Positions 1-64,000 of a stretch of DNA of 64,000 nucleotides are shown one piece after another. The notes under the pieces are model-generated. The model was not told the DNA's origin and made no database searches. It saw nothing but the letters and a program-made list of their open reading frames with translations. Origin of the DNA: a bacterium (GTDB lineage: Bacteria; Electryoneota; JAOADG01); the NCBI GenBank assembly GCA_963681965.1, contig OY820579.1, forward strand, positions 2,464,001 to 2,528,000, written 5' to 3'. The number at the start of each line of letters is the position of its first letter. Within the stretch, counting starts at the first letter, position 1. The position numbers and the translations under genes are program-made.

Positions 1-1122
1 TTTCAGAGTCGCATTGTGTTTTCCGTAAGTTGCATCGACATTGGCGGTGATATTTTTGAGTGGAGGAAAATACGAATCTTTCAGAATTAGTGTGCCACTA
101 ATGGCGAAATCGGAGACAATATTGTAAATCGTTCCGATGGCTGAAGCCGTTAAATTGGTTGAATCGATCGAAGAAATGAATGGAGCAATATTGATGTTTT
201 CGATCTTGGCATCATAATCGATGTTTTCCAATTTTCCATCGGGATTTTTCAAGAACAAGTTGATCGATTGACCGGGTAGATAGGCATTAACCAGTGTTGT
301 CAAGCCATTTGGGGTATTCGAACCATTAAAATCGATTGCGAGTGGCATTGTAATCGTCCACTTGTTAACAAATCGTCGAATAGTAGAATCGGGAATCGTG
401 AGATCGCCATTGAATGTACCCTGTGGGGGAGATTTCGCTAAATTGACTTTCGCACTACTGATACTGAGTGCCACTTGCGGCATGTTAAGATGGAAGTACT
501 CGAGCGACATCCGGTCGCGAAGGTATAGGTATGTTCTGGCACGAAGAGTGATCGGTGCGTGATCAAGTTGCAGCGATTTATTTAAAGATTGGACAGTAAC
601 ATAAGAGTTCTGAATCGAGAAATTACCCACCGCGATTCGTTTAAGCGGAAAATCGCTCTTTTTCTTCGTTGAATCGGGTTTAATAGCTGTCTGTGGTTTT
701 GCTGATTTGGTAAATAATGCGGCAATATTCCAGTGCGTGCTATCTTGTTGCAGGTGCAATCGAACACCGCGCAGTAATAGATATTGGATGTTGAGATGCT
801 TGCGCAATAACGACCAGACTTGTACGCGAAATTGGATTGTATCGCATGCGATGATCGTATCGGAGCCACTTGTCCAGCGAAGATTATAGATTTCCAACAT
901 CGGAAATTGACTGGTTCGTACTTTGGCAATCGTACAGTTACCGTTTCCGGCACTAGAGATGCCATCACCGATTAATTTTGCGATTTTGTGTTGTCCGTAT
1001 GGGGAAACAATCAATAAGTACACGATTAATGATATCAACGCAGAGACCAGCGATAACCACTTCACTACATCGACAATTTGGAGTAGCGTATAGAGCAGAC
1101 GTGCAGAAATCCGCTTTATCAT
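1..1122 (-). CDS. TamB/AsmA-like translocation and assembly module protein (5' part; runs off window start)
   Basis: Manual translation from ATG at 1122, which overlaps the stop of the Omp85 gene: MIKRISARLLYTLLQIVDVVKWLSLVSALISLIVYLLIVSPYGQ...WSLLRKHLNIQYLLLRGVRLHL. N-terminal TM anchor plus AsmA-like beta repeats, directly downstream of an Omp85 gene. Confidence 0.75.
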   Translation of the reverse strand, partial: MIKRISARLLYTLLQIVDVVKWLSLVSALISLIVYLLIVSPYGQHKIAKLIGDGISSAGNGNCTIAKVRTSQFPMLEIYNLRWTSGSDTIIACDTIQFRVQVWSLLRKHLNIQYLLLRGVRLHLQQDSTHWNIAALFTKSAKPQTAIKPDSTKKKSDFPLKRIAVGNFSIQNSYVTVQSLNKSLQLDHAPITLRARTYLYLRDRMSLEYFHLNMPQVALSISSAKVNLAKSPPQGTFNGDLTIPDSTIRRFVNKWTITMPLAIDFNGSNTPNGLTTLVNAYLPGQSINLFLKNPDGKLENIDYDAKIENINIAPFISSIDSTNLTASAIGTIYNIVSDFAISGTLILKDSYFPPLKNITANVDATYGKHNATLK

Positions 1123-2993
1123 ATTGCTTCTCCGATTGCCAGAATAAACTGGGGCGATTCCGGTTTACCGGATGCACGGAATGGATTGTCGCGTGTCTGC
1201 CATCCGATATCGAAGCGGAAAGGACCGATGGGGGTATGCAATCGAACACCAGTACCAACTGTGGTCATCAAAGGCCATTTCCCGAACGATTGATATTTTG
1301 ACCAGACATTACCCGCATCGATGAAATTCGCCCACCATAGCGGACCCCAGACTTTTGCCCGAATTTCAAATGCTCCTGCCAGCATTGCCTGACCACCGAT
1401 CGACACTTCTTTGTTGTTAATGGTTCCCCGCGGGGAGAGCGAATTACGCGCCCAACCACGCATTAAACCTGAACCTCCAAGGTAAAACAAGTCTTCGGAA
1501 TTGGGAGGTGGAGGAGCGCCATTCGGGAAGATCGATCCGGCTTCGAAACGAGTTGCGTAAGTTAACTTACGGTCAAAAGTAATCGCATAATTACCGTAGC
1601 ATTTAAACTTGTAAAATCGGTAGGTATTGCGAAATAACACGCCCGATACCGATAATTCCGGCGAGAAGATTCCACCTTCGGTCGATTCGAATGGATCCTT
1701 GCGGAAGTCGTATAACCCGGTAACCGTATACAAGTCGCGATTGTTCAGGATATTTTGTTGATCAGTCGTGAGTGAAGCATCACGATGATTGGTCGTGTCG
1801 AATTTCCAACTGCGTTGCAAGTCTTGCGAGAACGAAACCGACCACCATTGACCGCTGAGGAAATTCACGGTTTGCTTACTGCCGATCGCATTGAAACTGA
1901 ATTCCCAACTCCGCTTGGCATAGGGTGCAACCACAAATTCCGAACCGGGACCGATGGCATGTGGAAATGAGACTGAAACAGCGCCGAATGTTTGTAAATA
2001 GGAGGCGCTACCGCTGATTTTCAGGGTACGTCCGCTACCCAAAATGAATCGGTCAGTTAGTTCGCCAAGTCCTTCCCACTGCTGTTCCCAATTTTTATCA
2101 GTCACCCAAGCAGCACCGAATTTTGCCTGCCACCGGTTTGCTTCGACGACACGAATGCGAATTGGCAAGCGATCGCTTTTCACCGATGTATCGGCGACCA
2201 AATCGATGCTGCGAAACACGTTCCGTGAATAGAGAATGCGTCGCGATCGTTCGATCAGCGAAGTTGAGTATTGCAGACCCGGTTTCGTGAGAAGATCGGC
2301 AGTGACGTCTTTCGGTTTCAGACAAGTCAAGCCTTGGACTGAGGCGGTATCGAATTGACAGATATTGCCGGCATTGACATGCAGCGATAAATCGACTCCC
2401 AGCGAATCTGGCTGCCAATTTACTTCCGAAGTTACCTTCGCTCGAGCATAACCATGACTCAAGTAAATCATGTGCAGCGAATCGACTGCTTGTTGCAACT
2501 CGATTTCGCGATATCGTCGTCCGCGAGTTAATGATAAATATCGCCGGAAACTCAGTGTGTCTTTGGCAGGGAGTTCAGTGGCATTGATCCAATACCGATT
2601 AGTTTTCGTACATTCACCCACTCGAATGTGATATACTGCCGATATTCGATCGTTTTTTTCGGGAAGCACCTCACCGCGAACAGTGATGTTGCGCCATCCT
2701 TCACGCCGTAAGAGATGATCGACACGAATCACATCGCGAGTAAAAGTCGGTGCATCGAAAATTGGTCGATCTTTCCAAAACAGCAGTTTGCCATACCACG
2801 GTGGCGGAGTTGTAGCGACATAAAGCCAAACCGTTGAAGCTGGGAGGGGAGATTGGTCAAGTTTCACGTCTTTTAGTTCGAAACCGTTGACCGCCGAAAA
2901 CTCGCGCGGAACTCGTTGTGCTATTGCCGATGCACACAATAATCCGAGAATAAATGCGAGAACCACGATCGATATCGTGCGTTTGGTGGTCAT
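1119..2993 (-). CDS. BamA/TamA (Omp85) family outer membrane protein
   Basis: Signal peptide, POTRA-like repeats, FYLGG...MRGW loop and C-terminal GVRLHTPIGPFRFDIG...FILAIGEAI barrel signature. Confidence 0.9.
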   Translation of the reverse strand: MTTKRTISIVVLAFILGLLCASAIAQRVPREFSAVNGFELKDVKLDQSPLPASTVWLYVATTPPPWYGKLLFWKDRPIFDAPTFTRDVIRVDHLLRREGWRNITVRGEVLPEKNDRISAVYHIRVGECTKTNRYWINATELPAKDTLSFRRYLSLTRGRRYREIELQQAVDSLHMIYLSHGYARAKVTSEVNWQPDSLGVDLSLHVNAGNICQFDTASVQGLTCLKPKDVTADLLTKPGLQYSTSLIERSRRILYSRNVFRSIDLVADTSVKSDRLPIRIRVVEANRWQAKFGAAWVTDKNWEQQWEGLGELTDRFILGSGRTLKISGSASYLQTFGAVSVSFPHAIGPGSEFVVAPYAKRSWEFSFNAIGSKQTVNFLSGQWWSVSFSQDLQRSWKFDTTNHRDASLTTDQQNILNNRDLYTVTGLYDFRKDPFESTEGGIFSPELSVSGVLFRNTYRFYKFKCYGNYAITFDRKLTYATRFEAGSIFPNGAPPPPNSEDLFYLGGSGLMRGWARNSLSPRGTINNKEVSIGGQAMLAGAFEIRAKVWGPLWWANFIDAGNVWSKYQSFGKWPLMTTVGTGVRLHTPIGPFRFDIGWQTRDNPFRASGKPESPQFILAIGEAI

Positions 2994-3433
2994 AGCGATA
3001 TTGATTTGATCAAACTAACACTCGTACTCTGATTTGTAAGTATTTAATATACAATACATAATAATAATCAAGATTCATACTGTACCGGAAACTAAACCTG
3101 AAATATACAATCGATAATGCTTGGGAAAAACCATCTTGCACTTTCTTATACGAATGTAACCGAAAATTGATCCCAGAAGTATACCGATCAGAGTCAAATC
3201 ACCCATAGAATAGTACCGGATCGATCATTTCGTTATCGACGTTGAATTCAATGGACAAATACAATTCAAAATTCATTTTCTTTCACACCGATAGGAAGCT
3301 GTGAAACCTCGGTGAATATCACTGTAGAGCTGTGCTCGTTACCACTCCTAGGTTTGGTGTGAAGCAGGATTTAGCGATTTTCAGGTTAGTTGACATCGTA
3401 TATTATTTGTGAACGAGTAGACTGGAGGCTGAA

Positions 3434-5065
3434 ATGTCCACATACCCTGAACAGTCTGAACTTGACACGATCGAGTTGCATACCGATTGGCTTGATGAAA
3501 TCCGCGAAATCCAATCGCTCATTGTGTATAATCGCTTAAATGACGCGAATTTGCGTCTGGAACAATTGAGTGAGGCGATCGAACCGACTCAGGATCCGGA
3601 GTGGTTGGCTCGATTATATAACATTATCGGCTTGTATCTAGATCGCGTAAGTCGTCACGAAGAAGCGCAATCCCGCTATTTTCAAGCTTTGGAATTAGTT
3701 GAAGAACTCGAAAATCCGCGCTTGAATGCGACCACATACCGCAATTTAGCCACTTCTTTTATCTATAGTGCTCGTTATAACGAAGCGTTCGGATATTTTG
3801 ACCGAGCGTTGAAGATTGTTCGCGAGTTGGATGATAAAGAGGTGATTGCAGCAATTCTAACCAACATGTCGCATCTGCATCGGATAGAGGGATACTTCGA
3901 TCAAGCGCTTACCTTGAATGAAGAAGCACTGGCGCTATCGCGGGAACTCGGAAATCGACAAGGGGAAGGGTGCGTTCTTCACAATATCGGTACCGGTTAT
4001 TTCGAACAGGGCAAAATCGATCAAGCAACAGAGTATTTTCGGCAATCGACTGAGATCTTTACCGAATTGGGAATGATTGAAACAGCATCGTCGGTTCGAT
4101 GCGATTTAGCGAAAGTGTTGCAAGCGCAAGGTGAATACGACAGTGCCTTGGTTGAGATGGAGCTTGCAATTAAACAGGCGCGCGATTGCGGTGTTACGCG
4201 CAATGAATCGTATGCGTTGAGTGCACGAGCATTTCTGTTTGCGACAATCTCCGAGTTTGGACAAGCTGAGTTAGATGTCCAAGCGGCTCTGGCGATTCAA
4301 CGTCAGGATAAGAATACTCGCTTCGAAGCAATTTCACTGGGCATCTACGGTTTTATCAGTTTCTACCGGGGAGAAATCGAAACATCCGAATGGTATCTAC
4401 AGCAATCGATCGATTTATCACTCAAGATCGGCGATCTTCGTAGTTATGCTCTAACCACTAATTATCTAGCACAATTGTATCAGTCCGTAGGGATGCGCGA
4501 CAAAGCATATCATCTTTATCATCAAGCGCTGGAGAAATTCCGGAGCGAGCGCCTGGAGATGTCGGAAGTCAGGGTGTTATGTCAACTGGCAGTATGGCAT
4601 GCCGAAGAGGGGGATACTACCGAAGCGCGCTGGCAATTCGAACAAGTGATAGCGAAGTGTCGAAAGCTACCAATCCATAACAGTCTATTCGAAAATTTGA
4701 CGCAATATGCTGCATTTCTGATTAAAATTGGCGAACTGGATGAGGCGCAACGACTCCTTGACGAGGCGGCGAGAAATGAACCGGATCACCGGATTATGGT
4801 GACTTTGCAATATCGCGTAGTACTGTTGCATTTTCGAGTAGCAGAATTTCTGATGCATCACAACGGCGATTCGCTTGCTCGTCAATTCCAAAACAGTTCA
4901 CAGAACAGCGAATTTGCAAAGAAGTATCTCGATCTCGTGCGCGAGTTTGAGCGTCGTAAATTGGGGGCAAAGAATCCAATTTCAGCGAGTTTTCAGGTTT
5001 TGCGGAATCTCCTTCTACAACTCCATGTACCTGCCATATTCCTGCCTAATCCGAAGCAATGGTAA
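3434..5065 (+). CDS. Tetratricopeptide repeat protein
   Basis: Multiple TPR/MalT-like repeats (e.g. ALTLNEEALALSRELGNRQGEGCVLHNIG); GGAGG RBS upstream. Confidence 0.85.
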   Translation: MSTYPEQSELDTIELHTDWLDEIREIQSLIVYNRLNDANLRLEQLSEAIEPTQDPEWLARLYNIIGLYLDRVSRHEEAQSRYFQALELVEELENPRLNATTYRNLATSFIYSARYNEAFGYFDRALKIVRELDDKEVIAAILTNMSHLHRIEGYFDQALTLNEEALALSRELGNRQGEGCVLHNIGTGYFEQGKIDQATEYFRQSTEIFTELGMIETASSVRCDLAKVLQAQGEYDSALVEMELAIKQARDCGVTRNESYALSARAFLFATISEFGQAELDVQAALAIQRQDKNTRFEAISLGIYGFISFYRGEIETSEWYLQQSIDLSLKIGDLRSYALTTNYLAQLYQSVGMRDKAYHLYHQALEKFRSERLEMSEVRVLCQLAVWHAEEGDTTEARWQFEQVIAKCRKLPIHNSLFENLTQYAAFLIKIGELDEAQRLLDEAARNEPDHRIMVTLQYRVVLLHFRVAEFLMHHNGDSLARQFQNSSQNSEFAKKYLDLVREFERRKLGAKNPISASFQVLRNLLLQLHVPAIFLPNPKQW

Positions 5066-5110
5066 CGAAATAAATGCTAAAATAAACGTAAAAGAAAGCA
5101 GATAGAGTGG

Positions 5111-5212
5111 TTCTCGAAAATAAGTTGTCATGATTCGGTGTCAGGCTTCGCCTGACCTGCGGGCGGACGCGGGGGTCCGCCCCTACTACCGATAACAACT
5201 TATTTTGAAGAG
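5111..5212. repeat. REP/BIME-like composite palindromic element, copy 1
   Basis: Terminal IR AAAATAAGTTGT...ACAACTTATTTT encloses hairpins ending in CCCCTAC (GTAG on the other strand); a similar copy lies at ~29359-29452. Confidence 0.7.
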
Positions 5213-5317
5213 ATTCTATAGTACTAAGAAAAATTGCGAGAAGATTACGGGAAAAAAGCGGGCGGACTCTAAAGTCCGCCCTTGCTGCTATCGATAACTA
5301 AGATCAAACCTCAATAC

Positions 5318-6472
5318 TCAATTCGAGTATACAATCGTTTTCGTCTGATTGTCGACCATCGGCAAAGTAAAGCTCCAGAGTTTATTCGGAATATCCCACT
5401 GCTCTATTCGACCATACACATAGGTTGTTGAATAGTGGGCATCGTAGTATCCCAACGGATAAGTGATTCCATTGGGTGGAATAGACACGTTTTCAATCTG
5501 TTCGTTGGAGTGATTGTAATTCACCCGGAATTGATCGAAATCGGCATCGTAACTGTTGTTCTTCACCGACAGGAAGAAATAGTCTTCCGGGATATAAAAA
5601 TTATACCGTAATGAGCTGCTTGATCCGACATCCACCACTTCATCGACACTCATCGCCAGACCGAGGAGATTTCCCGATTCGGTTCGCGCGGCAGATTCCG
5701 CTTCCACCCGGATCGATTCGGGACGGTAGCTGAAATGATAAACGGTACTTGCGCCAGATCCAACGGTGCGGGTTTCGTGATCGATTGTCACTTCAGTTTT
5801 GTAGGGTGCATCATTGTGGAAGGTAAAATCAAAACCGTGACTTTCGCTTCCGACTGTCAAGTATACTCGTTGATTCGACCGATTGGAAAGATAAAAATCG
5901 GAACCTTGGCGCCATAACTTCGCACTCGGATATCCGGACAGGAAATGCGCGTACACGAGGGTATTCTGATTGCCGGGATAGTATCCCAATACGGTCCGGC
6001 TGCTGAATGCAGGGATGTAAACATCCACGACCGTCTCTTCGCAATCCTGATAATTGACTTTCACATAGTCGATCGAATGCGCAGTATTGTTGGTGATCGA
6101 GAGGTGAAAGTACGATTGATCGGAATTAACGACATAGCGTGTTCCACCGTAGCTGGAAAGATAAACGCTGCCATACACAGGAATCGAGTAACCGATTCGT
6201 TGATGACAATCGTTGACAGCAACGATTGATCCGGAAATCGATACCCGACCGGGATCGTCGTCATATTGAACGACCACTGAATCCTCGGCATCGATCGTAA
6301 TACTCCGCTCGTGTCCGATAGCGATATCGGCTCGACCGAGGGAGTTGTTGACGATGGTCAGGCTATAGGGTTCGTCTACGGGTCCGTTAGGACTGTAGTG
6401 ATCGCTTAACATACAGCCACTGAAAAAGACTGTTGCAAGCAGCAGGGAAAGGGATATGAGTCGCATGGTCAA
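5318..6472 (-). CDS. Putative lipoprotein with two internally duplicated beta-rich domains
   Basis: Lipobox FFSGC; two homologous halves (YFHLSITNN...LGYY...KLW and YFFLSVKNN...LGYY...KLW). Confidence 0.75.
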   Translation of the reverse strand: MTMRLISLSLLLATVFFSGCMLSDHYSPNGPVDEPYSLTIVNNSLGRADIAIGHERSITIDAEDSVVVQYDDDPGRVSISGSIVAVNDCHQRIGYSIPVYGSVYLSSYGGTRYVVNSDQSYFHLSITNNTAHSIDYVKVNYQDCEETVVDVYIPAFSSRTVLGYYPGNQNTLVYAHFLSGYPSAKLWRQGSDFYLSNRSNQRVYLTVGSESHGFDFTFHNDAPYKTEVTIDHETRTVGSGASTVYHFSYRPESIRVEAESAARTESGNLLGLAMSVDEVVDVGSSSSLRYNFYIPEDYFFLSVKNNSYDADFDQFRVNYNHSNEQIENVSIPPNGITYPLGYYDAHYSTTYVYGRIEQWDIPNKLWSFTLPMVDNQTKTIVYSN

Positions 6473-6816
6473 CTCCTCTAATTGAACTCATCGTGGTAAC
6501 GAACGAACTGAATGAACCGATTAATGTTGTTCGAACATTGGAACTGCTACGATCGCATGAATTCAAATATGGTGTTGCTCCATTTAAGTATCGATTATAC
6601 GATTACTGGTTCGGTCAAGTTCCCGATATGATTTCGATTGACAAGATAAAACCAATATCGATCAGCTATGAGATGGAAAAGTATTTCGTTCTCACTAGTA
6701 TGATTGCATCAAGAAATAATCGGTTTAATCACTCCACTCCGATGTTTTTTGTTGTGAGAAATCTTATATTTGAAGTCGTACACAATGAATTAACGATTCC
6801 GCGAAGGAGATAGCGC

Positions 6817-7194
6817 ATGTTATCGAATTTATTCTGGATATACCTGATCAATCTGATTCTGCTGATTGTTCATGAAATCGATTCCGCCTATTGGCAAGAG
6901 TGGAAACTGTTTCATTTGCCGGGCGGTATTCAAGCGTTTGTGCTGTTGCATATCCCCTTGCTGTTCATCTTGCTGCTCGGTTTGATCGGAGTGTATGAAC
7001 GGTGGCAAATCGGATTGGTACTATCATTTGCCGAGGCGATTGCGGGCATTGCAGCTTTCGCGATCCATCAATGGTTTTTGCATAAAGGGCATTCGGAATT
7101 CAATAATTCTGTTTCGCGCGGTGTGTTGTGGTTATTGCTCATTGTATCGCTGGGGCAGATCGCAATGACATCGACGATGCTGCAAAGATACTAG
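6817..7194 (+). CDS. Small integral membrane protein (HEIDSAYWxEW motif family)
   Basis: Four hydrophobic helices, AGGAG RBS. Confidence 0.75.
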   Translation: MLSNLFWIYLINLILLIVHEIDSAYWQEWKLFHLPGGIQAFVLLHIPLLFILLLGLIGVYERWQIGLVLSFAEAIAGIAAFAIHQWFLHKGHSEFNNSVSRGVLWLLLIVSLGQIAMTSTMLQRY

Positions 7195-7267
7195 TGTGGG
7201 AAATGTAAGTGAAAATGAAAACGTGACCCGATCGAGTCCCGTTCGATGTATGCAAGATGGTGTATGA

Positions 7268-7882
7268 CTAGTCGAACAGATACGATACCGAAAGCATGAT
7301 GCCATTCGATTTGAACGTCACTCCGGAGGCAGAACTCTCATTGGCGAGTCCCATTGTATACCGTAATTCAGGAACAATCGAACCCTTCGTTAATTTATAA
7401 GTAGAACCGGCGCCAAGATTCAGATAAATGAATGAACTCTGATAGTCCTGAATGGAACCACCACTCTTCCAGTCGGCGCTCGAATTCAAATCAAGTTCGA
7501 GTCCGCCAGATAAGAAGATCGGATTTTTATCGTAATCGCTTATTTGGCATTGTACCGACGGTGCGATTGCAAAATTCGAGATTTCGGCTTCTTCGGAAAA
7601 TGTAACCCCACTGACTTTACCACTCATTTTGCTGCCACGACCGATGATCATCACATCGCCGGCAAACGACCAAATCTTGTTAATCGGTTTTCGAGTTGTG
7701 AGACCAAATGCGAATTTAGCAACGCTTTCGTTACTGATGTCGGTCCATCCGTCCATCGTAAGTTTTGCGTTGGAGATGTTCAAACCAGCTTTCACGCCAA
7801 ACGACCATTTCGAAGGAGTTTCGGCATAAGCTGAAACCGTCATAAGTAAGAGAAACATCAAAGCGATCGATTTACGAATCAT
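7268..7882 (-). CDS. Outer membrane beta-barrel protein (PorT/porin-like family)
   Basis: Signal peptide, FGVKAGLNIS start, ELRYTMGL, C-terminal SVSYLF. Confidence 0.8.
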   Translation of the reverse strand: MIRKSIALMFLLLMTVSAYAETPSKWSFGVKAGLNISNAKLTMDGWTDISNESVAKFAFGLTTRKPINKIWSFAGDVMIIGRGSKMSGKVSGVTFSEEAEISNFAIAPSVQCQISDYDKNPIFLSGGLELDLNSSADWKSGGSIQDYQSSFIYLNLGAGSTYKLTKGSIVPELRYTMGLANESSASGVTFKSNGIMLSVSYLFD

Positions 7883-8315
7883 GAATGACTCCTGTGAAGA
7901 TAGATGAACAGATTAACAGCCATCGAAAGTAACGAGAGAATTCGAACAACTCAACGATTGAAATCAAAATTGCTAATTTGAGTAGCGCGATTGCGACAAC
8001 TACGCTGCCGATGGACTGCGGTTGTAGGTAATTTTACACGAATCTTTACTGGTGGAATGCTGCGATTTCGAGCAAATTCAGGGAGGCGAGGCTTCTTACA
8101 CGAAGCAGGAAATGAGTGAATTTCGTTTTGATCTCATCGGAATCTTTCAATCTCTTGTTTATAGGTAACGTATTATCTTGCGATTATGTCCATATTTTCA
8201 CAAACTTTGCTGTATTTTCAAGTCTTTTCGCTACTTTGTCGCATTAAGCAAATTGGCAAAACCAGTTCGGAAAGTAGTATATTAATGTCTGTTTCTAGAA
8301 CGAAGTAGCCAATCC

Positions 8316-9200
8316 GTGAAGAATCTGCCAGAAAAATACACCATTGCCCTCGCCCAGATCGCCTCGAAAATCGGTGATCTGACTGCCAACCGCGATAAAC
8401 ATCTCGAGCTGATCGAGCAGGCGATTTCTTCCGGTGCATCGATGATTATCTTCCCCGAATTATCGCTTTCAGGATATTTGCTGCGCGATTTGGTCAGCGA
8501 TGTAGCACTGTCTGCTTCCGACGATTTTTTTGGACCGATTCGACGACTCAGCACCGATATTACGATTGTGTGCGGTGGCGTCGAGCTGTCGGATGATTTC
8601 AATTTGTACAACTCCGTTTTTGTATTCGAAGCCGGTCGACTTTTGCACATTCATCGGAAAGTGTATTTGCCGAATTACAGTGTGTTCGAAGAGAAACGGT
8701 TCTTTGGCGAAGGCGATCGCGTGCGGGCGTATCCGTCGCGACTCGGCACTCACGGTTGCCTAATTTGCAACGATATGTGGCACCCGTCGTTACTGTGGTT
8801 GTTGAATCTTCAGGGTGTGGAACTGGCAATTGTTCCGTCCGCCTCGCCGCTTCGCGGTTTAGGCGAGACCGAAGAAGCCGATTCCATGCGGGTTTGGCGA
8901 CTACTTTGCGAAACGGGGGCAAAATCGAATATTTTATATGTAGCTTTCGTCAACCAGATCGGTTGGCAAGACGGATTGTTCTTCTGGGGGAACTCGACGC
9001 TGTACGGTCCCAATGGCCGGGCAGTGGGGAGCGCGAGCCCCGAAACCGAAGAGTTGTTAGTGCTGGAAATCGATCGCGACTGGCTCCGCCGGGAACGAAT
9101 CGCAACACCACTTCGGAGAGACGAGCGGGTTGATTTGGTCGCCCGCGAATTAGCTTTCATCCGGTCTCGGCATCAAACCAAGCCAGCGCTTGACGTTTGA
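8316..9200 (+). CDS. Carbon-nitrogen hydrolase (nitrilase superfamily)
   Basis: Catalytic E-K-C triad motifs FPELSL, HRKVYLP, LICNDMW. Confidence 0.9.
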   Translation: MKNLPEKYTIALAQIASKIGDLTANRDKHLELIEQAISSGASMIIFPELSLSGYLLRDLVSDVALSASDDFFGPIRRLSTDITIVCGGVELSDDFNLYNSVFVFEAGRLLHIHRKVYLPNYSVFEEKRFFGEGDRVRAYPSRLGTHGCLICNDMWHPSLLWLLNLQGVELAIVPSASPLRGLGETEEADSMRVWRLLCETGAKSNILYVAFVNQIGWQDGLFFWGNSTLYGPNGRAVGSASPETEELLVLEIDRDWLRRERIATPLRRDERVDLVARELAFIRSRHQTKPALDV

Positions 9201-9275
9201 CCGGCACCCGTTGAAATTATCCAACATATTCTATCAGTTACGAACCTGAAAAGCAGGTTCATCTCGGAGGATAGC

Positions 9276-10571
9276 ATGGCATCTTATAAGACGCCGAGAG
9301 AGCATTCCAAGCAGACGATTAGCGCGTTTGACAATGCAAAGCGACAGTTTGACGCCGCCGCTCGGCAACTCGGCTTAACCGAAAACCAGATTGCAATGAT
9401 CAAAGAGCCGCGACGCGTTACCAAGGTTTCGCTCCCGGTGGCGATGGACGACGGTCGTATCGAAGTCTTCACCGCGTTCCGCGTTCAGCACAACATCGCT
9501 CGTGGACCGGCAAAGGGCGGCATTCGTTACAGCCCGATGGTCTGTGAAGACGAAGTGAAAGCATTGGCATTTTGGATGACTTACAAGTGCGCCGTTGTCG
9601 ACATCCCAATGGGTGGTGGCAAGGGTGGTATCATCTGCGACCCGAATCAATTGTCCCGCGGCGAACTCGAACGACTCTCCCGTCGTTACTTTGCCGAAAT
9701 GCACGATCTGTTTGGACCGGATCGCGACGTACCGGCACCGGACGTAAACACCACCAGCCAGATTATGGCATGGATGATGGATACGTATTCGATGCACGTC
9801 GGCAACAACACCCCCGCAGTGATCACCGGCAAGCCGTTGGAAATCGGTGGTAGCCGTGGTCGCGAGCAGGCGACTGCTCAGGGTATGGTGTTCTGCGTAT
9901 TGCAGGCTGCCAAGCACCTCAAGATCGACCTCAAGAAAGCGACTGTCGCAGTGCAGGGATACGGCAATGCCGGTTCCAACGCAGCGTTGTTGCTCGCCCG
10001 CGAAGGCTGCAAGATCATCGCCATCAGCGATGAATACGGCGCCTTCCACGACGAAAAGGGTATCGATCCCAAGCATGCGATCGACTATCGCAAAGCAAAC
10101 GGTGGCAAACTTTCCGGTTACGACAAAGTTTCCAGCGCCAAGCAGTTCAAGGATCCGATGGATCTGCTCGAGATGGAATGCGACATTTTGATCCCCGCCG
10201 CCATCGAAAACCAGATCACCGACGAGAACGCTGCTCGCATCAAGGCGAAGTTGATTGCCGAATGCGCCAACGGTCCGATCACCCCGGAAGCCGACGAAAT
10301 CATCGACAAGAAGGGCGTCATGGTCATTCCGGACATTCTTTGCAATGCCGGTGGCGTGACGGTTTCCTATTTCGAATGGGTTCAGAACCGCATGGGTTAC
10401 TACTGGACGGAAGAATACGTATTGCAAGAACTGAAGCGCTTTATGGACAAGGCGTTCCTCAGCGTATTGAACGTATCGATCGAACGCAAAGTCGACATGC
10501 GCATTGCCGCGTTCATGGTCTCGATTGACCGTGTTCGCACCGCAAGCGAATGGCGTGGCTTGTACCACTAG
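9276..10571 (+). CDS. gdhA: Glu/Leu/Phe/Val dehydrogenase (glutamate dehydrogenase)
   Basis: GPAKGGIR, GGGKGG, DVPAPD, VQGYGNAG, PDILCNAGGVTVSYFEWVQN motifs. Confidence 0.95.
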   Translation: MASYKTPREHSKQTISAFDNAKRQFDAAARQLGLTENQIAMIKEPRRVTKVSLPVAMDDGRIEVFTAFRVQHNIARGPAKGGIRYSPMVCEDEVKALAFWMTYKCAVVDIPMGGGKGGIICDPNQLSRGELERLSRRYFAEMHDLFGPDRDVPAPDVNTTSQIMAWMMDTYSMHVGNNTPAVITGKPLEIGGSRGREQATAQGMVFCVLQAAKHLKIDLKKATVAVQGYGNAGSNAALLLAREGCKIIAISDEYGAFHDEKGIDPKHAIDYRKANGGKLSGYDKVSSAKQFKDPMDLLEMECDILIPAAIENQITDENAARIKAKLIAECANGPITPEADEIIDKKGVMVIPDILCNAGGVTVSYFEWVQNRMGYYWTEEYVLQELKRFMDKAFLSVLNVSIERKVDMRIAAFMVSIDRVRTASEWRGLYH

Positions 10572-10593
10572 TATTTTCGGAAGTACCGAGAAG

Positions 10594-10624
10594 AACCGGC
10601 GAGGAGAAATCCTCGCCGGTTTTT
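10594..10624 (+). terminator. Rho-independent terminator after gdhA
   Basis: Hairpin AACCGGCGAGGA-GAAA-TCCTCGCCGGTT followed by a T run. Confidence 0.85.
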
Positions 10625-10740
10625 GTTTGTTGTTATTTGTAAAACAATTATAGGAACCATTGCAAAATCTCTAAATTAAATTTAAATTGTATTTATTATT
10701 GAAAGATTACTTATTCTATAAAAAGAAAAAAGGCAATGAA

Positions 10741-11859
10741 ATGGCAAAATGTTTTATATCTTATAGTGAATCATATCGATCCGTTATGGAGATGATAAAG
10801 AAATTAGTCGAAACTCTCGGATTTGAAGTAGATTGTTTTGATGAACCCGATATAAATCGACCACCCATTCAGCTTTCACAACAAAGAATTGCTAGTGCAG
10901 ATTGTGTCGTAATAATTATTGGTCCAAAGAATCGCGAGGAGACCATTTCAGCACCCTGGCCAGCAGAAGAAGGGGTATACGCAATAGCCAAAGAAAAACC
11001 TGTAGCTTTGTTCATTCATCCAAATACTCAACTACCTGAATCTTTACAAAATTTGCAAACACCAGCCCGATTTAATTTTTGGGATATAAATGACCAAATG
11101 CGAAATATTCATAATATTCTAAAACATCTTCTAGATCTTAAAAGGAGAATTGATCTTCCTCCAGGGACTCAACCATTTTTATATACAAAGTCCATTTCCA
11201 GAAATCGAATTTCTCGAACAGGGTCGCTCACTGTTCAAATTTATAGTGAGGTTGTTGCTCGCCAGGAATGTTCCCGTTTCCATCATGCTTTGGATACTGG
11301 ACTAGACAATCGCAAATCGGCAATAATCAAATTAGTTAATGATAATTCTTATTACATCGAAACTACATTAGGGAGCGAAAGTCACCGGGCTTCCATTGAA
11401 ATCGCACCATGTACCGATCAACAGATTCCTTACTTTGTTAATGTCGAACCACCTTTGGCTCCAGGTGAACGATTAGGTTATCAGAGAGAATTCGAAGTTC
11501 AAAATTGGTTCCCCTTAACTCAAGTTGAATTAAAGAAAATTTCTGAAGAACCAGGATTTCCTTTAGAGTATATTCAAGACGGAAAAATTTATTACGGGGA
11601 TGTTTACGATGTGTTTTACGAAATGGAAGCGATAACTCTTGCGATTCATATTCCTCGACGATATCCAATTAAGTCTATTCGAGCATTGGCTTTATCGTCG
11701 ACAGCACGGACATTGAATGTTGGTGAAACTGAAAAAATAAATAAAAAGGAAGTGATCAGTCTCGTAACACTTCCTGAAAGCAGTGAACAAGTGATTTGTT
11801 TAAATGTTCGACCACCATTAATCAATCATCGATATGCACTTTTATATGAACCAGAATGA
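10741..11859 (+). CDS. TIR/DUF4062-like N-terminal domain protein (AT-rich insert)
   Basis: KCFISYS...IASADCVVIII...WPAEEGVYA is TIR-like with a candidate catalytic Glu; visibly AT-richer than the flanks. Start taken at ATG 10741. Confidence 0.65.
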   Translation: MAKCFISYSESYRSVMEMIKKLVETLGFEVDCFDEPDINRPPIQLSQQRIASADCVVIIIGPKNREETISAPWPAEEGVYAIAKEKPVALFIHPNTQLPESLQNLQTPARFNFWDINDQMRNIHNILKHLLDLKRRIDLPPGTQPFLYTKSISRNRISRTGSLTVQIYSEVVARQECSRFHHALDTGLDNRKSAIIKLVNDNSYYIETTLGSESHRASIEIAPCTDQQIPYFVNVEPPLAPGERLGYQREFEVQNWFPLTQVELKKISEEPGFPLEYIQDGKIYYGDVYDVFYEMEAITLAIHIPRRYPIKSIRALALSSTARTLNVGETEKINKKEVISLVTLPESSEQVICLNVRPPLINHRYALLYEPE

Positions 11860-11902
11860 ATTTTTCATTCCATCAAGCAAAAATTGAAATGCATTATTAC
11901 TG

Positions 11903-12049
11903 ATGATTTCGATACTAGTCGACATGAAGCAGACCCACGGCGAATACTCTTTTCACTTCAACGGCGCATTGCTCGCTGACGGAAGCTATTTCGTTCGATT
12001 AACCGCAGGCAATTATTCGAAGACGCAGAAAACCATTCTGTTGAAGTAG
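11903..12049 (+). pseudogene. Orphan remnant of a T9SS-type C-terminal sorting domain
   Basis: Translates ...ILVDMKQTHGEYSFHFNGALLADGSYFVRLTAGNYSKTQKTILLK*, homologous to the C-terminus of 13379..15196 (...LASGTYFVRMKAGEVVKHQKLVLLK*). Confidence 0.7.
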
Positions 12050-12054
12050 GTCAT

Positions 12055-13041
12055 TTATCGGCTCATTGGGCTGAACTCGGTATTGAAAAAATTGCGCTGT
12101 TTATTTTCATCCTTGGTCGCTCGTTCCTGCGTTATCTCCTCAGTTATCCAGCATGGAACCTTGGTCTTGTCAGAGAGTTGAGCGGGTTCATATTGCCATT
12201 CGCGCACTCCGCTTGATAGGAATATTTCATCGATGTCTGGCATCTGTTCCGGATCCATGGATTTTATCGCAATCACTTTTCCATTACGATTGATGAGAAT
12301 TTGCACCGTAAATGACTTGATTTCACTGCCATACCTGAACGGGGAAGTGTATCGCCTGTCATAACGCTTCGGTAATGAATCGGCAACTGGACATTTTTGA
12401 TTCAATTTAATAATCTCGTAATCCGGGTCGGTGGTATCGGCATAACAAAACGGATTGACATCACGTTTTCTTCCAAGTGCATTTATGAAATTCCCCATTA
12501 CATTCCCTTCCGAGTGTTCGTCCCAAAATAGACTCAGACCGTCATCATTGTCACCGAAAGATCTGACAAATTCAGGATAACGGCTTTTACTATTGTGACA
12601 AATTAATGAGCTATGATCAAAGCTGACGTTCTGAAAGCGAACCGAGTACGATATTGTGGCATAGGGAACATTATATGAAGTTCCAGCATTGGGAAATTTT
12701 TCAAACCCTCTTGGCGCGTACATGGCTGTAGTTCTTTTAACTATATAGGTGCCAGTGATCTTGATATCGGCTTTTGGATCCTTATAGTAGTGTATCACGT
12801 ATCCTTTGGAAGCTAGTTTCTCACCGACTTTACGACCAAACGCTTTCATGAAAAAATCTGTGCCGGCTTTTTCCCCGCTCTGGTCGTCACTGTAGATACA
12901 GATAACAGTGACTTTACTCAGGTCATGTTTCAGTTCTGGGGAAATCCGCACATCAACTTTATACATGCAACCAGTAAGCAGCATTAGGATAATAAATATG
13001 ACTGGGAAAGTGCGTGAAAGTGACAAGTGATGGAAGGACAT
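12055..13041 (-). CDS. Putative lipoprotein with TonB C-terminal-like region
   Basis: Lipobox LLTGC; VQILINRNGKV...VREWQYEPA...KVPCWI resembles TonB_C. Confidence 0.6.
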   Translation of the reverse strand: MSFHHLSLSRTFPVIFIILMLLTGCMYKVDVRISPELKHDLSKVTVICIYSDDQSGEKAGTDFFMKAFGRKVGEKLASKGYVIHYYKDPKADIKITGTYIVKRTTAMYAPRGFEKFPNAGTSYNVPYATISYSVRFQNVSFDHSSLICHNSKSRYPEFVRSFGDNDDGLSLFWDEHSEGNVMGNFINALGRKRDVNPFCYADTTDPDYEIIKLNQKCPVADSLPKRYDRRYTSPFRYGSEIKSFTVQILINRNGKVIAIKSMDPEQMPDIDEIFLSSGVREWQYEPAQLSDKTKVPCWITEEITQERATKDENKQRNFFNTEFSPMSR

Positions 13042-13378
13042 GCGAATTTCTCCGATTTCAGGGATTCGTATTGACTCCGAACCGATACTTACTTTGAGAA
13101 TTAATTAAGGGTCACTTGGCTTTCAAGTCAAGCTGTAGCGATCTTTTTCCAAAATTAGATCGCCAATCCGGAAATCGGCAGTAAGAACAATTATCTCAAA
13201 AGACCCTCCCTTGGAAGATTAGTCCATTTCGTCGACGCTGGAGACAAATCGAGAATCTGCGATATTTCGATTCTACTATTGATTTATCCGTAAACTGGCT
13301 CGATATTGATTAACAATACTATTCATTCTCATCCAATTCAGATATCCTCGTCATCTGGCTGCCAAGATAGGAGAACTT

Positions 13379-15196
13379 GTGAAGACGGTGCGATTTATTC
13401 TGCTTCTAACGATCGTTGCTATTGCATTTCCGGCGTTCGGTCGGCAATATTCGTTTAACTTCTCGACGATCGATTCAACTCAAATTGGTAATCCCATCTT
13501 ATTTCAGGGTTCCTCATTGCCTGTTGGCTGTCTCGTACAAGTGATCCGACCGGCTGGACCGTTGCATCCGCCAATCAATTCCGGGACGCTGCGCGGAATG
13601 CCTTCCTACGGTGATGTGGAAAGTACCCGGTTTGGCATCGGCGATAGCTTGGTTAATCCCGGCAATTTTCACGTTACTTTGACCGGTCAATCAGCATTTC
13701 CACAGAATCTTCAAACGCAGACTTCACTCAACTCCGGGATGGAATTCTACTTTCGGGTCTGGTCGGATGTCGCAGATACTGCAACTGCACCGTTTCCCGA
13801 TGGTGCACACTACGTCGACGGCGGACCGTATACCGTTCCGGAATACAGTACTTCCATTCAAACAATCTGGTGCGTCCACGTTCATCCGACTTCCGCTGCA
13901 CCCGATTGGCGGGTTTGCGATGCGAGCCATGTACCGGTAATGCAGTTGGGGGGCTTGGTCAACAACACGCTCCAATGTGGATCGGTGGCGATCGGTGATA
14001 GCGTTTTACATACTGTAACGATTAGAAATACCGGATCGATCGACCTCTGTATCAGCAATTACACGGCAATTGGCGATTTTTACGTTGATTCTTTCCCCGC
14101 GATTGTCGCTCCGGGAAGTGTGACCGAAGTACCGATCGGTTTTCGACCAACTATTGGTGGAGTGCGGAATGGCAATTTTATTTTTCATAATAACAGTGCC
14201 GAGGATGAGTATAGCATCAATCTGACGGGAATTGGCACGCCGAATCCATTACCACCAATAACTGTAACCCTTGCCGATGGACGACCTGTAGGTAATGCGC
14301 TCTTTTTTGGAGATGTGCCGATGGGAAATGTTTTGACACATACGCTCGCCATCACCAATACCGATTCAACCACCATTACTTTGACCAACGTTCATGCTAC
14401 TGGCGATTTTCACTATGCCATGGTCTCGAATCAAATTCCCGGCGGTGGTCAGATCTTTACCGAGGTAACTTTTATTCCAACTGCGGCTGGAACGCGGAGC
14501 GGATCGTTTGGATTTACTTGTAATCCCTCGGGAATCACTTATTCATTGGAGTTGGAAGGTAATGGAATACTAGTTCCTGTTCCGGCGATGGATGTGTCGC
14601 AAGATGGTTATCCGTTGACGGATCCCTTACAGTTTAATCCGACAACGATCGGTGTTCCAACGACACGAACGATTCGGGTGACCAACGTCGGTACTGCGAA
14701 TTTGACACTGGGTTACGGGAGTTGTACGGGTGATTATTCTAATTCCCAAACAAGTACAACCATTCTTCCGAGTGAGAATTTCGATATCGTGCTGACTTTC
14801 TCACCGACGGAAGTCGGTACTAGAACTGGTACTTTCACACTTTCGCATAATATTTCAAATCAACCACTCGTGATCATTCTTCAGGGACAATGTAATACTA
14901 TCGAGCAGACTGGCGATCCTGCCGATCCAGTCATCTCAGCGTTCTCACTCTCAAGTTATCCCAACCCATTCAATGCCACAACTGAAATTCGCTATTCGAT
15001 TTCGAAGAGTGAAAAAGTCGATCTTAGGGTATTCGACCTTACCGGTCGAGAAATCGCGAATTTGGTGAATCGAATGCAGAATTCCGGCAGCTACAAATGC
15101 CGTTTTGATGGAAGGTCACTTGCTAGTGGCACCTATTTTGTGCGGATGAAGGCGGGCGAAGTCGTGAAGCACCAAAAACTGGTTTTGTTGAAGTAG
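13379..15196 (+). CDS. Secreted protein with three ASH/choice-of-anchor-D Ig-like repeats and a T9SS type A sorting domain
   Basis: Signal peptide; repeated TxTIxNxGxxxL...FxPT..G.R.G.F motifs; YPNPFNATTEIRY...QKLVLLK C-terminus. Confidence 0.85.
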   Translation: MKTVRFILLLTIVAIAFPAFGRQYSFNFSTIDSTQIGNPILFQGSSLPVGCLVQVIRPAGPLHPPINSGTLRGMPSYGDVESTRFGIGDSLVNPGNFHVTLTGQSAFPQNLQTQTSLNSGMEFYFRVWSDVADTATAPFPDGAHYVDGGPYTVPEYSTSIQTIWCVHVHPTSAAPDWRVCDASHVPVMQLGGLVNNTLQCGSVAIGDSVLHTVTIRNTGSIDLCISNYTAIGDFYVDSFPAIVAPGSVTEVPIGFRPTIGGVRNGNFIFHNNSAEDEYSINLTGIGTPNPLPPITVTLADGRPVGNALFFGDVPMGNVLTHTLAITNTDSTTITLTNVHATGDFHYAMVSNQIPGGGQIFTEVTFIPTAAGTRSGSFGFTCNPSGITYSLELEGNGILVPVPAMDVSQDGYPLTDPLQFNPTTIGVPTTRTIRVTNVGTANLTLGYGSCTGDYSNSQTSTTILPSENFDIVLTFSPTEVGTRTGTFTLSHNISNQPLVIILQGQCNTIEQTGDPADPVISAFSLSSYPNPFNATTEIRYSISKSEKVDLRVFDLTGREIANLVNRMQNSGSYKCRFDGRSLASGTYFVRMKAGEVVKHQKLVLLK

Positions 15197-15217
15197 GTGC
15201 ATTTGCGAAAACAAAGT

Positions 15218-15284
15218 GGCTCGGAATTTATTCCGAGCCTTTTTTTTGGGGGGAGGTGGGGATTTATCCCCGCCTTTTTTTTTT
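15218..15284 (+). terminator. Tandem Rho-independent terminators
   Basis: GGCTCGGAA/TTCCGAGCC + T run, then GGTGGGGAT/ATCCCCGCC + T run. Confidence 0.75.
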
Positions 15285-15510
15285 AAAAAATCCGATTCTG
15301 TAATCTGCAGTAAGACCAATTTCGATAGGGCAGCATTTATATTATTCATCGGAATAAATTCCGATATATAGAACATAATCGCAGGCTCGGATGCCTACAC
15401 TACCAAAATTGATTGAAAATGAATAATATATTTTCAGTATTAAGATAAAAAGGGTAAGAAACTGATAATTAGCGAATATCTCCTCAATTTCCGATCCACC
15501 CCGGATTTAG

Positions 15511-16269
15511 TTGAAAAAGTTAACTGCTTCCAATATATTAGAAGGTTTCAGAGAACTACCGATGCTAGAAGAATTGATGGATCGGCGCGAAGCGCTGCTC
15601 GGGGAAATTGCCGACGTCTGCCAGCGCTGTGGGCGCGACCCGGCGACGGTGCGAATTGTCGCTGTGACGAAATTTCACCCGGTTTCGTTAATTGAAGCGG
15701 CGTATGCCGCCGGTTTCCGGGAGATCGGTGAGAACCGGATTCAGGAAGCCGCCGAGAAACATGCGACGCTGTCAGGATTGGCTTTGCGCTGGCACGGGAT
15801 CGGTCATCTCCAAACCAACAAAGCGAAACTGGCGGTGGAAACATTCGACGAGATTCACAGTCTCGATCGTATTGAAATCATCGATAAAATCGCACAAGCC
15901 GCATCGTCACAGGGCAAACAACTTGCAGGCTATCTGCAAGTCAATGTCTCCGGCAAATCGGGACAGAGTGGTTGTCTTGCGGAAGATGCACCGGAGTTGC
16001 TGCAGCGGATGAAGAGCAGTGGTTCGATCGTTCCGGTCGGGTTGATGTGTATCGCTGCTCCCGTCGATGAAGTCGGCGAGACCGAAGTTCGGAAAGAATT
16101 TGGAAAAGTACGCGAGTTGCGCGATCGCTTGATCTCCGAAAAGTTACTGCCGGACGATGCCGGGATGTCGATGGGGATGAGTGGCGATTGGCAACTGGCA
16201 GTGTTGGAAGGTGCAACAATCATTCGAATTGGTTCGGCGTTATTCGGCGAAAGGGTATATCCGCGATGA
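15511..16269 (+). CDS. yggS: YggS family PLP homeostasis protein (true start may be ATG 15562 or 15577)
   Basis: VAVTKF, GENRIQE, WHGIGHLQTNK, SMGMSGD, IRIGSALFG. Confidence 0.92.
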   Translation: MKKLTASNILEGFRELPMLEELMDRREALLGEIADVCQRCGRDPATVRIVAVTKFHPVSLIEAAYAAGFREIGENRIQEAAEKHATLSGLALRWHGIGHLQTNKAKLAVETFDEIHSLDRIEIIDKIAQAASSQGKQLAGYLQVNVSGKSGQSGCLAEDAPELLQRMKSSGSIVPVGLMCIAAPVDEVGETEVRKEFGKVRELRDRLISEKLLPDDAGMSMGMSGDWQLAVLEGATIIRIGSALFGERVYPR

Positions 16270-16760
16270 GATTAACAGTACAGGAAATCCGCCGGCACCA
16301 TTTCAACCGGAAGGTGCGCGGTTACGACCCGGTGGAAGTCGAAGCGTTTCTGGAATTGGTAGCGCAGGAGATGGAAGTCGCATTCCGGGAATTAAATGAA
16401 TCGCGGGTGAAGATCCAAGCCTACGACAAAGAGCTGAACGATTATAAAGTCCGGGAAAAAACGCTGCAGGATGCACTGAAACACGCACAGGAGACAGCCG
16501 AACAGATTACCGAGTCGGCGCGACGTAACGCCGAATTGCAGTTGAAAGAAGCGCAGGTCGAGATCGAGCGCGCGAAACAAAAAGGGGTTGCGGATTTACG
16601 TACCATTCAAGAAGAGACGATTAAATTGGAAGTTCAGAAGGAGAGTTTCCTGCGGCGGCTGAGGTACATGCTTCAAGCCGAAGAAGAATTGCTGGAAATC
16701 CTCTCCAACAATGGTAATGTAGATTCGACCCATTCGGAACAGAAAACGAGTTCGAAGTGA
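16266..16760 (+). CDS. divIVA: DivIVA domain protein
   Basis: MRLTVQEIRRHHFNRKVRGYDPVEVEAFL plus coiled coil; ATGA overlap with yggS. Confidence 0.88.
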   Translation: MRLTVQEIRRHHFNRKVRGYDPVEVEAFLELVAQEMEVAFRELNESRVKIQAYDKELNDYKVREKTLQDALKHAQETAEQITESARRNAELQLKEAQVEIERAKQKGVADLRTIQEETIKLEVQKESFLRRLRYMLQAEEELLEILSNNGNVDSTHSEQKTSSK

Positions 16761-19700
16761 ATACGGCAAGGAAATTTAAGAAAGCGGCAGTCCGCCCCGA
16801 TTTTCGGGTGCTGGATCGTAAATGGCAGACCATTTGGAAAGAGCGCAAGCTGTTCGATGTAACGAATGAGCAGCGCAATGACGCGGAACCGTGGGTCTTT
16901 TTCGATGGTCCTCCCGGCACGAACGGCGTGCCGCACATCGGTCACATGATGCAATCGGCATTGAAAGATGTATGGCCGCGATTCTGGACTATGCGCGGCA
17001 AGAAAGTGATTCGCCGCGCCGGTTGGGACACGCACGGTCTTCCGGTCGAATTGACCGCGGAGAAAGAACTCGGTATTCAGACCAAGCGCGGGATTGAAGC
17101 GTTTGGTGTACAGAAGTATATCGACTATTGCCGCGACACCGTATTCCGGTATAAATCGAAGTGGGAAGAGGCGATCGAGCGCATCGGTCGAGAGATTAGT
17201 CTCGACGATGCATACGCGACCTATCGCGAACCGTATATCCAGACCGACTGGTGGTTCTTGCAGCGTGCGTGGCGTACCCAGATCAACGATCAGGGTGAAT
17301 TGCGTTATAGCGACGAACTGCAGGAAGGGTTTAAGCGTCTGGTCTATCGCAATTACCGGATCATGCCCTATTGCTGCCGGTGCGGAACACCACTCTCGAA
17401 TTTCGAAATTGCGCAGGGTTACAAAACCGTTCCGGATTTAACACTATTTGCCAAATTTCCGTTGCGTGACGATCCGAATACTTCGTTTGTGGCGTGGACG
17501 ACGACTGCATGGACGCTGCTTTCGAATGTAGCGCTCGCGGTCGGTCCCGACATTGAATATGTCACCATCGCACTGAAAGAAGCTTCTACGGCGGGAAAAG
17601 CCGGTGAGAAATTTATCGTTGCGAATGCACGGCTGGAAGCGCTCGCCCCGTATTTGCCGAAGTACGACATCATCGACCGGAAATCCGGTTCCGAATTGGT
17701 CGGTGTGAAGTACCGTCCACTCTGGGATTGGCAAGCTTCCGACGCCGATCATTTTGTCATTGCCGATACCTACGTGACTACCGAAGACGGATCCGGTATC
17801 GTGCACCTTGCCGCTTACGGTGAGGACGACTTCCGCTTGATCCGGCAGTACGGCTTGTCGCTGGTGCAGAATGTCGATGAAAACGGCAATGTGCTGGAAT
17901 CAATTCCCGAGTACGGCGGTCGATTCTTCAAAGCGAAGAATGACAAGGGCGACACACTGCTCGATCTCGATGTTTTGAAGGATCTCCACAGCCGCAATTT
18001 GCTGTTTGCGAAAGAGAAACACGAGCACGAGTACCCCTTCTGCTATCGTTGCGATACTCCATTGATGTACTTCGCCCGTGCGGGATGGTTCATCCGCATG
18101 ACCGAACTCAAGACGCGTTTGATCGAAGGCAATCAGACCATTCGGTGGCAGCCGGAACATATCCGCGACGGTCGATTCGGCAATTGGCTGGAAAACGTTA
18201 TCGATTGGAACTTCACTCGCGAGCGGTATTGGGGCAGTCCGCTACCGATCTGGACGAACCGGAAGGAAGGTGGGGAGTACCGGGAATACTGTATTGGTTC
18301 GCGCAAAGAACTCGAAGAACTGGCACTTGACCCAATCCCCGACGGATTCGATCTGCATAAACCGATCATCGACGAGATCCGGATCAAGCATCCGGTGACG
18401 GGTGAACCGCTTTACCGGGAGAATTTCGTACTCGATAGCTGGTTCGATGCCGGCATGATGCCGTGGGGTCAGTGGGGATATCCCTATGAACCGGGTTCGG
18501 TCGAGACAATGGATGGTCGCGACAAGCAATATCCCTGCGACTTCATCTGCGAAGCGATCGATCAGACCCGCGGATGGTTCTATACGCTATTGGCGTGTTC
18601 GGTTTTACACCGAATCGTGGAAGAGGCACGCGGCACGCCTGCCGACAAACTACCGGCATTCAGCAGCTACAAGACGGTCATCTGCACTGAACTCATCATG
18701 GATGACAAAGGTCAGAAGATGTCGAAGAGTAAGGGGAATGTTGTCGACCCGGTCAAGCTGTTCGATAAATATGGCGCCGATCCGGTGCGATGGTTGTTCT
18801 ACGGCTCAAATCCGTGGATGGTGAAGAAATTCTCCGAAGCCGGTCTGGAAGAAGGCATCCAACAGGTGCTCTTGCCGGTTTGGAATGCCTATGTATTCTT
18901 CACAACCTATGCCGAAGCGGATGGTTGGGAACCGACCAGGGATTCAGTGCAGTACTCGGAGTTGGATCGCTGGATTTTAGTGAATTTGCATACTTTGATC
19001 AACAAAGTCACCGAATCGTTGGAAGACTTCGATGTCGCGGTTGCAGCGCAAGCATTCGCGACATTCTTTGACGAATTGAATAACTGGTATATCCGCCGGT
19101 CGCGCCGCCGTTTCTGGAAGAGTGAAAGCGACGAAGATAAAAATGCGGCATTCACTACTTTGCATGAAGTGTTATTGACGGTATCGAAGCTTTTAGCGCC
19201 ATTTGCGCCGCATTTAGCGGAAGAAATTTATTCTGGGATGGCGCGAGTCGATCCGGATCAGAATATTCAGCAATCGGTTCATTTGACGGTTTGGCCTACG
19301 AAAGTGGCTATCACTGAAGAAGAGAAGTGGTTGTTGGAAAAACACCAGATGGTGCGGGAAATCGTGACGGATGGACACTTTTTGCGACAGACCGCGAATT
19401 TGCGCGTACGTCAACCACTAAGTGAATTGAAGGTCTTTGGAGCCGGTGTCGATAATAAAGTATTAGCCGATATCGTTCAATCAATTGACATCATCACCGA
19501 CGAATTGAATGTGAAGCAGGTCACTTTTGTGGAATCTGCACAAGAGTTGGTCTCTTTCGTTGCCAAGCCGAATCTGAAGATTTTAGGTCCTAGACTCGGC
19601 GGGAAACTTAAGACGGTAACGGAAGGGATTAAACAGCTCGTATCCAGTGACATTGCGGTGTTGAAAGCTGGCAAAGCAATTGTTGTTACTGGTGAATCCC

Positions 19701-20083
19701 TGACTAGCGGCGATGTGTTAATTGATTGTGTTGCCGCAACCAATTGGGTGGCGCGATCGGAAGGTAACTGGATCGTAGCACTCAATACTGAACTGGACGA
19801 AGGTTTGCTTGCGGAGGGATTCGTACGCGAGCTGGTAAATCGGTTGCAGAACGCCCGCAAAAATGCCGATTTTCATGTTACCGATCGGATTCGGGTTACA
19901 CTCTGGGGCGCCGACAATTGTTTAGCGCCATTGGACCAACCAGAGTTAAGGAATTACCTGGAGCGGGAAACACTGTGTGTAGAATTGATCGTCGCGTCCG
20001 ATTTAGGCGCCATGGCTGAACAGGATGTTTCCGGCAAATCGGTCGCCTGGAATGTCGAACGAGTTTCCAATACAAAGGATTAA
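16757..20083 (+). CDS. ileS: Isoleucine--tRNA ligase, type 2 (IleRS2)
   Basis: DGPP..NG.PHIGH, GWDTHGLP, WTTT.WTL, KMSKS; C-terminus EGFVRELVNRLQNARK..DFHVTDRI without the C-terminal zinc finger. Confidence 0.96.
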   Translation: MNTARKFKKAAVRPDFRVLDRKWQTIWKERKLFDVTNEQRNDAEPWVFFDGPPGTNGVPHIGHMMQSALKDVWPRFWTMRGKKVIRRAGWDTHGLPVELTAEKELGIQTKRGIEAFGVQKYIDYCRDTVFRYKSKWEEAIERIGREISLDDAYATYREPYIQTDWWFLQRAWRTQINDQGELRYSDELQEGFKRLVYRNYRIMPYCCRCGTPLSNFEIAQGYKTVPDLTLFAKFPLRDDPNTSFVAWTTTAWTLLSNVALAVGPDIEYVTIALKEASTAGKAGEKFIVANARLEALAPYLPKYDIIDRKSGSELVGVKYRPLWDWQASDADHFVIADTYVTTEDGSGIVHLAAYGEDDFRLIRQYGLSLVQNVDENGNVLESIPEYGGRFFKAKNDKGDTLLDLDVLKDLHSRNLLFAKEKHEHEYPFCYRCDTPLMYFARAGWFIRMTELKTRLIEGNQTIRWQPEHIRDGRFGNWLENVIDWNFTRERYWGSPLPIWTNRKEGGEYREYCIGSRKELEELALDPIPDGFDLHKPIIDEIRIKHPVTGEPLYRENFVLDSWFDAGMMPWGQWGYPYEPGSVETMDGRDKQYPCDFICEAIDQTRGWFYTLLACSVLHRIVEEARGTPADKLPAFSSYKTVICTELIMDDKGQKMSKSKGNVVDPVKLFDKYGADPVRWLFYGSNPWMVKKFSEAGLEEGIQQVLLPVWNAYVFFTTYAEADGWEPTRDSVQYSELDRWILVNLHTLINKVTESLEDFDVAVAAQAFATFFDELNNWYIRRSRRRFWKSESDEDKNAAFTTLHEVLLTVSKLLAPFAPHLAEEIYSGMARVDPDQNIQQSVHLTVWPTKVAITEEEKWLLEKHQMVREIVTDGHFLRQTANLRVRQPLSELKVFGAGVDNKVLADIVQSIDIITDELNVKQVTFVESAQELVSFVAKPNLKILGPRLGGKLKTVTEGIKQLVSSDIAVLKAGKAIVVTGESLTSGDVLIDCVAATNWVARSEGNWIVALNTELDEGLLAEGFVRELVNRLQNARKNADFHVTDRIRVTLWGADNCLAPLDQPELRNYLERETLCVELIVASDLGAMAEQDVSGKSVAWNVERVSNTKD

Positions 20084-20086
20084 CGT

Positions 20087-20476
20087 ATGTCCGAACCTCG
20101 CTTGTATACAGTGGAAGACGCACCGCATTTTAAAGAATTGCTGGTGAAACGTCGCACTCAGCTCTTGATCGATCTTGGATATATCGAAGATACCGCGATC
20201 AAGACCTCGCTTGCCGATTATACCGGCGATGCCTCGACTTACTCTTATCACATGGCAGATCAGGGTACGGACGCACAGGAACGCGAAAAGGCAATAATGT
20301 TCGCCGGTCGCGAAGGAAAATACCTGACCCAAATCGAGCAGGCGTTAAAGCGGATCGAAGATGGTACATACGGGATTTGCACGGTCACCGGACAGCCGAT
20401 CGAATTTGCTCGACTGGAAGCAATTCCAACCACGACCAAATGTGCTTCGGCAAAGCTAGGTGAAAAGGATAAATGA
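20087..20476 (+). CDS. TraR/DksA family protein (2-Cys variant)
   Basis: HMADQGTD, ALKRIEDGTYGIC..TG..I...RLEAIP. Confidence 0.88.
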   Translation: MSEPRLYTVEDAPHFKELLVKRRTQLLIDLGYIEDTAIKTSLADYTGDASTYSYHMADQGTDAQEREKAIMFAGREGKYLTQIEQALKRIEDGTYGICTVTGQPIEFARLEAIPTTTKCASAKLGEKDK

Positions 20477-20625
20477 ACGTTCGTTCAGAATCTGTCTGCG
20501 ATCGATAACTATAATTAATTGGGTCTTCCAATTTCGTTGTTACACACTGACAATGTTCAGTAAATTGGAGGCGGGGCAAACGTGTCCCGCCTTATTGTTT
20601 AATCGTTACTCGAATCTGGTTTACG

Positions 20626-21159
20626 ATGAAAAAATATCAACCCGCAATCCTCTGGTTCATTATTGCAGCCGTGTGGATTGCGCTTGATCAGATTACCAAG
20701 CATTTTGCCATGATGTATTTGCAACCGATCGGTTCAAAATCGATAATTGGCGATCTGTTGCGGTTTACTTACGCCGAAAATCGGGGCATGGCTTTCAGTA
20801 TTTCAATATTTCCACCATGGTTTCTCTCGGTGGTGAAAATCGTCGCTGCGGTGGTCATATCAATTATTATATTGCGCGATCCCAAAGCTACTTTTCGGAA
20901 TTTTTGCTTTTCGCTGATATTGGCGGGAGCTGTCGGGAATGTGATTGATCGCCTGCACTACGGATTCGTGGTGGATTTTATCGATGTCGACTTTCCCGAT
21001 TTTATTATGCAGCGCTGGCCGATCTTCAACTTAGCCGATTCGGGTATCTCAGTCGGTGTGACACTATTTGCAATCTATCATATTTTTATCGAACCTAAAC
21101 TGGTACCGTTACCACCGAAAAATACAACTTCACTTGCCGGATCAAATGAAAAAAATTAG
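20626..21159 (+). CDS. lspA: Signal peptidase II
   Basis: DQITK, NRGMAFS, GAVGNVIDR, VVDFI, FNLADSGI. Confidence 0.95.
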   Translation: MKKYQPAILWFIIAAVWIALDQITKHFAMMYLQPIGSKSIIGDLLRFTYAENRGMAFSISIFPPWFLSVVKIVAAVVISIIILRDPKATFRNFCFSLILAGAVGNVIDRLHYGFVVDFIDVDFPDFIMQRWPIFNLADSGISVGVTLFAIYHIFIEPKLVPLPPKNTTSLAGSNEKN

Positions 21160-21886
21160 TTGTATCCTGTTTTTCGTCATTTTCCTGATCACTGTGCCGG
21201 TCGCGGTATGTGCCGAATTTACTATACCTCCTCGACCGACCGCATTCGTGAACGATTACGCCAAATTGTTGAGTCCCGACCAGTTGACTCGGATCGAACA
21301 GATTTGTAAAAACATCGAACAACAATTGGACGGAATCGAATTTGCTGTGGTCACCGTTCCATCACTCAACGATTTAACGATCGAAGATGCGACAGTTCGG
21401 TGGTTCGAAGCATGGAAGATCGGAAAGAAAGACAAGAACAACGGTTTGCTATTGATGGTTGCGCCGAAAGAACGAAAAGTAAAAATCGAAGTCGGCTATG
21501 GACTGGAACCGATTTTACCGGATGGGGTGATTGGCGAATTACTTGATCGCGGTTTTGTCAACACTTTCCGGTTGACACAAAATTACGGCGATGCGATCAA
21601 CAACACTGTCAGTATGATCGGTATGCGGGTTGCCAAGATTGAAGGAAAGAAACTGGACGGTGTTCAATTACAAGCCGCAAAGCGTCCGAGTAACAGCAAT
21701 CGATTTCCGTATTGGTGGCTGATTTTTGCGGTAATTTTCTTCTTCCTGCGACGTCGAACCGGCTTCTTCTTTTTTCCGGGCGGTTTTGGTGGTGGCGGCT
21801 TCGGTGGCGGAGGTTTTGGCGGAGGTGGATTTGGCGGTTTCGGTGGCGGTGAATCCGGTGGCGGTGGTGCCTCTAGGAGCTTCTAG
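21146..21886 (+). CDS. TPM domain membrane protein (YgcG-like) with Gly-rich tail
   Basis: VNDYAKLL, WKIGKKDKNNGLLL, IEVGYGLEPILPD, terminal GGGESGGGGASRSF. Confidence 0.9.
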   Translation: MKKISCILFFVIFLITVPVAVCAEFTIPPRPTAFVNDYAKLLSPDQLTRIEQICKNIEQQLDGIEFAVVTVPSLNDLTIEDATVRWFEAWKIGKKDKNNGLLLMVAPKERKVKIEVGYGLEPILPDGVIGELLDRGFVNTFRLTQNYGDAINNTVSMIGMRVAKIEGKKLDGVQLQAAKRPSNSNRFPYWWLIFAVIFFFLRRRTGFFFFPGGFGGGGFGGGGFGGGGFGGFGGGESGGGGASRSF

Positions 21887-21976
21887 ATCAGCAAGTTAGT
21901 ATGTTTATACAAGATTGCATTTGTATCTCGGAACCTCATTTGAATCGATTTGATAGATATTGGGAAAAGGTCGTCG

Positions 21977-22720
21977 ATGCTAAACGTATTTTCTAAAACT
22001 GTCGGTTTGGACGAACGAATCGTTTTTCTTAAAGAGCGCTTCGAAACGGTATTTGGCAGCCATTTGAGCAGCGTTTTGCTATATGGATCTGCCTGCGGCT
22101 CACATTGGCATCAGGACTACTCCGATATCAACTTGGCAATTGAATTCCGGGGTGAGGATATTGATGTTTTGGATTGGGCAACCGGACTGAAAAAAGACTT
22201 TGAGCGCTTCCGAATCGAAGCATTATGGTTTGAAGAAGGGGGCATTTCCCGCGCTGCCGATGTCTTTCCGATCGAATTACTCGATATGAAAACCCGCTCC
22301 CGTGTTCTTTTGGGTCATAATCCAGTAGAAAATGTCATTGTCTACAAACCGGATCTTAGGCTGGCTTGTGAGCGATTTGGACGCGAAAAATTGCTGACAT
22401 TGCGCAGCCACTATCAACGAAATGTCGGCAATGAAGCGGCATTGCGTACGATTCTGTTGCGATCCACCCCGGGCTGGAGTGCAGTATTTCAAGCTGTTTT
22501 GTATATTTGCGATCTACCGATTTCCGAACATGCCAAAGAGCGTGCCGAGGCGGTCGGTGAACGCCTGCAATTTGATTCATCGCCATTTCAGGCACTATTT
22601 GAATGGCGTTCTCTACCGAAATCAGGTGATTTAGTCTTTTTAATGCAACTTTACCGCAGTTATTTACGCGCGATCAAGGGATTTACCGTCGCCATTGATC
22701 AGTGGGAGGAAAATGTTTAA
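21977..22720 (+). CDS. Nucleotidyltransferase-like protein (TPM/LemA-associated)
   Basis: LLYGSA...SDINL pol-beta motif, DVFPIELLDM. Confidence 0.75.
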   Translation: MLNVFSKTVGLDERIVFLKERFETVFGSHLSSVLLYGSACGSHWHQDYSDINLAIEFRGEDIDVLDWATGLKKDFERFRIEALWFEEGGISRAADVFPIELLDMKTRSRVLLGHNPVENVIVYKPDLRLACERFGREKLLTLRSHYQRNVGNEAALRTILLRSTPGWSAVFQAVLYICDLPISEHAKERAEAVGERLQFDSSPFQALFEWRSLPKSGDLVFLMQLYRSYLRAIKGFTVAIDQWEENV

Positions 22721-23315
22721 ATCGTTATTTATACGGAAGAACCGGGGTGCTGCTGTGCTCTGGATCATATTGGCAGTGATCGTATTAGTCGGAATCATTT
22801 TGTTTGCGTGGGTTCAGGGCGCATATAATAAGATGGTCGCAGCCGATGAAGCGGTAAAAGCGTCCTGGGCACAAGTCGAAAATCAGTTGCAACGCCGTTA
22901 CGACCTAATCCCGAATCTGGTGGAAACAGTCAAAGGATTTGCCACTCAGGAAAAATCGGTGTTGATCGGCGTAACTGAAGCTCGCGCCAAAGTGGGCGGA
23001 GCCGGTGGCGATGTCAATAAGCGGATTGGTGCCGAAAACGAACTCAGCTCGGCTTTGTCGCGATTGATGGTAATCGTCGAAAGCTATCCTCAGTTGAAAT
23101 CGGATCAGAACTTTCTCCGGTTGCAAGACGAACTAGCCGGAACGGAAAATCGGTTATCCGTCGAGCGTCGCCGGTATAACGAAGAAGTCCAAAAATTCAA
23201 CGTGCTGGTTCGGAGTTTCCCGGCAAATATCATCGCCGGAATGTTCAATTTCACGGTACGTCAAACATTCGAAGCGCCTGCTGATGCTAAAATTGCACCA
23301 AAAGTGAAATTTTAA
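22713..23315 (+). CDS. lemA: LemA family protein
   Basis: QLQRRYDLIPNLVETVKG, YPQLKSDQNF, ELAGTENR. Confidence 0.93.
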   Translation: MFKSLFIRKNRGAAVLWIILAVIVLVGIILFAWVQGAYNKMVAADEAVKASWAQVENQLQRRYDLIPNLVETVKGFATQEKSVLIGVTEARAKVGGAGGDVNKRIGAENELSSALSRLMVIVESYPQLKSDQNFLRLQDELAGTENRLSVERRRYNEEVQKFNVLVRSFPANIIAGMFNFTVRQTFEAPADAKIAPKVKF

Positions 23316-23427
23316 TCGATCTGTAGTATCCAAGACGATTTTGAATGTTATATTACAACTATCTTAACTCATAACCGGTCAACGTTCCTTGACGTAACAC
23401 TTTGCGCTACGACCGCCAAGGAGGATT

Positions 23428-24270
23428 ATGGACGTAACATTTTGGGGAACACGCGGCTCGCTACCGTCGCCGGGACCGTTAACGGTTCGGTACGGCGGTA
23501 ATACTACCTGCGTGGAAGTCGCATTTGCCTCCGGTGAAATTGTTATTATCGATTCCGGTACGGGTATTCGTCCGTTAGGGAACGATTTAATTTCGCGTGG
23601 AGGTTCCGTTCGCGTGAAATTGTTATTCACTCATGCACATTGGGATCATGTGCAGGGCTTCCCGTTTTTCGTTCCGGCATTTATCGCAGGCAATCATATC
23701 GAGATTTATGGTTCGGAAGCCGCGCAGAAATTGATTCGCGACGATATTTTCGATGCCAGTGACAGTAGTTATTTCCCAGTGAAGAAAGCCGATTTCAAAG
23801 CGACCTGCGCCTTTCACGAAGGGGCGGATTGGCTCCCGAAATTGCAGGGTGCTACAGTAAAAGCATTACCGTTGAATCATCCCGGTGGCGGTTTTTGTTA
23901 TCGCTTCGACGAGAATGGAAAATCGTTCGCATTTGTCACCGATTTCGAATTGGGTCAGAAGTATGCGACGGGATCGAGTATTGCCGAATTGCGAAAATTC
24001 GTACATGAAGTCGACCTGCTGGTGATGGATGCTCAGTACACCGACGAAGAAATAGCGATGACGCGCGGTTGGGGACACTCGACATTCAATGAAGCGATCG
24101 ATTTTGGTCACTCTGCCGGCGTCTCCAAATTGGTGTTGTATCATCACGATCCGAGACGAAGCGACGAGGAACTCGATCACATCGTAGCGAAATTGCGCAG
24201 CCGCTTGGTCGCCAATCGAGAACCGATGGAAGTCGCACCGGCACGCGAAGGTGAAACACTGGTTGTGTAG
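23428..24270 (+). CDS. MBL-fold metallohydrolase
   Basis: FWGTRGS, YGGNTTC, THAHWDH, WGHS, HHDP. Confidence 0.9.
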   Translation: MDVTFWGTRGSLPSPGPLTVRYGGNTTCVEVAFASGEIVIIDSGTGIRPLGNDLISRGGSVRVKLLFTHAHWDHVQGFPFFVPAFIAGNHIEIYGSEAAQKLIRDDIFDASDSSYFPVKKADFKATCAFHEGADWLPKLQGATVKALPLNHPGGGFCYRFDENGKSFAFVTDFELGQKYATGSSIAELRKFVHEVDLLVMDAQYTDEEIAMTRGWGHSTFNEAIDFGHSAGVSKLVLYHHDPRRSDEELDHIVAKLRSRLVANREPMEVAPAREGETLVV

Positions 24271-24359
24271 CAATTCGATTCAATTTTACGGAAGAGGTTG
24301 GGCAAGCAGTCTGACCTCTTTTCTTTAGGAAGACGCTCTAATCGGATGGAGATAGAAAG

Positions 24360-25766
24360 ATGAAAACTTTTTCCAAACCCCCACTCACCATCGATTTTAC
24401 CAATGCGATCAATCCCGGTCCGGCTGGTGCTGGAGCGATTGCAGCACCGATTTTAAATGAAGCAATCGTGAAAGAGCTGAAACTCGCTCTTGCCGACAAC
24501 TACCGGATGCGCGAGACTGGCGAGATTGCGTGGGCGGAGTTACCGCACGAAGCGCAAGCGATTGCCGATCAGAGTGTCGTATTTGCAAAAACGATTCGCA
24601 ATGATTTCGAAAATTTCGTGCAGATGGGAATCGGTGGCAGCGCGCTTGGTGCACAGGCGGTGCTGGAAGCGGTGGGGCATCCGTATGCGAATTTGACCAA
24701 TCAAAGACCGCGCATGTTTGTTGCCGACAATATCGATCCGGATCAATTGAACGGTCTGTTCGATGTTGCCGATCCGAAGAAAACGTGTTATCACATCGTA
24801 ACGAAATCGGGTTCGACTCCGGAGACGATGGCGCAACTCTTCATCGTGTTGGATCGGATCAAAGCGGCGGTTGGCGATAATTGGCGAAAGCATCTTTATA
24901 TCACCACCGATCCGAAAGTCGGTGCGCTGAAGAAGTGGGCAGTCGAAGAAAATCTCCCGACACTGCATATTCCACCGAAGGTGGGGGGACGGTTCTCGGT
25001 ACTCACATCGGTTGGACTACTGCCGGCAGCCGTGGCGGGAATGGATGTCTATGCGATGTTGGAAGGGGCGAAGTGGATGCAGATTCGCTGCTGGCATGAG
25101 AACCCGGAACAGAATCCGGCGGCGTGGTTGGCGGCGTTGTTGGTGAGGGCAGATCGCGAACTTGGGATCAAGATGTTTGTGATGATGCCGTATAGCAGTC
25201 GGCTGTATCGGATGGGGGATTGGTTCCGGCAGTTGTGGGCTGAGTCGATTGGGAAGCGATACGATCGCGATGGCAAGGAGATTTTTGTCGGGACGACTCC
25301 GATCAAAGCGCTCGGTGCGACCGATCAGCATTCGCAGGTGCAGCTTTATGTCGAAGGTCCGAAGGATAAGTTGACGATCTTTGTTGAAGCACCATTCGAT
25401 GGTGAAGTCAAGATTCCGATTGGCTTGCCGGGCGACAAGGCTCTCGCGTATCTCGAAGGGCATGGCATGGGCGAATTATTGCTGACGGAATTGCGAGCGA
25501 CGGAACGCGCGATTGCGAAGGCGGGACGACCATCGATCACGATTAAACTGAGTGGACACAATCCCGAGGCGGTCGGTGCGTTTTTGTATTTGTGGGAAGT
25601 AACGACGGCGCTGGCAGGATCGATGTACAACATCAATGCCTTCGATCAACCGGGGGTGGAAGCAGGCAAGATCACGACGGCGGCACTGCTTGGCAAACCG
25701 GGGATGGAAGCTGAAGCTGACGCCATCAATAAGGAGCTGGCGGCATTTAAGAAGATTGTGGTGTAG
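24360..25766 (+). CDS. pgi: Glucose-6-phosphate isomerase
   Basis: GIGGSALG, KSGSTPET, VGGRFSV, QLWAESIGK, DQHSQVQL, FDQPGVEAGK. Confidence 0.95.
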   Translation: MKTFSKPPLTIDFTNAINPGPAGAGAIAAPILNEAIVKELKLALADNYRMRETGEIAWAELPHEAQAIADQSVVFAKTIRNDFENFVQMGIGGSALGAQAVLEAVGHPYANLTNQRPRMFVADNIDPDQLNGLFDVADPKKTCYHIVTKSGSTPETMAQLFIVLDRIKAAVGDNWRKHLYITTDPKVGALKKWAVEENLPTLHIPPKVGGRFSVLTSVGLLPAAVAGMDVYAMLEGAKWMQIRCWHENPEQNPAAWLAALLVRADRELGIKMFVMMPYSSRLYRMGDWFRQLWAESIGKRYDRDGKEIFVGTTPIKALGATDQHSQVQLYVEGPKDKLTIFVEAPFDGEVKIPIGLPGDKALAYLEGHGMGELLLTELRATERAIAKAGRPSITIKLSGHNPEAVGAFLYLWEVTTALAGSMYNINAFDQPGVEAGKITTAALLGKPGMEAEADAINKELAAFKKIVV

Positions 25767-25769
25767 AAC

Positions 25770-26301
25770 GATAGGGGCGACCCGCCATACGACGGATCGA
25801 TGCGCACCATGTTTTTTAGTAGGGGAGGCCCTCCGCGGCCTCCCGTTTTTGTATCTTTAATTCTGTTTCTTTTATCCTTTATCCTTCAGTACTGCCCAAC
25901 TCCGATTGGGCATTTTTGTTTTCCTGTATCCTGATTTGTCGTTGCGAGGAACGAAACGTAGGAACGTGCGCAGCACTTCCGTAGCGAAGAGACGAAGTAA
26001 ACTCCTCTTGTAACACACTCCTGATTTGTCGGTTCGAATCTTCTTTTCCGTAGGTCAGAAATTGTTCTGACCATTTCTTTTTCCGTAGGGTATGGCATAC
26101 GCCCGTTATTTTTTATCCTGATCGGACACGGGCGGTTCTCGAACCGCCCCTACTATAAAAAAATGATGAGTCGGAATAAATTTCGACCTACTGCAAAGAA
26201 GGTGTCGCCATGTCAGATGTGGCGTATCTTTCGCGCAATGACAGAATAGGATACAAAATCAAAGATACTAGAACGGGAGCCCGCTGAGGGGCTCCCCTAC
26301 T
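25770..26301. repeat. Cluster of GTAG-type REP palindromes
   Basis: GTAGGGGAGGCCCTCCGCGGCCTCCC, GGGCGGTTCTCGAACCGCCCCTAC, GGGAGCCCGCTGAGGGGCTCCCCTAC and others. Confidence 0.7.
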
Positions 26302-26446
26302 TCAGGATATGCAATGAATGGAAGTTGTCTCGGTTATGTCTGTTTTACAAGAAATCCGGTTTATAGATCGATGAATTCAAGTTTATTTAGATGAATTCCG
26401 GGAGAGTGGATGAGCGGTAATGATCTGGTGGTTTTTGAACAATTAG

Positions 26447-27385
26447 TTATTGTTGTTTGTATTCTTTAATTAGTTTGCTAAAGTGTGTCCTAAAAAGAAC
26501 AATCTTATCGGTAAGCCACTTGAAATATTCATTCATTTTTGATTCTTTTTCAATATCAGCACCTGTCAATTTCTGAGTAATAAGGCAAGCTTTGGCTGCC
26601 TCTTTCCATTCTAACCCACCCAATTCATTTTCTAATTGCGCCTTCTGCTCTTGTAAGTAATTGAATAATCCTTTGTCATTGCTGATATAAATTCCGCAAG
26701 CTAGTAGTTGTTCTCTGGTATTAATCGTTAACATGATATGAGCTACCGAGTTACCAATACTTACATCATACCAATGTTGGTAACGAGGCGTCTGAAATTT
26801 AATTGGCAATTTTTGCTCTTGAGCATAAGATTTTAGCCTCGTCCAAAAATCAAATTGCCTGAGTTTAGTATCTGTTAACTCGTCTTTAATGTTACCTTGC
26901 TTTAGAATTTTAGACCATTCATTTGGGCTGCTAATAACTTGAAATTTGGGTGCTGGAGCAGAATTATCAATTTGCCATAATTCTAATTTAATGGCAAAAA
27001 ATGCAATTTTTTCTGGTGTGTTTTCGTTTAGCCAATCAATAGCTTGTCGGTGCTCTTCTCTGATTTCTTTAAATATCCATATGATAATGTTCGCGTCGTA
27101 ACCTGCGGCATAAGTAATAATTTTACCTAAATGGTCGTGGTCAGTAGTTTCTAACTGATTCTCAATAATTATTTTTCTACCTGTGGCTTCTTCTTCAGCT
27201 AAAATATCCAAACTGAATTTTCCCACTTCTGCTTCTTTCTTAATTAAACTAATGTCAATACCGATTTCTTCACTTAGTAAGGCTAAGTTTTCATTATCAC
27301 AAAGCCAATCAGAAAAATCTGAGGCTTCATTTTTCCAAGCTGTTCGAAGGTCAACTTTGACAATTTTACCTAAGGGGTTACTCAT
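26447..27385 (-). CDS. DUF4268 domain protein (endonuclease-like N-terminus), AT-rich
   Basis: VDLRTAWKNEASDFSDWL, LDILA, IIIENQLETTDHDHLGKIITYAAG. Confidence 0.8.
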   Translation of the reverse strand: MSNPLGKIVKVDLRTAWKNEASDFSDWLCDNENLALLSEEIGIDISLIKKEAEVGKFSLDILAEEEATGRKIIIENQLETTDHDHLGKIITYAAGYDANIIIWIFKEIREEHRQAIDWLNENTPEKIAFFAIKLELWQIDNSAPAPKFQVISSPNEWSKILKQGNIKDELTDTKLRQFDFWTRLKSYAQEQKLPIKFQTPRYQHWYDVSIGNSVAHIMLTINTREQLLACGIYISNDKGLFNYLQEQKAQLENELGGLEWKEAAKACLITQKLTGADIEKESKMNEYFKWLTDKIVLFRTHFSKLIKEYKQQ

Positions 27386-28033
27386 GGTTGTTCGCCTCAA
27401 AGATTACAAAACTGATATAATTGATTTAATGACCTGATAAAGTACAAAATTGTATTTGAAATAGAAAGTAAGATATTCACCAGTCTAGTATACAATTGAA
27501 ATTAGTGATTACAGTATAGCGAGTGCGTTTTTTGGCTGAACACGTCTAACAGCTACCTACTATGCGCATATCTGCGCATGAAACCGTTCTTCCCTACCTA
27601 CGAGAACCTAACCTAATATTTCACACTGCTAAGAGTTACCCTCGATTTAGAATTATCTTACTCGTCACCACTGTTTCTATTCATTGATTTTCACCCGATC
27701 CATTCAAGTCAGTTTAAATATGTTCGCGCCTGCGTTACACGCAGTCGACGAATCACTGGAGGTAGATTTGATTAGGTTAGATTTCTGTCGTGAGGCTTGA
27801 TATTATGAAAAAAATCGCACGGATCCAATCTGATAAACGCTACCCACCTCACCGTTTCCAGTACTTACCATGTACTTACCAGCGGAAACAAGAAGCACTC
27901 AAGGATTGAGAGATAACTGCTTGTGATTACGTTGAGGTGAATCGTAAGTCTCGTATTTCTGTTTTGGATTCGGTTCGGTTCGGGGGGGGCGCGATTTCGC
28001 AACGGCAAGGTTTTCGCAACGACAAATCATAAG

Positions 28034-28123
28034 GAGCGCAGGCTGAAGCCTGCGGCTACGAAAATGGGCGTATGCCATACGCCCCTACGAAAAAAAAAGC
28101 GGACTCTCTTAGTCAGCCGCTAC
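28034..28123. repeat. Cluster of GTAG-type REP palindromes
   Basis: GCAGGCTGAAGCCTGCGGCTAC, GGGCGTATGCCATACGCCCCTAC, GCGGACT..AGTCAGCCGCTAC. Confidence 0.7.
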
Positions 28124-28192
28124 ACATTCTATTAAAAATCAAAGCACTCCTCAAAAGACCAAATTGGCAGCTGAGGGTCTGCAATGGAATAA

Positions 28193-28726
28193 TTACCGGA
28201 TCGCAGCCGATTTCAGTGCTTTCTGGAACATCTTCTTGATCGCGTTGTTCTCTTCACTCAGGAGTGCCTGTTCAAAGAAGGGGAGGAGTTCCACTCGGGC
28301 GGTAGCATTCGCTTTAGCAAGTTCCGTCAGTGCATAGGCGGCACTCCACCGCAGCACCGTCCCTTCGCCCTGTAGCATCTTCTGCAAAGCGGGAATCGCT
28401 TGCGCACAGTCGCTGGGGAAGTGCGGGGCAAGATTGCCAATCGTTTCGGCGGCTTCCCAACAGACTCGGGGGGCTTTGGCAGAGAGTTGCTGCTGGATGA
28501 AATCGATCGACCCGGTGAAGAATTTGGGTTCGGTCTTGGAGATCAGCGTCAAGGCGCTCATGCAATTGCCCCGCTCGGAATCGCCGGCAACCGCCATGAG
28601 GTCGATTAGTTCACGGCTCAGTTTCCGTTCGGTCAGGAAGAGATTGGCTAACAGCTCGATCTTCTCTTTCGGCTTGATTGTCTTCGAAAGCAAGATCTCA
28701 TCGTATTGGGAGGGCGGTCGCTTCAT
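28193..28726 (-). CDS. HEAT-repeat protein
   Basis: PRVCWEAAETIGNL, VLRWSAAYALTEL. Confidence 0.75.
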   Translation of the reverse strand: MKRPPSQYDEILLSKTIKPKEKIELLANLFLTERKLSRELIDLMAVAGDSERGNCMSALTLISKTEPKFFTGSIDFIQQQLSAKAPRVCWEAAETIGNLAPHFPSDCAQAIPALQKMLQGEGTVLRWSAAYALTELAKANATARVELLPFFEQALLSEENNAIKKMFQKALKSAAIR

Positions 28727-28785
28727 ATTTCCTCACTGAATTTTTTCACGATCCGCTATAATATACAGGGATATTCTGGAAATTC

Positions 28786-29220
28786 TCACCATTTCCCTTG
28801 AATATACTCGCGCAAGTAGCGGATTTCGGTTTCCCGTTCGTGTGTGTGCCACTTTCCGATATCGCCGATGGAAATCAATCCCACCAATTTTCCATTATCC
28901 ATGACGGGGAGGTGGCGGCACCGTTTTTTCGTCATCACCGCAAGACAATCGTCCAGTTCCCACTCCGGAGTGACATAGACCAGATCCGGTGACATAAATT
29001 CAGCGACAGTAAGCTCGATCAACGATTTGTCCGTCCGGAGCGAAGCCCGGAGGAAATCGCGTTCGGTGAAGATGCCCAGTATTTCCTCTTTGTGAACAAT
29101 CAATGCGGCACCGACTTTTTCTTCGATCAACACCCGAACCGCATTCAACAGCGAGGTCGATGGTGTGATTGTGATGACATTCGGTCCCTTTTCTTTCAGG
29201 ATGGATGCAACCTGAGCCAT
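28786..29220 (-). CDS. CBS domain pair protein
   Basis: GIFTERD, RHLPVMD.GKLVGLISIGD; start taken at MAQVASIL after a G-rich RBS. Confidence 0.88.
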   Translation of the reverse strand: MAQVASILKEKGPNVITITPSTSLLNAVRVLIEEKVGAALIVHKEEILGIFTERDFLRASLRTDKSLIELTVAEFMSPDLVYVTPEWELDDCLAVMTKKRCRHLPVMDNGKLVGLISIGDIGKWHTHERETEIRYLREYIQGKW

Positions 29221-29358
29221 GTATTTTCCCCCCATATGAACGGTAGCAATCGGCAATAGCGATTTCTTCAAAAGTGATACGTTCATCCGACTAAATTGCA
29301 TATTATGACTTAAATGACCTCGCAAAACTGAGATCTTGTGATCAAATATTATATCTAC

Positions 29359-29452
29359 TGAAAAAGTCGTCATGAATCGGTATCAGGCTTCGCCTGCTCT
29401 GCGGGCGGGCATGGGAACCCGCTCCTACTATCGATAACAACTTATTTTTCAG
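29359..29452. repeat. REP/BIME-like composite element, copy 2
   Basis: GTCATGAATCGGTATCAGGCTTCGCCTG...CCTACTATCGATAACAACTTATTTT matches the copy at 5111-5212. Confidence 0.7.
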
Positions 29453-29703
29453 ATCCATTATCGTAATCACATTGTCGACAAACGTGCCTAAATCACATGC
29501 AGGATTACTCAATGATATCATTCATATTTGTTCTGGTTTGGGTCCATGAATTATCTTTCACAATTAATTATTTCCAGCTACTCTTTTGTCAGCTACTGAG
29601 ATTATTCAATTTACAAGTCACTACATCACTTCACCTGTTGCCTTAATTCGTAACGGCATCTCTGAAATGTAGTCCCGCTTCCATCTTACAGAAAGGTAAT
29701 GTC

Positions 29704-31320
29704 ATGAAGTCTCGCAACATGATGATTGTTATCGTCACGTTTCTACTACTCTGCATCGGTGTTGCATTTGCAGCCGATGGTACAACTGAAGTCAGTAAAA
29801 GTTGGACCGCATCGTTCAAGAAAGACATCAACTGGCAGATGTTGACCGATGCCGGATACTTGGTCGTCGGATCCGACGATGGTCTATATGGGCTCAATCC
29901 GAAGACTGGCGAAGTCGCTTGGAAAATTGCCGAAGGGAAAGGGGTCGATGAAGATTTCTTCGAAATTATTCCGGGATCTCAATTTGCCGTGATCACGAAG
30001 AAGACCGGTGGATTGGGTATGATGATGTCGATGCAACTTTTTATCGATGTTATCGAAGGGAAAATTCTTTGGAAAACCGAGGATGCCGGGATTAAAAATG
30101 CACTCGGACAGATGTTTGTCGAACCGGCGAATGGCGTGTTGCTATATGGTTGGAAAGGCAGCTACGGCAGCCCGACGACGTTCTTCGTCGATCCGCTTAC
30201 CGGCAAGAAAATCTGGGAAAATAAGGAACTCTTTGACGATGTACCGGCGTTGTTTCCGATCAAACCGAATGCGAAAATCGCTCGCACCAGTATCGTTGGA
30301 AACCAACCACCAGTGTATCTGGAAGATGGTTCGTTCCTGGTGTTTATGTCGGAAGAGGGATTGCGGAAAGTCGATTCGAAGACTGGCAATATTATCTGGA
30401 AATCCAAATTTAAATTCAAAGAAGTTCCGGCATTCCGAAACGGTTATGGTCCGATACGGATAACCAAAGACGGTAAATGTGCCTTGGTTCCGCACGACAA
30501 AGCGTTGGAAATGATCAATCTTGCCGACGGCAAACCGGTGTGGGAAAAACCTGTTAAGTTACCGGGTAAAGTCGGTCAAATGGAAGAGACGTCGTTCGGT
30601 TTGGTGGTTCGCGGCGCTCCGGGCAAGGATTCGCGACCGTTTATTACCGTCGTCGATCTAAAGACGCAAGCATCACCGTGGAAAAAACCGTTTAAAGATC
30701 TGGATGGTGCCAGTAACTTTGTGATGCAGGGCGATTATATTTATCTCTATGCCGATGGCTCGGTCTTTAAAATCAGCCTTGCCGACGGTTCGGCGGATGA
30801 GTTCGTCAAGAAGATCAAATTCAAGGACGATGAAATTCCCTCGACGCTAGAACTGTACGACAACGGCGTGATTTTAATCTCCGATCAGAACATGGCGAAA
30901 TACGATTTTACCGGCAAGCAGGTGTATCAGGTCTATCACAAAGCACCGCAGTCGGGACTGTTCGCGAAGATCGCATCGACGGCATTGATTGCCGCCGCCA
31001 ACGCCGCTGCCGCGGGAAATGCCTATAGTACGGCTCAGGCAACTGGCACGAGTCAATCCTATTCCTTGGTGACCAGCAATCCGATTATGTCGGCGCGGTT
31101 CAAAGCATCCTCGAATGCCGGTAAATTTGTCACGGTCTTGACGAAGGTAGAAGCCGGGAAGCAGAGCGGTCCGGGATTGGTGAAAGTGGATAAGGTCGAA
31201 GGGAAAGATGTCAAGAGCTTGGTGTTGGGAACGAAAGAACCGAAATACCAGTACGACGATGTCGAAAACCGATTGTTTTTCATTAAAGACGACAAAACAA
31301 TTGAGTGTTACGCGTTCTAG
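29704..31320 (+). CDS. Secreted PQQ-like beta-propeller repeat protein
   Basis: Signal peptide; repeated D..TG...WK Trp-docking motifs. Confidence 0.8.
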   Translation: MKSRNMMIVIVTFLLLCIGVAFAADGTTEVSKSWTASFKKDINWQMLTDAGYLVVGSDDGLYGLNPKTGEVAWKIAEGKGVDEDFFEIIPGSQFAVITKKTGGLGMMMSMQLFIDVIEGKILWKTEDAGIKNALGQMFVEPANGVLLYGWKGSYGSPTTFFVDPLTGKKIWENKELFDDVPALFPIKPNAKIARTSIVGNQPPVYLEDGSFLVFMSEEGLRKVDSKTGNIIWKSKFKFKEVPAFRNGYGPIRITKDGKCALVPHDKALEMINLADGKPVWEKPVKLPGKVGQMEETSFGLVVRGAPGKDSRPFITVVDLKTQASPWKKPFKDLDGASNFVMQGDYIYLYADGSVFKISLADGSADEFVKKIKFKDDEIPSTLELYDNGVILISDQNMAKYDFTGKQVYQVYHKAPQSGLFAKIASTALIAAANAAAAGNAYSTAQATGTSQSYSLVTSNPIMSARFKASSNAGKFVTVLTKVEAGKQSGPGLVKVDKVEGKDVKSLVLGTKEPKYQYDDVENRLFFIKDDKTIECYAF

Positions 31321-31339
31321 GCAGCCTCATCGGAGCGAC

Positions 31340-31368
31340 TTGCAAAGGGGAAAAAAAGATATTATAAT
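31340..31368 (+). promoter_or_regulatory. Sigma70 promoter of the tRNA gene
   Basis: TTGCAA-17 bp-TATAAT. Confidence 0.7.
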
Positions 31369-31392
31369 TGCGTTTGCAAGAAGCTAAGATGA

Positions 31393-31465
31393 TCCCCGGT
31401 AGCTCAATCGGCAGAGCGGTTGGCTGTTAACCAATAGGTTGGGAGTTCGAGTCTCTCCCGGGGAG
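31393..31465 (+). tRNA. tRNA-Asn (GTT); CCA not encoded (followed by CCG)
   Basis: Cloverleaf: TCCCCGG/CCGGGGA acceptor, GCTC/GAGC D arm, GTTGG-CTGTTAA-CCAAT anticodon arm, TTCGAGT T loop. Confidence 0.97.
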
Positions 31466-31470
31466 CCGCA

Positions 31471-31502
31471 GAAATCCGCTCATGAACTGGGCGGATTTTT
31501 TG
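31471..31502 (+). terminator. Terminator after tRNA
   Basis: AAATCCGCTCA...TGGGCGGATTTT hairpin with T run. Confidence 0.7.
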
Positions 31503-31859
31503 TTAACAGCACCCTCGAAGATTACGGTCTTCGGGGGTTTGCTCGTTTTGCACCAGTGGCGGGTTTTCGCGGATTTTGGTTGGATGCTCTTGGACTCGCT
31601 GTTTCTGAACGATTACATTATTTTGCAGGGAGAACCGTCAAGGTTGCAGTTCTGAGTACGAGTTTTTGGTTGGGACTCGCTGATTCGCTCTTGAACAAAG
31701 TTCGCTGGGTTAACAGAGTTGCCTTTCGGATTCAGTCAGAATCACAATCACGCCTTAACAAAGATTTGTAAAAGTTGATAATGGATCATTTTATGTCTTT
31801 GCTGGAATTTCGAATCGGCAGGAGGCGTGTGTCGAAATTTTTCTTTTAGAGGTAAGTAA

Positions 31860-33266
31860 ATGCTTAAGCAGTTGCGTATAAAGAATTTTAAAATTTGGCA
31901 TGACACTGGTGAGATCCGTATGGCTCCAATTACTTTGTTCTTTGGAGCAAATAGCTCTGGAAAATCTAGTATTGGCCAGTTCTTGATGATGCTGAAGCAA
32001 ACTGTTGAATCACCAGACCGTAAAGCAGTTTTTTATCCAGGTGGAAAAAACTCTGCCGTACAACTTGGATCATTTTCAGAGATGGTATATCAAAGAAACT
32101 CCGAACAAAAAATATCATTTGAATATCGGTGGGATTTTCAAGATACTCTTCAAATTAAAGATCCCAACTCTAAGAAAAATTACTCTGGCAACTTACTATC
32201 GTTCGAAGCCATCGTCGGTAGGAAGGAAGGGTTGGATTTCTCACTTATTGTTGATTACTTCAAATATAGATTAATGGATAATAAAGATCAAAAGTTGTCT
32301 ATTTCGTTACGATATAAGCCAGGTTCAAAACCTGAATATAAAGCAGAAACGGAGCAATATGACCTAACTCGTAAAATGATGAGAGCTTGGCCACTTAAAG
32401 AAACCGTTCGTTTTTACGGATTTCCCGATGAACTTGTAGCGTATTATCAAAACGCAGCTTTTGTGCAGACACTGAACCTTAGACATGAAAGATTGTTTCA
32501 ATCTCTTTCTTATCTTGGTCCACTCCGAACTAAAGGGGAACGATTATATTCATGGACTGGAATTGAGCCCGAAAGTGTTGGATATGATGGAGCGAATACT
32601 GTTGCAGCGATTTTGGCTGCTCGCAACAGAAAAATTAGCTTAGGGAAAGGGCTCAAAACAAAGCCATTTGAGGAAATAATAGCATTAGAATTAAAAAAAA
32701 TGGACTTAATCGAGGATTTTAAAGTTAATCCTATATCAAAGGAAAGACAGGAATACGAAGTAAAAGTACGATCAAAAGGGTCTAGCGATTTCGTGGACAT
32801 CCCAGATGTGGGTTTTGGAATTTCTCAAGTACTACCAGTGCTTGTTCAGTGTTTCTACGCTCCTGTGGGTTCGATTATTCTTATGGAGCAACCAGAAATA
32901 CACCTTCACCCGAATGCACAATCAGCTCTAGCCGACGTATTCATTGATGTTATTAATTCCAAAATTAACGGAATCGACAGAAACATCCAACTAATTATTG
33001 AAACTCACTCTGAGCACTTTTTAAGGCGTTTGCAGCGTCGAATTGCTGAAAATGTCGTTGAACAGGAGAATATCTCCGCATATTTTTCAAGTATAAATAA
33101 AACTCCTGCTATGTTAAATCAGTTAGAAATTGACATGTTTGGTAACATTAAAAACTGGCCTGAAAATTTTTTCGGCGATGAAATGGGCGACATCACTGAG
33201 CAAGCAAAAGCCGCGATGAAAAAACGACATAATTTGGCAACAGGCAGTTCGGAGACTTCTAAATGA
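31860..33266 (+). CDS. ABC-type (AAA_15/AAA_21-like) ATPase with DUF3696-like C-terminus
   Basis: Walker A GANSSGKS, signature DVGFGISQ, Walker B ILMEQPEIHLHP, H-loop ETHSE, NWPENFFG. Confidence 0.88.
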   Translation: MLKQLRIKNFKIWHDTGEIRMAPITLFFGANSSGKSSIGQFLMMLKQTVESPDRKAVFYPGGKNSAVQLGSFSEMVYQRNSEQKISFEYRWDFQDTLQIKDPNSKKNYSGNLLSFEAIVGRKEGLDFSLIVDYFKYRLMDNKDQKLSISLRYKPGSKPEYKAETEQYDLTRKMMRAWPLKETVRFYGFPDELVAYYQNAAFVQTLNLRHERLFQSLSYLGPLRTKGERLYSWTGIEPESVGYDGANTVAAILAARNRKISLGKGLKTKPFEEIIALELKKMDLIEDFKVNPISKERQEYEVKVRSKGSSDFVDIPDVGFGISQVLPVLVQCFYAPVGSIILMEQPEIHLHPNAQSALADVFIDVINSKINGIDRNIQLIIETHSEHFLRRLQRRIAENVVEQENISAYFSSINKTPAMLNQLEIDMFGNIKNWPENFFGDEMGDITEQAKAAMKKRHNLATGSSETSK

Positions 33267-33796
33267 GTCTCTATCCGAGAAAATTCTTAATTGATACTAA
33301 CATTCCAAAAACCGCAAATCTAGCCACAAACCCGGATACGATACCACAAGAATTGACGTGTTGTGTTAATGCGTGCATTGAAGCTGTCCAACATGTGATT
33401 AAAAATGGTGGATTGGTTATGGATGCAGGAGACGAAATCTTCGACGAATACCGGCATAATCTATCCTTGAGAGGACAACCAGGTGTAGGCGACGGATTTC
33501 TTAAATGGGTGCATGATCACCGTTGGAGTTTTCCAGAAGAAGATAGAGTCGTAATAACTAAAGAAGGAGAGTCATACGTTGAATTTCCACAACACGATGG
33601 ATTAGCACTATTCGACAATTCAGATAGAAAATTCATTGCTGTTTCTTTCGCGCACCCAAGTAAACCTCATATTCTACAAGCGACCGACAGCAAATGGTGG
33701 GGATGGAACAGTGCGTTGAATGAGGTTGGAATTAATGTAAAATTTCTCTGCCCTGATTACATCCAAACAAAGTATCTAGAGAAGATTGGTGAATGA
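33263..33796 (+). CDS. PIN-like domain protein (putative RNase)
   Basis: FLIDTN at the N-terminus, conserved acidic DEIFDEY and DNSDRKF; ATGA overlap with the ATPase. Confidence 0.65.
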   Translation: MSLYPRKFLIDTNIPKTANLATNPDTIPQELTCCVNACIEAVQHVIKNGGLVMDAGDEIFDEYRHNLSLRGQPGVGDGFLKWVHDHRWSFPEEDRVVITKEGESYVEFPQHDGLALFDNSDRKFIAVSFAHPSKPHILQATDSKWWGWNSALNEVGINVKFLCPDYIQTKYLEKIGE

Positions 33797-34473
33797 ACAA
33801 TAACTTTTTTAAGTATCCAACTACACCTCATTTAAAACTTCTAGGTGATGTAGTAGTCAGAGATGACAAAGTAATGTCAGAAACAGAGATGAATGTTTTT
33901 CTCGGTGGTGAAATTATTATAGAAGAAAAAGTCGATGGTGCAAATCTTGGAATTTCTTTTGATGATGACGGAAATGTTCGAACCCAAAACAGAGGCGGAT
34001 ATTTAAACATGCCCTATACTGGGCAATGGAAAAAGTTACCTGAATGGCTATTTCCGAGAACTGACACTCTCTTCGAAAAACTTACTAACAGATTTATTCT
34101 ATTCGGTGAATGGTGCTTTGCACAACACTCAGTAGAATATAACCGATTACCAGATTGGTTTTTGGGCTTTGACATATACGATAAATTAACTGCTCGTTTT
34201 TTATCTTGTCCACGCAGAGATGAGATTACTTCATCGATTGGAATTTTTATGGTTCCAAGAGTTGCGCAAGGTCATTTTACTTCTAGTGATGTTATAAAGC
34301 ATCTTTCAATTTCTCAACTATCTAACAATCAAGCAGAAGGTTTATACCTACGTGTGGATTGTGGTGATTGGCTAGTGAAGAGAGCCAAATTAGTGCGTTC
34401 GAACTTTATTCAATCTGTAGAAAAACATTGGTCTCATTCACCCATAAAACCTAACAAGGTGAGATTTGACTAA
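33793..34473 (+). CDS. ATP-dependent RNA ligase family protein (Rnl2/Rnl-like nucleotidyltransferase domain)
   Basis: Motif I EEKVDG, III LFGE, IIIa FLGFDI, IV AEGLYL, V RAKLV; ATGA overlap. Confidence 0.85.
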   Translation: MNNNFFKYPTTPHLKLLGDVVVRDDKVMSETEMNVFLGGEIIIEEKVDGANLGISFDDDGNVRTQNRGGYLNMPYTGQWKKLPEWLFPRTDTLFEKLTNRFILFGEWCFAQHSVEYNRLPDWFLGFDIYDKLTARFLSCPRRDEITSSIGIFMVPRVAQGHFTSSDVIKHLSISQLSNNQAEGLYLRVDCGDWLVKRAKLVRSNFIQSVEKHWSHSPIKPNKVRFD

Positions 34474-34567
34474 ATAGTGCTTATTTTAATCTCTGTTATT
34501 TTTGTGATTATTTGATATTCGTTTCAATAATAATATTTGTTGAAGCTTGGTTTGCACACTTTTCCTC

Positions 34568-34590
34568 TTTTTCCGGTATGTAACAAGTAG
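34568..34590 (+). promoter_or_regulatory. 23-bp box, copy 1 (upstream of recombinase operon)
   Basis: TTTTTCCGGTATGTAACAAGTAG, identical to 40380-40402. Confidence 0.65.
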
Positions 34591-34660
34591 GGGGAATCAC
34601 TTTTAGGGCTCTGGTGAGTCCGGTGGTTTCCGATTTACTTGGTTACGAGCTGGATCATTA

Positions 34661-34891
34661 ATGCATTACTCTGTACTTCCTGAAGACATGACTCCCACCG
34701 AGCGGTTCGGTGAGATTGTCTGCATATTAGCATCTACTTTCTCGCGTTTGCGCTACCCGAATTCTCATCAACAATCAATCTCTGAACACCAATACCAAGA
34801 ACCATGTAATCCAAGCGTAGCAAGCGCTTCCGGGAAGATTGCTGCTGTGCAAAAGATACCTCGCGATGACTTGACTTCTCCGCCCAGGTGA
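34661..34891 (+). CDS. Small hypothetical protein preceding DUF2924
   Basis: PEDMTPTERFGEIVCILA..RL pattern typical of the small gene ahead of DUF2924/recombinase modules (from recall). Confidence 0.45.
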   Translation: MHYSVLPEDMTPTERFGEIVCILASTFSRLRYPNSHQQSISEHQYQEPCNPSVASASGKIAAVQKIPRDDLTSPPR

Positions 34892-34944
34892 TTGCACTGT
34901 TCAAGCGGGTTAACACAGTGAGAACAATAATCGGGAGGTTGAGC

Positions 34945-35451
34945 TTGCGAATAGAAATCATACGAGAGATCGACAAGGTACGCACCATGACCGTTAAGGC
35001 ATTGCGGGAAAAGTATCTGGAGGTATTTGGGGAAACTACCCGCTCTGGAAACAAGGACTTTCTCTGGAAGCGGATAGCCTGGCGGATACAGGCCATCGAG
35101 GAAGGCGATTTATCGGAACGGGCGCGACGTCGCGCCGAGGAACTGGCATCCGATGCTGACTTACGAGTTCGCACCCCATCTAGCGCCCTGGCGGAACCTG
35201 TCGCGTTGAACGCGGGCATTACTGCTACGTATGCGTTTCAAGTAACTACCGACCAGCGTGTACCCATACCCGGGACAATGCTTACCCGTCAGTACAAAGG
35301 AACAACGATCCGGGTAATGGTACTGGCGAAAGGCTTTGAATACAACGGGAAGCTGTATCGCACATTGACTTCCATCTCGAAAGAAATTACCGGTTCCCGC
35401 TGGAACGGTTTTCACTTCTTTGGATTGCAGAAGGAAGGAGTTGCCGCATGA
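34945..35451 (+). CDS. DUF2924 domain protein
   Basis: LREKYLEVFG...KRIAWRIQ...PGTMLTRQYKG...YRTLTSISKEITGSRWNGFHFFGL; TTG start after GGGAGG. Confidence 0.85.
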   Translation: MRIEIIREIDKVRTMTVKALREKYLEVFGETTRSGNKDFLWKRIAWRIQAIEEGDLSERARRRAEELASDADLRVRTPSSALAEPVALNAGITATYAFQVTTDQRVPIPGTMLTRQYKGTTIRVMVLAKGFEYNGKLYRTLTSISKEITGSRWNGFHFFGLQKEGVAA

Positions 35452-37028
35452 GACAGCGTAGTCAATTATCTCAGCCACCAGCTAGCGATACCAAAAAGCC
35501 GATCCGATGTGCCATCTATACCCGTAAGTCGACTGAGGAGGGGCTTGAGCAGGAATTCAACTCGCTGGATGCGCAACGGGAATCGGCGGAAGCATTTATT
35601 GCGAGCCAGAAAAATGAGGGTTGGGTCTGCTTGCCGGAGAAATACGACGATGGCGGATTCACCGGTGGTAACATGGAACGGCCCGCCTTGAAGAGATTGC
35701 TGGCACAGGCGGAAGCAGGCAATATCAATTGTATTGTAGTATACAAGGTTGATCGCCTCTCCCGCTCCCTGATGGACTTTGCTCGAATCATGGAGATCCT
35801 CGAACGTCAGCACATTTCTTTTGTCTCTGTTACTCAGCAGTTCAATACGACTCATTCGATGGGACGACTGACCCTCAACATTCTGCTCTCTTTCGCACAG
35901 TTCGAGCGCGAGATCATTTCCGAGCGCACCCGTGATAAAATGAGTGCTGCCCGCAAGAAAGGGATGTGGATGGGCGGTATTCCGGTGCTTGGATATGATA
36001 TCCATCCGCAAAACAGAAAGCTGGTCGTCAATCCGGAGGAAGCGCTTCGCGTAAAGGAAGCCTTCAGTTTATACCTTGATCACGAATCTTTGCTCGCTAC
36101 TGCACAGGAGTTGAACCATCGAGGTTGGACGACAAAACAGTGGACTACAAAGAGTGGAATCGCAAAGGGTGGATTGGCATTTGAAAAGGTCAATTTGTTT
36201 CGGTTGCTGACAAATCTGACTTACATCGGGAAGTTGGAGTACAAGGGGGAACTATACGAAGGTGAGCATGAAGCAATCGTTGAATCGGATGTTTGGAATC
36301 GAGTCCAGGCACTTTTACATCGCAACGGCAAGAGTGGTGGTGTAGAGGTCCGGAACAAGTTCGGTTCTTTACTCAGAGGCATCTTGTTTTGTGACTCTTG
36401 CCATGCTGCAATGGTGCATACGTACACTGCAAGAAAAGAGTGCAAGATCTACCGGTATTACGTTTGCTCGAAAGCGCAGCACAGGGGCTGGCACACTTGT
36501 CCCACCAAATCGCTTCCCGCCGGTGAGATTGAGCAATTTGTAGTGAATCGGATTCGCTCCATTGGTAGTGATCGGGGACTGATAACAGAGACACTCAACC
36601 AAGCGAGACAACTGGTTCAAAGTGATATTACGAAATTGGAAAACGAGCTTACCGTTGTACAACACCAGTTGGAATATCTTGGTGCGGAAGTTCCAAAGGT
36701 GCTCTCCTCGCGAAATGGTTCGAGACGAAGTGTTACGCAAACAGACCCTTCCGAATTGGAAGAAAAGATTCGAATAGCTCGTCAACGAGCAGAAGAGTTG
36801 TCGGCTGAGATCGCATTACGAAAAAACGATTGGATCACTGAGAGTGATATTGAGACTGCACTTGGAACCTTTGATCCAATGTGGGAAGCAATGAATGCGA
36901 AAGAGCGTACCAAGTTAATTCATCTGCTGGTTGAGCGTGTTGGCTATGAAGGGTCCGCTGGAAAATTGAGTATCACATTCCGGCCGAGTGGAATCAAATC
37001 ACTGGGTCAGGAATCATTCGCAGCATAA
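35448..37028 (+). CDS. Large serine recombinase (integrase)
   Basis: CAIYTRKS catalytic Ser, DRLSRS, FAQFERE, recombinase domain, Zn ribbon CDSC...YYVC...C, coiled coil. Confidence 0.95.
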   Translation: MRQRSQLSQPPASDTKKPIRCAIYTRKSTEEGLEQEFNSLDAQRESAEAFIASQKNEGWVCLPEKYDDGGFTGGNMERPALKRLLAQAEAGNINCIVVYKVDRLSRSLMDFARIMEILERQHISFVSVTQQFNTTHSMGRLTLNILLSFAQFEREIISERTRDKMSAARKKGMWMGGIPVLGYDIHPQNRKLVVNPEEALRVKEAFSLYLDHESLLATAQELNHRGWTTKQWTTKSGIAKGGLAFEKVNLFRLLTNLTYIGKLEYKGELYEGEHEAIVESDVWNRVQALLHRNGKSGGVEVRNKFGSLLRGILFCDSCHAAMVHTYTARKECKIYRYYVCSKAQHRGWHTCPTKSLPAGEIEQFVVNRIRSIGSDRGLITETLNQARQLVQSDITKLENELTVVQHQLEYLGAEVPKVLSSRNGSRRSVTQTDPSELEEKIRIARQRAEELSAEIALRKNDWITESDIETALGTFDPMWEAMNAKERTKLIHLLVERVGYEGSAGKLSITFRPSGIKSLGQESFAA

Positions 37029-37042
37029 TTTTAGGAGCATGT

Positions 37043-37453
37043 ATGTCATTGACTGTTGATTGTACCATTCATTTCAAGAGCGGAGCAGCCGGTAGAAAGC
37101 GCATCATTGCTGGCAATGAACCAGCTCAACTGGAACTCAATCCTGGAAACACGCCACGCATTACTAAACTGATGGCTCTGGCAATAAAACTGGATCGGTT
37201 GGTTGCTCAGGGAGAAGTGGTTGATTACTCTGACCTTGCTAGGTTGGGACACGTAAGTCGTGCTCGTATCACGCAAATCATGAATCTGCGGCTTCTTGCA
37301 CCTGATATTCAAGAAGCAGTACTCTTCCTCCCTCATACTCTCAAAGGTCGAGATCGGATTCAAGAGCGAGATCTTCGTCCAATCGCGGCTACACCGCAGT
37401 GGAACCGACAACGCAAAATGTGGAACAAATTATCCACCGAAATAACTCCATGA
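37043..37453 (+). CDS. Conserved hypothetical protein downstream of recombinase (HTH-like)
   Basis: PRITKLMALAI...LARLGHVSRARITQIMNLRLLAPDIQE; AGGAG RBS. Confidence 0.75.
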   Translation: MSLTVDCTIHFKSGAAGRKRIIAGNEPAQLELNPGNTPRITKLMALAIKLDRLVAQGEVVDYSDLARLGHVSRARITQIMNLRLLAPDIQEAVLFLPHTLKGRDRIQERDLRPIAATPQWNRQRKMWNKLSTEITP

Positions 37454-37834
37454 TTCTTCGTTTGGAGATCGTACTTCACTTCACATAGCTGCTCAGAATC
37501 ACGACCCTATTTTTCATTTTTTCTACACATCTTTGTTCCAGCAATCCGGGAAAATTATCTTGATGAGTGATTTCAACGACAACTTCCGGTGACTCACTGG
37601 AGGTTCTTCTTGTAGGAGAGTAGCAACTGAGTTCGGACAATATTTTCATTGTAACGTGGTCAACCGCGCAAACAATATTTGACCCCTGCTGATCGAATCT
37701 AACCGGTCGGCATTTACTTTCTGTGTCCGACTGCCTGACTCTTTTTCAAACGTCCATCGTGTGAACAATCGCATCAATATTTCACCCACTCAATAAGTGG
37801 AGTACCCTTTTACCAGACCTGAATAGGATGTTTC

Positions 37835-38047
37835 ATGTCGACGTATATTCTTCGCCGATTCGCCCATGTTGATGGTCTTAAATCGATTGCCATCAATCAC
37901 CTCCACTCACTTCTCTCCAGTTATGATTCTTACTTGCACAGACGTGGATTCACACTCACACACTCTGTTGACGCAGTGAACGTCGATGAATGGTTTACAA
38001 AACGCAGTTTCATTATCAGTGAGCGGGATGATGAAGAAGAAATCTAA
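37835..38047 (+). pseudogene. Short ORF, possibly an internally deleted remnant of a longer element gene
   Basis: Good RBS (AGGA); 70 aa; overlaps the start of the next gene. The two halves resemble the N- and C-termini of a longer ICE protein (recall, unverified). Confidence 0.45.
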
Positions 38048-39098
38048 CCCAACTAATTTTTGGTTCGCACTCGAATCCATAATCGGTTTATCGGCTGTTG
38101 CTGATGAATGGCGAAAGTACTCTGGTAGTGAATTTGAATCAATCCAATCCGTTCTTCGTCCCAACGGTCGAATTGCCGCATCACATCCTTGTCTGCAACC
38201 GCGTGACTGTGGGTGTAGCCATAATGTTGTGATACATACACCGAAAGACATTGTAGCGGTCTGCAGATGTGGACTTGAATGCGATACTTTCCCACTGAAA
38301 AGTACACAACTAGCAATCTATGAGTTGGATCGTCCTAAGCTGGATTTAGCCGTTGCGACAGTTTTCAATCTTCAACAGGCAAGCGTCCAGATAAAAAATA
38401 TGATTCGCACCTCCTGTGTCGGTCAGCTTACGATGGGATATATTTCCATACCGGTATTCTTGACCATACAGCCCGGTAGTATAGAGTATTCGCTAATTGC
38501 TGATTTGCTACTCTCCATGAACACTTCGCCGTTTATACTGTTGACACCGTTACCGGATTTAATCACTCCCGAATGCATCACTCAACTTTCGTCGCGTGGT
38601 TGTTATGTTTTATCGCTTGCTGAAAGCACAGTGATCCAGGTGAAATTCAAACTTGTACTGAGTACTTTAGGTTCCCAATTCCTCGAACGAATTAGAACGC
38701 TACCAGTTGCATTGTCTCCGAATGTTACAACTGTTCGGAACATTTCTGATCGTGGTTCATCCGACCAAATTATACTAGAACGAAGGGAAGTTGATGGCGA
38801 TATCCACTGGTATGTGAATGGCTTTGATAAAGGAGTTTTCGCTGCGCACAATAACTCAAAGAAAAACTCCATATTGACGATCCTGTATGATGAAATCGGT
38901 AATGGTTGGGTGAAGCATGATCGATTTATAACTGCATGCGGGTGGAAAAAGGAAGAGTACTTTGGAGCTGGAAATGGAGTGACTGGTCGCATGCAAAAGC
39001 AGTTAAATATTATCCGAAAGTTTCTTGGAATGAAGATCGAGTTTGTTACTAGCAAGGGAGTAAAGTTTCCAGCAGAAGTCGTCAAGTCCAGAGGATAG
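38028..39098 (+). CDS. Hypothetical protein, Cys-rich N-terminus and possible C-terminal winged-helix (regulator?)
   Basis: CxxxxxCxC..H...CxC cluster; C-terminal GRMQKQLNIIRKFL helix. Confidence 0.65.
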   Translation: MMKKKSNPTNFWFALESIIGLSAVADEWRKYSGSEFESIQSVLRPNGRIAASHPCLQPRDCGCSHNVVIHTPKDIVAVCRCGLECDTFPLKSTQLAIYELDRPKLDLAVATVFNLQQASVQIKNMIRTSCVGQLTMGYISIPVFLTIQPGSIEYSLIADLLLSMNTSPFILLTPLPDLITPECITQLSSRGCYVLSLAESTVIQVKFKLVLSTLGSQFLERIRTLPVALSPNVTTVRNISDRGSSDQIILERREVDGDIHWYVNGFDKGVFAAHNNSKKNSILTILYDEIGNGWVKHDRFITACGWKKEEYFGAGNGVTGRMQKQLNIIRKFLGMKIEFVTSKGVKFPAEVVKSRG

Positions 39099-39284
39099 TC
39101 CAGAAAATATTTACTAACATTCTACTTAATCCACTCGACCGTCAATCCCGTATTGGCGGTCGTGTTTGTTTTAGTCTTCTAACTCATTTCTGGACAGTCT
39201 AGGAAATAGTCCAGAAAACCAGACCCTCTAAAAACCACCCTTATGCTATATCCAAGATCAATCTCATCGGAAAGGGTGTAGCAA

Positions 39285-39608
39285 ATGGAATTCACAAAAA
39301 ATAATGTAAGCACCAGTCGACAGGAGCTGATTCGTCTGATGCAACGACTCAACTTCGGACGAATTGAAGGACTGCAGATCGTCAATGGCGATCCGGTTCT
39401 TACCCCCCTCCCCCGTGTCGTTCAATGTGTCAAGTTTAAGGGCGACAATAATCCGCGTCCTGAACTCCGCAGCAAGGATTTTGTCCTCAAGGATGAACTC
39501 GTCGAACTGTTTTCATACTTCAATGAACTGAACAACGGGACAATAGAGACCATCGAAGTCAAACACGGACTTCCCTTCAATATGAATATCGAGATGGTGT
39601 TTCGGTAA
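39285..39608 (+). CDS. Hypothetical protein with two DUF2292-like repeats
   Basis: LNFGRIEGLQIVNGDP and LNNGTIETIEVKHGLP. Confidence 0.7.
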   Translation: MEFTKNNVSTSRQELIRLMQRLNFGRIEGLQIVNGDPVLTPLPRVVQCVKFKGDNNPRPELRSKDFVLKDELVELFSYFNELNNGTIETIEVKHGLPFNMNIEMVFR

Positions 39609-39640
39609 TACATTCCGATTCAAATTTTCACCAGGCAATA

Positions 39641-39770
39641 GACTAGACGCATAGCGGAGGTCGTTGTGGGTGTCGCTTACCGGCGAACTCACAGCATCTC
39701 CGCTTTTTCATGTTAGTCTTTCCGGACTTATGCCGACACCCACGCGGGCTCCTCAACCGAGGAGACTCAA
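39641..39770 (+). promoter_or_regulatory. Structured RNA leader (terminator/antiterminator plus SD-sequestering hairpin)
   Basis: AGCGGAG...CTCCGCT-TTTT long hairpin; GTGGGTGTCG (39666-75) complementary to CGACACCCAC (39734-43); CTCCTC-AACC-GAGGAG hides the SD. Confidence 0.65.
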
Positions 39771-40349
39771 ATGGAATCAGCATTTCGCAATGATGGCGTC
39801 GATGAGTATGCCATTCAGTTGATCAAGTACAAAGCCCGTCATTTGGTAGGGCAAGCGGGATTTACAGCCGATGATCGCCAGGACATTGAACAGGATTTAA
39901 TCATTGACCTGCTGCAACGGTTATCAAATTTCAACCCGGATAAGGCACAACACAACACCTTTGTAACAAGAGTAGTGGACAACAAAATCGCTTCAATGAT
40001 AGAGGCTCGAACTTCGATAAAGCGTGACTATCGCGTGATAGTCATCTCGATTAACGAACCATTGGTCGATACAGGTGGAGAAGTAATGGATCACTCTGAA
40101 ACAATAAGTCAAGACGACTATTTCTTCCGAATCAACTCTTCTATTCGATCCACTGTTGATCAACATGATCTCAAGATCGACTTACATGCTGTGATCGAGC
40201 AACTACCTGAAGAGCTGCAACGGATGTGCGAGCTCCTCAGTCAAGGCTCCATTTCTGAAGTATCGCGAACCACCGGCTGCAGCAGAACAAAAATGTACAG
40301 TGCTCTCAAACGAATACGGAAGGTATTTGAATTCAATGAAATACGATGA
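39771..40349 (+). CDS. ECF-like sigma-70 family factor
   Basis: DRQDIEQDLIIDLL...FNPDKA...TFVTRVV (region 2) and LPEELQRMC...SISEVSRTTGCSRTKMY (region 4 HTH). Confidence 0.8.
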   Translation: MESAFRNDGVDEYAIQLIKYKARHLVGQAGFTADDRQDIEQDLIIDLLQRLSNFNPDKAQHNTFVTRVVDNKIASMIEARTSIKRDYRVIVISINEPLVDTGGEVMDHSETISQDDYFFRINSSIRSTVDQHDLKIDLHAVIEQLPEELQRMCELLSQGSISEVSRTTGCSRTKMYSALKRIRKVFEFNEIR

Positions 40350-40379
40350 CGATCCAATGGGAGAAATACAACTTTAGAA

Positions 40380-40402
40380 TTTTTCCGGTATGTAACAAGT
40401 AG
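40380..40402 (+). promoter_or_regulatory. 23-bp box, copy 2 (upstream of recombination/replication operon)
   Basis: Identical to 34568-34590. Confidence 0.65.
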
Positions 40403-40422
40403 AGGGGTATGAAAGGAAAATC

Positions 40423-40740
40423 ATGGTTCCGTTTTACAAATACTGTTTCGATCCAAAACTACCGGTCAAGGAAGTTGAGGAATCATTGTTGCTGGCAGTG
40501 CTGGCAGTTGAATGTCTGCATGGCCGATCTAAGGTTCGATTGGACGCATCTTTTTCGTTAGATGCCAAAGCACATACTTGCATCGTAAACGCTTCCACAG
40601 AAGTTGGTTGTGCCATTGCGCGAATCTTTACCGGTTTTCTGAATAATGAATTTGGTGAACTGGCATTCAAAGTAGAGCGCATTAACGAAGGTAATAGCGA
40701 AGTCGAATCACCAAAGGTTGCTGAGGTGTCCCATGAATAG
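40423..40740 (+). CDS. Hypothetical protein
   Basis: AAGGA RBS; first gene of a tightly coupled operon. Confidence 0.7.
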   Translation: MVPFYKYCFDPKLPVKEVEESLLLAVLAVECLHGRSKVRLDASFSLDAKAHTCIVNASTEVGCAIARIFTGFLNNEFGELAFKVERINEGNSEVESPKVAEVSHE

Positions 40741-41752
40741 AGCGATCCTCACCTACTCGGCAATGTCCTCTTTTCTCAATTGTAACCGCCAATATTACAA
40801 CCGTGACATTCGAATGCTGGTTACGAAGGATCGTGATCCGGTTTTGGATTTTGGTTCCGTATGGCATGGTGCCTTAGAGCGGTGGTACACATCTGGCGAT
40901 CAGGTTGCCAAGATTCGTGGAATTCTCAAATACATCGATGATAGTTTCCCGAACCGAGAACGTGACCCGCAACAGAAACGTGACTGGTTCATGCTGCATG
41001 CCATGTTTGAGGAGTACCTCGAACGTTATCCCGAAGAAGCATTCGACGTCATTGCTGCCGAGACCAAGTTCGTACTCCCTATTATTAATCCTTCGTCGGG
41101 TCGTATTAGCCGCACGTTTTTACTCTCCGGTAAAGTCGATGGACTGATCCGTATGAAAGACTCTGGCGAGCTGTACGTAATGGAACACAAGACCGCAGCC
41201 AAAGTCGATGAATCATACCTTGAAAAGCTCCCGCTTGATTTTCAAATCAACCTCTATTCCTATGCTCTGTCGCGCCATTTAAATCAACCGATTACCGGTG
41301 TGCTGTACAACGTGGTACAGAAAACCACCATTCGCCAGAATCCCGGTGAATCGGAAGACGACTTCGAGAAACGCCGGGCAGTATTAATTGCTAAATCCAA
41401 GACTGGCACGACCACCGCCAAACGTCAGTTACCGGAATCGGATGATGAATTCCGGGACCGGATGCGCTCAAAGTATCACGAACCGGAAATGTTCATACGT
41501 GAGCAGCTCTTGATTTCACGCGCTGATCTGAACCGTACCGAAGACTATGTCTGGAAAATTACCCAGAAGATCCTAGCTGAAATGAAAGCCGGAGACTGGC
41601 TCGGTAATGGTGGTTGCTGCTTCAAGTATGGCAAACCATGCCAGTATTGGGCGCTTTGCCGCAGTGGCGACAACGATTTGGTGCGCGAGAATTGTTATGA
41701 CGTAAAGCAACCGCACGAAGAATTGGCGGAAGAAGCAACCCCTTTGTTTTAA
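40733..41752 (+). CDS. PD-(D/E)XK (Cas4/RecB-like) exonuclease
   Basis: TYSAM..FLNC, FGSVWH, GKVDGL, MEHKT, QINLY, C-terminal Cys cluster. Confidence 0.85.
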   Translation: MNRAILTYSAMSSFLNCNRQYYNRDIRMLVTKDRDPVLDFGSVWHGALERWYTSGDQVAKIRGILKYIDDSFPNRERDPQQKRDWFMLHAMFEEYLERYPEEAFDVIAAETKFVLPIINPSSGRISRTFLLSGKVDGLIRMKDSGELYVMEHKTAAKVDESYLEKLPLDFQINLYSYALSRHLNQPITGVLYNVVQKTTIRQNPGESEDDFEKRRAVLIAKSKTGTTTAKRQLPESDDEFRDRMRSKYHEPEMFIREQLLISRADLNRTEDYVWKITQKILAEMKAGDWLGNGGCCFKYGKPCQYWALCRSGDNDLVRENCYDVKQPHEELAEEATPLF

Positions 41753-41767
41753 TTGAAAGGATACAAA

Positions 41768-42511
41768 ATGTCGTTACTACCGACCGCCAAAACGCCACCT
41801 AATGTGACGCTGGCAAATCAGACAGTTCTACTTTGGGGTCCTGCAAAAGTAGGAAAAAGTGAATTCTGTTCTCAAGCGGAACCGGCACTTTTTCTTGCTA
41901 CTGAGGCAGGGCTCAACCACCTGAACGTTTTTCAAACACCCATTGCTAGTTGGGACGATTTTCTTTCGGCTTGTAAGGAAATCGCTGAGGGTAATCATTC
42001 CTTCCAGACCATCGTGGTTGATACTGTCGACAATGCTTACCGGATGTGTACCGAATACATCTGCAAGTTGCACAATATCAAACACGAGTCCGATCTCGGT
42101 TACGGCAAGGGTTACGCGCTCGTCAACAACGAATTCTACCGCGTGCTGAACAAGTTATCACTTCTACCCTACGGTTTGTTTTTGATCTCCCATGCACAGG
42201 AAAAAGAAATCGAGTCGCGTACCGGCAACTACACCAAGATGGTCCCAACGTTGCCAGAAAAGTCGCGCAAGATTGTACTCGGAATGTGCGATCTGATTCT
42301 ATTTGCCGATTTCGAGGATGTGGTGAATGAAGATGGGAGTGTTACGCAACGTCGTGTCATTCGTACTAAACCGACCAAATACTACGAAGCCGGTGATCGT
42401 ACCGGTAATCTCCCGGAAACTCTTGAACTCAATTTCAACAAATTCATCGCTGCATATCGCGATGCGGTAGCTGCCAATTCCAACACGCCCAAGCCAGTTG
42501 AGGTGAACTAG
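41768..42511 (+). CDS. AAA_24 / Sak4-like single-strand annealing ATPase
   Basis: WGPAKVGKS, ATEAG, IVVDTVD, ISHA, EAGDR. Confidence 0.85.
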   Translation: MSLLPTAKTPPNVTLANQTVLLWGPAKVGKSEFCSQAEPALFLATEAGLNHLNVFQTPIASWDDFLSACKEIAEGNHSFQTIVVDTVDNAYRMCTEYICKLHNIKHESDLGYGKGYALVNNEFYRVLNKLSLLPYGLFLISHAQEKEIESRTGNYTKMVPTLPEKSRKIVLGMCDLILFADFEDVVNEDGSVTQRRVIRTKPTKYYEAGDRTGNLPETLELNFNKFIAAYRDAVAANSNTPKPVEVN

Positions 42512-42513
42512 CC

Positions 42514-43017
42514 ATGACTCCAAACAATGAAGCCGTCGATCTCTCCCAGTGGGATGAGGAATATGAACAAGCACAAGTCGAAGAGCGCAGTCACGAAGAA
42601 GTTCCTGATGGTAAGTATCAGGTAAAAGTCGACATGGCTGAGTTAACCAGCACCAAAACAACCGGTGATCCAATGTTGAAATGGACATTCGTGATCCTCG
42701 GACCGCAATTCGCTGGACGCAAACTGTGGAAGAATGCAGTTATTCGCGGTGAAGATTCAGTGAAGTACATCAAAGGTGATCTGGCTGTATGTGGAATCAC
42801 CTTGCCGAAATTTTCCGCACTTCCACAATACACCGAAAAATTGCTTGATCTCCAACTTGAAATTTCGAAGCAAACCCGTGGTGAGTATTCCAACATCTAC
42901 ATCAACAAGCTGATTTCAGGTGATGCCGCGACTCCCACTCCGAAAACCGGTAACGCCAAACAGAAACCATCTACCAGTTATGCGAAAGCGTCTCAAGATG
43001 CCAGTAAACCGTTCTAA
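42514..43017 (+). CDS. DUF669-like phage ssDNA-binding protein
   Basis: VPDGKYQVKV...GDPMLKWTF...GRKLWK, C-terminal PF; next to Sak4. Confidence 0.8.
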   Translation: MTPNNEAVDLSQWDEEYEQAQVEERSHEEVPDGKYQVKVDMAELTSTKTTGDPMLKWTFVILGPQFAGRKLWKNAVIRGEDSVKYIKGDLAVCGITLPKFSALPQYTEKLLDLQLEISKQTRGEYSNIYINKLISGDAATPTPKTGNAKQKPSTSYAKASQDASKPF

Positions 43018-43456
43018 TCGATTGTCAATCCTAGTCGACACTCGTGAGCAACATCCATTCGAGTTCGATCCAGCTAGAGTGGAATCCATTCGATTGGGGC
43101 TGGATGCCGGTGATTATTCACTCGCCGGATTCGAACCATTGGTATCTGTTGAACGAAAGTCACTGGAAGATTATGTCTCCAGTTTGATCAGATCGCAGCA
43201 ACGCTTCCTGCGTGAGATGAAAAAACTGTCAGTGATGCAGCACAAATGTGTCGTCGTGGAAGGCGATCTAGTGGATATCCAGCAGCATCGCTATCACTCC
43301 GGTGTTCATCCATCGGCAGTGATTGGAGCAACAATGATGCTCATAGTCGACTTCGGTGTACCGGTATTGTTCTGTTCGAATCGTCAACTGGCATGTGCTG
43401 TAACGGAATCATTTCTGGCTCGTTCGTGGAAGCAACTGACGAAGGAGAATGTGTAG
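42998..43456 (+). CDS. ERCC4 domain nuclease
   Basis: VDTREQ, GDYS, VERKS, VVEG. Confidence 0.9.
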   Translation: MPVNRSNRLSILVDTREQHPFEFDPARVESIRLGLDAGDYSLAGFEPLVSVERKSLEDYVSSLIRSQQRFLREMKKLSVMQHKCVVVEGDLVDIQQHRYHSGVHPSAVIGATMMLIVDFGVPVLFCSNRQLACAVTESFLARSWKQLTKENV

Positions 43457-43458
43457 CC

Positions 43459-43683
43459 ATGGGACGATTAGTCAATGTGGGTGACACAGTGGAAATCCTG
43501 AATGGACGGTTTGCTGGCGCAATTGGTCGCCTCGTTCAAACTGGTTTTTCCGAGCCGTGTGTTGTGGAAATTCTTTACCCATTGATTGTCGTTGATGTTG
43601 GCGAACAGATCCAAGTGCAGCCTTGTCAGATGCGAGCTGTAGAGATAGTTCCAGAAGAAAAACAGACACGGAGAAAACGATGA
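43459..43683 (+). CDS. Small KOW-motif protein
   Basis: VNVGDTVEILNGRFAGAIGRL. Confidence 0.6.
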   Translation: MGRLVNVGDTVEILNGRFAGAIGRLVQTGFSEPCVVEILYPLIVVDVGEQIQVQPCQMRAVEIVPEEKQTRRKR

Positions 43684-43880
43684 CCCGATTTTCCGAAGTG
43701 ATTAGTATCGAGCTATCTCCGGATGAAGCTGATGCATTGTTACTCATTCTGAATGAGGCGCGACAAGAATTGTCACTTCCAGTTGATGCAGTCGTGTACA
43801 GGAACATAATGGAAAAGTTGGGAAGTATTCATGGAGAGCGATCTAATGAAATCCAAAGCAAAGTCACAATCAAACAGTGA
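43680..43880 (+). CDS. Small hypothetical protein
   Basis: ATGA overlap with the upstream gene; GGAG RBS. Confidence 0.55.
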   Translation: MTRFSEVISIELSPDEADALLLILNEARQELSLPVDAVVYRNIMEKLGSIHGERSNEIQSKVTIKQ

Positions 43881-46074
43881 ATTGGAACGTCGAAGTGGAT
43901 TCGTTGAGACGGTATTCTATACCAACCCGTCTTATACCACCGGTCGCTTTCACGATGATGATGGTAAATCATTTTCATTTGCTGGCTCAATTCGGATAGT
44001 CGAGAATGAGCCAGTTGTTCTGTTTGGAAAATTTACCATCCATCCTAAGTATGGACGACAGTTTACCGTTGATCGCTTTGAGTATGACTTTCATCCTTCG
44101 GTGGAAGGATTGACCGTCTATCTCGCAAATCATCCTGATATCAAAGGCATCGGCCCGGTAAAAGCAAATAGTATTGCCAGGCATTTTAACGATCACTTTG
44201 AAGCAACTCTGCTTGAGCATCCTGAAGTTATAGCGGAATACGCACAGGTGCCGTTCAGCGCTATTCAACAGTTACAAGCGATATGGACTAAGAACCGTTC
44301 AGAAAACGCCGCTGCTACCTACCTGTCGCAGTATGGGCTCACACACTTTCAGGTTAAAACGTTGCTCGATGAATTTGGCAATAATGTCATCGCACTGTTC
44401 AAAGAAAATCCCTATCAGGTTATCGCTGCTCTTCGTGGATTCGGCTTTAAAAATATTGACATGATTGCCCGCAAAATGGGAGTTCAAAAGGCTTCTCCCG
44501 ACCGCATTCGCGCCGGATTGGTGCACGCAGTTAATGAACAGGTAGATGCTGGACACTGTTGGGTTTCATTCGATGATCTGGTAGAACATGCCAATGAATT
44601 ATTGATTCTCGATACCCTTGATAGTCATGATCAGATCGTTCGTGAGTTGGAGTACTTGCTCGAAGCGAAACAGTTGGTCGAGATGGATACGGATGACCAG
44701 CGTATCGTTGCTCGTCCGGATTTGTATGCAAAAGAAAGAGAACTGACTTATTGGTTTGCCGAGAACAAAGGGGGAAATCCACACTTTCCATCACTGATGC
44801 CATTAGAAGGTATGAACTTGGATTATGCAGAAACGATGAATGAAGGTCAGCTTTCTGCGTTACTAGCAGCAACACATCATCAGATTTCGGTTATCGCAGG
44901 TGGTGCAGGAAGTGGTAAAACCTTTACCGTTGCAGTGATTACGAAAATACTCGAACAGACAGGCTTGAAAGTGACTCTTGCTGCTCCTACCGGTAAAGCA
45001 GCGAAACGACTCGAACAGATGATCGATCACGAGGCGGTCACTTTGCATCGGTTGCTTGGATACAATGGACGCTTTTTTTCAGCTTGTCCAGAGATGCCCA
45101 TCGATACTGATGTGCTGATTGTTGACGAATTCTCGATGGTTGATGTCCCGCTTGCTTGGCAAATGCTCAGCGCTATCGATTGGGATCGTACAGCCATCAT
45201 TTTGGTTGGAGATCCGAATCAGTTACCTCCAGTCGGACCCGGTAACATCCTGCGCGACCTACTGTCAACGAAATTGGTTAAAACCACTGTTCTGGATCGA
45301 ATTGTACGACAAGCAGGACTTCTTAAAGAGAATTGTACAGCAATTCTATCCGGTGAAGTGCGTAAAACTGCTCCTGAAGTTACCGGTCAAACCCGTAAAC
45401 CTTGGTTTATGATCGATCAATTCACCGATATGGAACATGTACGTCAGTTCTTGTTGGAAATGTACACAAAATTACTTTCCGAACGGCTCGGTTTCGATCT
45501 CTTGCGAGATGTGCAACTCATTACACCAACCAAAAAGGGTCCACTCGGTACAGTTGAGCTAAATACTGTTCTACAGCAATTACTCCAGAAAAAGCTCTTC
45601 AATGTTGATGTCACTCCTCCAAAGGTTGGACAACAGCAACGCCGTTTCTATCGGCACGACAAAGTCATCCAGACCCGCAATAATTATGACACCAATGTGA
45701 TGAACGGTTCCATTGGATGGGTGCTGGACAACGACCCCAAGGGCGGTCTTACAGTTGAGTTCGAGAATGGTACTGTGACTGTTATTGAGCAAGGATCGCA
45801 TGAACTTTCGGAATTGTCACTCGCCTATGCACTTACGGTTCACAAAGTTCAGGGTTCAGAATTTCCATGCGTGATTGCTGTGATTCACAAACTGCACACC
45901 TTTATGCACCATCGAAATCTATTCTACACCGCAGTAACTCGTGCCCGCGAAACCGCCATTGTCATAGGCGACCGATGGGGGTTAAAAAATTGTGCTCGGA
46001 TCGTTCAAACCGAGCGGCGACGCACTTTTCTTTCCTTGATTAAAACAAGTCAACCTTCAAAGGTCGCTGTATGA
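43846..46074 (+). CDS. recD2: RecD2-like SF1B helicase
   Basis: HPKYGRQF, IKGIGP HhH, GGAGSGKT, VDEFSM, GDPNQLPPVGPG, AYALTVHKVQGSEF, YTAVTRA. Confidence 0.92.
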   Translation: MKSKAKSQSNSELERRSGFVETVFYTNPSYTTGRFHDDDGKSFSFAGSIRIVENEPVVLFGKFTIHPKYGRQFTVDRFEYDFHPSVEGLTVYLANHPDIKGIGPVKANSIARHFNDHFEATLLEHPEVIAEYAQVPFSAIQQLQAIWTKNRSENAAATYLSQYGLTHFQVKTLLDEFGNNVIALFKENPYQVIAALRGFGFKNIDMIARKMGVQKASPDRIRAGLVHAVNEQVDAGHCWVSFDDLVEHANELLILDTLDSHDQIVRELEYLLEAKQLVEMDTDDQRIVARPDLYAKERELTYWFAENKGGNPHFPSLMPLEGMNLDYAETMNEGQLSALLAATHHQISVIAGGAGSGKTFTVAVITKILEQTGLKVTLAAPTGKAAKRLEQMIDHEAVTLHRLLGYNGRFFSACPEMPIDTDVLIVDEFSMVDVPLAWQMLSAIDWDRTAIILVGDPNQLPPVGPGNILRDLLSTKLVKTTVLDRIVRQAGLLKENCTAILSGEVRKTAPEVTGQTRKPWFMIDQFTDMEHVRQFLLEMYTKLLSERLGFDLLRDVQLITPTKKGPLGTVELNTVLQQLLQKKLFNVDVTPPKVGQQQRRFYRHDKVIQTRNNYDTNVMNGSIGWVLDNDPKGGLTVEFENGTVTVIEQGSHELSELSLAYALTVHKVQGSEFPCVIAVIHKLHTFMHHRNLFYTAVTRARETAIVIGDRWGLKNCARIVQTERRRTFLSLIKTSQPSKVAV

Positions 46075-48773
46075 TCGATCCCCGGGTTGAACTGCTGCAA
46101 CATTACTTTTTCTCGCGCACTGACAAAGTTGCGTTCTTTGCTTCGTGGGAAAAACCGCAACCAACGCCAGGCGGCGAACTGCTGCCTGCATTGTTGGATG
46201 CGCATATTCGCGGCAGTAAGGCACCTTGGGTAGAAGTCACATTCACCAATCAGAAAGGAAGTGGCTCGAATAAAGGTCGTTTCCGAATTGGATCATACAC
46301 ACCGACTCAAGACGGGTTAACGAAATGGCTATGTATCGATTTTGATGGCGGTCCAGGTCACGCGAATGGACTAATCGACCCGAAAGCTGCAGTCATTGAA
46401 GCATATAAAACTGCATCAAGTCTTGGCATTACCTCACACATCGAATGTTCCGGCGGTGGTCAAGGGTGGCATCTTTGGGTATTCTTCGATCCAATGGTTT
46501 CTGCGAAACAAACCCGAGAATTGGGTTTACTGGTTTGTCCCCGGGACCAACGCTGTCAAAATGGTGAGATGGGTGATCCACTTTCTAATCGTGGACTTGA
46601 GATTTTTCCTAAGCAACCTAAGATAAAATCCAGTGGATTTGGTAATCTCGTCTGGCTCCCCTGGTGGTGGAATGCTGCTGAGGGTGGTAATGAATTTTAT
46701 CAATTCGATGAATCAGATGTGCTTGTTCGTTATCAACCGGAGTCCTTCTCTACGGTAACACCCGAACAACTCACTCAGACAATTGCTGCGCATGTTCGAA
46801 TTGCACCAGAATCGGCACCGACACGTCGAAACACACGGTCAACACAGCTGCCACACACCCCGAAATCGAACAGTTCCGCTTGGGATGAATGGCGCTCGAA
46901 AGCATTATCGAAACTGCCGTTGGAAACAATCTATGGTGACTATTTAACCGGTGGTCATTCGAGTCCTGATTGGCTCGAGTGCCGCGATCCGGCATCGGCT
47001 TCCGGTGATCAGAATCCATCCGCAGGTGTTTCTACCGGAACAGGATCGGTCGAGCGTGGATCATTCCACTCATTTCTCACCGGTGAAACGATCTCGATTT
47101 TCGATTTTCTGATTCGAATCGGAAAGGCATCAGACTTCATTTCAGCTCGCGAAATCGTTACCAGTCTTTCCGGTGTAGCACCATTTGTAGAATCATCTAC
47201 ATTGCATTCTTCACTTCCAGAAATTGCTGTTAACAATCGGCAGCTTTCTAATATTGTAGATGATGCTTGGAATGCAATTCACCATTGGAACAAACCACCT
47301 AAAATGTTCCAACGAGGTGGTACTCTCGTTCGTTTGCAAAAGTCTCAACTATCCGAGCGTTACCAGCTTGAAGTGATTAATGAACCGGCCGCCTATGGTA
47401 CACTCTTCCGGACCGCGCGATGGATAAAACATGTGGATGGAAACGTCACGGATGCACATCCTCCGCATGATATCGCTAAGGATTTACTCTGTAATGTAGA
47501 CCCAAAACTTCCACCCATTGAAGCGGTAATTCATACACCGGTTTTCGGTCGTGATGGGACACTACTTACAACCTCAGGCTACTGCCCTAACGATTCGCTT
47601 TGGTTGCAGTTACCAGATCAATTATCTCATCTGGAAATTCCCCAGCATCCATCTTCACAACAAATTGTTGATGCAGTTTCCCTGTTAACGAATGAGTTAC
47701 TGGTCGACTTTCCATTTGTGTCCGATTCCGACCGTACCCATGCAATTGCAGCGATGATACTTCCATTTGTTCGTCCGATGATTACTGGTTGCACACCACT
47801 TCATCTAATCGAAGCGCCAGTCGCCGGTTCAGGTAAGGGACTGCTTTGCAACATTATTTCGATCATTACTTCCGGCTATTCTGTTCCATCGCGAACACTT
47901 CCAAATGACGATGATGAACTGCGAAAAATGATCACTTCGGAGTTACTGAAGGGTAACCCAATTGTCCTACTCGATAATGCCGATGAACGGAAGCGCCTCA
48001 ACTCGCCAACCTTGGCATCGGTGTTAACCGCTGAATACTGGACAGATCGATTTCTCGGATCATCCAAAATGGTGACGATGCAAAATCTTCCATTGTGGCT
48101 GCTCACTGGAAACAACGTACGCATGTCGCAAGAATTGATTCGTCGCGTCTTGCGTTCCCGATTTGATACCCGTGTTGAACAACCCTGGCTTCGCGAAAAC
48201 TTCCGCCATGATGATTTGCGGGAATGGACACGTGAGCATCGTCCAGAGCTGGTGGCGGCCATTCTCACAATCATTCAGACTTGGATTAATGCCGGTAAGC
48301 CAGCAGGTAAAAAGAAACTTGGTTCCTACGAAGAGTGGTCAAAAGTGATTGGTGGAGTTCTATCTGTTGCTGGTATTCCCGGTTTTCTCGGAAATCTGGA
48401 GGCTCTGTATGATTCCTCTGACCCTGATCGTGACATGTGGCGTGAACTTGTAGCTGCCTGGTGGGAAGAATGGCGTGAAACCCCGGTCAAAGTTTCCGAC
48501 TTGAATGAATTCTGTGAACGGACGGAATTATTAAATGGACTACGCGGTGATGGCACCCCTCGTTCGCAACAAACAAAACTTGGCACCGCAATTCGCCGCA
48601 TAGTCGACCGGGTATTTCTGAACTATCGGGTAGAGCAATCGAAGGATTGGAAAGTCACCAATGGAAAAACGATTGCCTACAAGTTGGTCGAATTGCCTCA
48701 AAATGGTGCTGCAGAAATTAATGGCGAATCTGAACCCAAGATTGACCTTAGCAACTTCGATTGGGATGAATGA
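46071..48773 (+). CDS. AEP-type primase fused to a P-loop helicase-like domain
   Basis: WLCIDFD, SGGGQGWHLWVFF, EIFPKQ, GNLVWLP; C-terminal APVAGSGKG and VLLDN. Confidence 0.82.
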   Translation: MIDPRVELLQHYFFSRTDKVAFFASWEKPQPTPGGELLPALLDAHIRGSKAPWVEVTFTNQKGSGSNKGRFRIGSYTPTQDGLTKWLCIDFDGGPGHANGLIDPKAAVIEAYKTASSLGITSHIECSGGGQGWHLWVFFDPMVSAKQTRELGLLVCPRDQRCQNGEMGDPLSNRGLEIFPKQPKIKSSGFGNLVWLPWWWNAAEGGNEFYQFDESDVLVRYQPESFSTVTPEQLTQTIAAHVRIAPESAPTRRNTRSTQLPHTPKSNSSAWDEWRSKALSKLPLETIYGDYLTGGHSSPDWLECRDPASASGDQNPSAGVSTGTGSVERGSFHSFLTGETISIFDFLIRIGKASDFISAREIVTSLSGVAPFVESSTLHSSLPEIAVNNRQLSNIVDDAWNAIHHWNKPPKMFQRGGTLVRLQKSQLSERYQLEVINEPAAYGTLFRTARWIKHVDGNVTDAHPPHDIAKDLLCNVDPKLPPIEAVIHTPVFGRDGTLLTTSGYCPNDSLWLQLPDQLSHLEIPQHPSSQQIVDAVSLLTNELLVDFPFVSDSDRTHAIAAMILPFVRPMITGCTPLHLIEAPVAGSGKGLLCNIISIITSGYSVPSRTLPNDDDELRKMITSELLKGNPIVLLDNADERKRLNSPTLASVLTAEYWTDRFLGSSKMVTMQNLPLWLLTGNNVRMSQELIRRVLRSRFDTRVEQPWLRENFRHDDLREWTREHRPELVAAILTIIQTWINAGKPAGKKKLGSYEEWSKVIGGVLSVAGIPGFLGNLEALYDSSDPDRDMWRELVAAWWEEWRETPVKVSDLNEFCERTELLNGLRGDGTPRSQQTKLGTAIRRIVDRVFLNYRVEQSKDWKVTNGKTIAYKLVELPQNGAAEINGESEPKIDLSNFDWDE

Positions 48774-48840
48774 AATGCGAAGTCATTGCCTAAGCATGGT
48801 TTGTATTGTTTTCCTGTGGCTCGGCGCTCCGGTGATTTTC

Positions 48841-49136
48841 CCCGAACCTCCGAACCTAGCCGAACCTTCGATTTTGAGGTTCGGGGAACCGGAAAAGCTT
48901 TATCAGAGCGGCTTCAAAGACTTTACCCGAACCTCCGATCCTATGGCTATAGTCAACGTACGTGCGCACGCACGCGCATACGCATGCACACGCGCATGTG
49001 AGTGTAAGGGTACCAAAAAGGTTCGGGTAGGTTCGGAGGTTCGGGTAAGCTTTCTTCAACTCTATGAAAATAATGAAGATGAAATTTCAAAAACTACCCG
49101 AACCTCATGATGCTAGGTTCGGGTGAGGTTCGGGGT
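48841..49136. repeat. Putative replication origin: CCGAACC/GGTTCGG iterons flanking an alternating purine-pyrimidine tract
   Basis: About a dozen CCGAACC(T) or (A)GGTTCGG copies in both orientations around CGTACGTGCGCACGCACGCGCATACGCATGCACACGCGCATGTG, directly after the primase-helicase. Confidence 0.7.
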
Positions 49137-49175
49137 ACGAATAATCAATCAGTTGATTCAATTGTGGGTAGCATT

Positions 49176-49682
49176 ATGCAATTCGGACTATTTCAAACCG
49201 CTGAGCAATACGACCTCTATGTCGCCATCGATCTGACAACAAAGTCGATGCCGGTATCTGGTAGCACTTCAGCCGAAATCTTGGAAGGGACAAAAACCTT
49301 CCGTCGGCTGGATGCAACGTATCTGCTTTGGCTGGAAAGCCGAGTTGCCAATATCGAATCTGCTTATCGCAAAGGAAAAGCGTCCGTTGGACTATACAAA
49401 ACGGTTCAGCAGCGCTTCGTCGATGTTCAAAAGTGGGCAAGAAATAACATAGATGCTGCCATTCTCGATGCATTGCGCAAAAACTTCGATCCGAAATCAT
49501 ATAGTCCGCCGGTGTCGGAACCTACACCACCAGTGACAGAAAGCTGGTCAGATAATATGCGCGAAGCTTTTGAGGAACGAGCTGCAATCATGGAATACGA
49601 TGGTGGAATGACCCGTGCCGAAGCAGAACGTGCAGCCGAACGAACCGTACGAAATGCTTTTCAACCTGTAATGGGAAGATAG
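49176..49682 (+). CDS. Phage hypothetical protein
   Basis: C-terminal FEERAAIMEYDGGMTRAEAE motif common in phage proteins. Confidence 0.65.
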   Translation: MQFGLFQTAEQYDLYVAIDLTTKSMPVSGSTSAEILEGTKTFRRLDATYLLWLESRVANIESAYRKGKASVGLYKTVQQRFVDVQKWARNNIDAAILDALRKNFDPKSYSPPVSEPTPPVTESWSDNMREAFEERAAIMEYDGGMTRAEAERAAERTVRNAFQPVMGR

Positions 49683-49688
49683 AATACA

Positions 49689-50348
49689 ATGACGAAACCC
49701 AGTAAAATCAATACTTCCGTGCGAAACGACCGCGCAAACAAGCCCGCGCTACCGGCTCCAGTTCCGAATTTGCAAGTAAGCGTAAACGAGAAACAGACGC
49801 TGAACGGTGCTGCGATCTGTGGTGTGGTTTCGAAGAAAGGAAACGAGTGCAGCCGAGCAGCGATGGCGAACGGTCGCTGCCGTTTTCATGGCGGGAAACT
49901 GTCCGGAGTAATGATGGCTCGCCCCGGAAATCGCAATGCAGTCAAGCATGGTGCATTTCTGCCTGATATCCAGGACGAACGCGAACAGAATGCGTTCGAT
50001 CTGTTCTTGTCCGATCTTTACGAAGTCTTCCCGGATCTGAACAAAGCGAGCGATCTCCGACATGCTCAGCTGGCTGCCATTACCTATATCCGTTTGCTAC
50101 GTGCGCTTTGGGGCGAAGCTTCAAGCTCTACGATAGACGATCTCTCCCGAGCGTTCACGCGGCACCTTGCGGCAATACGGGTAAACCGTGACCAACGGGT
50201 GAGCGAGACCGATGCCCACGCAGGTCCGAGATCGCCTGCCGAATATGCGGTTGAGATCATTCAGCAGGTTCGGATGTATTCGAAGGGTGGTGCTTCTCCA
50301 GTTTCAATCGATCCCGTTTTGCTCGGGTTGGACGTAGAAAATGACTGA
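49689..50348 (+). CDS. HGGxSTG-domain protein, probable terminase small subunit
   Basis: CG....G..C...AMANGRCRFHGG...GNRNAVKHG. Confidence 0.8.
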   Translation: MTKPSKINTSVRNDRANKPALPAPVPNLQVSVNEKQTLNGAAICGVVSKKGNECSRAAMANGRCRFHGGKLSGVMMARPGNRNAVKHGAFLPDIQDEREQNAFDLFLSDLYEVFPDLNKASDLRHAQLAAITYIRLLRALWGEASSSTIDDLSRAFTRHLAAIRVNRDQRVSETDAHAGPRSPAEYAVEIIQQVRMYSKGGASPVSIDPVLLGLDVEND

Positions 50349-50480
50349 GATGCTTCAGGGGCTAAAGTGTCATAATTCTATCGCTTGTGATTTCAAAGCG
50401 ATAGAAATGAATGATTCTAATCTGGATTATAATAATCAGGATTATAATCTTTCAGCACGCAGGCATGACATGCAGGCAGG

Positions 50481-50738
50481 TCAAGCATCGAGGTCGTCAA
50501 GCCCATCTCCGATTGTGCACTCCCATTCCTTACCGACCTGTTCGATCAAATCGGAATGTAAACGCAGCGATTCTGCAAACTCTTTTTGTCGTGCTTCGTG
50601 TACTACGTTCACCAATGCTTCCCTGCAAAATGCGGCAAGGGATATTCCTTTTGACCTTGCCATCTTCTGTGCAGCCACTTTTAGTTCCAGCGGAACCGTG
50701 ATCGTCATTCGAACCATGCGTTCTGATATTTTTGCCAT
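50481..50738 (-). CDS. Ribbon-helix-helix antitoxin-like protein (orphan)
   Basis: RMTITVPLELK..AQKMA...GISLAAFCREAL; acidic EWECTIGDGLD tail; AGGAG RBS. Confidence 0.7.
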   Translation of the reverse strand: MAKISERMVRMTITVPLELKVAAQKMARSKGISLAAFCREALVNVVHEARQKEFAESLRLHSDLIEQVGKEWECTIGDGLDDLDA

Positions 50739-51321
50739 GTTTACTCCTGGGTTAGATCGCCACAGAATGCGTCTCCCGAATTGCCAAATCAAGTGTCGCC
50801 AGAAAAACGGAAAATACCCATCGCAGACCATCGCAAATTCGTTACGAGAAATCGCGACTTACGATCTAACTCGTGAGAATATCAGCAGGGAATCGGTATT
50901 CTGCGATTGTACCTCGGGCGGGGTGGCAGCTGCGTCGTCTTGGAATTCTGTTCAAATTCCGACGTGTGTCTGCTGTGTCCAGAACGTGTCAGAAGGTCGC
51001 TCTGATCGAAAATACAAAGACTTAGTAGATTTGCTGGTATGTCACGCTGGCGAATGTGTTCAAACGGCAGGGGTGGATTATGGAAATAGTTATGGATCAA
51101 ACTGCATAACTCGCAACAATTCAAAGGTTTGGCGATCTGTTCGAATATGTTCTGTCACCGTAGTGAAGTTTCGTTGGCCCAAGTTCTGGATCTTTCAATC
51201 GCAACCGCGAAACGCAACCGGCAAAGCTCGAAGCGAAAAACGCAGGGTAGCCCCAAAGGGGGTGTCTGGCAGGGTATTAGGGTCAAAATTCCGAATCAAC
51301 AGTGAAACTCTGGCTCGAAAC

Positions 51322-51501
51322 TCATTTGGCGAGCTTCTTCAAAGTTGCATCTTGCTCACCCATCAACCGTTTGGTTGCGATAGCAACTTTCTTCCGGTGG
51401 CGTTTCCGTTCAGGTTTCACCACCAGATCAGTATTGCTATTTGCTGGAATTTCTTCGACAGCACTGAGACGTTTCGATTTCAATGTTCGCCGATTATTCA
51501 T
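51322..51501 (-). CDS. 59-aa antitoxin-like protein (Doc-partner-like C-terminus), below the ORF-track cutoff
   Basis: MNNRRTLKSK...ATKRLMGEQDATLKKLAK*; AAGGGA RBS; its stop overlaps ATG of a 9-codon stub MSFEPEFHC*. Confidence 0.5.
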   Translation of the reverse strand: MNNRRTLKSKRLSAVEEIPANSNTDLVVKPERKRHRKKVAIATKRLMGEQDATLKKLAK

Positions 51502-51600
51502 GGTAGTCCCTTACACGAAAATTCCTGCAATTTTGCATTTCAAATGCAAATATACAGGCTTACTCAATGTGAATACAGAATTCAAAGCAAGAGTAATCAT

Positions 51601-52509
51601 CTAGTTAAATCTGGCTGTTCGGCTTTCCATCGCTTCTTCGAACGACTCGTCGGTTATATGAGCATAAATCTGCGTATGGACGATGCTGCGATGTCCGAGC
51701 GCCTTCTGTACAACCAGAATATCGTGGTTCTTAGCATACAGCGAAGTGGCAAAGGTGTGCCGGAGTTTGTGGGGAGTGACTTGCTTCAGGATGCCTGCTC
51801 GTTTTACCCACTTCGACACGACGATTTGAAAGCCTCTGCTCACCATTCGACCGTATTGCTGGTTTACGAAAAGAGCATTCACGTTGCTGTCAGTTGCGAA
51901 GTGTTTTCGTTCACCTTGGATGTACTGATCTATGGCATCGCGAGTGATCGATGGAAGAAATTTGCGAATGGGGTTGCCACCTTTTGCTCGCTTGATGAAA
52001 AGATGTTTATCGGAGATATCAGCCAGTTCGATCTGTGCCAGCTCACCTACCCGGATTCCGGTATCGAGCAACACCCGGATGATCGCGTAGTCCCGTTGCT
52101 GATGAATATTGCGCGGGTAATCTCGCAGACAATCGAGCAGTTGCTTCTCCTCAGCTTCATTGAGGTAGGTCGGCGGCAACGGCTCAACATGTTTGATCTG
52201 CACGTGTTCCGCCGGGTTATCGGGAATATGACCATTTCGCTTTGCCCAGAGGAAAAACGATCGCAGTGCAGCCTTCATTCGGTTAATGGTATTCGCGTGT
52301 TTCATCGAGCCATCGGATTTGGTAGCGAACAATACGACAAAGCTGTCAATATCGCCGCTGGTAACGTTCTTGATAGTGGATATACCGGTAGCAGCAAAGA
52401 ACTCGAAGCAATGACCAAGGTCAGCAGTGAAGTTCTTGATAGTATGAGGCGACTTACTCTGAGCCAGCAAGTACGTCCGGTAGTCGACAATCAGTTGCTC
52501 AAAGCTCAC
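51601..52509 (-). CDS. XerC/D-like tyrosine recombinase
   Basis: SAM-like N-domain; full catalytic set GIRVGEL, AKGG, HKLRH, LGH, TQIY. Confidence 0.93.
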   Translation of the reverse strand: MSFEQLIVDYRTYLLAQSKSPHTIKNFTADLGHCFEFFAATGISTIKNVTSGDIDSFVVLFATKSDGSMKHANTINRMKAALRSFFLWAKRNGHIPDNPAEHVQIKHVEPLPPTYLNEAEEKQLLDCLRDYPRNIHQQRDYAIIRVLLDTGIRVGELAQIELADISDKHLFIKRAKGGNPIRKFLPSITRDAIDQYIQGERKHFATDSNVNALFVNQQYGRMVSRGFQIVVSKWVKRAGILKQVTPHKLRHTFATSLYAKNHDILVVQKALGHRSIVHTQIYAHITDESFEEAMESRTARFN

Positions 52510-52715
52510 TGTTCATCCTCCTCGATGGTGAACCATGTCCAGTTTGTGGCATGGCGGAACCACACTTCCAATCGTTGTCCTACGAACTCCGTCAGATCGA
52601 GGCACATTCGGAAATCGCCATACAATACAAGTTCTTTGCCATTGTCTCGTAAAAAATTGAATTGCAGTATCGATCCTTCTTGGGAAAAAGACTGCAGGGT
52701 TGCGAAACACTCCAT
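52506..52715 (-). CDS. Hypothetical protein
   Basis: AAGGAGG RBS; stop overlaps the recombinase GTG. Confidence 0.6.
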   Translation of the reverse strand: MECFATLQSFSQEGSILQFNFLRDNGKELVLYGDFRMCLDLTEFVGQRLEVWFRHATNWTWFTIEEDEQ

Positions 52716-52725
52716 TGTATCCTCC

Positions 52726-52998
52726 TTATCGTTTCAAACCGGCGACTTTACCGTCTTCGCCGAGGGTCAAGTTCGAGAAATAACCAGAGCGCAATCTCTT
52801 CCACTCACTCTTGGCGTGGTAACTAGGGACGTTTTCAAAGACGATTTTCACTTCGTAGCGGACCGCTACTCGGGAAAGTTTGAAGCGGTAAAATCGCGGT
52901 TTCCCATCGGCACCAGGGAAAGAGTTTTGCAGGTGCCCGTAACTGTCAAGTTTCCAGCCTTTGCTCTGTGCCCAGTCAATGAATTGTTCTCTGGTCAT
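52726..52998 (-). CDS. Hypothetical protein
   Basis: AGGAG RBS, ATGA overlap; MTREQFIDWAQSKGWKLDSYGHLQ. Confidence 0.7.
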   Translation of the reverse strand: MTREQFIDWAQSKGWKLDSYGHLQNSFPGADGKPRFYRFKLSRVAVRYEVKIVFENVPSYHAKSEWKRLRSGYFSNLTLGEDGKVAGLKR

Positions 52999-53297
52999 TG
53001 GTTATCTCCTGTGGTGATGGGTTCTAACTCTTCGCGTCGCACTTCGACCTGTACAAACGATCCGGTAAAGCCAATCTCAATCGCGAAATACAACGCGGGG
53101 TCTGGTGTACCGGGTGCGATTAGCAGTTGGGGGTATTGATCGATGTTGTATCTGGTTAAAAAAAGATTGGCTTCGGGATCGCTTGGTTCCGGTTGGTTCA
53201 TAAAGAAGCCGGTAATCTCGGCATTACGCGGGTGGGTCAAGTATCTCACTTGCTGTCCAAGCCTGTACTGGATTGGGTTTGCGGGTTGTGCTGGCAT
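52995..53297 (-). CDS. Hypothetical protein
   Basis: AAGGAG RBS; first gene of the minus-strand operon. Confidence 0.65.
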   Translation of the reverse strand: MPAQPANPIQYRLGQQVRYLTHPRNAEITGFFMNQPEPSDPEANLFLTRYNIDQYPQLLIAPGTPDPALYFAIEIGFTGSFVQVEVRREELEPITTGDNQ

Positions 53298-53375
53298 GAT
53301 GTCTCCTTCGTTTTTGGTGTGGACACATTACAGTCCCTGTGGCGGGAAAGCAAGTCTGGATAAGGGTTTCGGGAT

Positions 53376-54950
53376 ATGAGTGGAAGTGTAAAGAAAGCAA
53401 AGGCTTCGCAGGGCGCATCCGTCGCAATTCCATCGGGATTAGCCAGTGTTTTTACCGTTCTGGTCGATCCTGCGGTATGGGGGGAGCACTACCTCAAGAA
53501 CCCGGATGGAACGAGGCGTAGCTACTGGCAGCATCAATACAGCGACTTACGGTCACCGGCAAAACAGATTATCCATCAGGATGGTCGCGAGGTCGGCAAA
53601 ACAATCGTGTTAACTACTCTGGTGCTGCATTACGGATTTACGACTCATAATGGTTCGGGCTTGGTGGCAACCCCGCATCAAGGACATCTCGAAACAATTA
53701 TCGATGAGATCGAGCAGCAGATTTTCAACAATCCAACGCTGCTGGCAAGTGTCGCAAAAAACCGTTATGGCAATCCCGACATCAGCCAGAAACCGTATTA
53801 CCGCATCCGGTTCTCGACCGGGACAGTAATCCATTTCCGGCAGGCGGGCGATTCCGGTCAACCATTTCGGTCGTTGCATGTCGACCGGGTCTGGGTCGAT
53901 GAGGCAGCCTGGATGACTGAGCGGTCTTGGAAAGCACTTCGGCGTTGTCTGAATGAGGCAGGTGTGTTTCGGATTTATTCGACACCGAATGGTCTACGCG
54001 ACACCACTTACTACCGGTTAACGCAGGATAAAAATAAACGGTGGCAGGTGGTGCGATGGCCATCGTCACTGCATCCCAACTGGACCGTAGCTCGCGAAAA
54101 AGAACTGATGGAATTCTATGGTGGTCGCGATACCTCCGGTTTCCAGCATGAGGTATTAGGGGAACATGGCAGTCCAACGTACTCGGCATTCCCAGTTGAT
54201 TCGATTCGCATTGCATTGACTGACATCCCGGAATACCAACGCGTGATTCTCACCGGTAATGAATTATCCGATTGCGAAACTGAGGATGCGATTCGGGCGA
54301 GACTCGATATGCTTGTCGGTCTGACTCCACAAAAAGGGAAGTTTTGGCTCGGTGGCGACCTCGGTTATACATCCGATCCATGCGAATTATTGGTGTGGCA
54401 GGAAGATGAAACCGGCAAGTTGTCACTGGTCTACCGGTTACATGCCGAGCATGTCGCCTATCCGATTATCGCGGAGCTGATTGCGGTGATGGATGATTAT
54501 TTCGGATTTGTAGGACTCGGTGTTGACGAAGGTGGTAATGGACTGGCGGTTGTTCAGGAACTGACCACACTCGACAAGTTTTCCGATGCGCGTTTCTCCG
54601 ACCGTTTACTTGGTTTCAACTTCGGAAGTTCGACTGTGATCGGATATACCGACGAAGGGAAGCAACGAAAAAAGCGCACCAAGGAGTTGATGACGAGTCT
54701 GATTAATGGTCGACTGTCGCAACGAACGATTCGTTTTCCCAACGACGATCCTGAAATCGAGGATCAGTTTACCACTCACACCTACAGCATGTCCGAAGGA
54801 AAGATCATCTATTCCAAGGGACGCGACCACATTATCGATGCAACGCGCTGCGCGATGCTGCGGGTGTATCTGGAAGAAATCAAAGAACTGAGGCCGGAAG
54901 TCGAAGAGGCAGCCTTAATGCCGCTTACCACTGATCCGTTATTTACGTGA
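53376..54950 (+). CDS. terL: Terminase large subunit
   Basis: GREVGKT Walker A, WVDEAA Walker B, YSTPNG, GGDLG nuclease, DHIIDA. Confidence 0.9.
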   Translation: MSGSVKKAKASQGASVAIPSGLASVFTVLVDPAVWGEHYLKNPDGTRRSYWQHQYSDLRSPAKQIIHQDGREVGKTIVLTTLVLHYGFTTHNGSGLVATPHQGHLETIIDEIEQQIFNNPTLLASVAKNRYGNPDISQKPYYRIRFSTGTVIHFRQAGDSGQPFRSLHVDRVWVDEAAWMTERSWKALRRCLNEAGVFRIYSTPNGLRDTTYYRLTQDKNKRWQVVRWPSSLHPNWTVAREKELMEFYGGRDTSGFQHEVLGEHGSPTYSAFPVDSIRIALTDIPEYQRVILTGNELSDCETEDAIRARLDMLVGLTPQKGKFWLGGDLGYTSDPCELLVWQEDETGKLSLVYRLHAEHVAYPIIAELIAVMDDYFGFVGLGVDEGGNGLAVVQELTTLDKFSDARFSDRLLGFNFGSSTVIGYTDEGKQRKKRTKELMTSLINGRLSQRTIRFPNDDPEIEDQFTTHTYSMSEGKIIYSKGRDHIIDATRCAMLRVYLEEIKELRPEVEEAALMPLTTDPLFT

Positions 54951-54958
54951 GGATTCCA

Positions 54959-56398
54959 ATGAAACTATGGCCGTTTACTACTGCACCAAAACCGATGGAA
55001 ACAACCACGATCACGATTCTCGATGATTCGATGGGTGCTGCCGCCGATATCTCCGGAACATTTTCGTCGGAATACACTGTGCAAGGGATTCCGACCATCT
55101 GGGAGGAACGCGGCAAGCTCGCCTGGCAATACTACACCGAGGAACCGATTGTCAACAACGCGATCAATGCCTGGCGTACGTTCGCTATCGGTGATGAGAT
55201 ACAGGTGACTTCCGATGATGAAGAAACCCGTAAAGCCGCACGTGATCTGTTCAAGCGACTAGCGTTGAATGACTTCGTTCGCGACATGATCCTGCAATTG
55301 CTGGTCAAAGGCGAATGCATGGGTTACAAGACCTACGGTGGACAGAAAAAGAAAACCGTTGGCGGTAAGGAAGGATATTCCGAGATCGAACAGATCTGGT
55401 GTCTGAATCCGGTTTCGGTTCAGTTCCAACTGGATAAGGGCGAGATCGTAAAGATTATTCAGAAAACCGAAGATGCTGTTGGCATTACCTCCGGTAGTGA
55501 GATCGAACTCAATTCCGGACAGTTCTATCACCAGAAATGGAACAGTCCCCAGTTTAACTCGCGTGGCAACTCGATGGTACTCCCGGCATTCGAGTCGATT
55601 GAGCTGATGCGCGACTACCGGCGTGCCGAGCGTGCCATCGCCAAGCGGTGGACGACTCCGCTTCGTTTTATCACGGTTGGTGGCAAGTTCGGTGATAAGG
55701 TAGTAATGCCGACGCAGAAGATGCTGCAGCAGGTGCGCGATACGATCAATAAAATGGATTTAAAGTCGGGTATGGTCGTTCCGTTCTATGTCGATGTGAA
55801 AACCTACGGCGCCGAAGGAATTGTTCTCAATACCGAAGAGAAAGTCAAAGAGATCAAATCCGATATCGTTGTTGCCCTCGGTTTTGTCAAATCACTGATT
55901 ACCGGTGAGGGTCCCAACTTTGCCACCGCCAGTGTCGGTTTCTCCAAAGTTATTCTGATGCTGAAGGAGATCAAGCAGATTGCTCGCGACGTGTTGACCT
56001 GGATTTTCGACGACTGGAAGGAATTGAACGGCTGGCAGGACAAACACATCGACTTCATTTTTTCCGATATCGATCTCACCAATGAAGATGGTCAGAAGAA
56101 GATGCTGGTCGAGCTGTATGATCGGAAAATCATCTCCATCGATACGCTACAATCGAAGTTGGGTCTGCGCCCCGAAGTGGAGGCTGCCAATCAAGTCGAG
56201 GAGCGGAAGAGTACCATCGATTCCCTCACGATCAAGGACATCGCGACTCTGATCGCATCAGGAGTGGTCTCGGTGCAGACCGTACAGGAACATCTCGGAC
56301 TTGATCCTGTTACCGAGGATAAAAACATGAAACAATCCGATGCGCAGAGTGTAGCAGACATTTATGCATCGGTTGATTTGCCGGATGTTCTCCAATGA
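54959..56398 (+). CDS. Phage portal protein
   Basis: Position between terL and MuF; ~480 aa; LNPVSV, RGNSMVLPAF, NFATASV. Confidence 0.8.
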   Translation: MKLWPFTTAPKPMETTTITILDDSMGAAADISGTFSSEYTVQGIPTIWEERGKLAWQYYTEEPIVNNAINAWRTFAIGDEIQVTSDDEETRKAARDLFKRLALNDFVRDMILQLLVKGECMGYKTYGGQKKKTVGGKEGYSEIEQIWCLNPVSVQFQLDKGEIVKIIQKTEDAVGITSGSEIELNSGQFYHQKWNSPQFNSRGNSMVLPAFESIELMRDYRRAERAIAKRWTTPLRFITVGGKFGDKVVMPTQKMLQQVRDTINKMDLKSGMVVPFYVDVKTYGAEGIVLNTEEKVKEIKSDIVVALGFVKSLITGEGPNFATASVGFSKVILMLKEIKQIARDVLTWIFDDWKELNGWQDKHIDFIFSDIDLTNEDGQKKMLVELYDRKIISIDTLQSKLGLRPEVEAANQVEERKSTIDSLTIKDIATLIASGVVSVQTVQEHLGLDPVTEDKNMKQSDAQSVADIYASVDLPDVLQ

Positions 56399-59300
56399 CA
56401 CAGCAAGAACGAATAATAGCGGAAACGGCGAAGAGTCTGGCAGCAGTCGACAAATACAGCGACCGCCAGATTAAGTCTTTGTTGCAATCGCTCCAGCAAT
56501 CCTCCGTCCAGATCAGGGGTGAGCTGCTGTCGCTCGCCGGTCGTGGTTCGGCAACGCCGGGATTGCAGATTCGTCAGGATCAACTGCTGGCGATTCAGAA
56601 GCGCATCGATGCGATTATCAGTCAGCTCAATGAACAGCAATCGGTTCTATTTACTGGGATAACAAAAGATTCGTTCCAGAATGGTGTGCATTCCGCGATC
56701 AGTGAGTTCGGTAACATTGGTTTCCCAACATACGATTCGCTCAATCAATCTGACCGGTTGGCATTAGCTACCGATGCCATGAGTGTGATCGATACCCAGG
56801 CGCTTGATTTTCTTACAAACTATCATCTGCAACTGCTTGGAAATGTTTCGCAGCAATTAGCTGACAGTATCAAGCAGGAATTAAACACCGGAATCATTAC
56901 TGGTTCTAGTATCGCCGACGTGGTCGAAAAAATTGGTGGTGTCATACCCAACCCAGACGAGTTCCGGGTAGCTGGTAAGACCGTTTTCAAAACTGCACAA
57001 CAGCGCATCGAAACGATTACCCGCACCGAGATCTTGCGGGCGCATAACCAAGGTCGGGCAAAATTCTACCAAACAGTTGGTGTCCAGAAAGTTACCTGGA
57101 TTACGGCGCAGGATGAACGCACCTGCCGGGAATGTGCCCCGCTCGATGGTAAGGAATTTCCTATTGCGGAAGCACCATCACTTCCCCGTCACCCGATGTG
57201 CCGGTGTACCACTTTCGTTTCGGCACCGCTTACGATCTGTGGACAAGGTGAACCAATTGCGATGGCAGCAGCAACGGGGGCTGGATGTATCATGCCTGCC
57301 ACCCAAGTTCAGCAACTGTCGAAAGTGCAACAAGCCAGTACTGCCAAGGTACAGCAGGCATTCCAGAGTGGTGATCCGGCACAGTTGCAACTTCTCACCA
57401 TCAAAGAGATTCAGGGTCTGGCAATGCAGAATGGAGTCGCCATTGCCCGTACCAAGAGTGATTTTATTGCATTGCTGGATCAAGCGGAAATCGGCATCGA
57501 TCATTCGCAGCTTGGTGGACCCGCACTCAAGGCGAAACTGGCACAGTATAAAATCGGAGCGCTCCGCAGCAAAGACGAACTAGTCAAGTTGCTGCTCCAG
57601 AAAAAGCAATCCGTTTCCCAAGTTGTCACCCAAACAATACCCGTCGTGCAGCAACAGGCGCTGATTGATCTCGCAAAACAAGAACTAGATCAGTTGACGA
57701 GTGCAGTATCGTTTCCAACGAGCGTTACAGATTATCAGTCGTTTCTTGCATCGGTATCTGCGGTGGAAAGTAAGATTGCTGCTCTTTCCGGTGATCAGGC
57801 TTATGTGAACATTATCAGTCAGCCGTTGCAAAATATGCAACAACTGAAATCAAGCTGGCAGGCATCGCTTACCGCAAAATCATCCAGTGATCTGAAAACA
57901 CTGGCTAAGGATGCGAAACTTACTCACTGGCAATGGGCATCGAAAGATGAAGTAGTAACACTTCTTTCGTCGAACGATCCGGTACAACGGCAGGGTGCGG
58001 TTGCATCCATAGAGTCCAAGTATGCAAAATGGGCAGAAAAACATGGCGGTAAGTCAGTTAAATCGCAGGCGATCCTTCCCTCGCCACCTCGCGCCCCCTC
58101 GTTGCTCAAGCCAGCAGTTAAACCTATTACTCAAACAGTTGTTACTCCGATTCCACTTTCCCGTTATTTCGATCCAACGGCAGCACTCACTCATACCGAA
58201 CGAGATCAATTGTGGGAGCAGGTTCGGCTACAACCAGATCAGCATTTCAAGTTCAAACGGCATGCGAATGATCTTGGTGGTGGACACCCAAAGGATATTT
58301 TCGTTGATGCTCGAGGACAGGAATGGATGTTCAAGCCAGTAGATGCTGGTTCCGAATTTGCTGCTGAGGCGGAAACTGCTGCCTACAAGATCGGTCGCAT
58401 CGTCGATGACAATATGGTGGAAGTTCGGGTTGTCAAATTAAATGGACAAACCGGAACGATTCAACGAATGATCGCCGAACTGTCAGACAAATCCGATCTC
58501 ACTTTTTTCGAACCCAGTAAATTTAGTGCTGACGAAATTGAGCAACTGCAGCGCCACCGCGTTATCGACTGGTTGGTCTCCAATCACGATGGTCACGTTG
58601 CCCAGTTCCTTCGTACCCAGGATGGTCGTCTTATCGGAATCGATAAGGGACAGGCGTGGCGATACTTCCCGAATGACAAGCTAGGAATCGACTATCATCC
58701 CAATAGCCGGTTCGGTGAACGGGAGCCGGTATACAACACACTGTTCCGGATGCAGAAAAATGGTGAGATAACTCTCCCATGGCAGCCGATTCTCGATACG
58801 ATCAAGCGACTGGAACAACTCAGTGATGATGAATTGTGGTCGTACGTCGAATCCTATGCGACCGGTCGTTTCCAAAACGACAGTGCCGGTCTCCGTAAAT
58901 TCAAACTGATGCTGGTCGACCGCAAGAACAACCTGCGCAGGGATTTTGAAGCATACATCAAGACCGTTGACAAAAAGTTCAAGGGATTTGATGCCGTAAC
59001 TGCAGAATCGAAAGCGAGCGGAAAAGTTGTTGATCCAAAACGGAAACAAGCCGAGGAATTAATCAAGAAAGTCGATGATGCAGGTTGGCAGGGAGTCACC
59101 ATAGATTTTGATAGTGGCGATGTAGAAGACATGAACCTGCTCGTATTCACTGAAAAAGTAAACGGTAAGCCCCGCACTGCCGTGAAAATGAAGTTGTTGA
59201 AAGATGCCGATCAACGGGTACATAAACTGATCAAAGGGCTAATTGAACCAGATGCAGCAGTAGGTCAACCACTTCCGGAAGATCACTACTTTGACACAAT

Positions 59301-60708
59301 TGTATCTGCATTGAAAACGATTCAATCTGGTTCCAAAAAAACTACCAAAATTGATGCGGCAACTAGTTTCCTGAATGAATTGAATTCGCTGCGCGTTTCC
59401 AGCGATCCTGACATCAAGGCAATGGCGGAGCGTTACCATTACTGGATCAATGTGATCAAGAATTGGCAGAATGCTGGTAACACAGGACTTATACCAGAAA
59501 TCGAAAGTGGTCAACATCTTGATCTGTATCTCAAAATGCCGCCAGCTAAAAAGGCGGGCAAGAAGACTGCTTCATTTTCTGTAAAAAAGGGGACTGTTAG
59601 CTTTGAATCGCGGGTCGCCAAGGGGAAAGAAATCGAGGTAAAAGGCAATCGCCGAGGCGCTGGTCAGATCTTTCATCGCGGTGACACCTCTGTTCAGTAT
59701 CAGATTGACTTTGGTGACGGGACTACCGCATACTATACCCCCACTGTATCAGCCAACAACAGTTTATTCGCGGTGAATGGTGAAATCGAGTTCTTTGTCG
59801 ATGGAAAAGCAACTCCTGAACTTTTAGATCGCATTATTCAGCACTCGAATACACTTGGTATCAATGGTAAAATAGCGACTGACGAGGACATCGAATTGAT
59901 GTATTTGCTTAAGCATGGGTACGTCTTGAAGGATGTGGAACAATCCGGTTACAAACAACTTCTGGATAATTTCGAATCTACCAAAGCATCCACAACTGAG
60001 CGCATCCGAGTATTGCGTGACTATTGGTCGAAAAAAATGGGTGTGAAGGATGTAACCAAGGTCCCAAGTTATCAGCCACAAGGTGTATTGCAATTCGGCA
60101 CCACCGGTGGCATCCAACAAGCTGGTCATCGGGTACAAATGCGGTTCGATTTGAGTGATGCAATGTTGGAAAAGCAGTTGCCTGGTGTCTCGCTAGTACA
60201 CTCGCTTACCAATGATTATGGACATATTGTTGAGTTTTTCGATCAAGTGTTGGCTGGCAATGGAACACTCGTAAGTACGGTGGAAAAGTTGCGTTGCGGA
60301 ATACCGGTGGGTGGAATGTCGCCTGCAGAAGATATGTCCAGTGGTGGTGCTACCTATGTATTTACTCGCATAAAATCTGCTACTGACAGTCGATCAGAAG
60401 GTATTTACTTCAAAAAGAGCATGCTTAGAAGGCTCGATGCGATCAGTTACGATCATGATAAGTACGGTCGAGTCACTGGTAATGACGTGATCGAGAATCG
60501 GCACAGTACGATTGATGGATTTCGTCACTGTGCAGGCCGTTCTGGTAATGAAACCATTTTCAAATACACAGTGACATTATTGGATAACATTGAGGAAGTT
60601 CGGGTTAATCAGGGTCGTCGTAGTAAGATGCTGGAAGTATTCAAGAGGCATGGCATCAGCCGGTTGCCAGATGGTAGAAAAGTCGAAGAAGTAGTTAAGG
60701 ACTCCTAA
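56395..60708 (+). CDS. MuF (SPP1 gp7-like) minor head protein with a long extension: HeH-like repeats, HipA/PI3K-like kinase domain, ART-like C-terminus
   Basis: TRTE..RAHNQG, W.TAQDERTC..C..LDG, PRHPMCRC; LGGGHPK...WMFKP...DWLVSNHDGH...IDKG; LVHSL...GGATYVFTR...NETIFK. Confidence 0.85.
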   Translation: MTQQERIIAETAKSLAAVDKYSDRQIKSLLQSLQQSSVQIRGELLSLAGRGSATPGLQIRQDQLLAIQKRIDAIISQLNEQQSVLFTGITKDSFQNGVHSAISEFGNIGFPTYDSLNQSDRLALATDAMSVIDTQALDFLTNYHLQLLGNVSQQLADSIKQELNTGIITGSSIADVVEKIGGVIPNPDEFRVAGKTVFKTAQQRIETITRTEILRAHNQGRAKFYQTVGVQKVTWITAQDERTCRECAPLDGKEFPIAEAPSLPRHPMCRCTTFVSAPLTICGQGEPIAMAAATGAGCIMPATQVQQLSKVQQASTAKVQQAFQSGDPAQLQLLTIKEIQGLAMQNGVAIARTKSDFIALLDQAEIGIDHSQLGGPALKAKLAQYKIGALRSKDELVKLLLQKKQSVSQVVTQTIPVVQQQALIDLAKQELDQLTSAVSFPTSVTDYQSFLASVSAVESKIAALSGDQAYVNIISQPLQNMQQLKSSWQASLTAKSSSDLKTLAKDAKLTHWQWASKDEVVTLLSSNDPVQRQGAVASIESKYAKWAEKHGGKSVKSQAILPSPPRAPSLLKPAVKPITQTVVTPIPLSRYFDPTAALTHTERDQLWEQVRLQPDQHFKFKRHANDLGGGHPKDIFVDARGQEWMFKPVDAGSEFAAEAETAAYKIGRIVDDNMVEVRVVKLNGQTGTIQRMIAELSDKSDLTFFEPSKFSADEIEQLQRHRVIDWLVSNHDGHVAQFLRTQDGRLIGIDKGQAWRYFPNDKLGIDYHPNSRFGEREPVYNTLFRMQKNGEITLPWQPILDTIKRLEQLSDDELWSYVESYATGRFQNDSAGLRKFKLMLVDRKNNLRRDFEAYIKTVDKKFKGFDAVTAESKASGKVVDPKRKQAEELIKKVDDAGWQGVTIDFDSGDVEDMNLLVFTEKVNGKPRTAVKMKLLKDADQRVHKLIKGLIEPDAAVGQPLPEDHYFDTIVSALKTIQSGSKKTTKIDAATSFLNELNSLRVSSDPDIKAMAERYHYWINVIKNWQNAGNTGLIPEIESGQHLDLYLKMPPAKKAGKKTASFSVKKGTVSFESRVAKGKEIEVKGNRRGAGQIFHRGDTSVQYQIDFGDGTTAYYTPTVSANNSLFAVNGEIEFFVDGKATPELLDRIIQHSNTLGINGKIATDEDIELMYLLKHGYVLKDVEQSGYKQLLDNFESTKASTTERIRVLRDYWSKKMGVKDVTKVPSYQPQGVLQFGTTGGIQQAGHRVQMRFDLSDAMLEKQLPGVSLVHSLTNDYGHIVEFFDQVLAGNGTLVSTVEKLRCGIPVGGMSPAEDMSSGGATYVFTRIKSATDSRSEGIYFKKSMLRRLDAISYDHDKYGRVTGNDVIENRHSTIDGFRHCAGRSGNETIFKYTVTLLDNIEEVRVNQGRRSKMLEVFKRHGISRLPDGRKVEEVVKDS

Positions 60709-60710
60709 TC

Positions 60711-61172
60711 ATGAACATGAATTTGGCAGATGAAATTATTCGCATTCAGGCAATCTTCGATGATATTATGAAATCAGGTTCGTGGATTCTAGTGGAATTC
60801 GCGAAGGACGATACCCTGGATCTCGATATCGGATGTTACTACAAAGTGTTAAAGGTGATGCCCGGCTTCGATGCAGCAGGCAACCTGATAGATACTGATT
60901 TCTGGTTGCTCTTTTGTACTGCAGGTTATGAAGATGACAGCCATCATGGACACGTCAAGAAAATTCTTGACATGACAAATACTGAGTTTGGTGTCGACTT
61001 GCAGACTTCGGATGGTGAATATCTCCACATTGAGCGGATTTGCTTTGGTGTGGATACACAGCATGAATCGAGATGGCAACAGTACCAGCGGTTGGTTGCT
61101 GACAATCCTGAAAAGTACACGGAATTACAGATTGCGTATGTCGCTGATGCGCTATCACGGATGGAGGACTAA
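60711..61172 (+). CDS. Acidic hypothetical protein, candidate immunity protein 1
   Basis: Starts 2 nt after the muF stop. Confidence 0.65.
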   Translation: MNMNLADEIIRIQAIFDDIMKSGSWILVEFAKDDTLDLDIGCYYKVLKVMPGFDAAGNLIDTDFWLLFCTAGYEDDSHHGHVKKILDMTNTEFGVDLQTSDGEYLHIERICFGVDTQHESRWQQYQRLVADNPEKYTELQIAYVADALSRMED

Positions 61173-61510
61173 TGAGAGTCAAATATCTGATCGATGCGCT
61201 ACTCGTCGATGATATCGCTGGCGGTCTCACCTGGAAACCGGTTGGTGTCTGGGCGGTAGAAATCGGCGCAACCACGCTGGCATTTGAGTGGAAGTACTTA
61301 CCCATTAATCCGGAACGGGATGCCGAGGCTGACCGGATTGCGACTGCGCTGGTGGAAAATGGAGTGACTGTTTTGCCAGCGGACTTTCTGGAGTATCACC
61401 AGATTGCTTACAATTCCTACACCGGACAATTCTACGGTCCGTTTGAGGGGGAGTTTGCCAACTTGCCTGCTTGTTGTGATAAAATCCTCAGATCTTTCGG
61501 TGGGGTGTGA
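61172..61510 (+). CDS. Acidic hypothetical protein, candidate immunity protein 2
   Basis: TAATG overlap; GGAGG RBS. Confidence 0.65.
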   Translation: MRVKYLIDALLVDDIAGGLTWKPVGVWAVEIGATTLAFEWKYLPINPERDAEADRIATALVENGVTVLPADFLEYHQIAYNSYTGQFYGPFEGEFANLPACCDKILRSFGGV

Positions 61511-61513
61511 TCG

Positions 61514-61729
61514 ATGCGGACGTTAATGAAATTGCTGAACGAAGTTCTGAACAAGCCATTTTTCGGAAAGATCACGATCTTTGTCAACAACGGCCGGATT
61601 TCTTCCATTGAAAAACAGGAAACCGTTCAGGTGAAAGAGGGAGGCAACAGTGAAAGCCTTACGACCATCATCGACCAGAATTCGCAGTTGTATCGCGAGC
61701 TAATTGGAGGTAATGATCTGCGAAAATGA
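61514..61729 (+). CDS. DUF2292/YezD-like small protein
   Basis: LLNEVLNKPFFGKITIFVNNGRISSIEKQETV. Confidence 0.6.
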   Translation: MRTLMKLLNEVLNKPFFGKITIFVNNGRISSIEKQETVQVKEGGNSESLTTIIDQNSQLYRELIGGNDLRK

Positions 61730-62034
61730 TTCGTCGAAGTACCGTATCGTTAGGTATATCAAGCTTATACAGGATTAGTTGTGTAAAAATGGACTGCGAG
61801 TACATATTTACACATGTTTTGTTGTAACCAGTTTATAATTCAGTAATTATGACGTCTGTTTTTTGCGTTGTGTTGATGTTCTTTATTCGTCTTCTCGCTC
61901 TCCAATAATAAATTGATAACGAATAATCATGTACTTAGTTTTTCTGAACGCACTTGCACACCCTTTCTTTGTTTTGTATTGTACATATACTTCGCGTTTC
62001 GCGAATTGCAAATTGAAGTTGTAAAGGAAAGACG

Positions 62035-62553
62035 ATGAAAAAGAGTTCGGTAATGAGACCGCAAGACATCGTGATTCTACTAAAGTTAGTAGCTATTCGT
62101 GATGCGGAAAAAAGAATGATTGACCTTGCGAATGAATTGTTTATCAGTCTTTCAGAAGTATCAGAATCGTTGAACCGTTCTTACATCTCTGGGTTGATAG
62201 GATCAAATAAAAGGGATGTCCATAGAAAAGCATTTCTGGAGTTTCTGATCTATGGAATTCGGTATGTTTTTCCTCAGTACCCAGGTGCAATTGTAAGAGG
62301 TATGCCTACGGCGCACTCGGCATCACCGATGAAAGAGAAGATTTCTTCGCATGCTGGCGAATATTTCGTATGGGAGGATGTCGATGGCGAAGTTCGCGGT
62401 CAAAAGATTGAACCGTTATTCATTTCAGTGCCTAAAGCTGCAAGAATCGACCACGACCTTTATGAGTTATTGACGTTAGTTGATTCCCTTCGAGTAGGTC
62501 AACCCAGGGAAATTGCTGTAGCGCAACACCTTCTCAAGGAAAGGTTTCATTAG
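62035..62553 (+). CDS. HTH protein of a family normally paired with a nucleotidyltransferase (AbiE/type IV TA antitoxin-like); orphan here
   Basis: RPQDIVILLKL, LANELFISLSEVSESL HTH, GIRYVFP, RGMPTAHSA, LYELLTLVDSLRVG. Confidence 0.7.
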   Translation: MKKSSVMRPQDIVILLKLVAIRDAEKRMIDLANELFISLSEVSESLNRSYISGLIGSNKRDVHRKAFLEFLIYGIRYVFPQYPGAIVRGMPTAHSASPMKEKISSHAGEYFVWEDVDGEVRGQKIEPLFISVPKAARIDHDLYELLTLVDSLRVGQPREIAVAQHLLKERFH

Positions 62554-62555
62554 TT

Positions 62556-63011
62556 TTAATGTGATAATTGACGAGCGTTGTGTCTTGTAGATTGGGAATT
62601 GCTTTTAGACCTCGTCCCAACAGCGCTTGATCGTTTCTTACCCGAACTTGTTTCGAACAAGTATGAAACTGGAATGCCCAATCCTTCGTGGATAGCGCTG
62701 ATCATTTTCTTGCTAAGTTCGCGCTTGCCAGATAGCACTTCATACACTCGTGTTCTTGTCCCAATGAATGGAATGAGATCCTTGTTGGTTAATCCCTGTT
62801 GTTCCATCACGAATCGGATCATTTCAATCGGGGAAACTTTCAAATCTCTCATTGAGCTGTGCGCATCGTCGAAGTGTTGCATTAGAACAGCAATTAACTC
62901 AATCTCATTTGCTTCGGGTGAATTAGGTTGCGGATCGAGCGCAATCAAGCTGTCCATCTCGTTGAGAGCAGCCTGGTAATCTTCCGCAGTTTTAATTAGT
63001 TTCAGTTCCAT
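62556..63011 (-). CDS. higA: HigA-type antitoxin (HTH-XRE)
   Basis: IKTAEDYQAAL, PIEMIRFVMEQQGL...RVYEVLSGKRELS..MI..IHEGLGIP. Confidence 0.88.
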   Translation of the reverse strand: MELKLIKTAEDYQAALNEMDSLIALDPQPNSPEANEIELIAVLMQHFDDAHSSMRDLKVSPIEMIRFVMEQQGLTNKDLIPFIGTRTRVYEVLSGKRELSKKMISAIHEGLGIPVSYLFETSSGKKRSSAVGTRSKSNSQSTRHNARQLSH

Positions 63012-63019
63012 AGTTTCCC

Positions 63020-63307
63020 CTATCCTAACCTAAGTTTATCATACTCCGCGTGCGTTCCAATCCAAACGACTCGCACGACACCAGCAACATACACTACCTG
63101 TACTACCAACCGATGCTTGTTTCCACGTATGTTAAATATGACACGGTTATCGTGTAGGAAACTAGCAGTCGCGAACCTAAGCTTAATATCATGAGTGGTT
63201 TTCCACTCTGCTTCGGTTATCAGCATAACCCACGCTTTCAAAGCAATGGCTACGTCAGCATGAGATCGGCAATAGTCGTCGATTAGTTTCCGGTTTGCGA
63301 TTAACAT
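63020..63307 (-). CDS. higB: HigB-type toxin (mRNA interferase)
   Basis: RVIFNIRGNKHRLV, WIGTHAEYDK; upstream of higA. Confidence 0.9.
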   Translation of the reverse strand: MLIANRKLIDDYCRSHADVAIALKAWVMLITEAEWKTTHDIKLRFATASFLHDNRVIFNIRGNKHRLVVQVVYVAGVVRVVWIGTHAEYDKLRLG

Positions 63308-63396
63308 GCTACAATATAATACGTACCCATTTTGGGAACAAGTGGTAAACGTGTAAATTCTGATTTTGTTTTCAGCGTATGTTCATAGCGGGGTTC

Positions 63397-63425
63397 TTGA
63401 CAGAGAGTTCCGGTTTTCGTAAATT
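63397..63425 (+). promoter_or_regulatory. Sigma70 promoter
   Basis: TTGACA-17 bp-TAAATT. Confidence 0.65.
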
Positions 63426-63482
63426 GATTGTGACATTATTCGCCCCATAAGGGGAAAGCGCTGGTAGCGGGAAACACCCAAC

Positions 63483-63526
63483 CCGGCATCATACTTCTGA
63501 GGAAGAGGTATGGTGCCGGTTTTTTT
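63483..63526 (+). terminator. Intrinsic terminator in the leader of the methylase gene
   Basis: CCGGCATCATAC...GTATGGTGCCGG + T7. Confidence 0.75.
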
Positions 63527-63542
63527 GTTTTTAGGAAAATTG

Positions 63543-64000
63543 ATGCACCTCGATTCGCAAATTCGTTACTTGCTCCAGACTCATGCTGAACTGCGTTCAG
63601 TAGCTCAGGATAAGGCTGAACAGGTTTCGTACGTAACCAATTACATCGGCTCGAAACAAAAACTTGTCGAGTGGATTTGGTCACACACCCCCCACGGTGT
63701 GCAGAGTGTGCTTGATGCGTTCAGTGGCAGCTCCGTTGTTGGTTATATGTATAAGCGGCAGGGCTTGCGGGTCGTGGCTAACGACCGTTTGAAGTACGCA
63801 TTTCACATCGCCCGGGCGATCATTGAGAACAACGATACGACTCTTTCAGAAGGCGATATCGATGGATTGCTCGCGGATAACTCAAAGGCGCGAACCTTTG
63901 TCCAGGACAACTTCAAGGGGTTGTTCTTCGCCAAAGGTGTGCATGCAGCTATCGATAACATTCGCACCAACATAGATGATCTGCGCGGGTACAAAAAGGA
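63543..64000 (+). CDS. DNA adenine methyltransferase (Dam/D12 class), truncated by window end
   Basis: Manual translation MHLDSQIRYLL...YVTNYIGSKQKLVEWIW...VLDAFSGSSVVG...VVAND. Confidence 0.88.
   Translation, partial: MHLDSQIRYLLQTHAELRSVAQDKAEQVSYVTNYIGSKQKLVEWIWSHTPHGVQSVLDAFSGSSVVGYMYKRQGLRVVANDRLKYAFHIARAIIENNDTTLSEGDIDGLLADNSKARTFVQDNFKGLFFAKGVHAAIDNIRTNIDDLRGYKK

Follow-up and report, generated by a model that had tools for sequence, protein, structure and literature searches.

A stop-depleted frame joining terS to terL across an antisense recombinase module of a prophage may be kept for its translation and not for its peptide

Why should a single plus-strand reading frame stay open from the gene for the putative small terminase subunit (terS) of a prophage to the gene for the large subunit (terL), across DNA that is occupied by genes of the opposite strand? 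We analyzed a 64,000-nt stretch of an Electryoneota genome (the window), in which the prophage is transcribed almost wholly from the + strand, in the order serine-recombinase integrase, replication genes, terS, terL, portal and MuF. From ATG 50341 the + frame runs for 932 codons with zero stops inside to the TGA at 53137-39, restarts at ATG 53143, 3 nt past that stop (TGA-N3-ATG), and closes with TGA 53377-79, whose overlap with the terL ATG at 53376 reads ATGA. At its upstream end, the first ATG overlaps the stop of the 219-aa putative terS (ATGACTGA), with the terS TGA lying 5 nt downstream of the bridge ATG. The whole 1013-codon frame thus holds 2 stops, vs. 41 and 48 in the remaining two + frames, and the single internal one (53137) falls within the 100-aa minus-strand gene. 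All neighbouring + genes are joined likewise (helicase/primase at 46071/46074, terL/portal at 54947/54950 and portal/MuF at 56395/56398). An earlier note on this DNA had described the open frame at 50341-53379, its restart at 53143 and the overlaps with terS and terL, and its coordinates and counts proved correct; where it had six minus-strand genes, however, we found seven ORFs (116, 80, 59, 302, 69, 90 and 100 aa), and its ~300 non-coding codons shrank to about 190 (about 578 nt).

Table 1. Features of the interval from terS to terL (positions in the window)
Feature	Position	Strand	Remarks
Putative small terminase subunit (terS), 219 aa	49689..50348	+	Weak PHROG terS matches (E 5.6e-4); upstream of terL
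Bridge ORF 1	50341..53139	+	Antisense to seven genes and ~190 non-coding codons
116-aa ORF, register 2, cargo part	50481..50831	-	Weak Arc/CopG-like matches
80-aa ORF, register 1, cargo part, putative gene	50882..51124	-	83% aa identity in L015
Conserved DNA element, about 60-90 nt	51204..51295	.	78-90% conserved, above its surroundings, in 4/4 close relatives
59-aa ORF, register 0	51322..51501	-	Between xerC and the conserved DNA element
XerC-like tyrosine recombinase (xerC), 302 aa	51601..52509	-	Pfam Phage_integrase E 2e-35, Phage_int_SAM_1 E 2e-12
69-aa gene, register 2	52506..52715	-	Stop overlaps xerC start by 4 nt
90-aa gene, register 0	52726..52998	-	PHROG 22564, function unknown (E 1.8e-4)
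100-aa gene, register 2	52995..53297	-	First gene of the minus operon; GAAGGAGA Shine-Dalgarno sequence
Bridge ORF 2	53143..53379	+	78 codons, same frame as bridge ORF 1
Large terminase subunit (terL), 524 aa	53376..54950	+	Pfam Terminase_6N (E 2e-5); PHROG terL (E 2e-24)

Several of the genes beneath the frame have relatives elsewhere: the 69-aa gene in L017, L041 and L045 (tblastn E 5e-17 to 2e-7; no Pfam family was found for it), the 90-aa gene in 20 loci (tblastn), and the 100-aa gene, which shares 4 nt with the 90-aa gene, in L016 (63% identity, E 5e-33). The 80-aa ORF has a dN/dS of 0.54 against L015 and no Pfam or PHROG family was found for it; the 116-aa ORF matches PHROG 582 at E 1.4e-3 and Pfam CopG/CcdA at E 0.05-0.07 only, and the 59-aa ORF is missing from the matching place in the G001 and G003 relatives. 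The conserved DNA element lies at the 3' end of xerC in 3 of the 4 close relatives; the bridge frame is open across it, no Rfam match was found and its fold is not significant (z 0.67). As for the flanking genes, terS has a dN/dS of 0.24 against the paralogous locus of the same genome, and terL has relatives in 16 of the 79 genomes of the phylum.

Codon usage of the genes beneath the frame does not by itself account for its being open. Relative to the + frame, the 116-, 80-, 59-, 302-, 69-, 90- and 100-aa genes lie in registers 2, 1, 0, 0, 2, 0 and 2. The codon-for-codon antisense register, put earlier at ~450 codons, amounts to 59+302+90 = 451, and the three genes concerned do avoid TTA, CTA and TCA entirely, xerC having none among its 24 Leu and 18 Ser codons; their frequency in prophage + genes is 27 per 1000. 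Counts in the off-register genes are 4, 3, 1 and 3, still with no + stop. Since the off-register genes use the forbidden codons and the in-register genes have none, and the frame crosses three registers as well as the non-coding codons, it is not a codon-bias shadow. In synonymous resampling of the seven minus genes, a mean of 28 stops was expected (sd 4.7, minimum 14-15), with 0/400 replicates below 14 stops and 0/400 at 0, so that the shuffling check proposed in the earlier note failed to reproduce the open frame; resampling of xerC alone gave 7-8 stops and shuffling of the intergenic DNA about 10 more. Genome-wide, the antisense stop density of 563 long genes is 3.1-4.7% per codon, and only 8 of 1777 long frames have zero TTA/CTA/TCA in their last 300 codons. 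Region GC is 48%, similar to the host, and the remaining five frames have a normal stop density. A chance origin of the open frame is excluded.

In 123 of 128 loci of related prophages, xerC is antisense to terL and starts no more than 2.5 kb before it. By this count xerC is not variable cargo but has a fixed place between the two terminase genes throughout the family; the cargo hotspot that had been proposed here is supported for the stretch between terS and xerC, where relatives carry AbiEii/AbiEi, Amidoligase_2 + GGACT or AAA_14/DUF4143 genes. The + frame is open across these different cargoes: for 942 codons up to a deletion joint in a second locus of the same genome (G000), including an AAA_14/DUF4143 gene (Pfam E 2e-44) whose 52 Leu and 25 Ser codons are free of forbidden ones; for 646 codons across Amidoligase_2 + GGACT, plus a 344-codon ORF across xerC, in G015; for 377 and 268 codons across AbiEii in G061 and G019; and for 738 codons in G001-type loci. 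In the second G000 locus the prophage is defective, with terL deleted and xerC joined to a methyltransferase gene; its open frame is inherited and not currently needed. Of 14 non-redundant loci with terL GC <= 0.53, 10 have an xerC free of forbidden codons, against 3.5-10.6 predicted from terL usage of the same locus; among 23 loci with GC <= 0.57, the codon-for-codon frame is open over at least 90% of xerC in 16, and forbidden codons make up 48/1196 Leu and Ser codons in xerC vs. 232/1650 in terL. In low-GC loci the longest + run between terS and terL is longer than any antisense run over the downstream structural genes (up to 6 kb), e.g. 930 vs. 166, 737 vs. 251, 567 vs. 244, 554 vs. 174 and 548 vs. 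181.

The junctions recur as well. The terS-stop/bridge-start overlap is present in the window, L015, L041, L042 and L184, and the arrangement of a long ORF, a short ORF and terL also in L095, L197, L045 and L080; among 26 non-redundant register-0 loci, 17 have a last + ORF whose stop overlaps a terL start codon, as NTGA in 12 of the 17 (nearest in-frame start taken, figures without a null model). In the second check proposed in the earlier note, related prophages thus keep a stop-free frame coupled to terS and terL despite differing cassettes and no amino-acid constraint, although some do not. In G003/L016, the closest other-genus relative, terS, xerC and terL are intact, each + frame has 21-30 stops and xerC has 17 forbidden codons; full cover is also absent in L186, L126 and L043, and in L041, L042 and L188 the cargo part is bridged incompletely, by chains of short ORFs with gaps up to 313 nt. 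Tiling by ORFs of at least 30 codons cannot discriminate here, since such ORFs already cover about 85-90% of control antisense windows. At the 55-67% GC of many relatives, long antisense frames are to be expected in any case; open runs of at least 100 codons take up a median of 0.78 of the downstream antisense strand, and these relatives are therefore uninformative either way.

On balance, we lean towards reading the + frame as a translated spacer, or bridge, ORF under purifying selection against stop codons only. That openness is conserved and the peptide is not suggests that the frame exists simply to be translated. We infer that the + RNA would be a single transcript on which the bridge frame is translated, the benefit being coupling and/or escape from Rho-dependent polarity. 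The host genome encodes Rho (PF07497, 119.8 bits), and no sigma-70-like + promoter was found between 50348 and 53376. Obligate coupling is not suggested by the terL start, where no occluding RNA structure was found (z 0.16) and a weak Shine-Dalgarno sequence may be present. In addition, the prophage has two more antisense islands that are not bridged, HigB/HigA-like genes (62556-63307) and a Fic gene some 14 kb past the window end, their + frames having 12-24 stops and longest runs of 135-138 codons; a generic need for translating antisense stretches is therefore not supported. The HigBA island is followed by a sigma-70-like promoter (TTGACA-17-TAAATT, 63397-63425), and no promoter-like site was found downstream of the Fic island. 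The promoter is succeeded by a strong terminator hairpin (63397-63519 in all), a pairing that might, speculatively, hint at an antitermination-type device for the next operon of the phage, and such a device, if used, would explain the Fic island without a bridge, again as speculation.

These islands bear on a reading that we rate as unlikely, if the strongest of the alternatives, in which openness would be kept for another translation-linked reason and not for feeding terL or stopping Rho. Ribosomes on the + RNA might 1) block its pairing with complementary mRNA of the xerC operon, and hence double-strand RNA cleavage; 2) back an RNA polymerase that has to proceed against head-on transcription; or 3) shut down the recombinase module in lytic growth. 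Such a reason shares the evidence of frame-specific selection on openness without product constraint, and because the bridge is tied to the xerC module, with the HigBA and Fic islands unbridged, generic polarity fits less well than a module-specific reason. A strong Shine-Dalgarno sequence belongs to the minus operon, whose promoter can only lie in the 78 nt that precede terL, and a collision of the two transcription units is then inevitable. What this reading leaves unexplained, however, is why in many lineages the frame begins on the terS stop and finishes on the terL start, and why the bridge in G000, G001 and G015 extends over cargo that the xerC transcription unit does not include.

We regard as improbable that the frame is a genuine overlapping gene whose product matters, e.g. 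a disordered or fast-evolving packaging or accessory protein antisense to xerC. The frame is long, conserved family-wide and has its start and stop placed as in an ordinary operon member, and overlapping genes in antisense have been reported in E. coli (PMC9927249, PMC5810103). Matches of the antisense-of-xerC peptide are found by tblastn in relatives at 25-31% identity, but codon-for-codon antisense of a conserved gene gives such similarity by itself. Between the window and the paralogous locus, the bridge frame has a dN/dS of 1.26 over xerC and 1.17 over 50778-51387, whereas xerC itself has a dN/dS of 0.105 at a dS of 0.57, a dS not lowered relative to that of terS (0.28). No Pfam or PHROG family was found for bridge ORF 1, nor any homologue of its peptide among proteins of 512-1631 aa, and language-model recognition of the peptide is 882, below the 2300 that 91% of real families attain. 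Bridge length varies from 344 to 1217 codons among relatives, with whole antisense genes (AAA_14, AbiEii, amidoligase) inserted into the frame, and indels between locus copies are multiples of 3 (294 nt; 1383 vs. 54 nt), the first being a clean deletion of 98 codons in the paralogous copy, from which the 116-aa ORF is precisely absent. By these comparisons the peptide is unconstrained. Taken with the resampling and the related prophages, this supports the core of the earlier proposal, namely that the frame is selected for being open or translated and not for its product.

Nor do we find it at all probable that the frame has no function, being a codon-bias shadow ORF or a decaying relic from a GC-rich ancestor. 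Single-gene shadow ORFs do occur in the genome (61 overlapping pairs of at least 600 nt among frames of at least 300 codons) and are the rule in GC-rich relatives and G052, and a GC-rich origin could explain how the bridge arose at no cost. Against this stand the GC content and the normal remaining frames of the region, the crossing of seven genes, three registers and intergenic DNA that resampling never came near, the two antisense islands of the same prophage at normal stop density, and xerC copies that have diverged to a dS of 0.57 or saturation and yet are stop-free in 10 of 14 low-GC lineages. Hardly credible, finally, is an invertible or excisable cassette seen in one state with the open frame incidental: the segment does hold a tyrosine recombinase, a 17-nt imperfect palindrome (51524-51558) and the conserved DNA element, but good flanking inverted or direct repeats are lacking (best pair 24 nt at 75%), contigs from four public runs show only known variants of the paralogous locus, the sole joint that goes back 470 had a 33-nt side in a single run, orientation is the same in 123 of the 128 loci, and inversion would not explain stop avoidance in the present orientation.

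Long operons have a known escape from polarity in processive antitermination (lambda N/Q, RfaH, put RNA). The problem is the same, that of taking RNA polymerase through untranslated or foreign DNA, but antitermination acts on the polymerase whereas the bridge would act through ribosomes. ATGA-type translational coupling of phage and bacterial operons has the junction type seen at both bridge ends, with TGA-N3-ATG internally; ordinary coupling, however, joins two functional genes directly, whereas the bridge would be a middle gene without a selected product, 344-1217 codons long and antisense to up to seven real genes. In leader or upstream ORFs whose translation blocks Rho loading, such as the topAI-yjhQ uORF (PMC12121999; review PMC12360218), the gain comes from translating and not from the peptide, as proposed for the bridge. 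ORFs of that kind are sensors of tens of codons in 5' leaders, whereas the bridge is operon-internal, constitutive by design, up to a hundredfold longer and shares its DNA with opposite-strand genes. Shadow ORFs and antisense overlapping genes are likewise long ORFs opposite annotated genes, mostly codon-for-codon, but shadow ORFs are limited to one gene and predictable from codon usage, of which the bridge is neither, and for proposed overlapping genes functional peptides are claimed, in contrast to a bridge dN/dS of about 1.2. In the ShiLan-type insertion in a phage methylase gene, as the source presents it, a mobile insert without stops in the host frame encodes its own protein in another frame, on the same strand, inside one gene, and is read within the host protein (PMC11855218), whereas here the insert is antisense, between two genes, multigenic and read as a separate ORF.

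Returning to the bridge ORF, we note that an ancient antisense module, the xerC-like recombinase with its small partner genes, lies between terS and terL, with variable defence or cargo genes on its terS side. We postulate that a ribosome reaching the end of terS would begin anew at the overlapping ATG (50341) and cross the antisense module by reading 932 codons into a peptide without meaning. After a stop and restart at 53137/53143, it would stop a second time on the ATGA with which terL begins. In this way terL would be coupled translationally to terS, portal and MuF would follow via their overlapping stops and starts, and the RNA of the packaging operon would be left without a long ribosome-free stretch.

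Nearly everything in the prophage of the window is read on the + strand, and the terS-terL interval holds seven minus-strand ORFs, including one of 302 aa for an XerC-like tyrosine recombinase that carries the XerC/XerD-like domain set, namely the catalytic PF00589 (Pfam E 2e-35, positions 2-171 of 172) and the N-terminal SAM-like domain PF02899 (E 2e-12). Two pairs of minus ORFs (100 aa/90 aa and 69 aa/xerC) overlap by 4 nt, which is what a real minus operon would show. Antisense to this module, a single + frame, referred to here as the bridge, runs from terS to terL in two ORFs, its ATG being located 5 nt ahead of the terS stop (TGA). An earlier note had described this frame, and its coordinates, the restart and the ATGA junction with terL were all confirmed. 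As in a translationally coupled operon member, the start of the bridge overlaps the upstream stop and its stop overlaps the downstream start.

Features of the prophage, including the bridge and the antisense islands
Feature	Position	Strand	Remark
Large serine recombinase	35448-37028	+	
PD-(D/E)XK nuclease, then AAA_24	between serine recombinase and RecD2-like helicase	+	
RecD2-like helicase	43831-46074	+	
AEP primase	46071-48773	+	
191-aa ORF	between AEP primase and terS	+	
Putative terS	49689-50348	+	
Bridge ORF 1	ATG 50341 to TGA 53137-39	+	932 codons open
Bridge ORF 2	restart ATG 53143 to 53379	+	ends in ATGA common to terL start
terL	53376-54950	+	
Portal	54947-56398	+	
MuF fusion	after portal	+	1437 aa
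HigA-like HTH gene	62556-63011	antisense	island with HigB, 62556-63307
HigB toxin	63020-63307	antisense	Pfam E 3e-25
Fic/DOC gene with C-terminal winged helix	G000:C1:2541779-2542789 (L230:1280-2290)	minus	Pfam Fic E 4e-15

Over its 1013 codons the bridge has 2 stops, and the other two + frames have 41 and 48. When the synonymous codons of the seven minus genes were redrawn (genome or prophage usage) and the DNA between the genes was shuffled, the stop count averaged 28 over 400 replicates (sd 4.7) and its minimum was 14-15, none being near zero or below 14; xerC resampled alone gave 7-8 stops and the intergenic part alone ~10. This is the shuffling that the earlier note had proposed, with the outcome that the open frame is not expected from the minus genes. 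As a genome baseline, we took 563 frames of at least 600 codons in the host genome (G000, 4.24 Mb, 47.4% GC), in which antisense stops made up 3.1% of codons in the codon-for-codon register, as against 4.3-4.7% in the remaining registers. A shadow ORF produced by codon bias was rejected because the bridge is confined neither to one gene nor to the codon-for-codon register: the seven minus ORFs lie in registers 2, 1, 0, 0, 2, 0 and 2 relative to it, and ~578 nt between ORFs are crossed as well. The codons TTA, CTA and TCA, which become + stops in register 0 and are called forbidden here, are absent from the 451 codons of the three in-register genes; in the four genes outside register 0 they occur 4, 3, 1 and 3 times, and no + stop arises even so, indicating that avoidance tracks the + frame and not codon preference. 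Only 8 of 1777 long frames of G000 have zero forbidden codons over 300 codons. Chance or codon bias is ruled out by the resampling, the genome antisense stop density and this rarity of long frames free of forbidden codons. Single-gene full-length antisense frame pairs are found elsewhere in G000, where 61 share an overlap of 600 nt or more (up to 2115 nt, at 3737850-3740999), and an example in the window comprises 9276-10571 (+) and 9375-10568 (-).

That the bridge is a GC-rich relic was likewise rejected for G000, given the local base composition, the stop counts of the other frames and the normal stop density in the HigBA and Fic islands, antisense cargo islands elsewhere in the same prophage that act as internal controls. 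Both islands, the Fic gene lying ~14 kb past the window end and antisense among + structural genes, are unbridged, with 12-24 stops per + frame and a longest run of 135-138 codons, which is an ordinary density.

A terL relative was found in 16 of the 79 genomes sampled from the phylum, and 169 terL loci in total came from the upstream regions plus alignment-based searching of metagenome and viral contigs; single-protein locus searches, before the alignment-based ones, had returned one genome locus and no viral locus. Near-identical DNA was absent from the phage and E. coli collections, and the best terL match among cultured phages had 29% identity. Among 128 loci in which 1500 nt or more precede terL, 123 carry an antisense xerC no further than 2.5 kb upstream of that gene, and we therefore regard xerC as a fixed resident and not as cargo. 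The variable cargo sits between terS and xerC, where the window has small ORFs, and this gap is a cargo hotspot in relatives, as exemplified by Amidoligase_2 plus GGACT/AIG2 (E 2e-62 and 6e-42) in genome G015 (locus L040) and by AbiEii (E 7e-43 to 7e-45) with AbiEi (1e-12) in G019 (L041) and G061 (L042), all antisense to the packaging genes. Family-less + ORFs of 646, 377 and 268 codons span the cargo genes of G015, G061 and G019, respectively, with bridging over cargo being patchy in G019, G061 and L188. In the same-genus genome G001, a frame of 667-738 codons continues up to the terL start; in G003, a close relative with intact genes, the frame is lost. Tiling of the interval by short ORFs (at least 30 codons) was dropped as a statistic, control antisense windows being already ~85-90% covered.

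The host genome itself harbors a second, paralogous prophage locus (L015, G000:C1:1256000-1270000, prophage copy at about 4768-10450), in which terS is followed by the cassette with an inserted AAA_14/DUF4143 gene and then by a truncated xerC. A deletion joins xerC (about residue 127) to the D12 methyltransferase gene at about residue 103, with loss of terL, portal, MuF and HigBA, and this joint marks the prophage as defective. The frame stays open there for 1046 codons, ~942 of them before the deletion joint, and runs through the AAA_14/DUF4143 gene (E 2e-44), which has 52 Leu, 25 Ser and 0 forbidden codons. In a test for amelioration, AAA_14 homologues elsewhere had 0-20 forbidden codons, a comparison that is only suggestive because the low ones lie in G052, a genome where generic shadow ORFs occur (e.g. 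over LeuRS). At locus L228 (G052:C108), long antisense frames cover a chromosomal LeuRS and two AAA_14 genes; such shadow ORFs in some genomes of the phylum call for caution with cross-genome counts.

Base composition has to be weighed in the relatives as well. Many of them have 55-67% GC, and antisense frames over their ordinary structural genes are long too (open runs of at least 100 codons cover a median fraction of 0.78 of the downstream antisense strand across relatives), which renders most GC-rich relatives uninformative. Removal of near-duplicates reduced 128 loci with terL and upstream antisense xerC to 56. Among the 14 of these with terL GC of at most 0.53, xerC lacks forbidden codons in 10, as compared with 3.5-10.6 predicted from the usage of terL at the same locus; the exceptions are L016 (the locus of G003), L126, L186 and L043, with 17, 7, 6 and 2, respectively. 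At GC of at most 0.57 (23 loci), the codon-for-codon frame is open over at least 90% of xerC in 16 loci, and forbidden codons account for 48/1196 of the Leu/Ser codons in xerC vs. 232/1650 in terL over all 23. In low-GC loci, the maximal + run of the terS-terL interval is 2-5x that of the antisense strand across as much as 6 kb of genes downstream (930/166, 737/251, 567/244, 554/174, 548/181, 405/148 and 320/149), except in L016 (85/104) and L186 (210/346), and an excess is conspicuous even in three of the GC-rich loci (1130/415, 915/604 and 766/479). The earlier note had proposed checking whether a stop-depleted frame would persist in related prophages despite different cassettes and without amino-acid conservation: the open frame over differing cargo and the lack of peptide constraint were borne out, persistence throughout was not, as G003, L126, L186 and L043 are without a stop-free xerC frame.

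The bridge might also be held open as a functional overlapping protein gene, and the evidence argues that it is not one. Between the window locus and the second G000 locus, which are 83-89% identical, dN/dS was 0.105 for xerC (dS 0.57) and 0.24 for terS, and that of the bridge was 1.26 over xerC and 1.17 over 50778-51387, with no purifying selection on its amino acids. Indels between the two copies are multiples of three, one of 294 nt removing the 116-aa ORF and another of 1383 nt replacing 54. No conserved length was seen among relatives, in which the frame spans 344-1217 codons with whole-gene indels. The bridge products had no family match in Pfam or PHROG and no homologues among proteins of 512-1631 residues, and their language-model recognition score of 882 is typical of shuffled sequence (2300 is reached by 91% of real families). 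What the comparison demonstrates is purifying selection that keeps stops out of one frame irrespective of the encoded peptide, and we consider it near certain that the frame is selected to be open. The central proposal of the earlier note, that openness and not the product is under selection, is supported by the resampling, the dN/dS of ~1.2 and the openness across diverged relatives.

The junctions recur as well. In the window and in L015, L041, L042 and L184, the terS stop and the bridge start overlap, and a 44-nt gap separates terS from the + ORF in L040. At the other end, 17 of 26 non-redundant register-0 loci show an overlap of 1-8 nt between the stop of the last + ORF and a terL start codon (NTGA in 12 of the 17), a count that took the nearest in-frame start and stands without a null model. 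The two-step layout, with a long ORF terminating within the final minus gene and a short one leading from that stop to terL, is present in L095, L197, L045 and L080, whose terL is only ~55% identical to that of the window. No occluding RNA structure was detected at the terL start (z 0.16), and a scan for the sigma-70 consensus did not disclose any + promoter between terS and terL.

We surmise from the stop avoidance and the junctions that the frame is most likely a translated relay of ribosomes to terL: the bridge would be translated as a spacer, ribosomes would be passed on from terS to terL, and no long ribosome-free RNA would then arise within the packaging operon. We hypothesize that this keeps Rho away, the host having a Rho (PF07497, 119.8 bits, 428-aa frame), with relief of Rho polarity as one plausible benefit among several; other plausible ones are coupling as such and a shield against sense-antisense pairing or against head-on collisions. 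The HigBA island is followed by TTGACA-17-TAAATT (63397-63425), which looks like a + promoter. A 16-bp hairpin carrying a T7 run (63483-63519) lies ~60 nt past it, and the ATG of the next + gene, which encodes an 841-aa D12 methyltransferase fusion, is buried within this hairpin. As a whole, 63397-63519 resembles a late promoter with an antitermination-controlled terminator; no promoter-like site was found after the Fic island in the sigma-70 consensus scan. If the downstream operon were antiterminated, ribosomes would not be required over the Fic island within it, and we can only speculate that antitermination is why this island goes unbridged. The lack of a promoter-like site after the Fic island, the loss of the frame in G003, the patchy bridging over cargo and the unoccluded terL start count against the proposed mechanism or qualify it.

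Several DNA elements lie in or near the interval, with no Rfam matches within 49600-53500. An element of 60-90 nt at 51204-51295 (core GGGTAGCCCCAAAGGGGGT) is 78-90% conserved in four of four close relatives vs. 66-72% for the neighboring xerC, adjoins the xerC 3' end in G001 and G003, and may be a site for a recombinase or another binding protein; its reading as a one-way terminator of the xerC operon was discarded, the fold being no better than shuffles (z 0.67). An imperfect 17-nt palindrome (51524-51558, CCTGCAATTTTGCATTT c AAATGCAAATATACAGG) in the AT-rich stretch that separates xerC from the 59-aa ORF, through which the bridge stays open, could be a lox/dif-like site or an operator. Direct and inverted repeats of the AGGTTCGGGT type (49019-49144), located in the 334-nt gap ahead of the 191-aa ORF and terS, are a candidate regulatory or pac-type site heading the packaging operon. 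Inversion or excision of the cassette was rejected, as flanking repeats are absent and the variants in contigs of four runs were those of the paralogous locus, apart from a weak 'goes back 470' joint that came from a single run and had a side of 33 nt.

Each part of the bridge has known counterparts. Its junctions are those of ordinary translational coupling, its logic matches leader ORFs that exclude Rho by being translated, and to the eye it resembles antisense overlapping genes or shadow ORFs. The closest published case we found is the ShiLan insert, where a phage methylase frame stays open over an out-of-frame HNH gene (PMC11855218). However, none of these unites kilobase length, absence of product constraint, antisense overlap with multiple genes and conservation across a diverged phage family, and the open-access literature searched (supplements aside) did not describe any stop-free frame that spans antisense genes within an operon of a phage. 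With the observation confirmed and extended to the whole prophage family, there is a substantial chance that the bridge is a new class of element. We postulate tentatively, at a little less than an even chance, that phages of this family possess a 'ribosome conveyor', a kilobase-scale productless frame kept only so that ribosomes ride the packaging RNA from terS to terL across an antisense recombinase/defence module, whose openness dictates the choice of synonymous codons and codon pairs in up to seven opposite-strand genes and is re-imposed on each captured cargo gene (AbiE, amidoligase/GGACT, AAA_14); this would be both a new element class and a new way to house mobile cargo head-on in an essential operon.

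If true, selection would hold a frame of 1-3.6 kb open for the act of translation alone, and this openness would limit which codons the real genes facing it can use. Gene finders and studies of overlapping genes would gain a new category, namely frames that are open and translated without functional coding. The system would also offer a clean natural test of transcription-translation coupling, in which TerL should be lost once stops are introduced that leave the opposite-strand proteins unchanged, and the comparative signal is already enough to warrant that experiment. For these phages, the bridge would represent a ribosome-based answer to the long-standing problem of operon polarity, alongside antitermination factors, and would account for the presence of defence and toxin-antitoxin cargo head-on inside their packaging operon.
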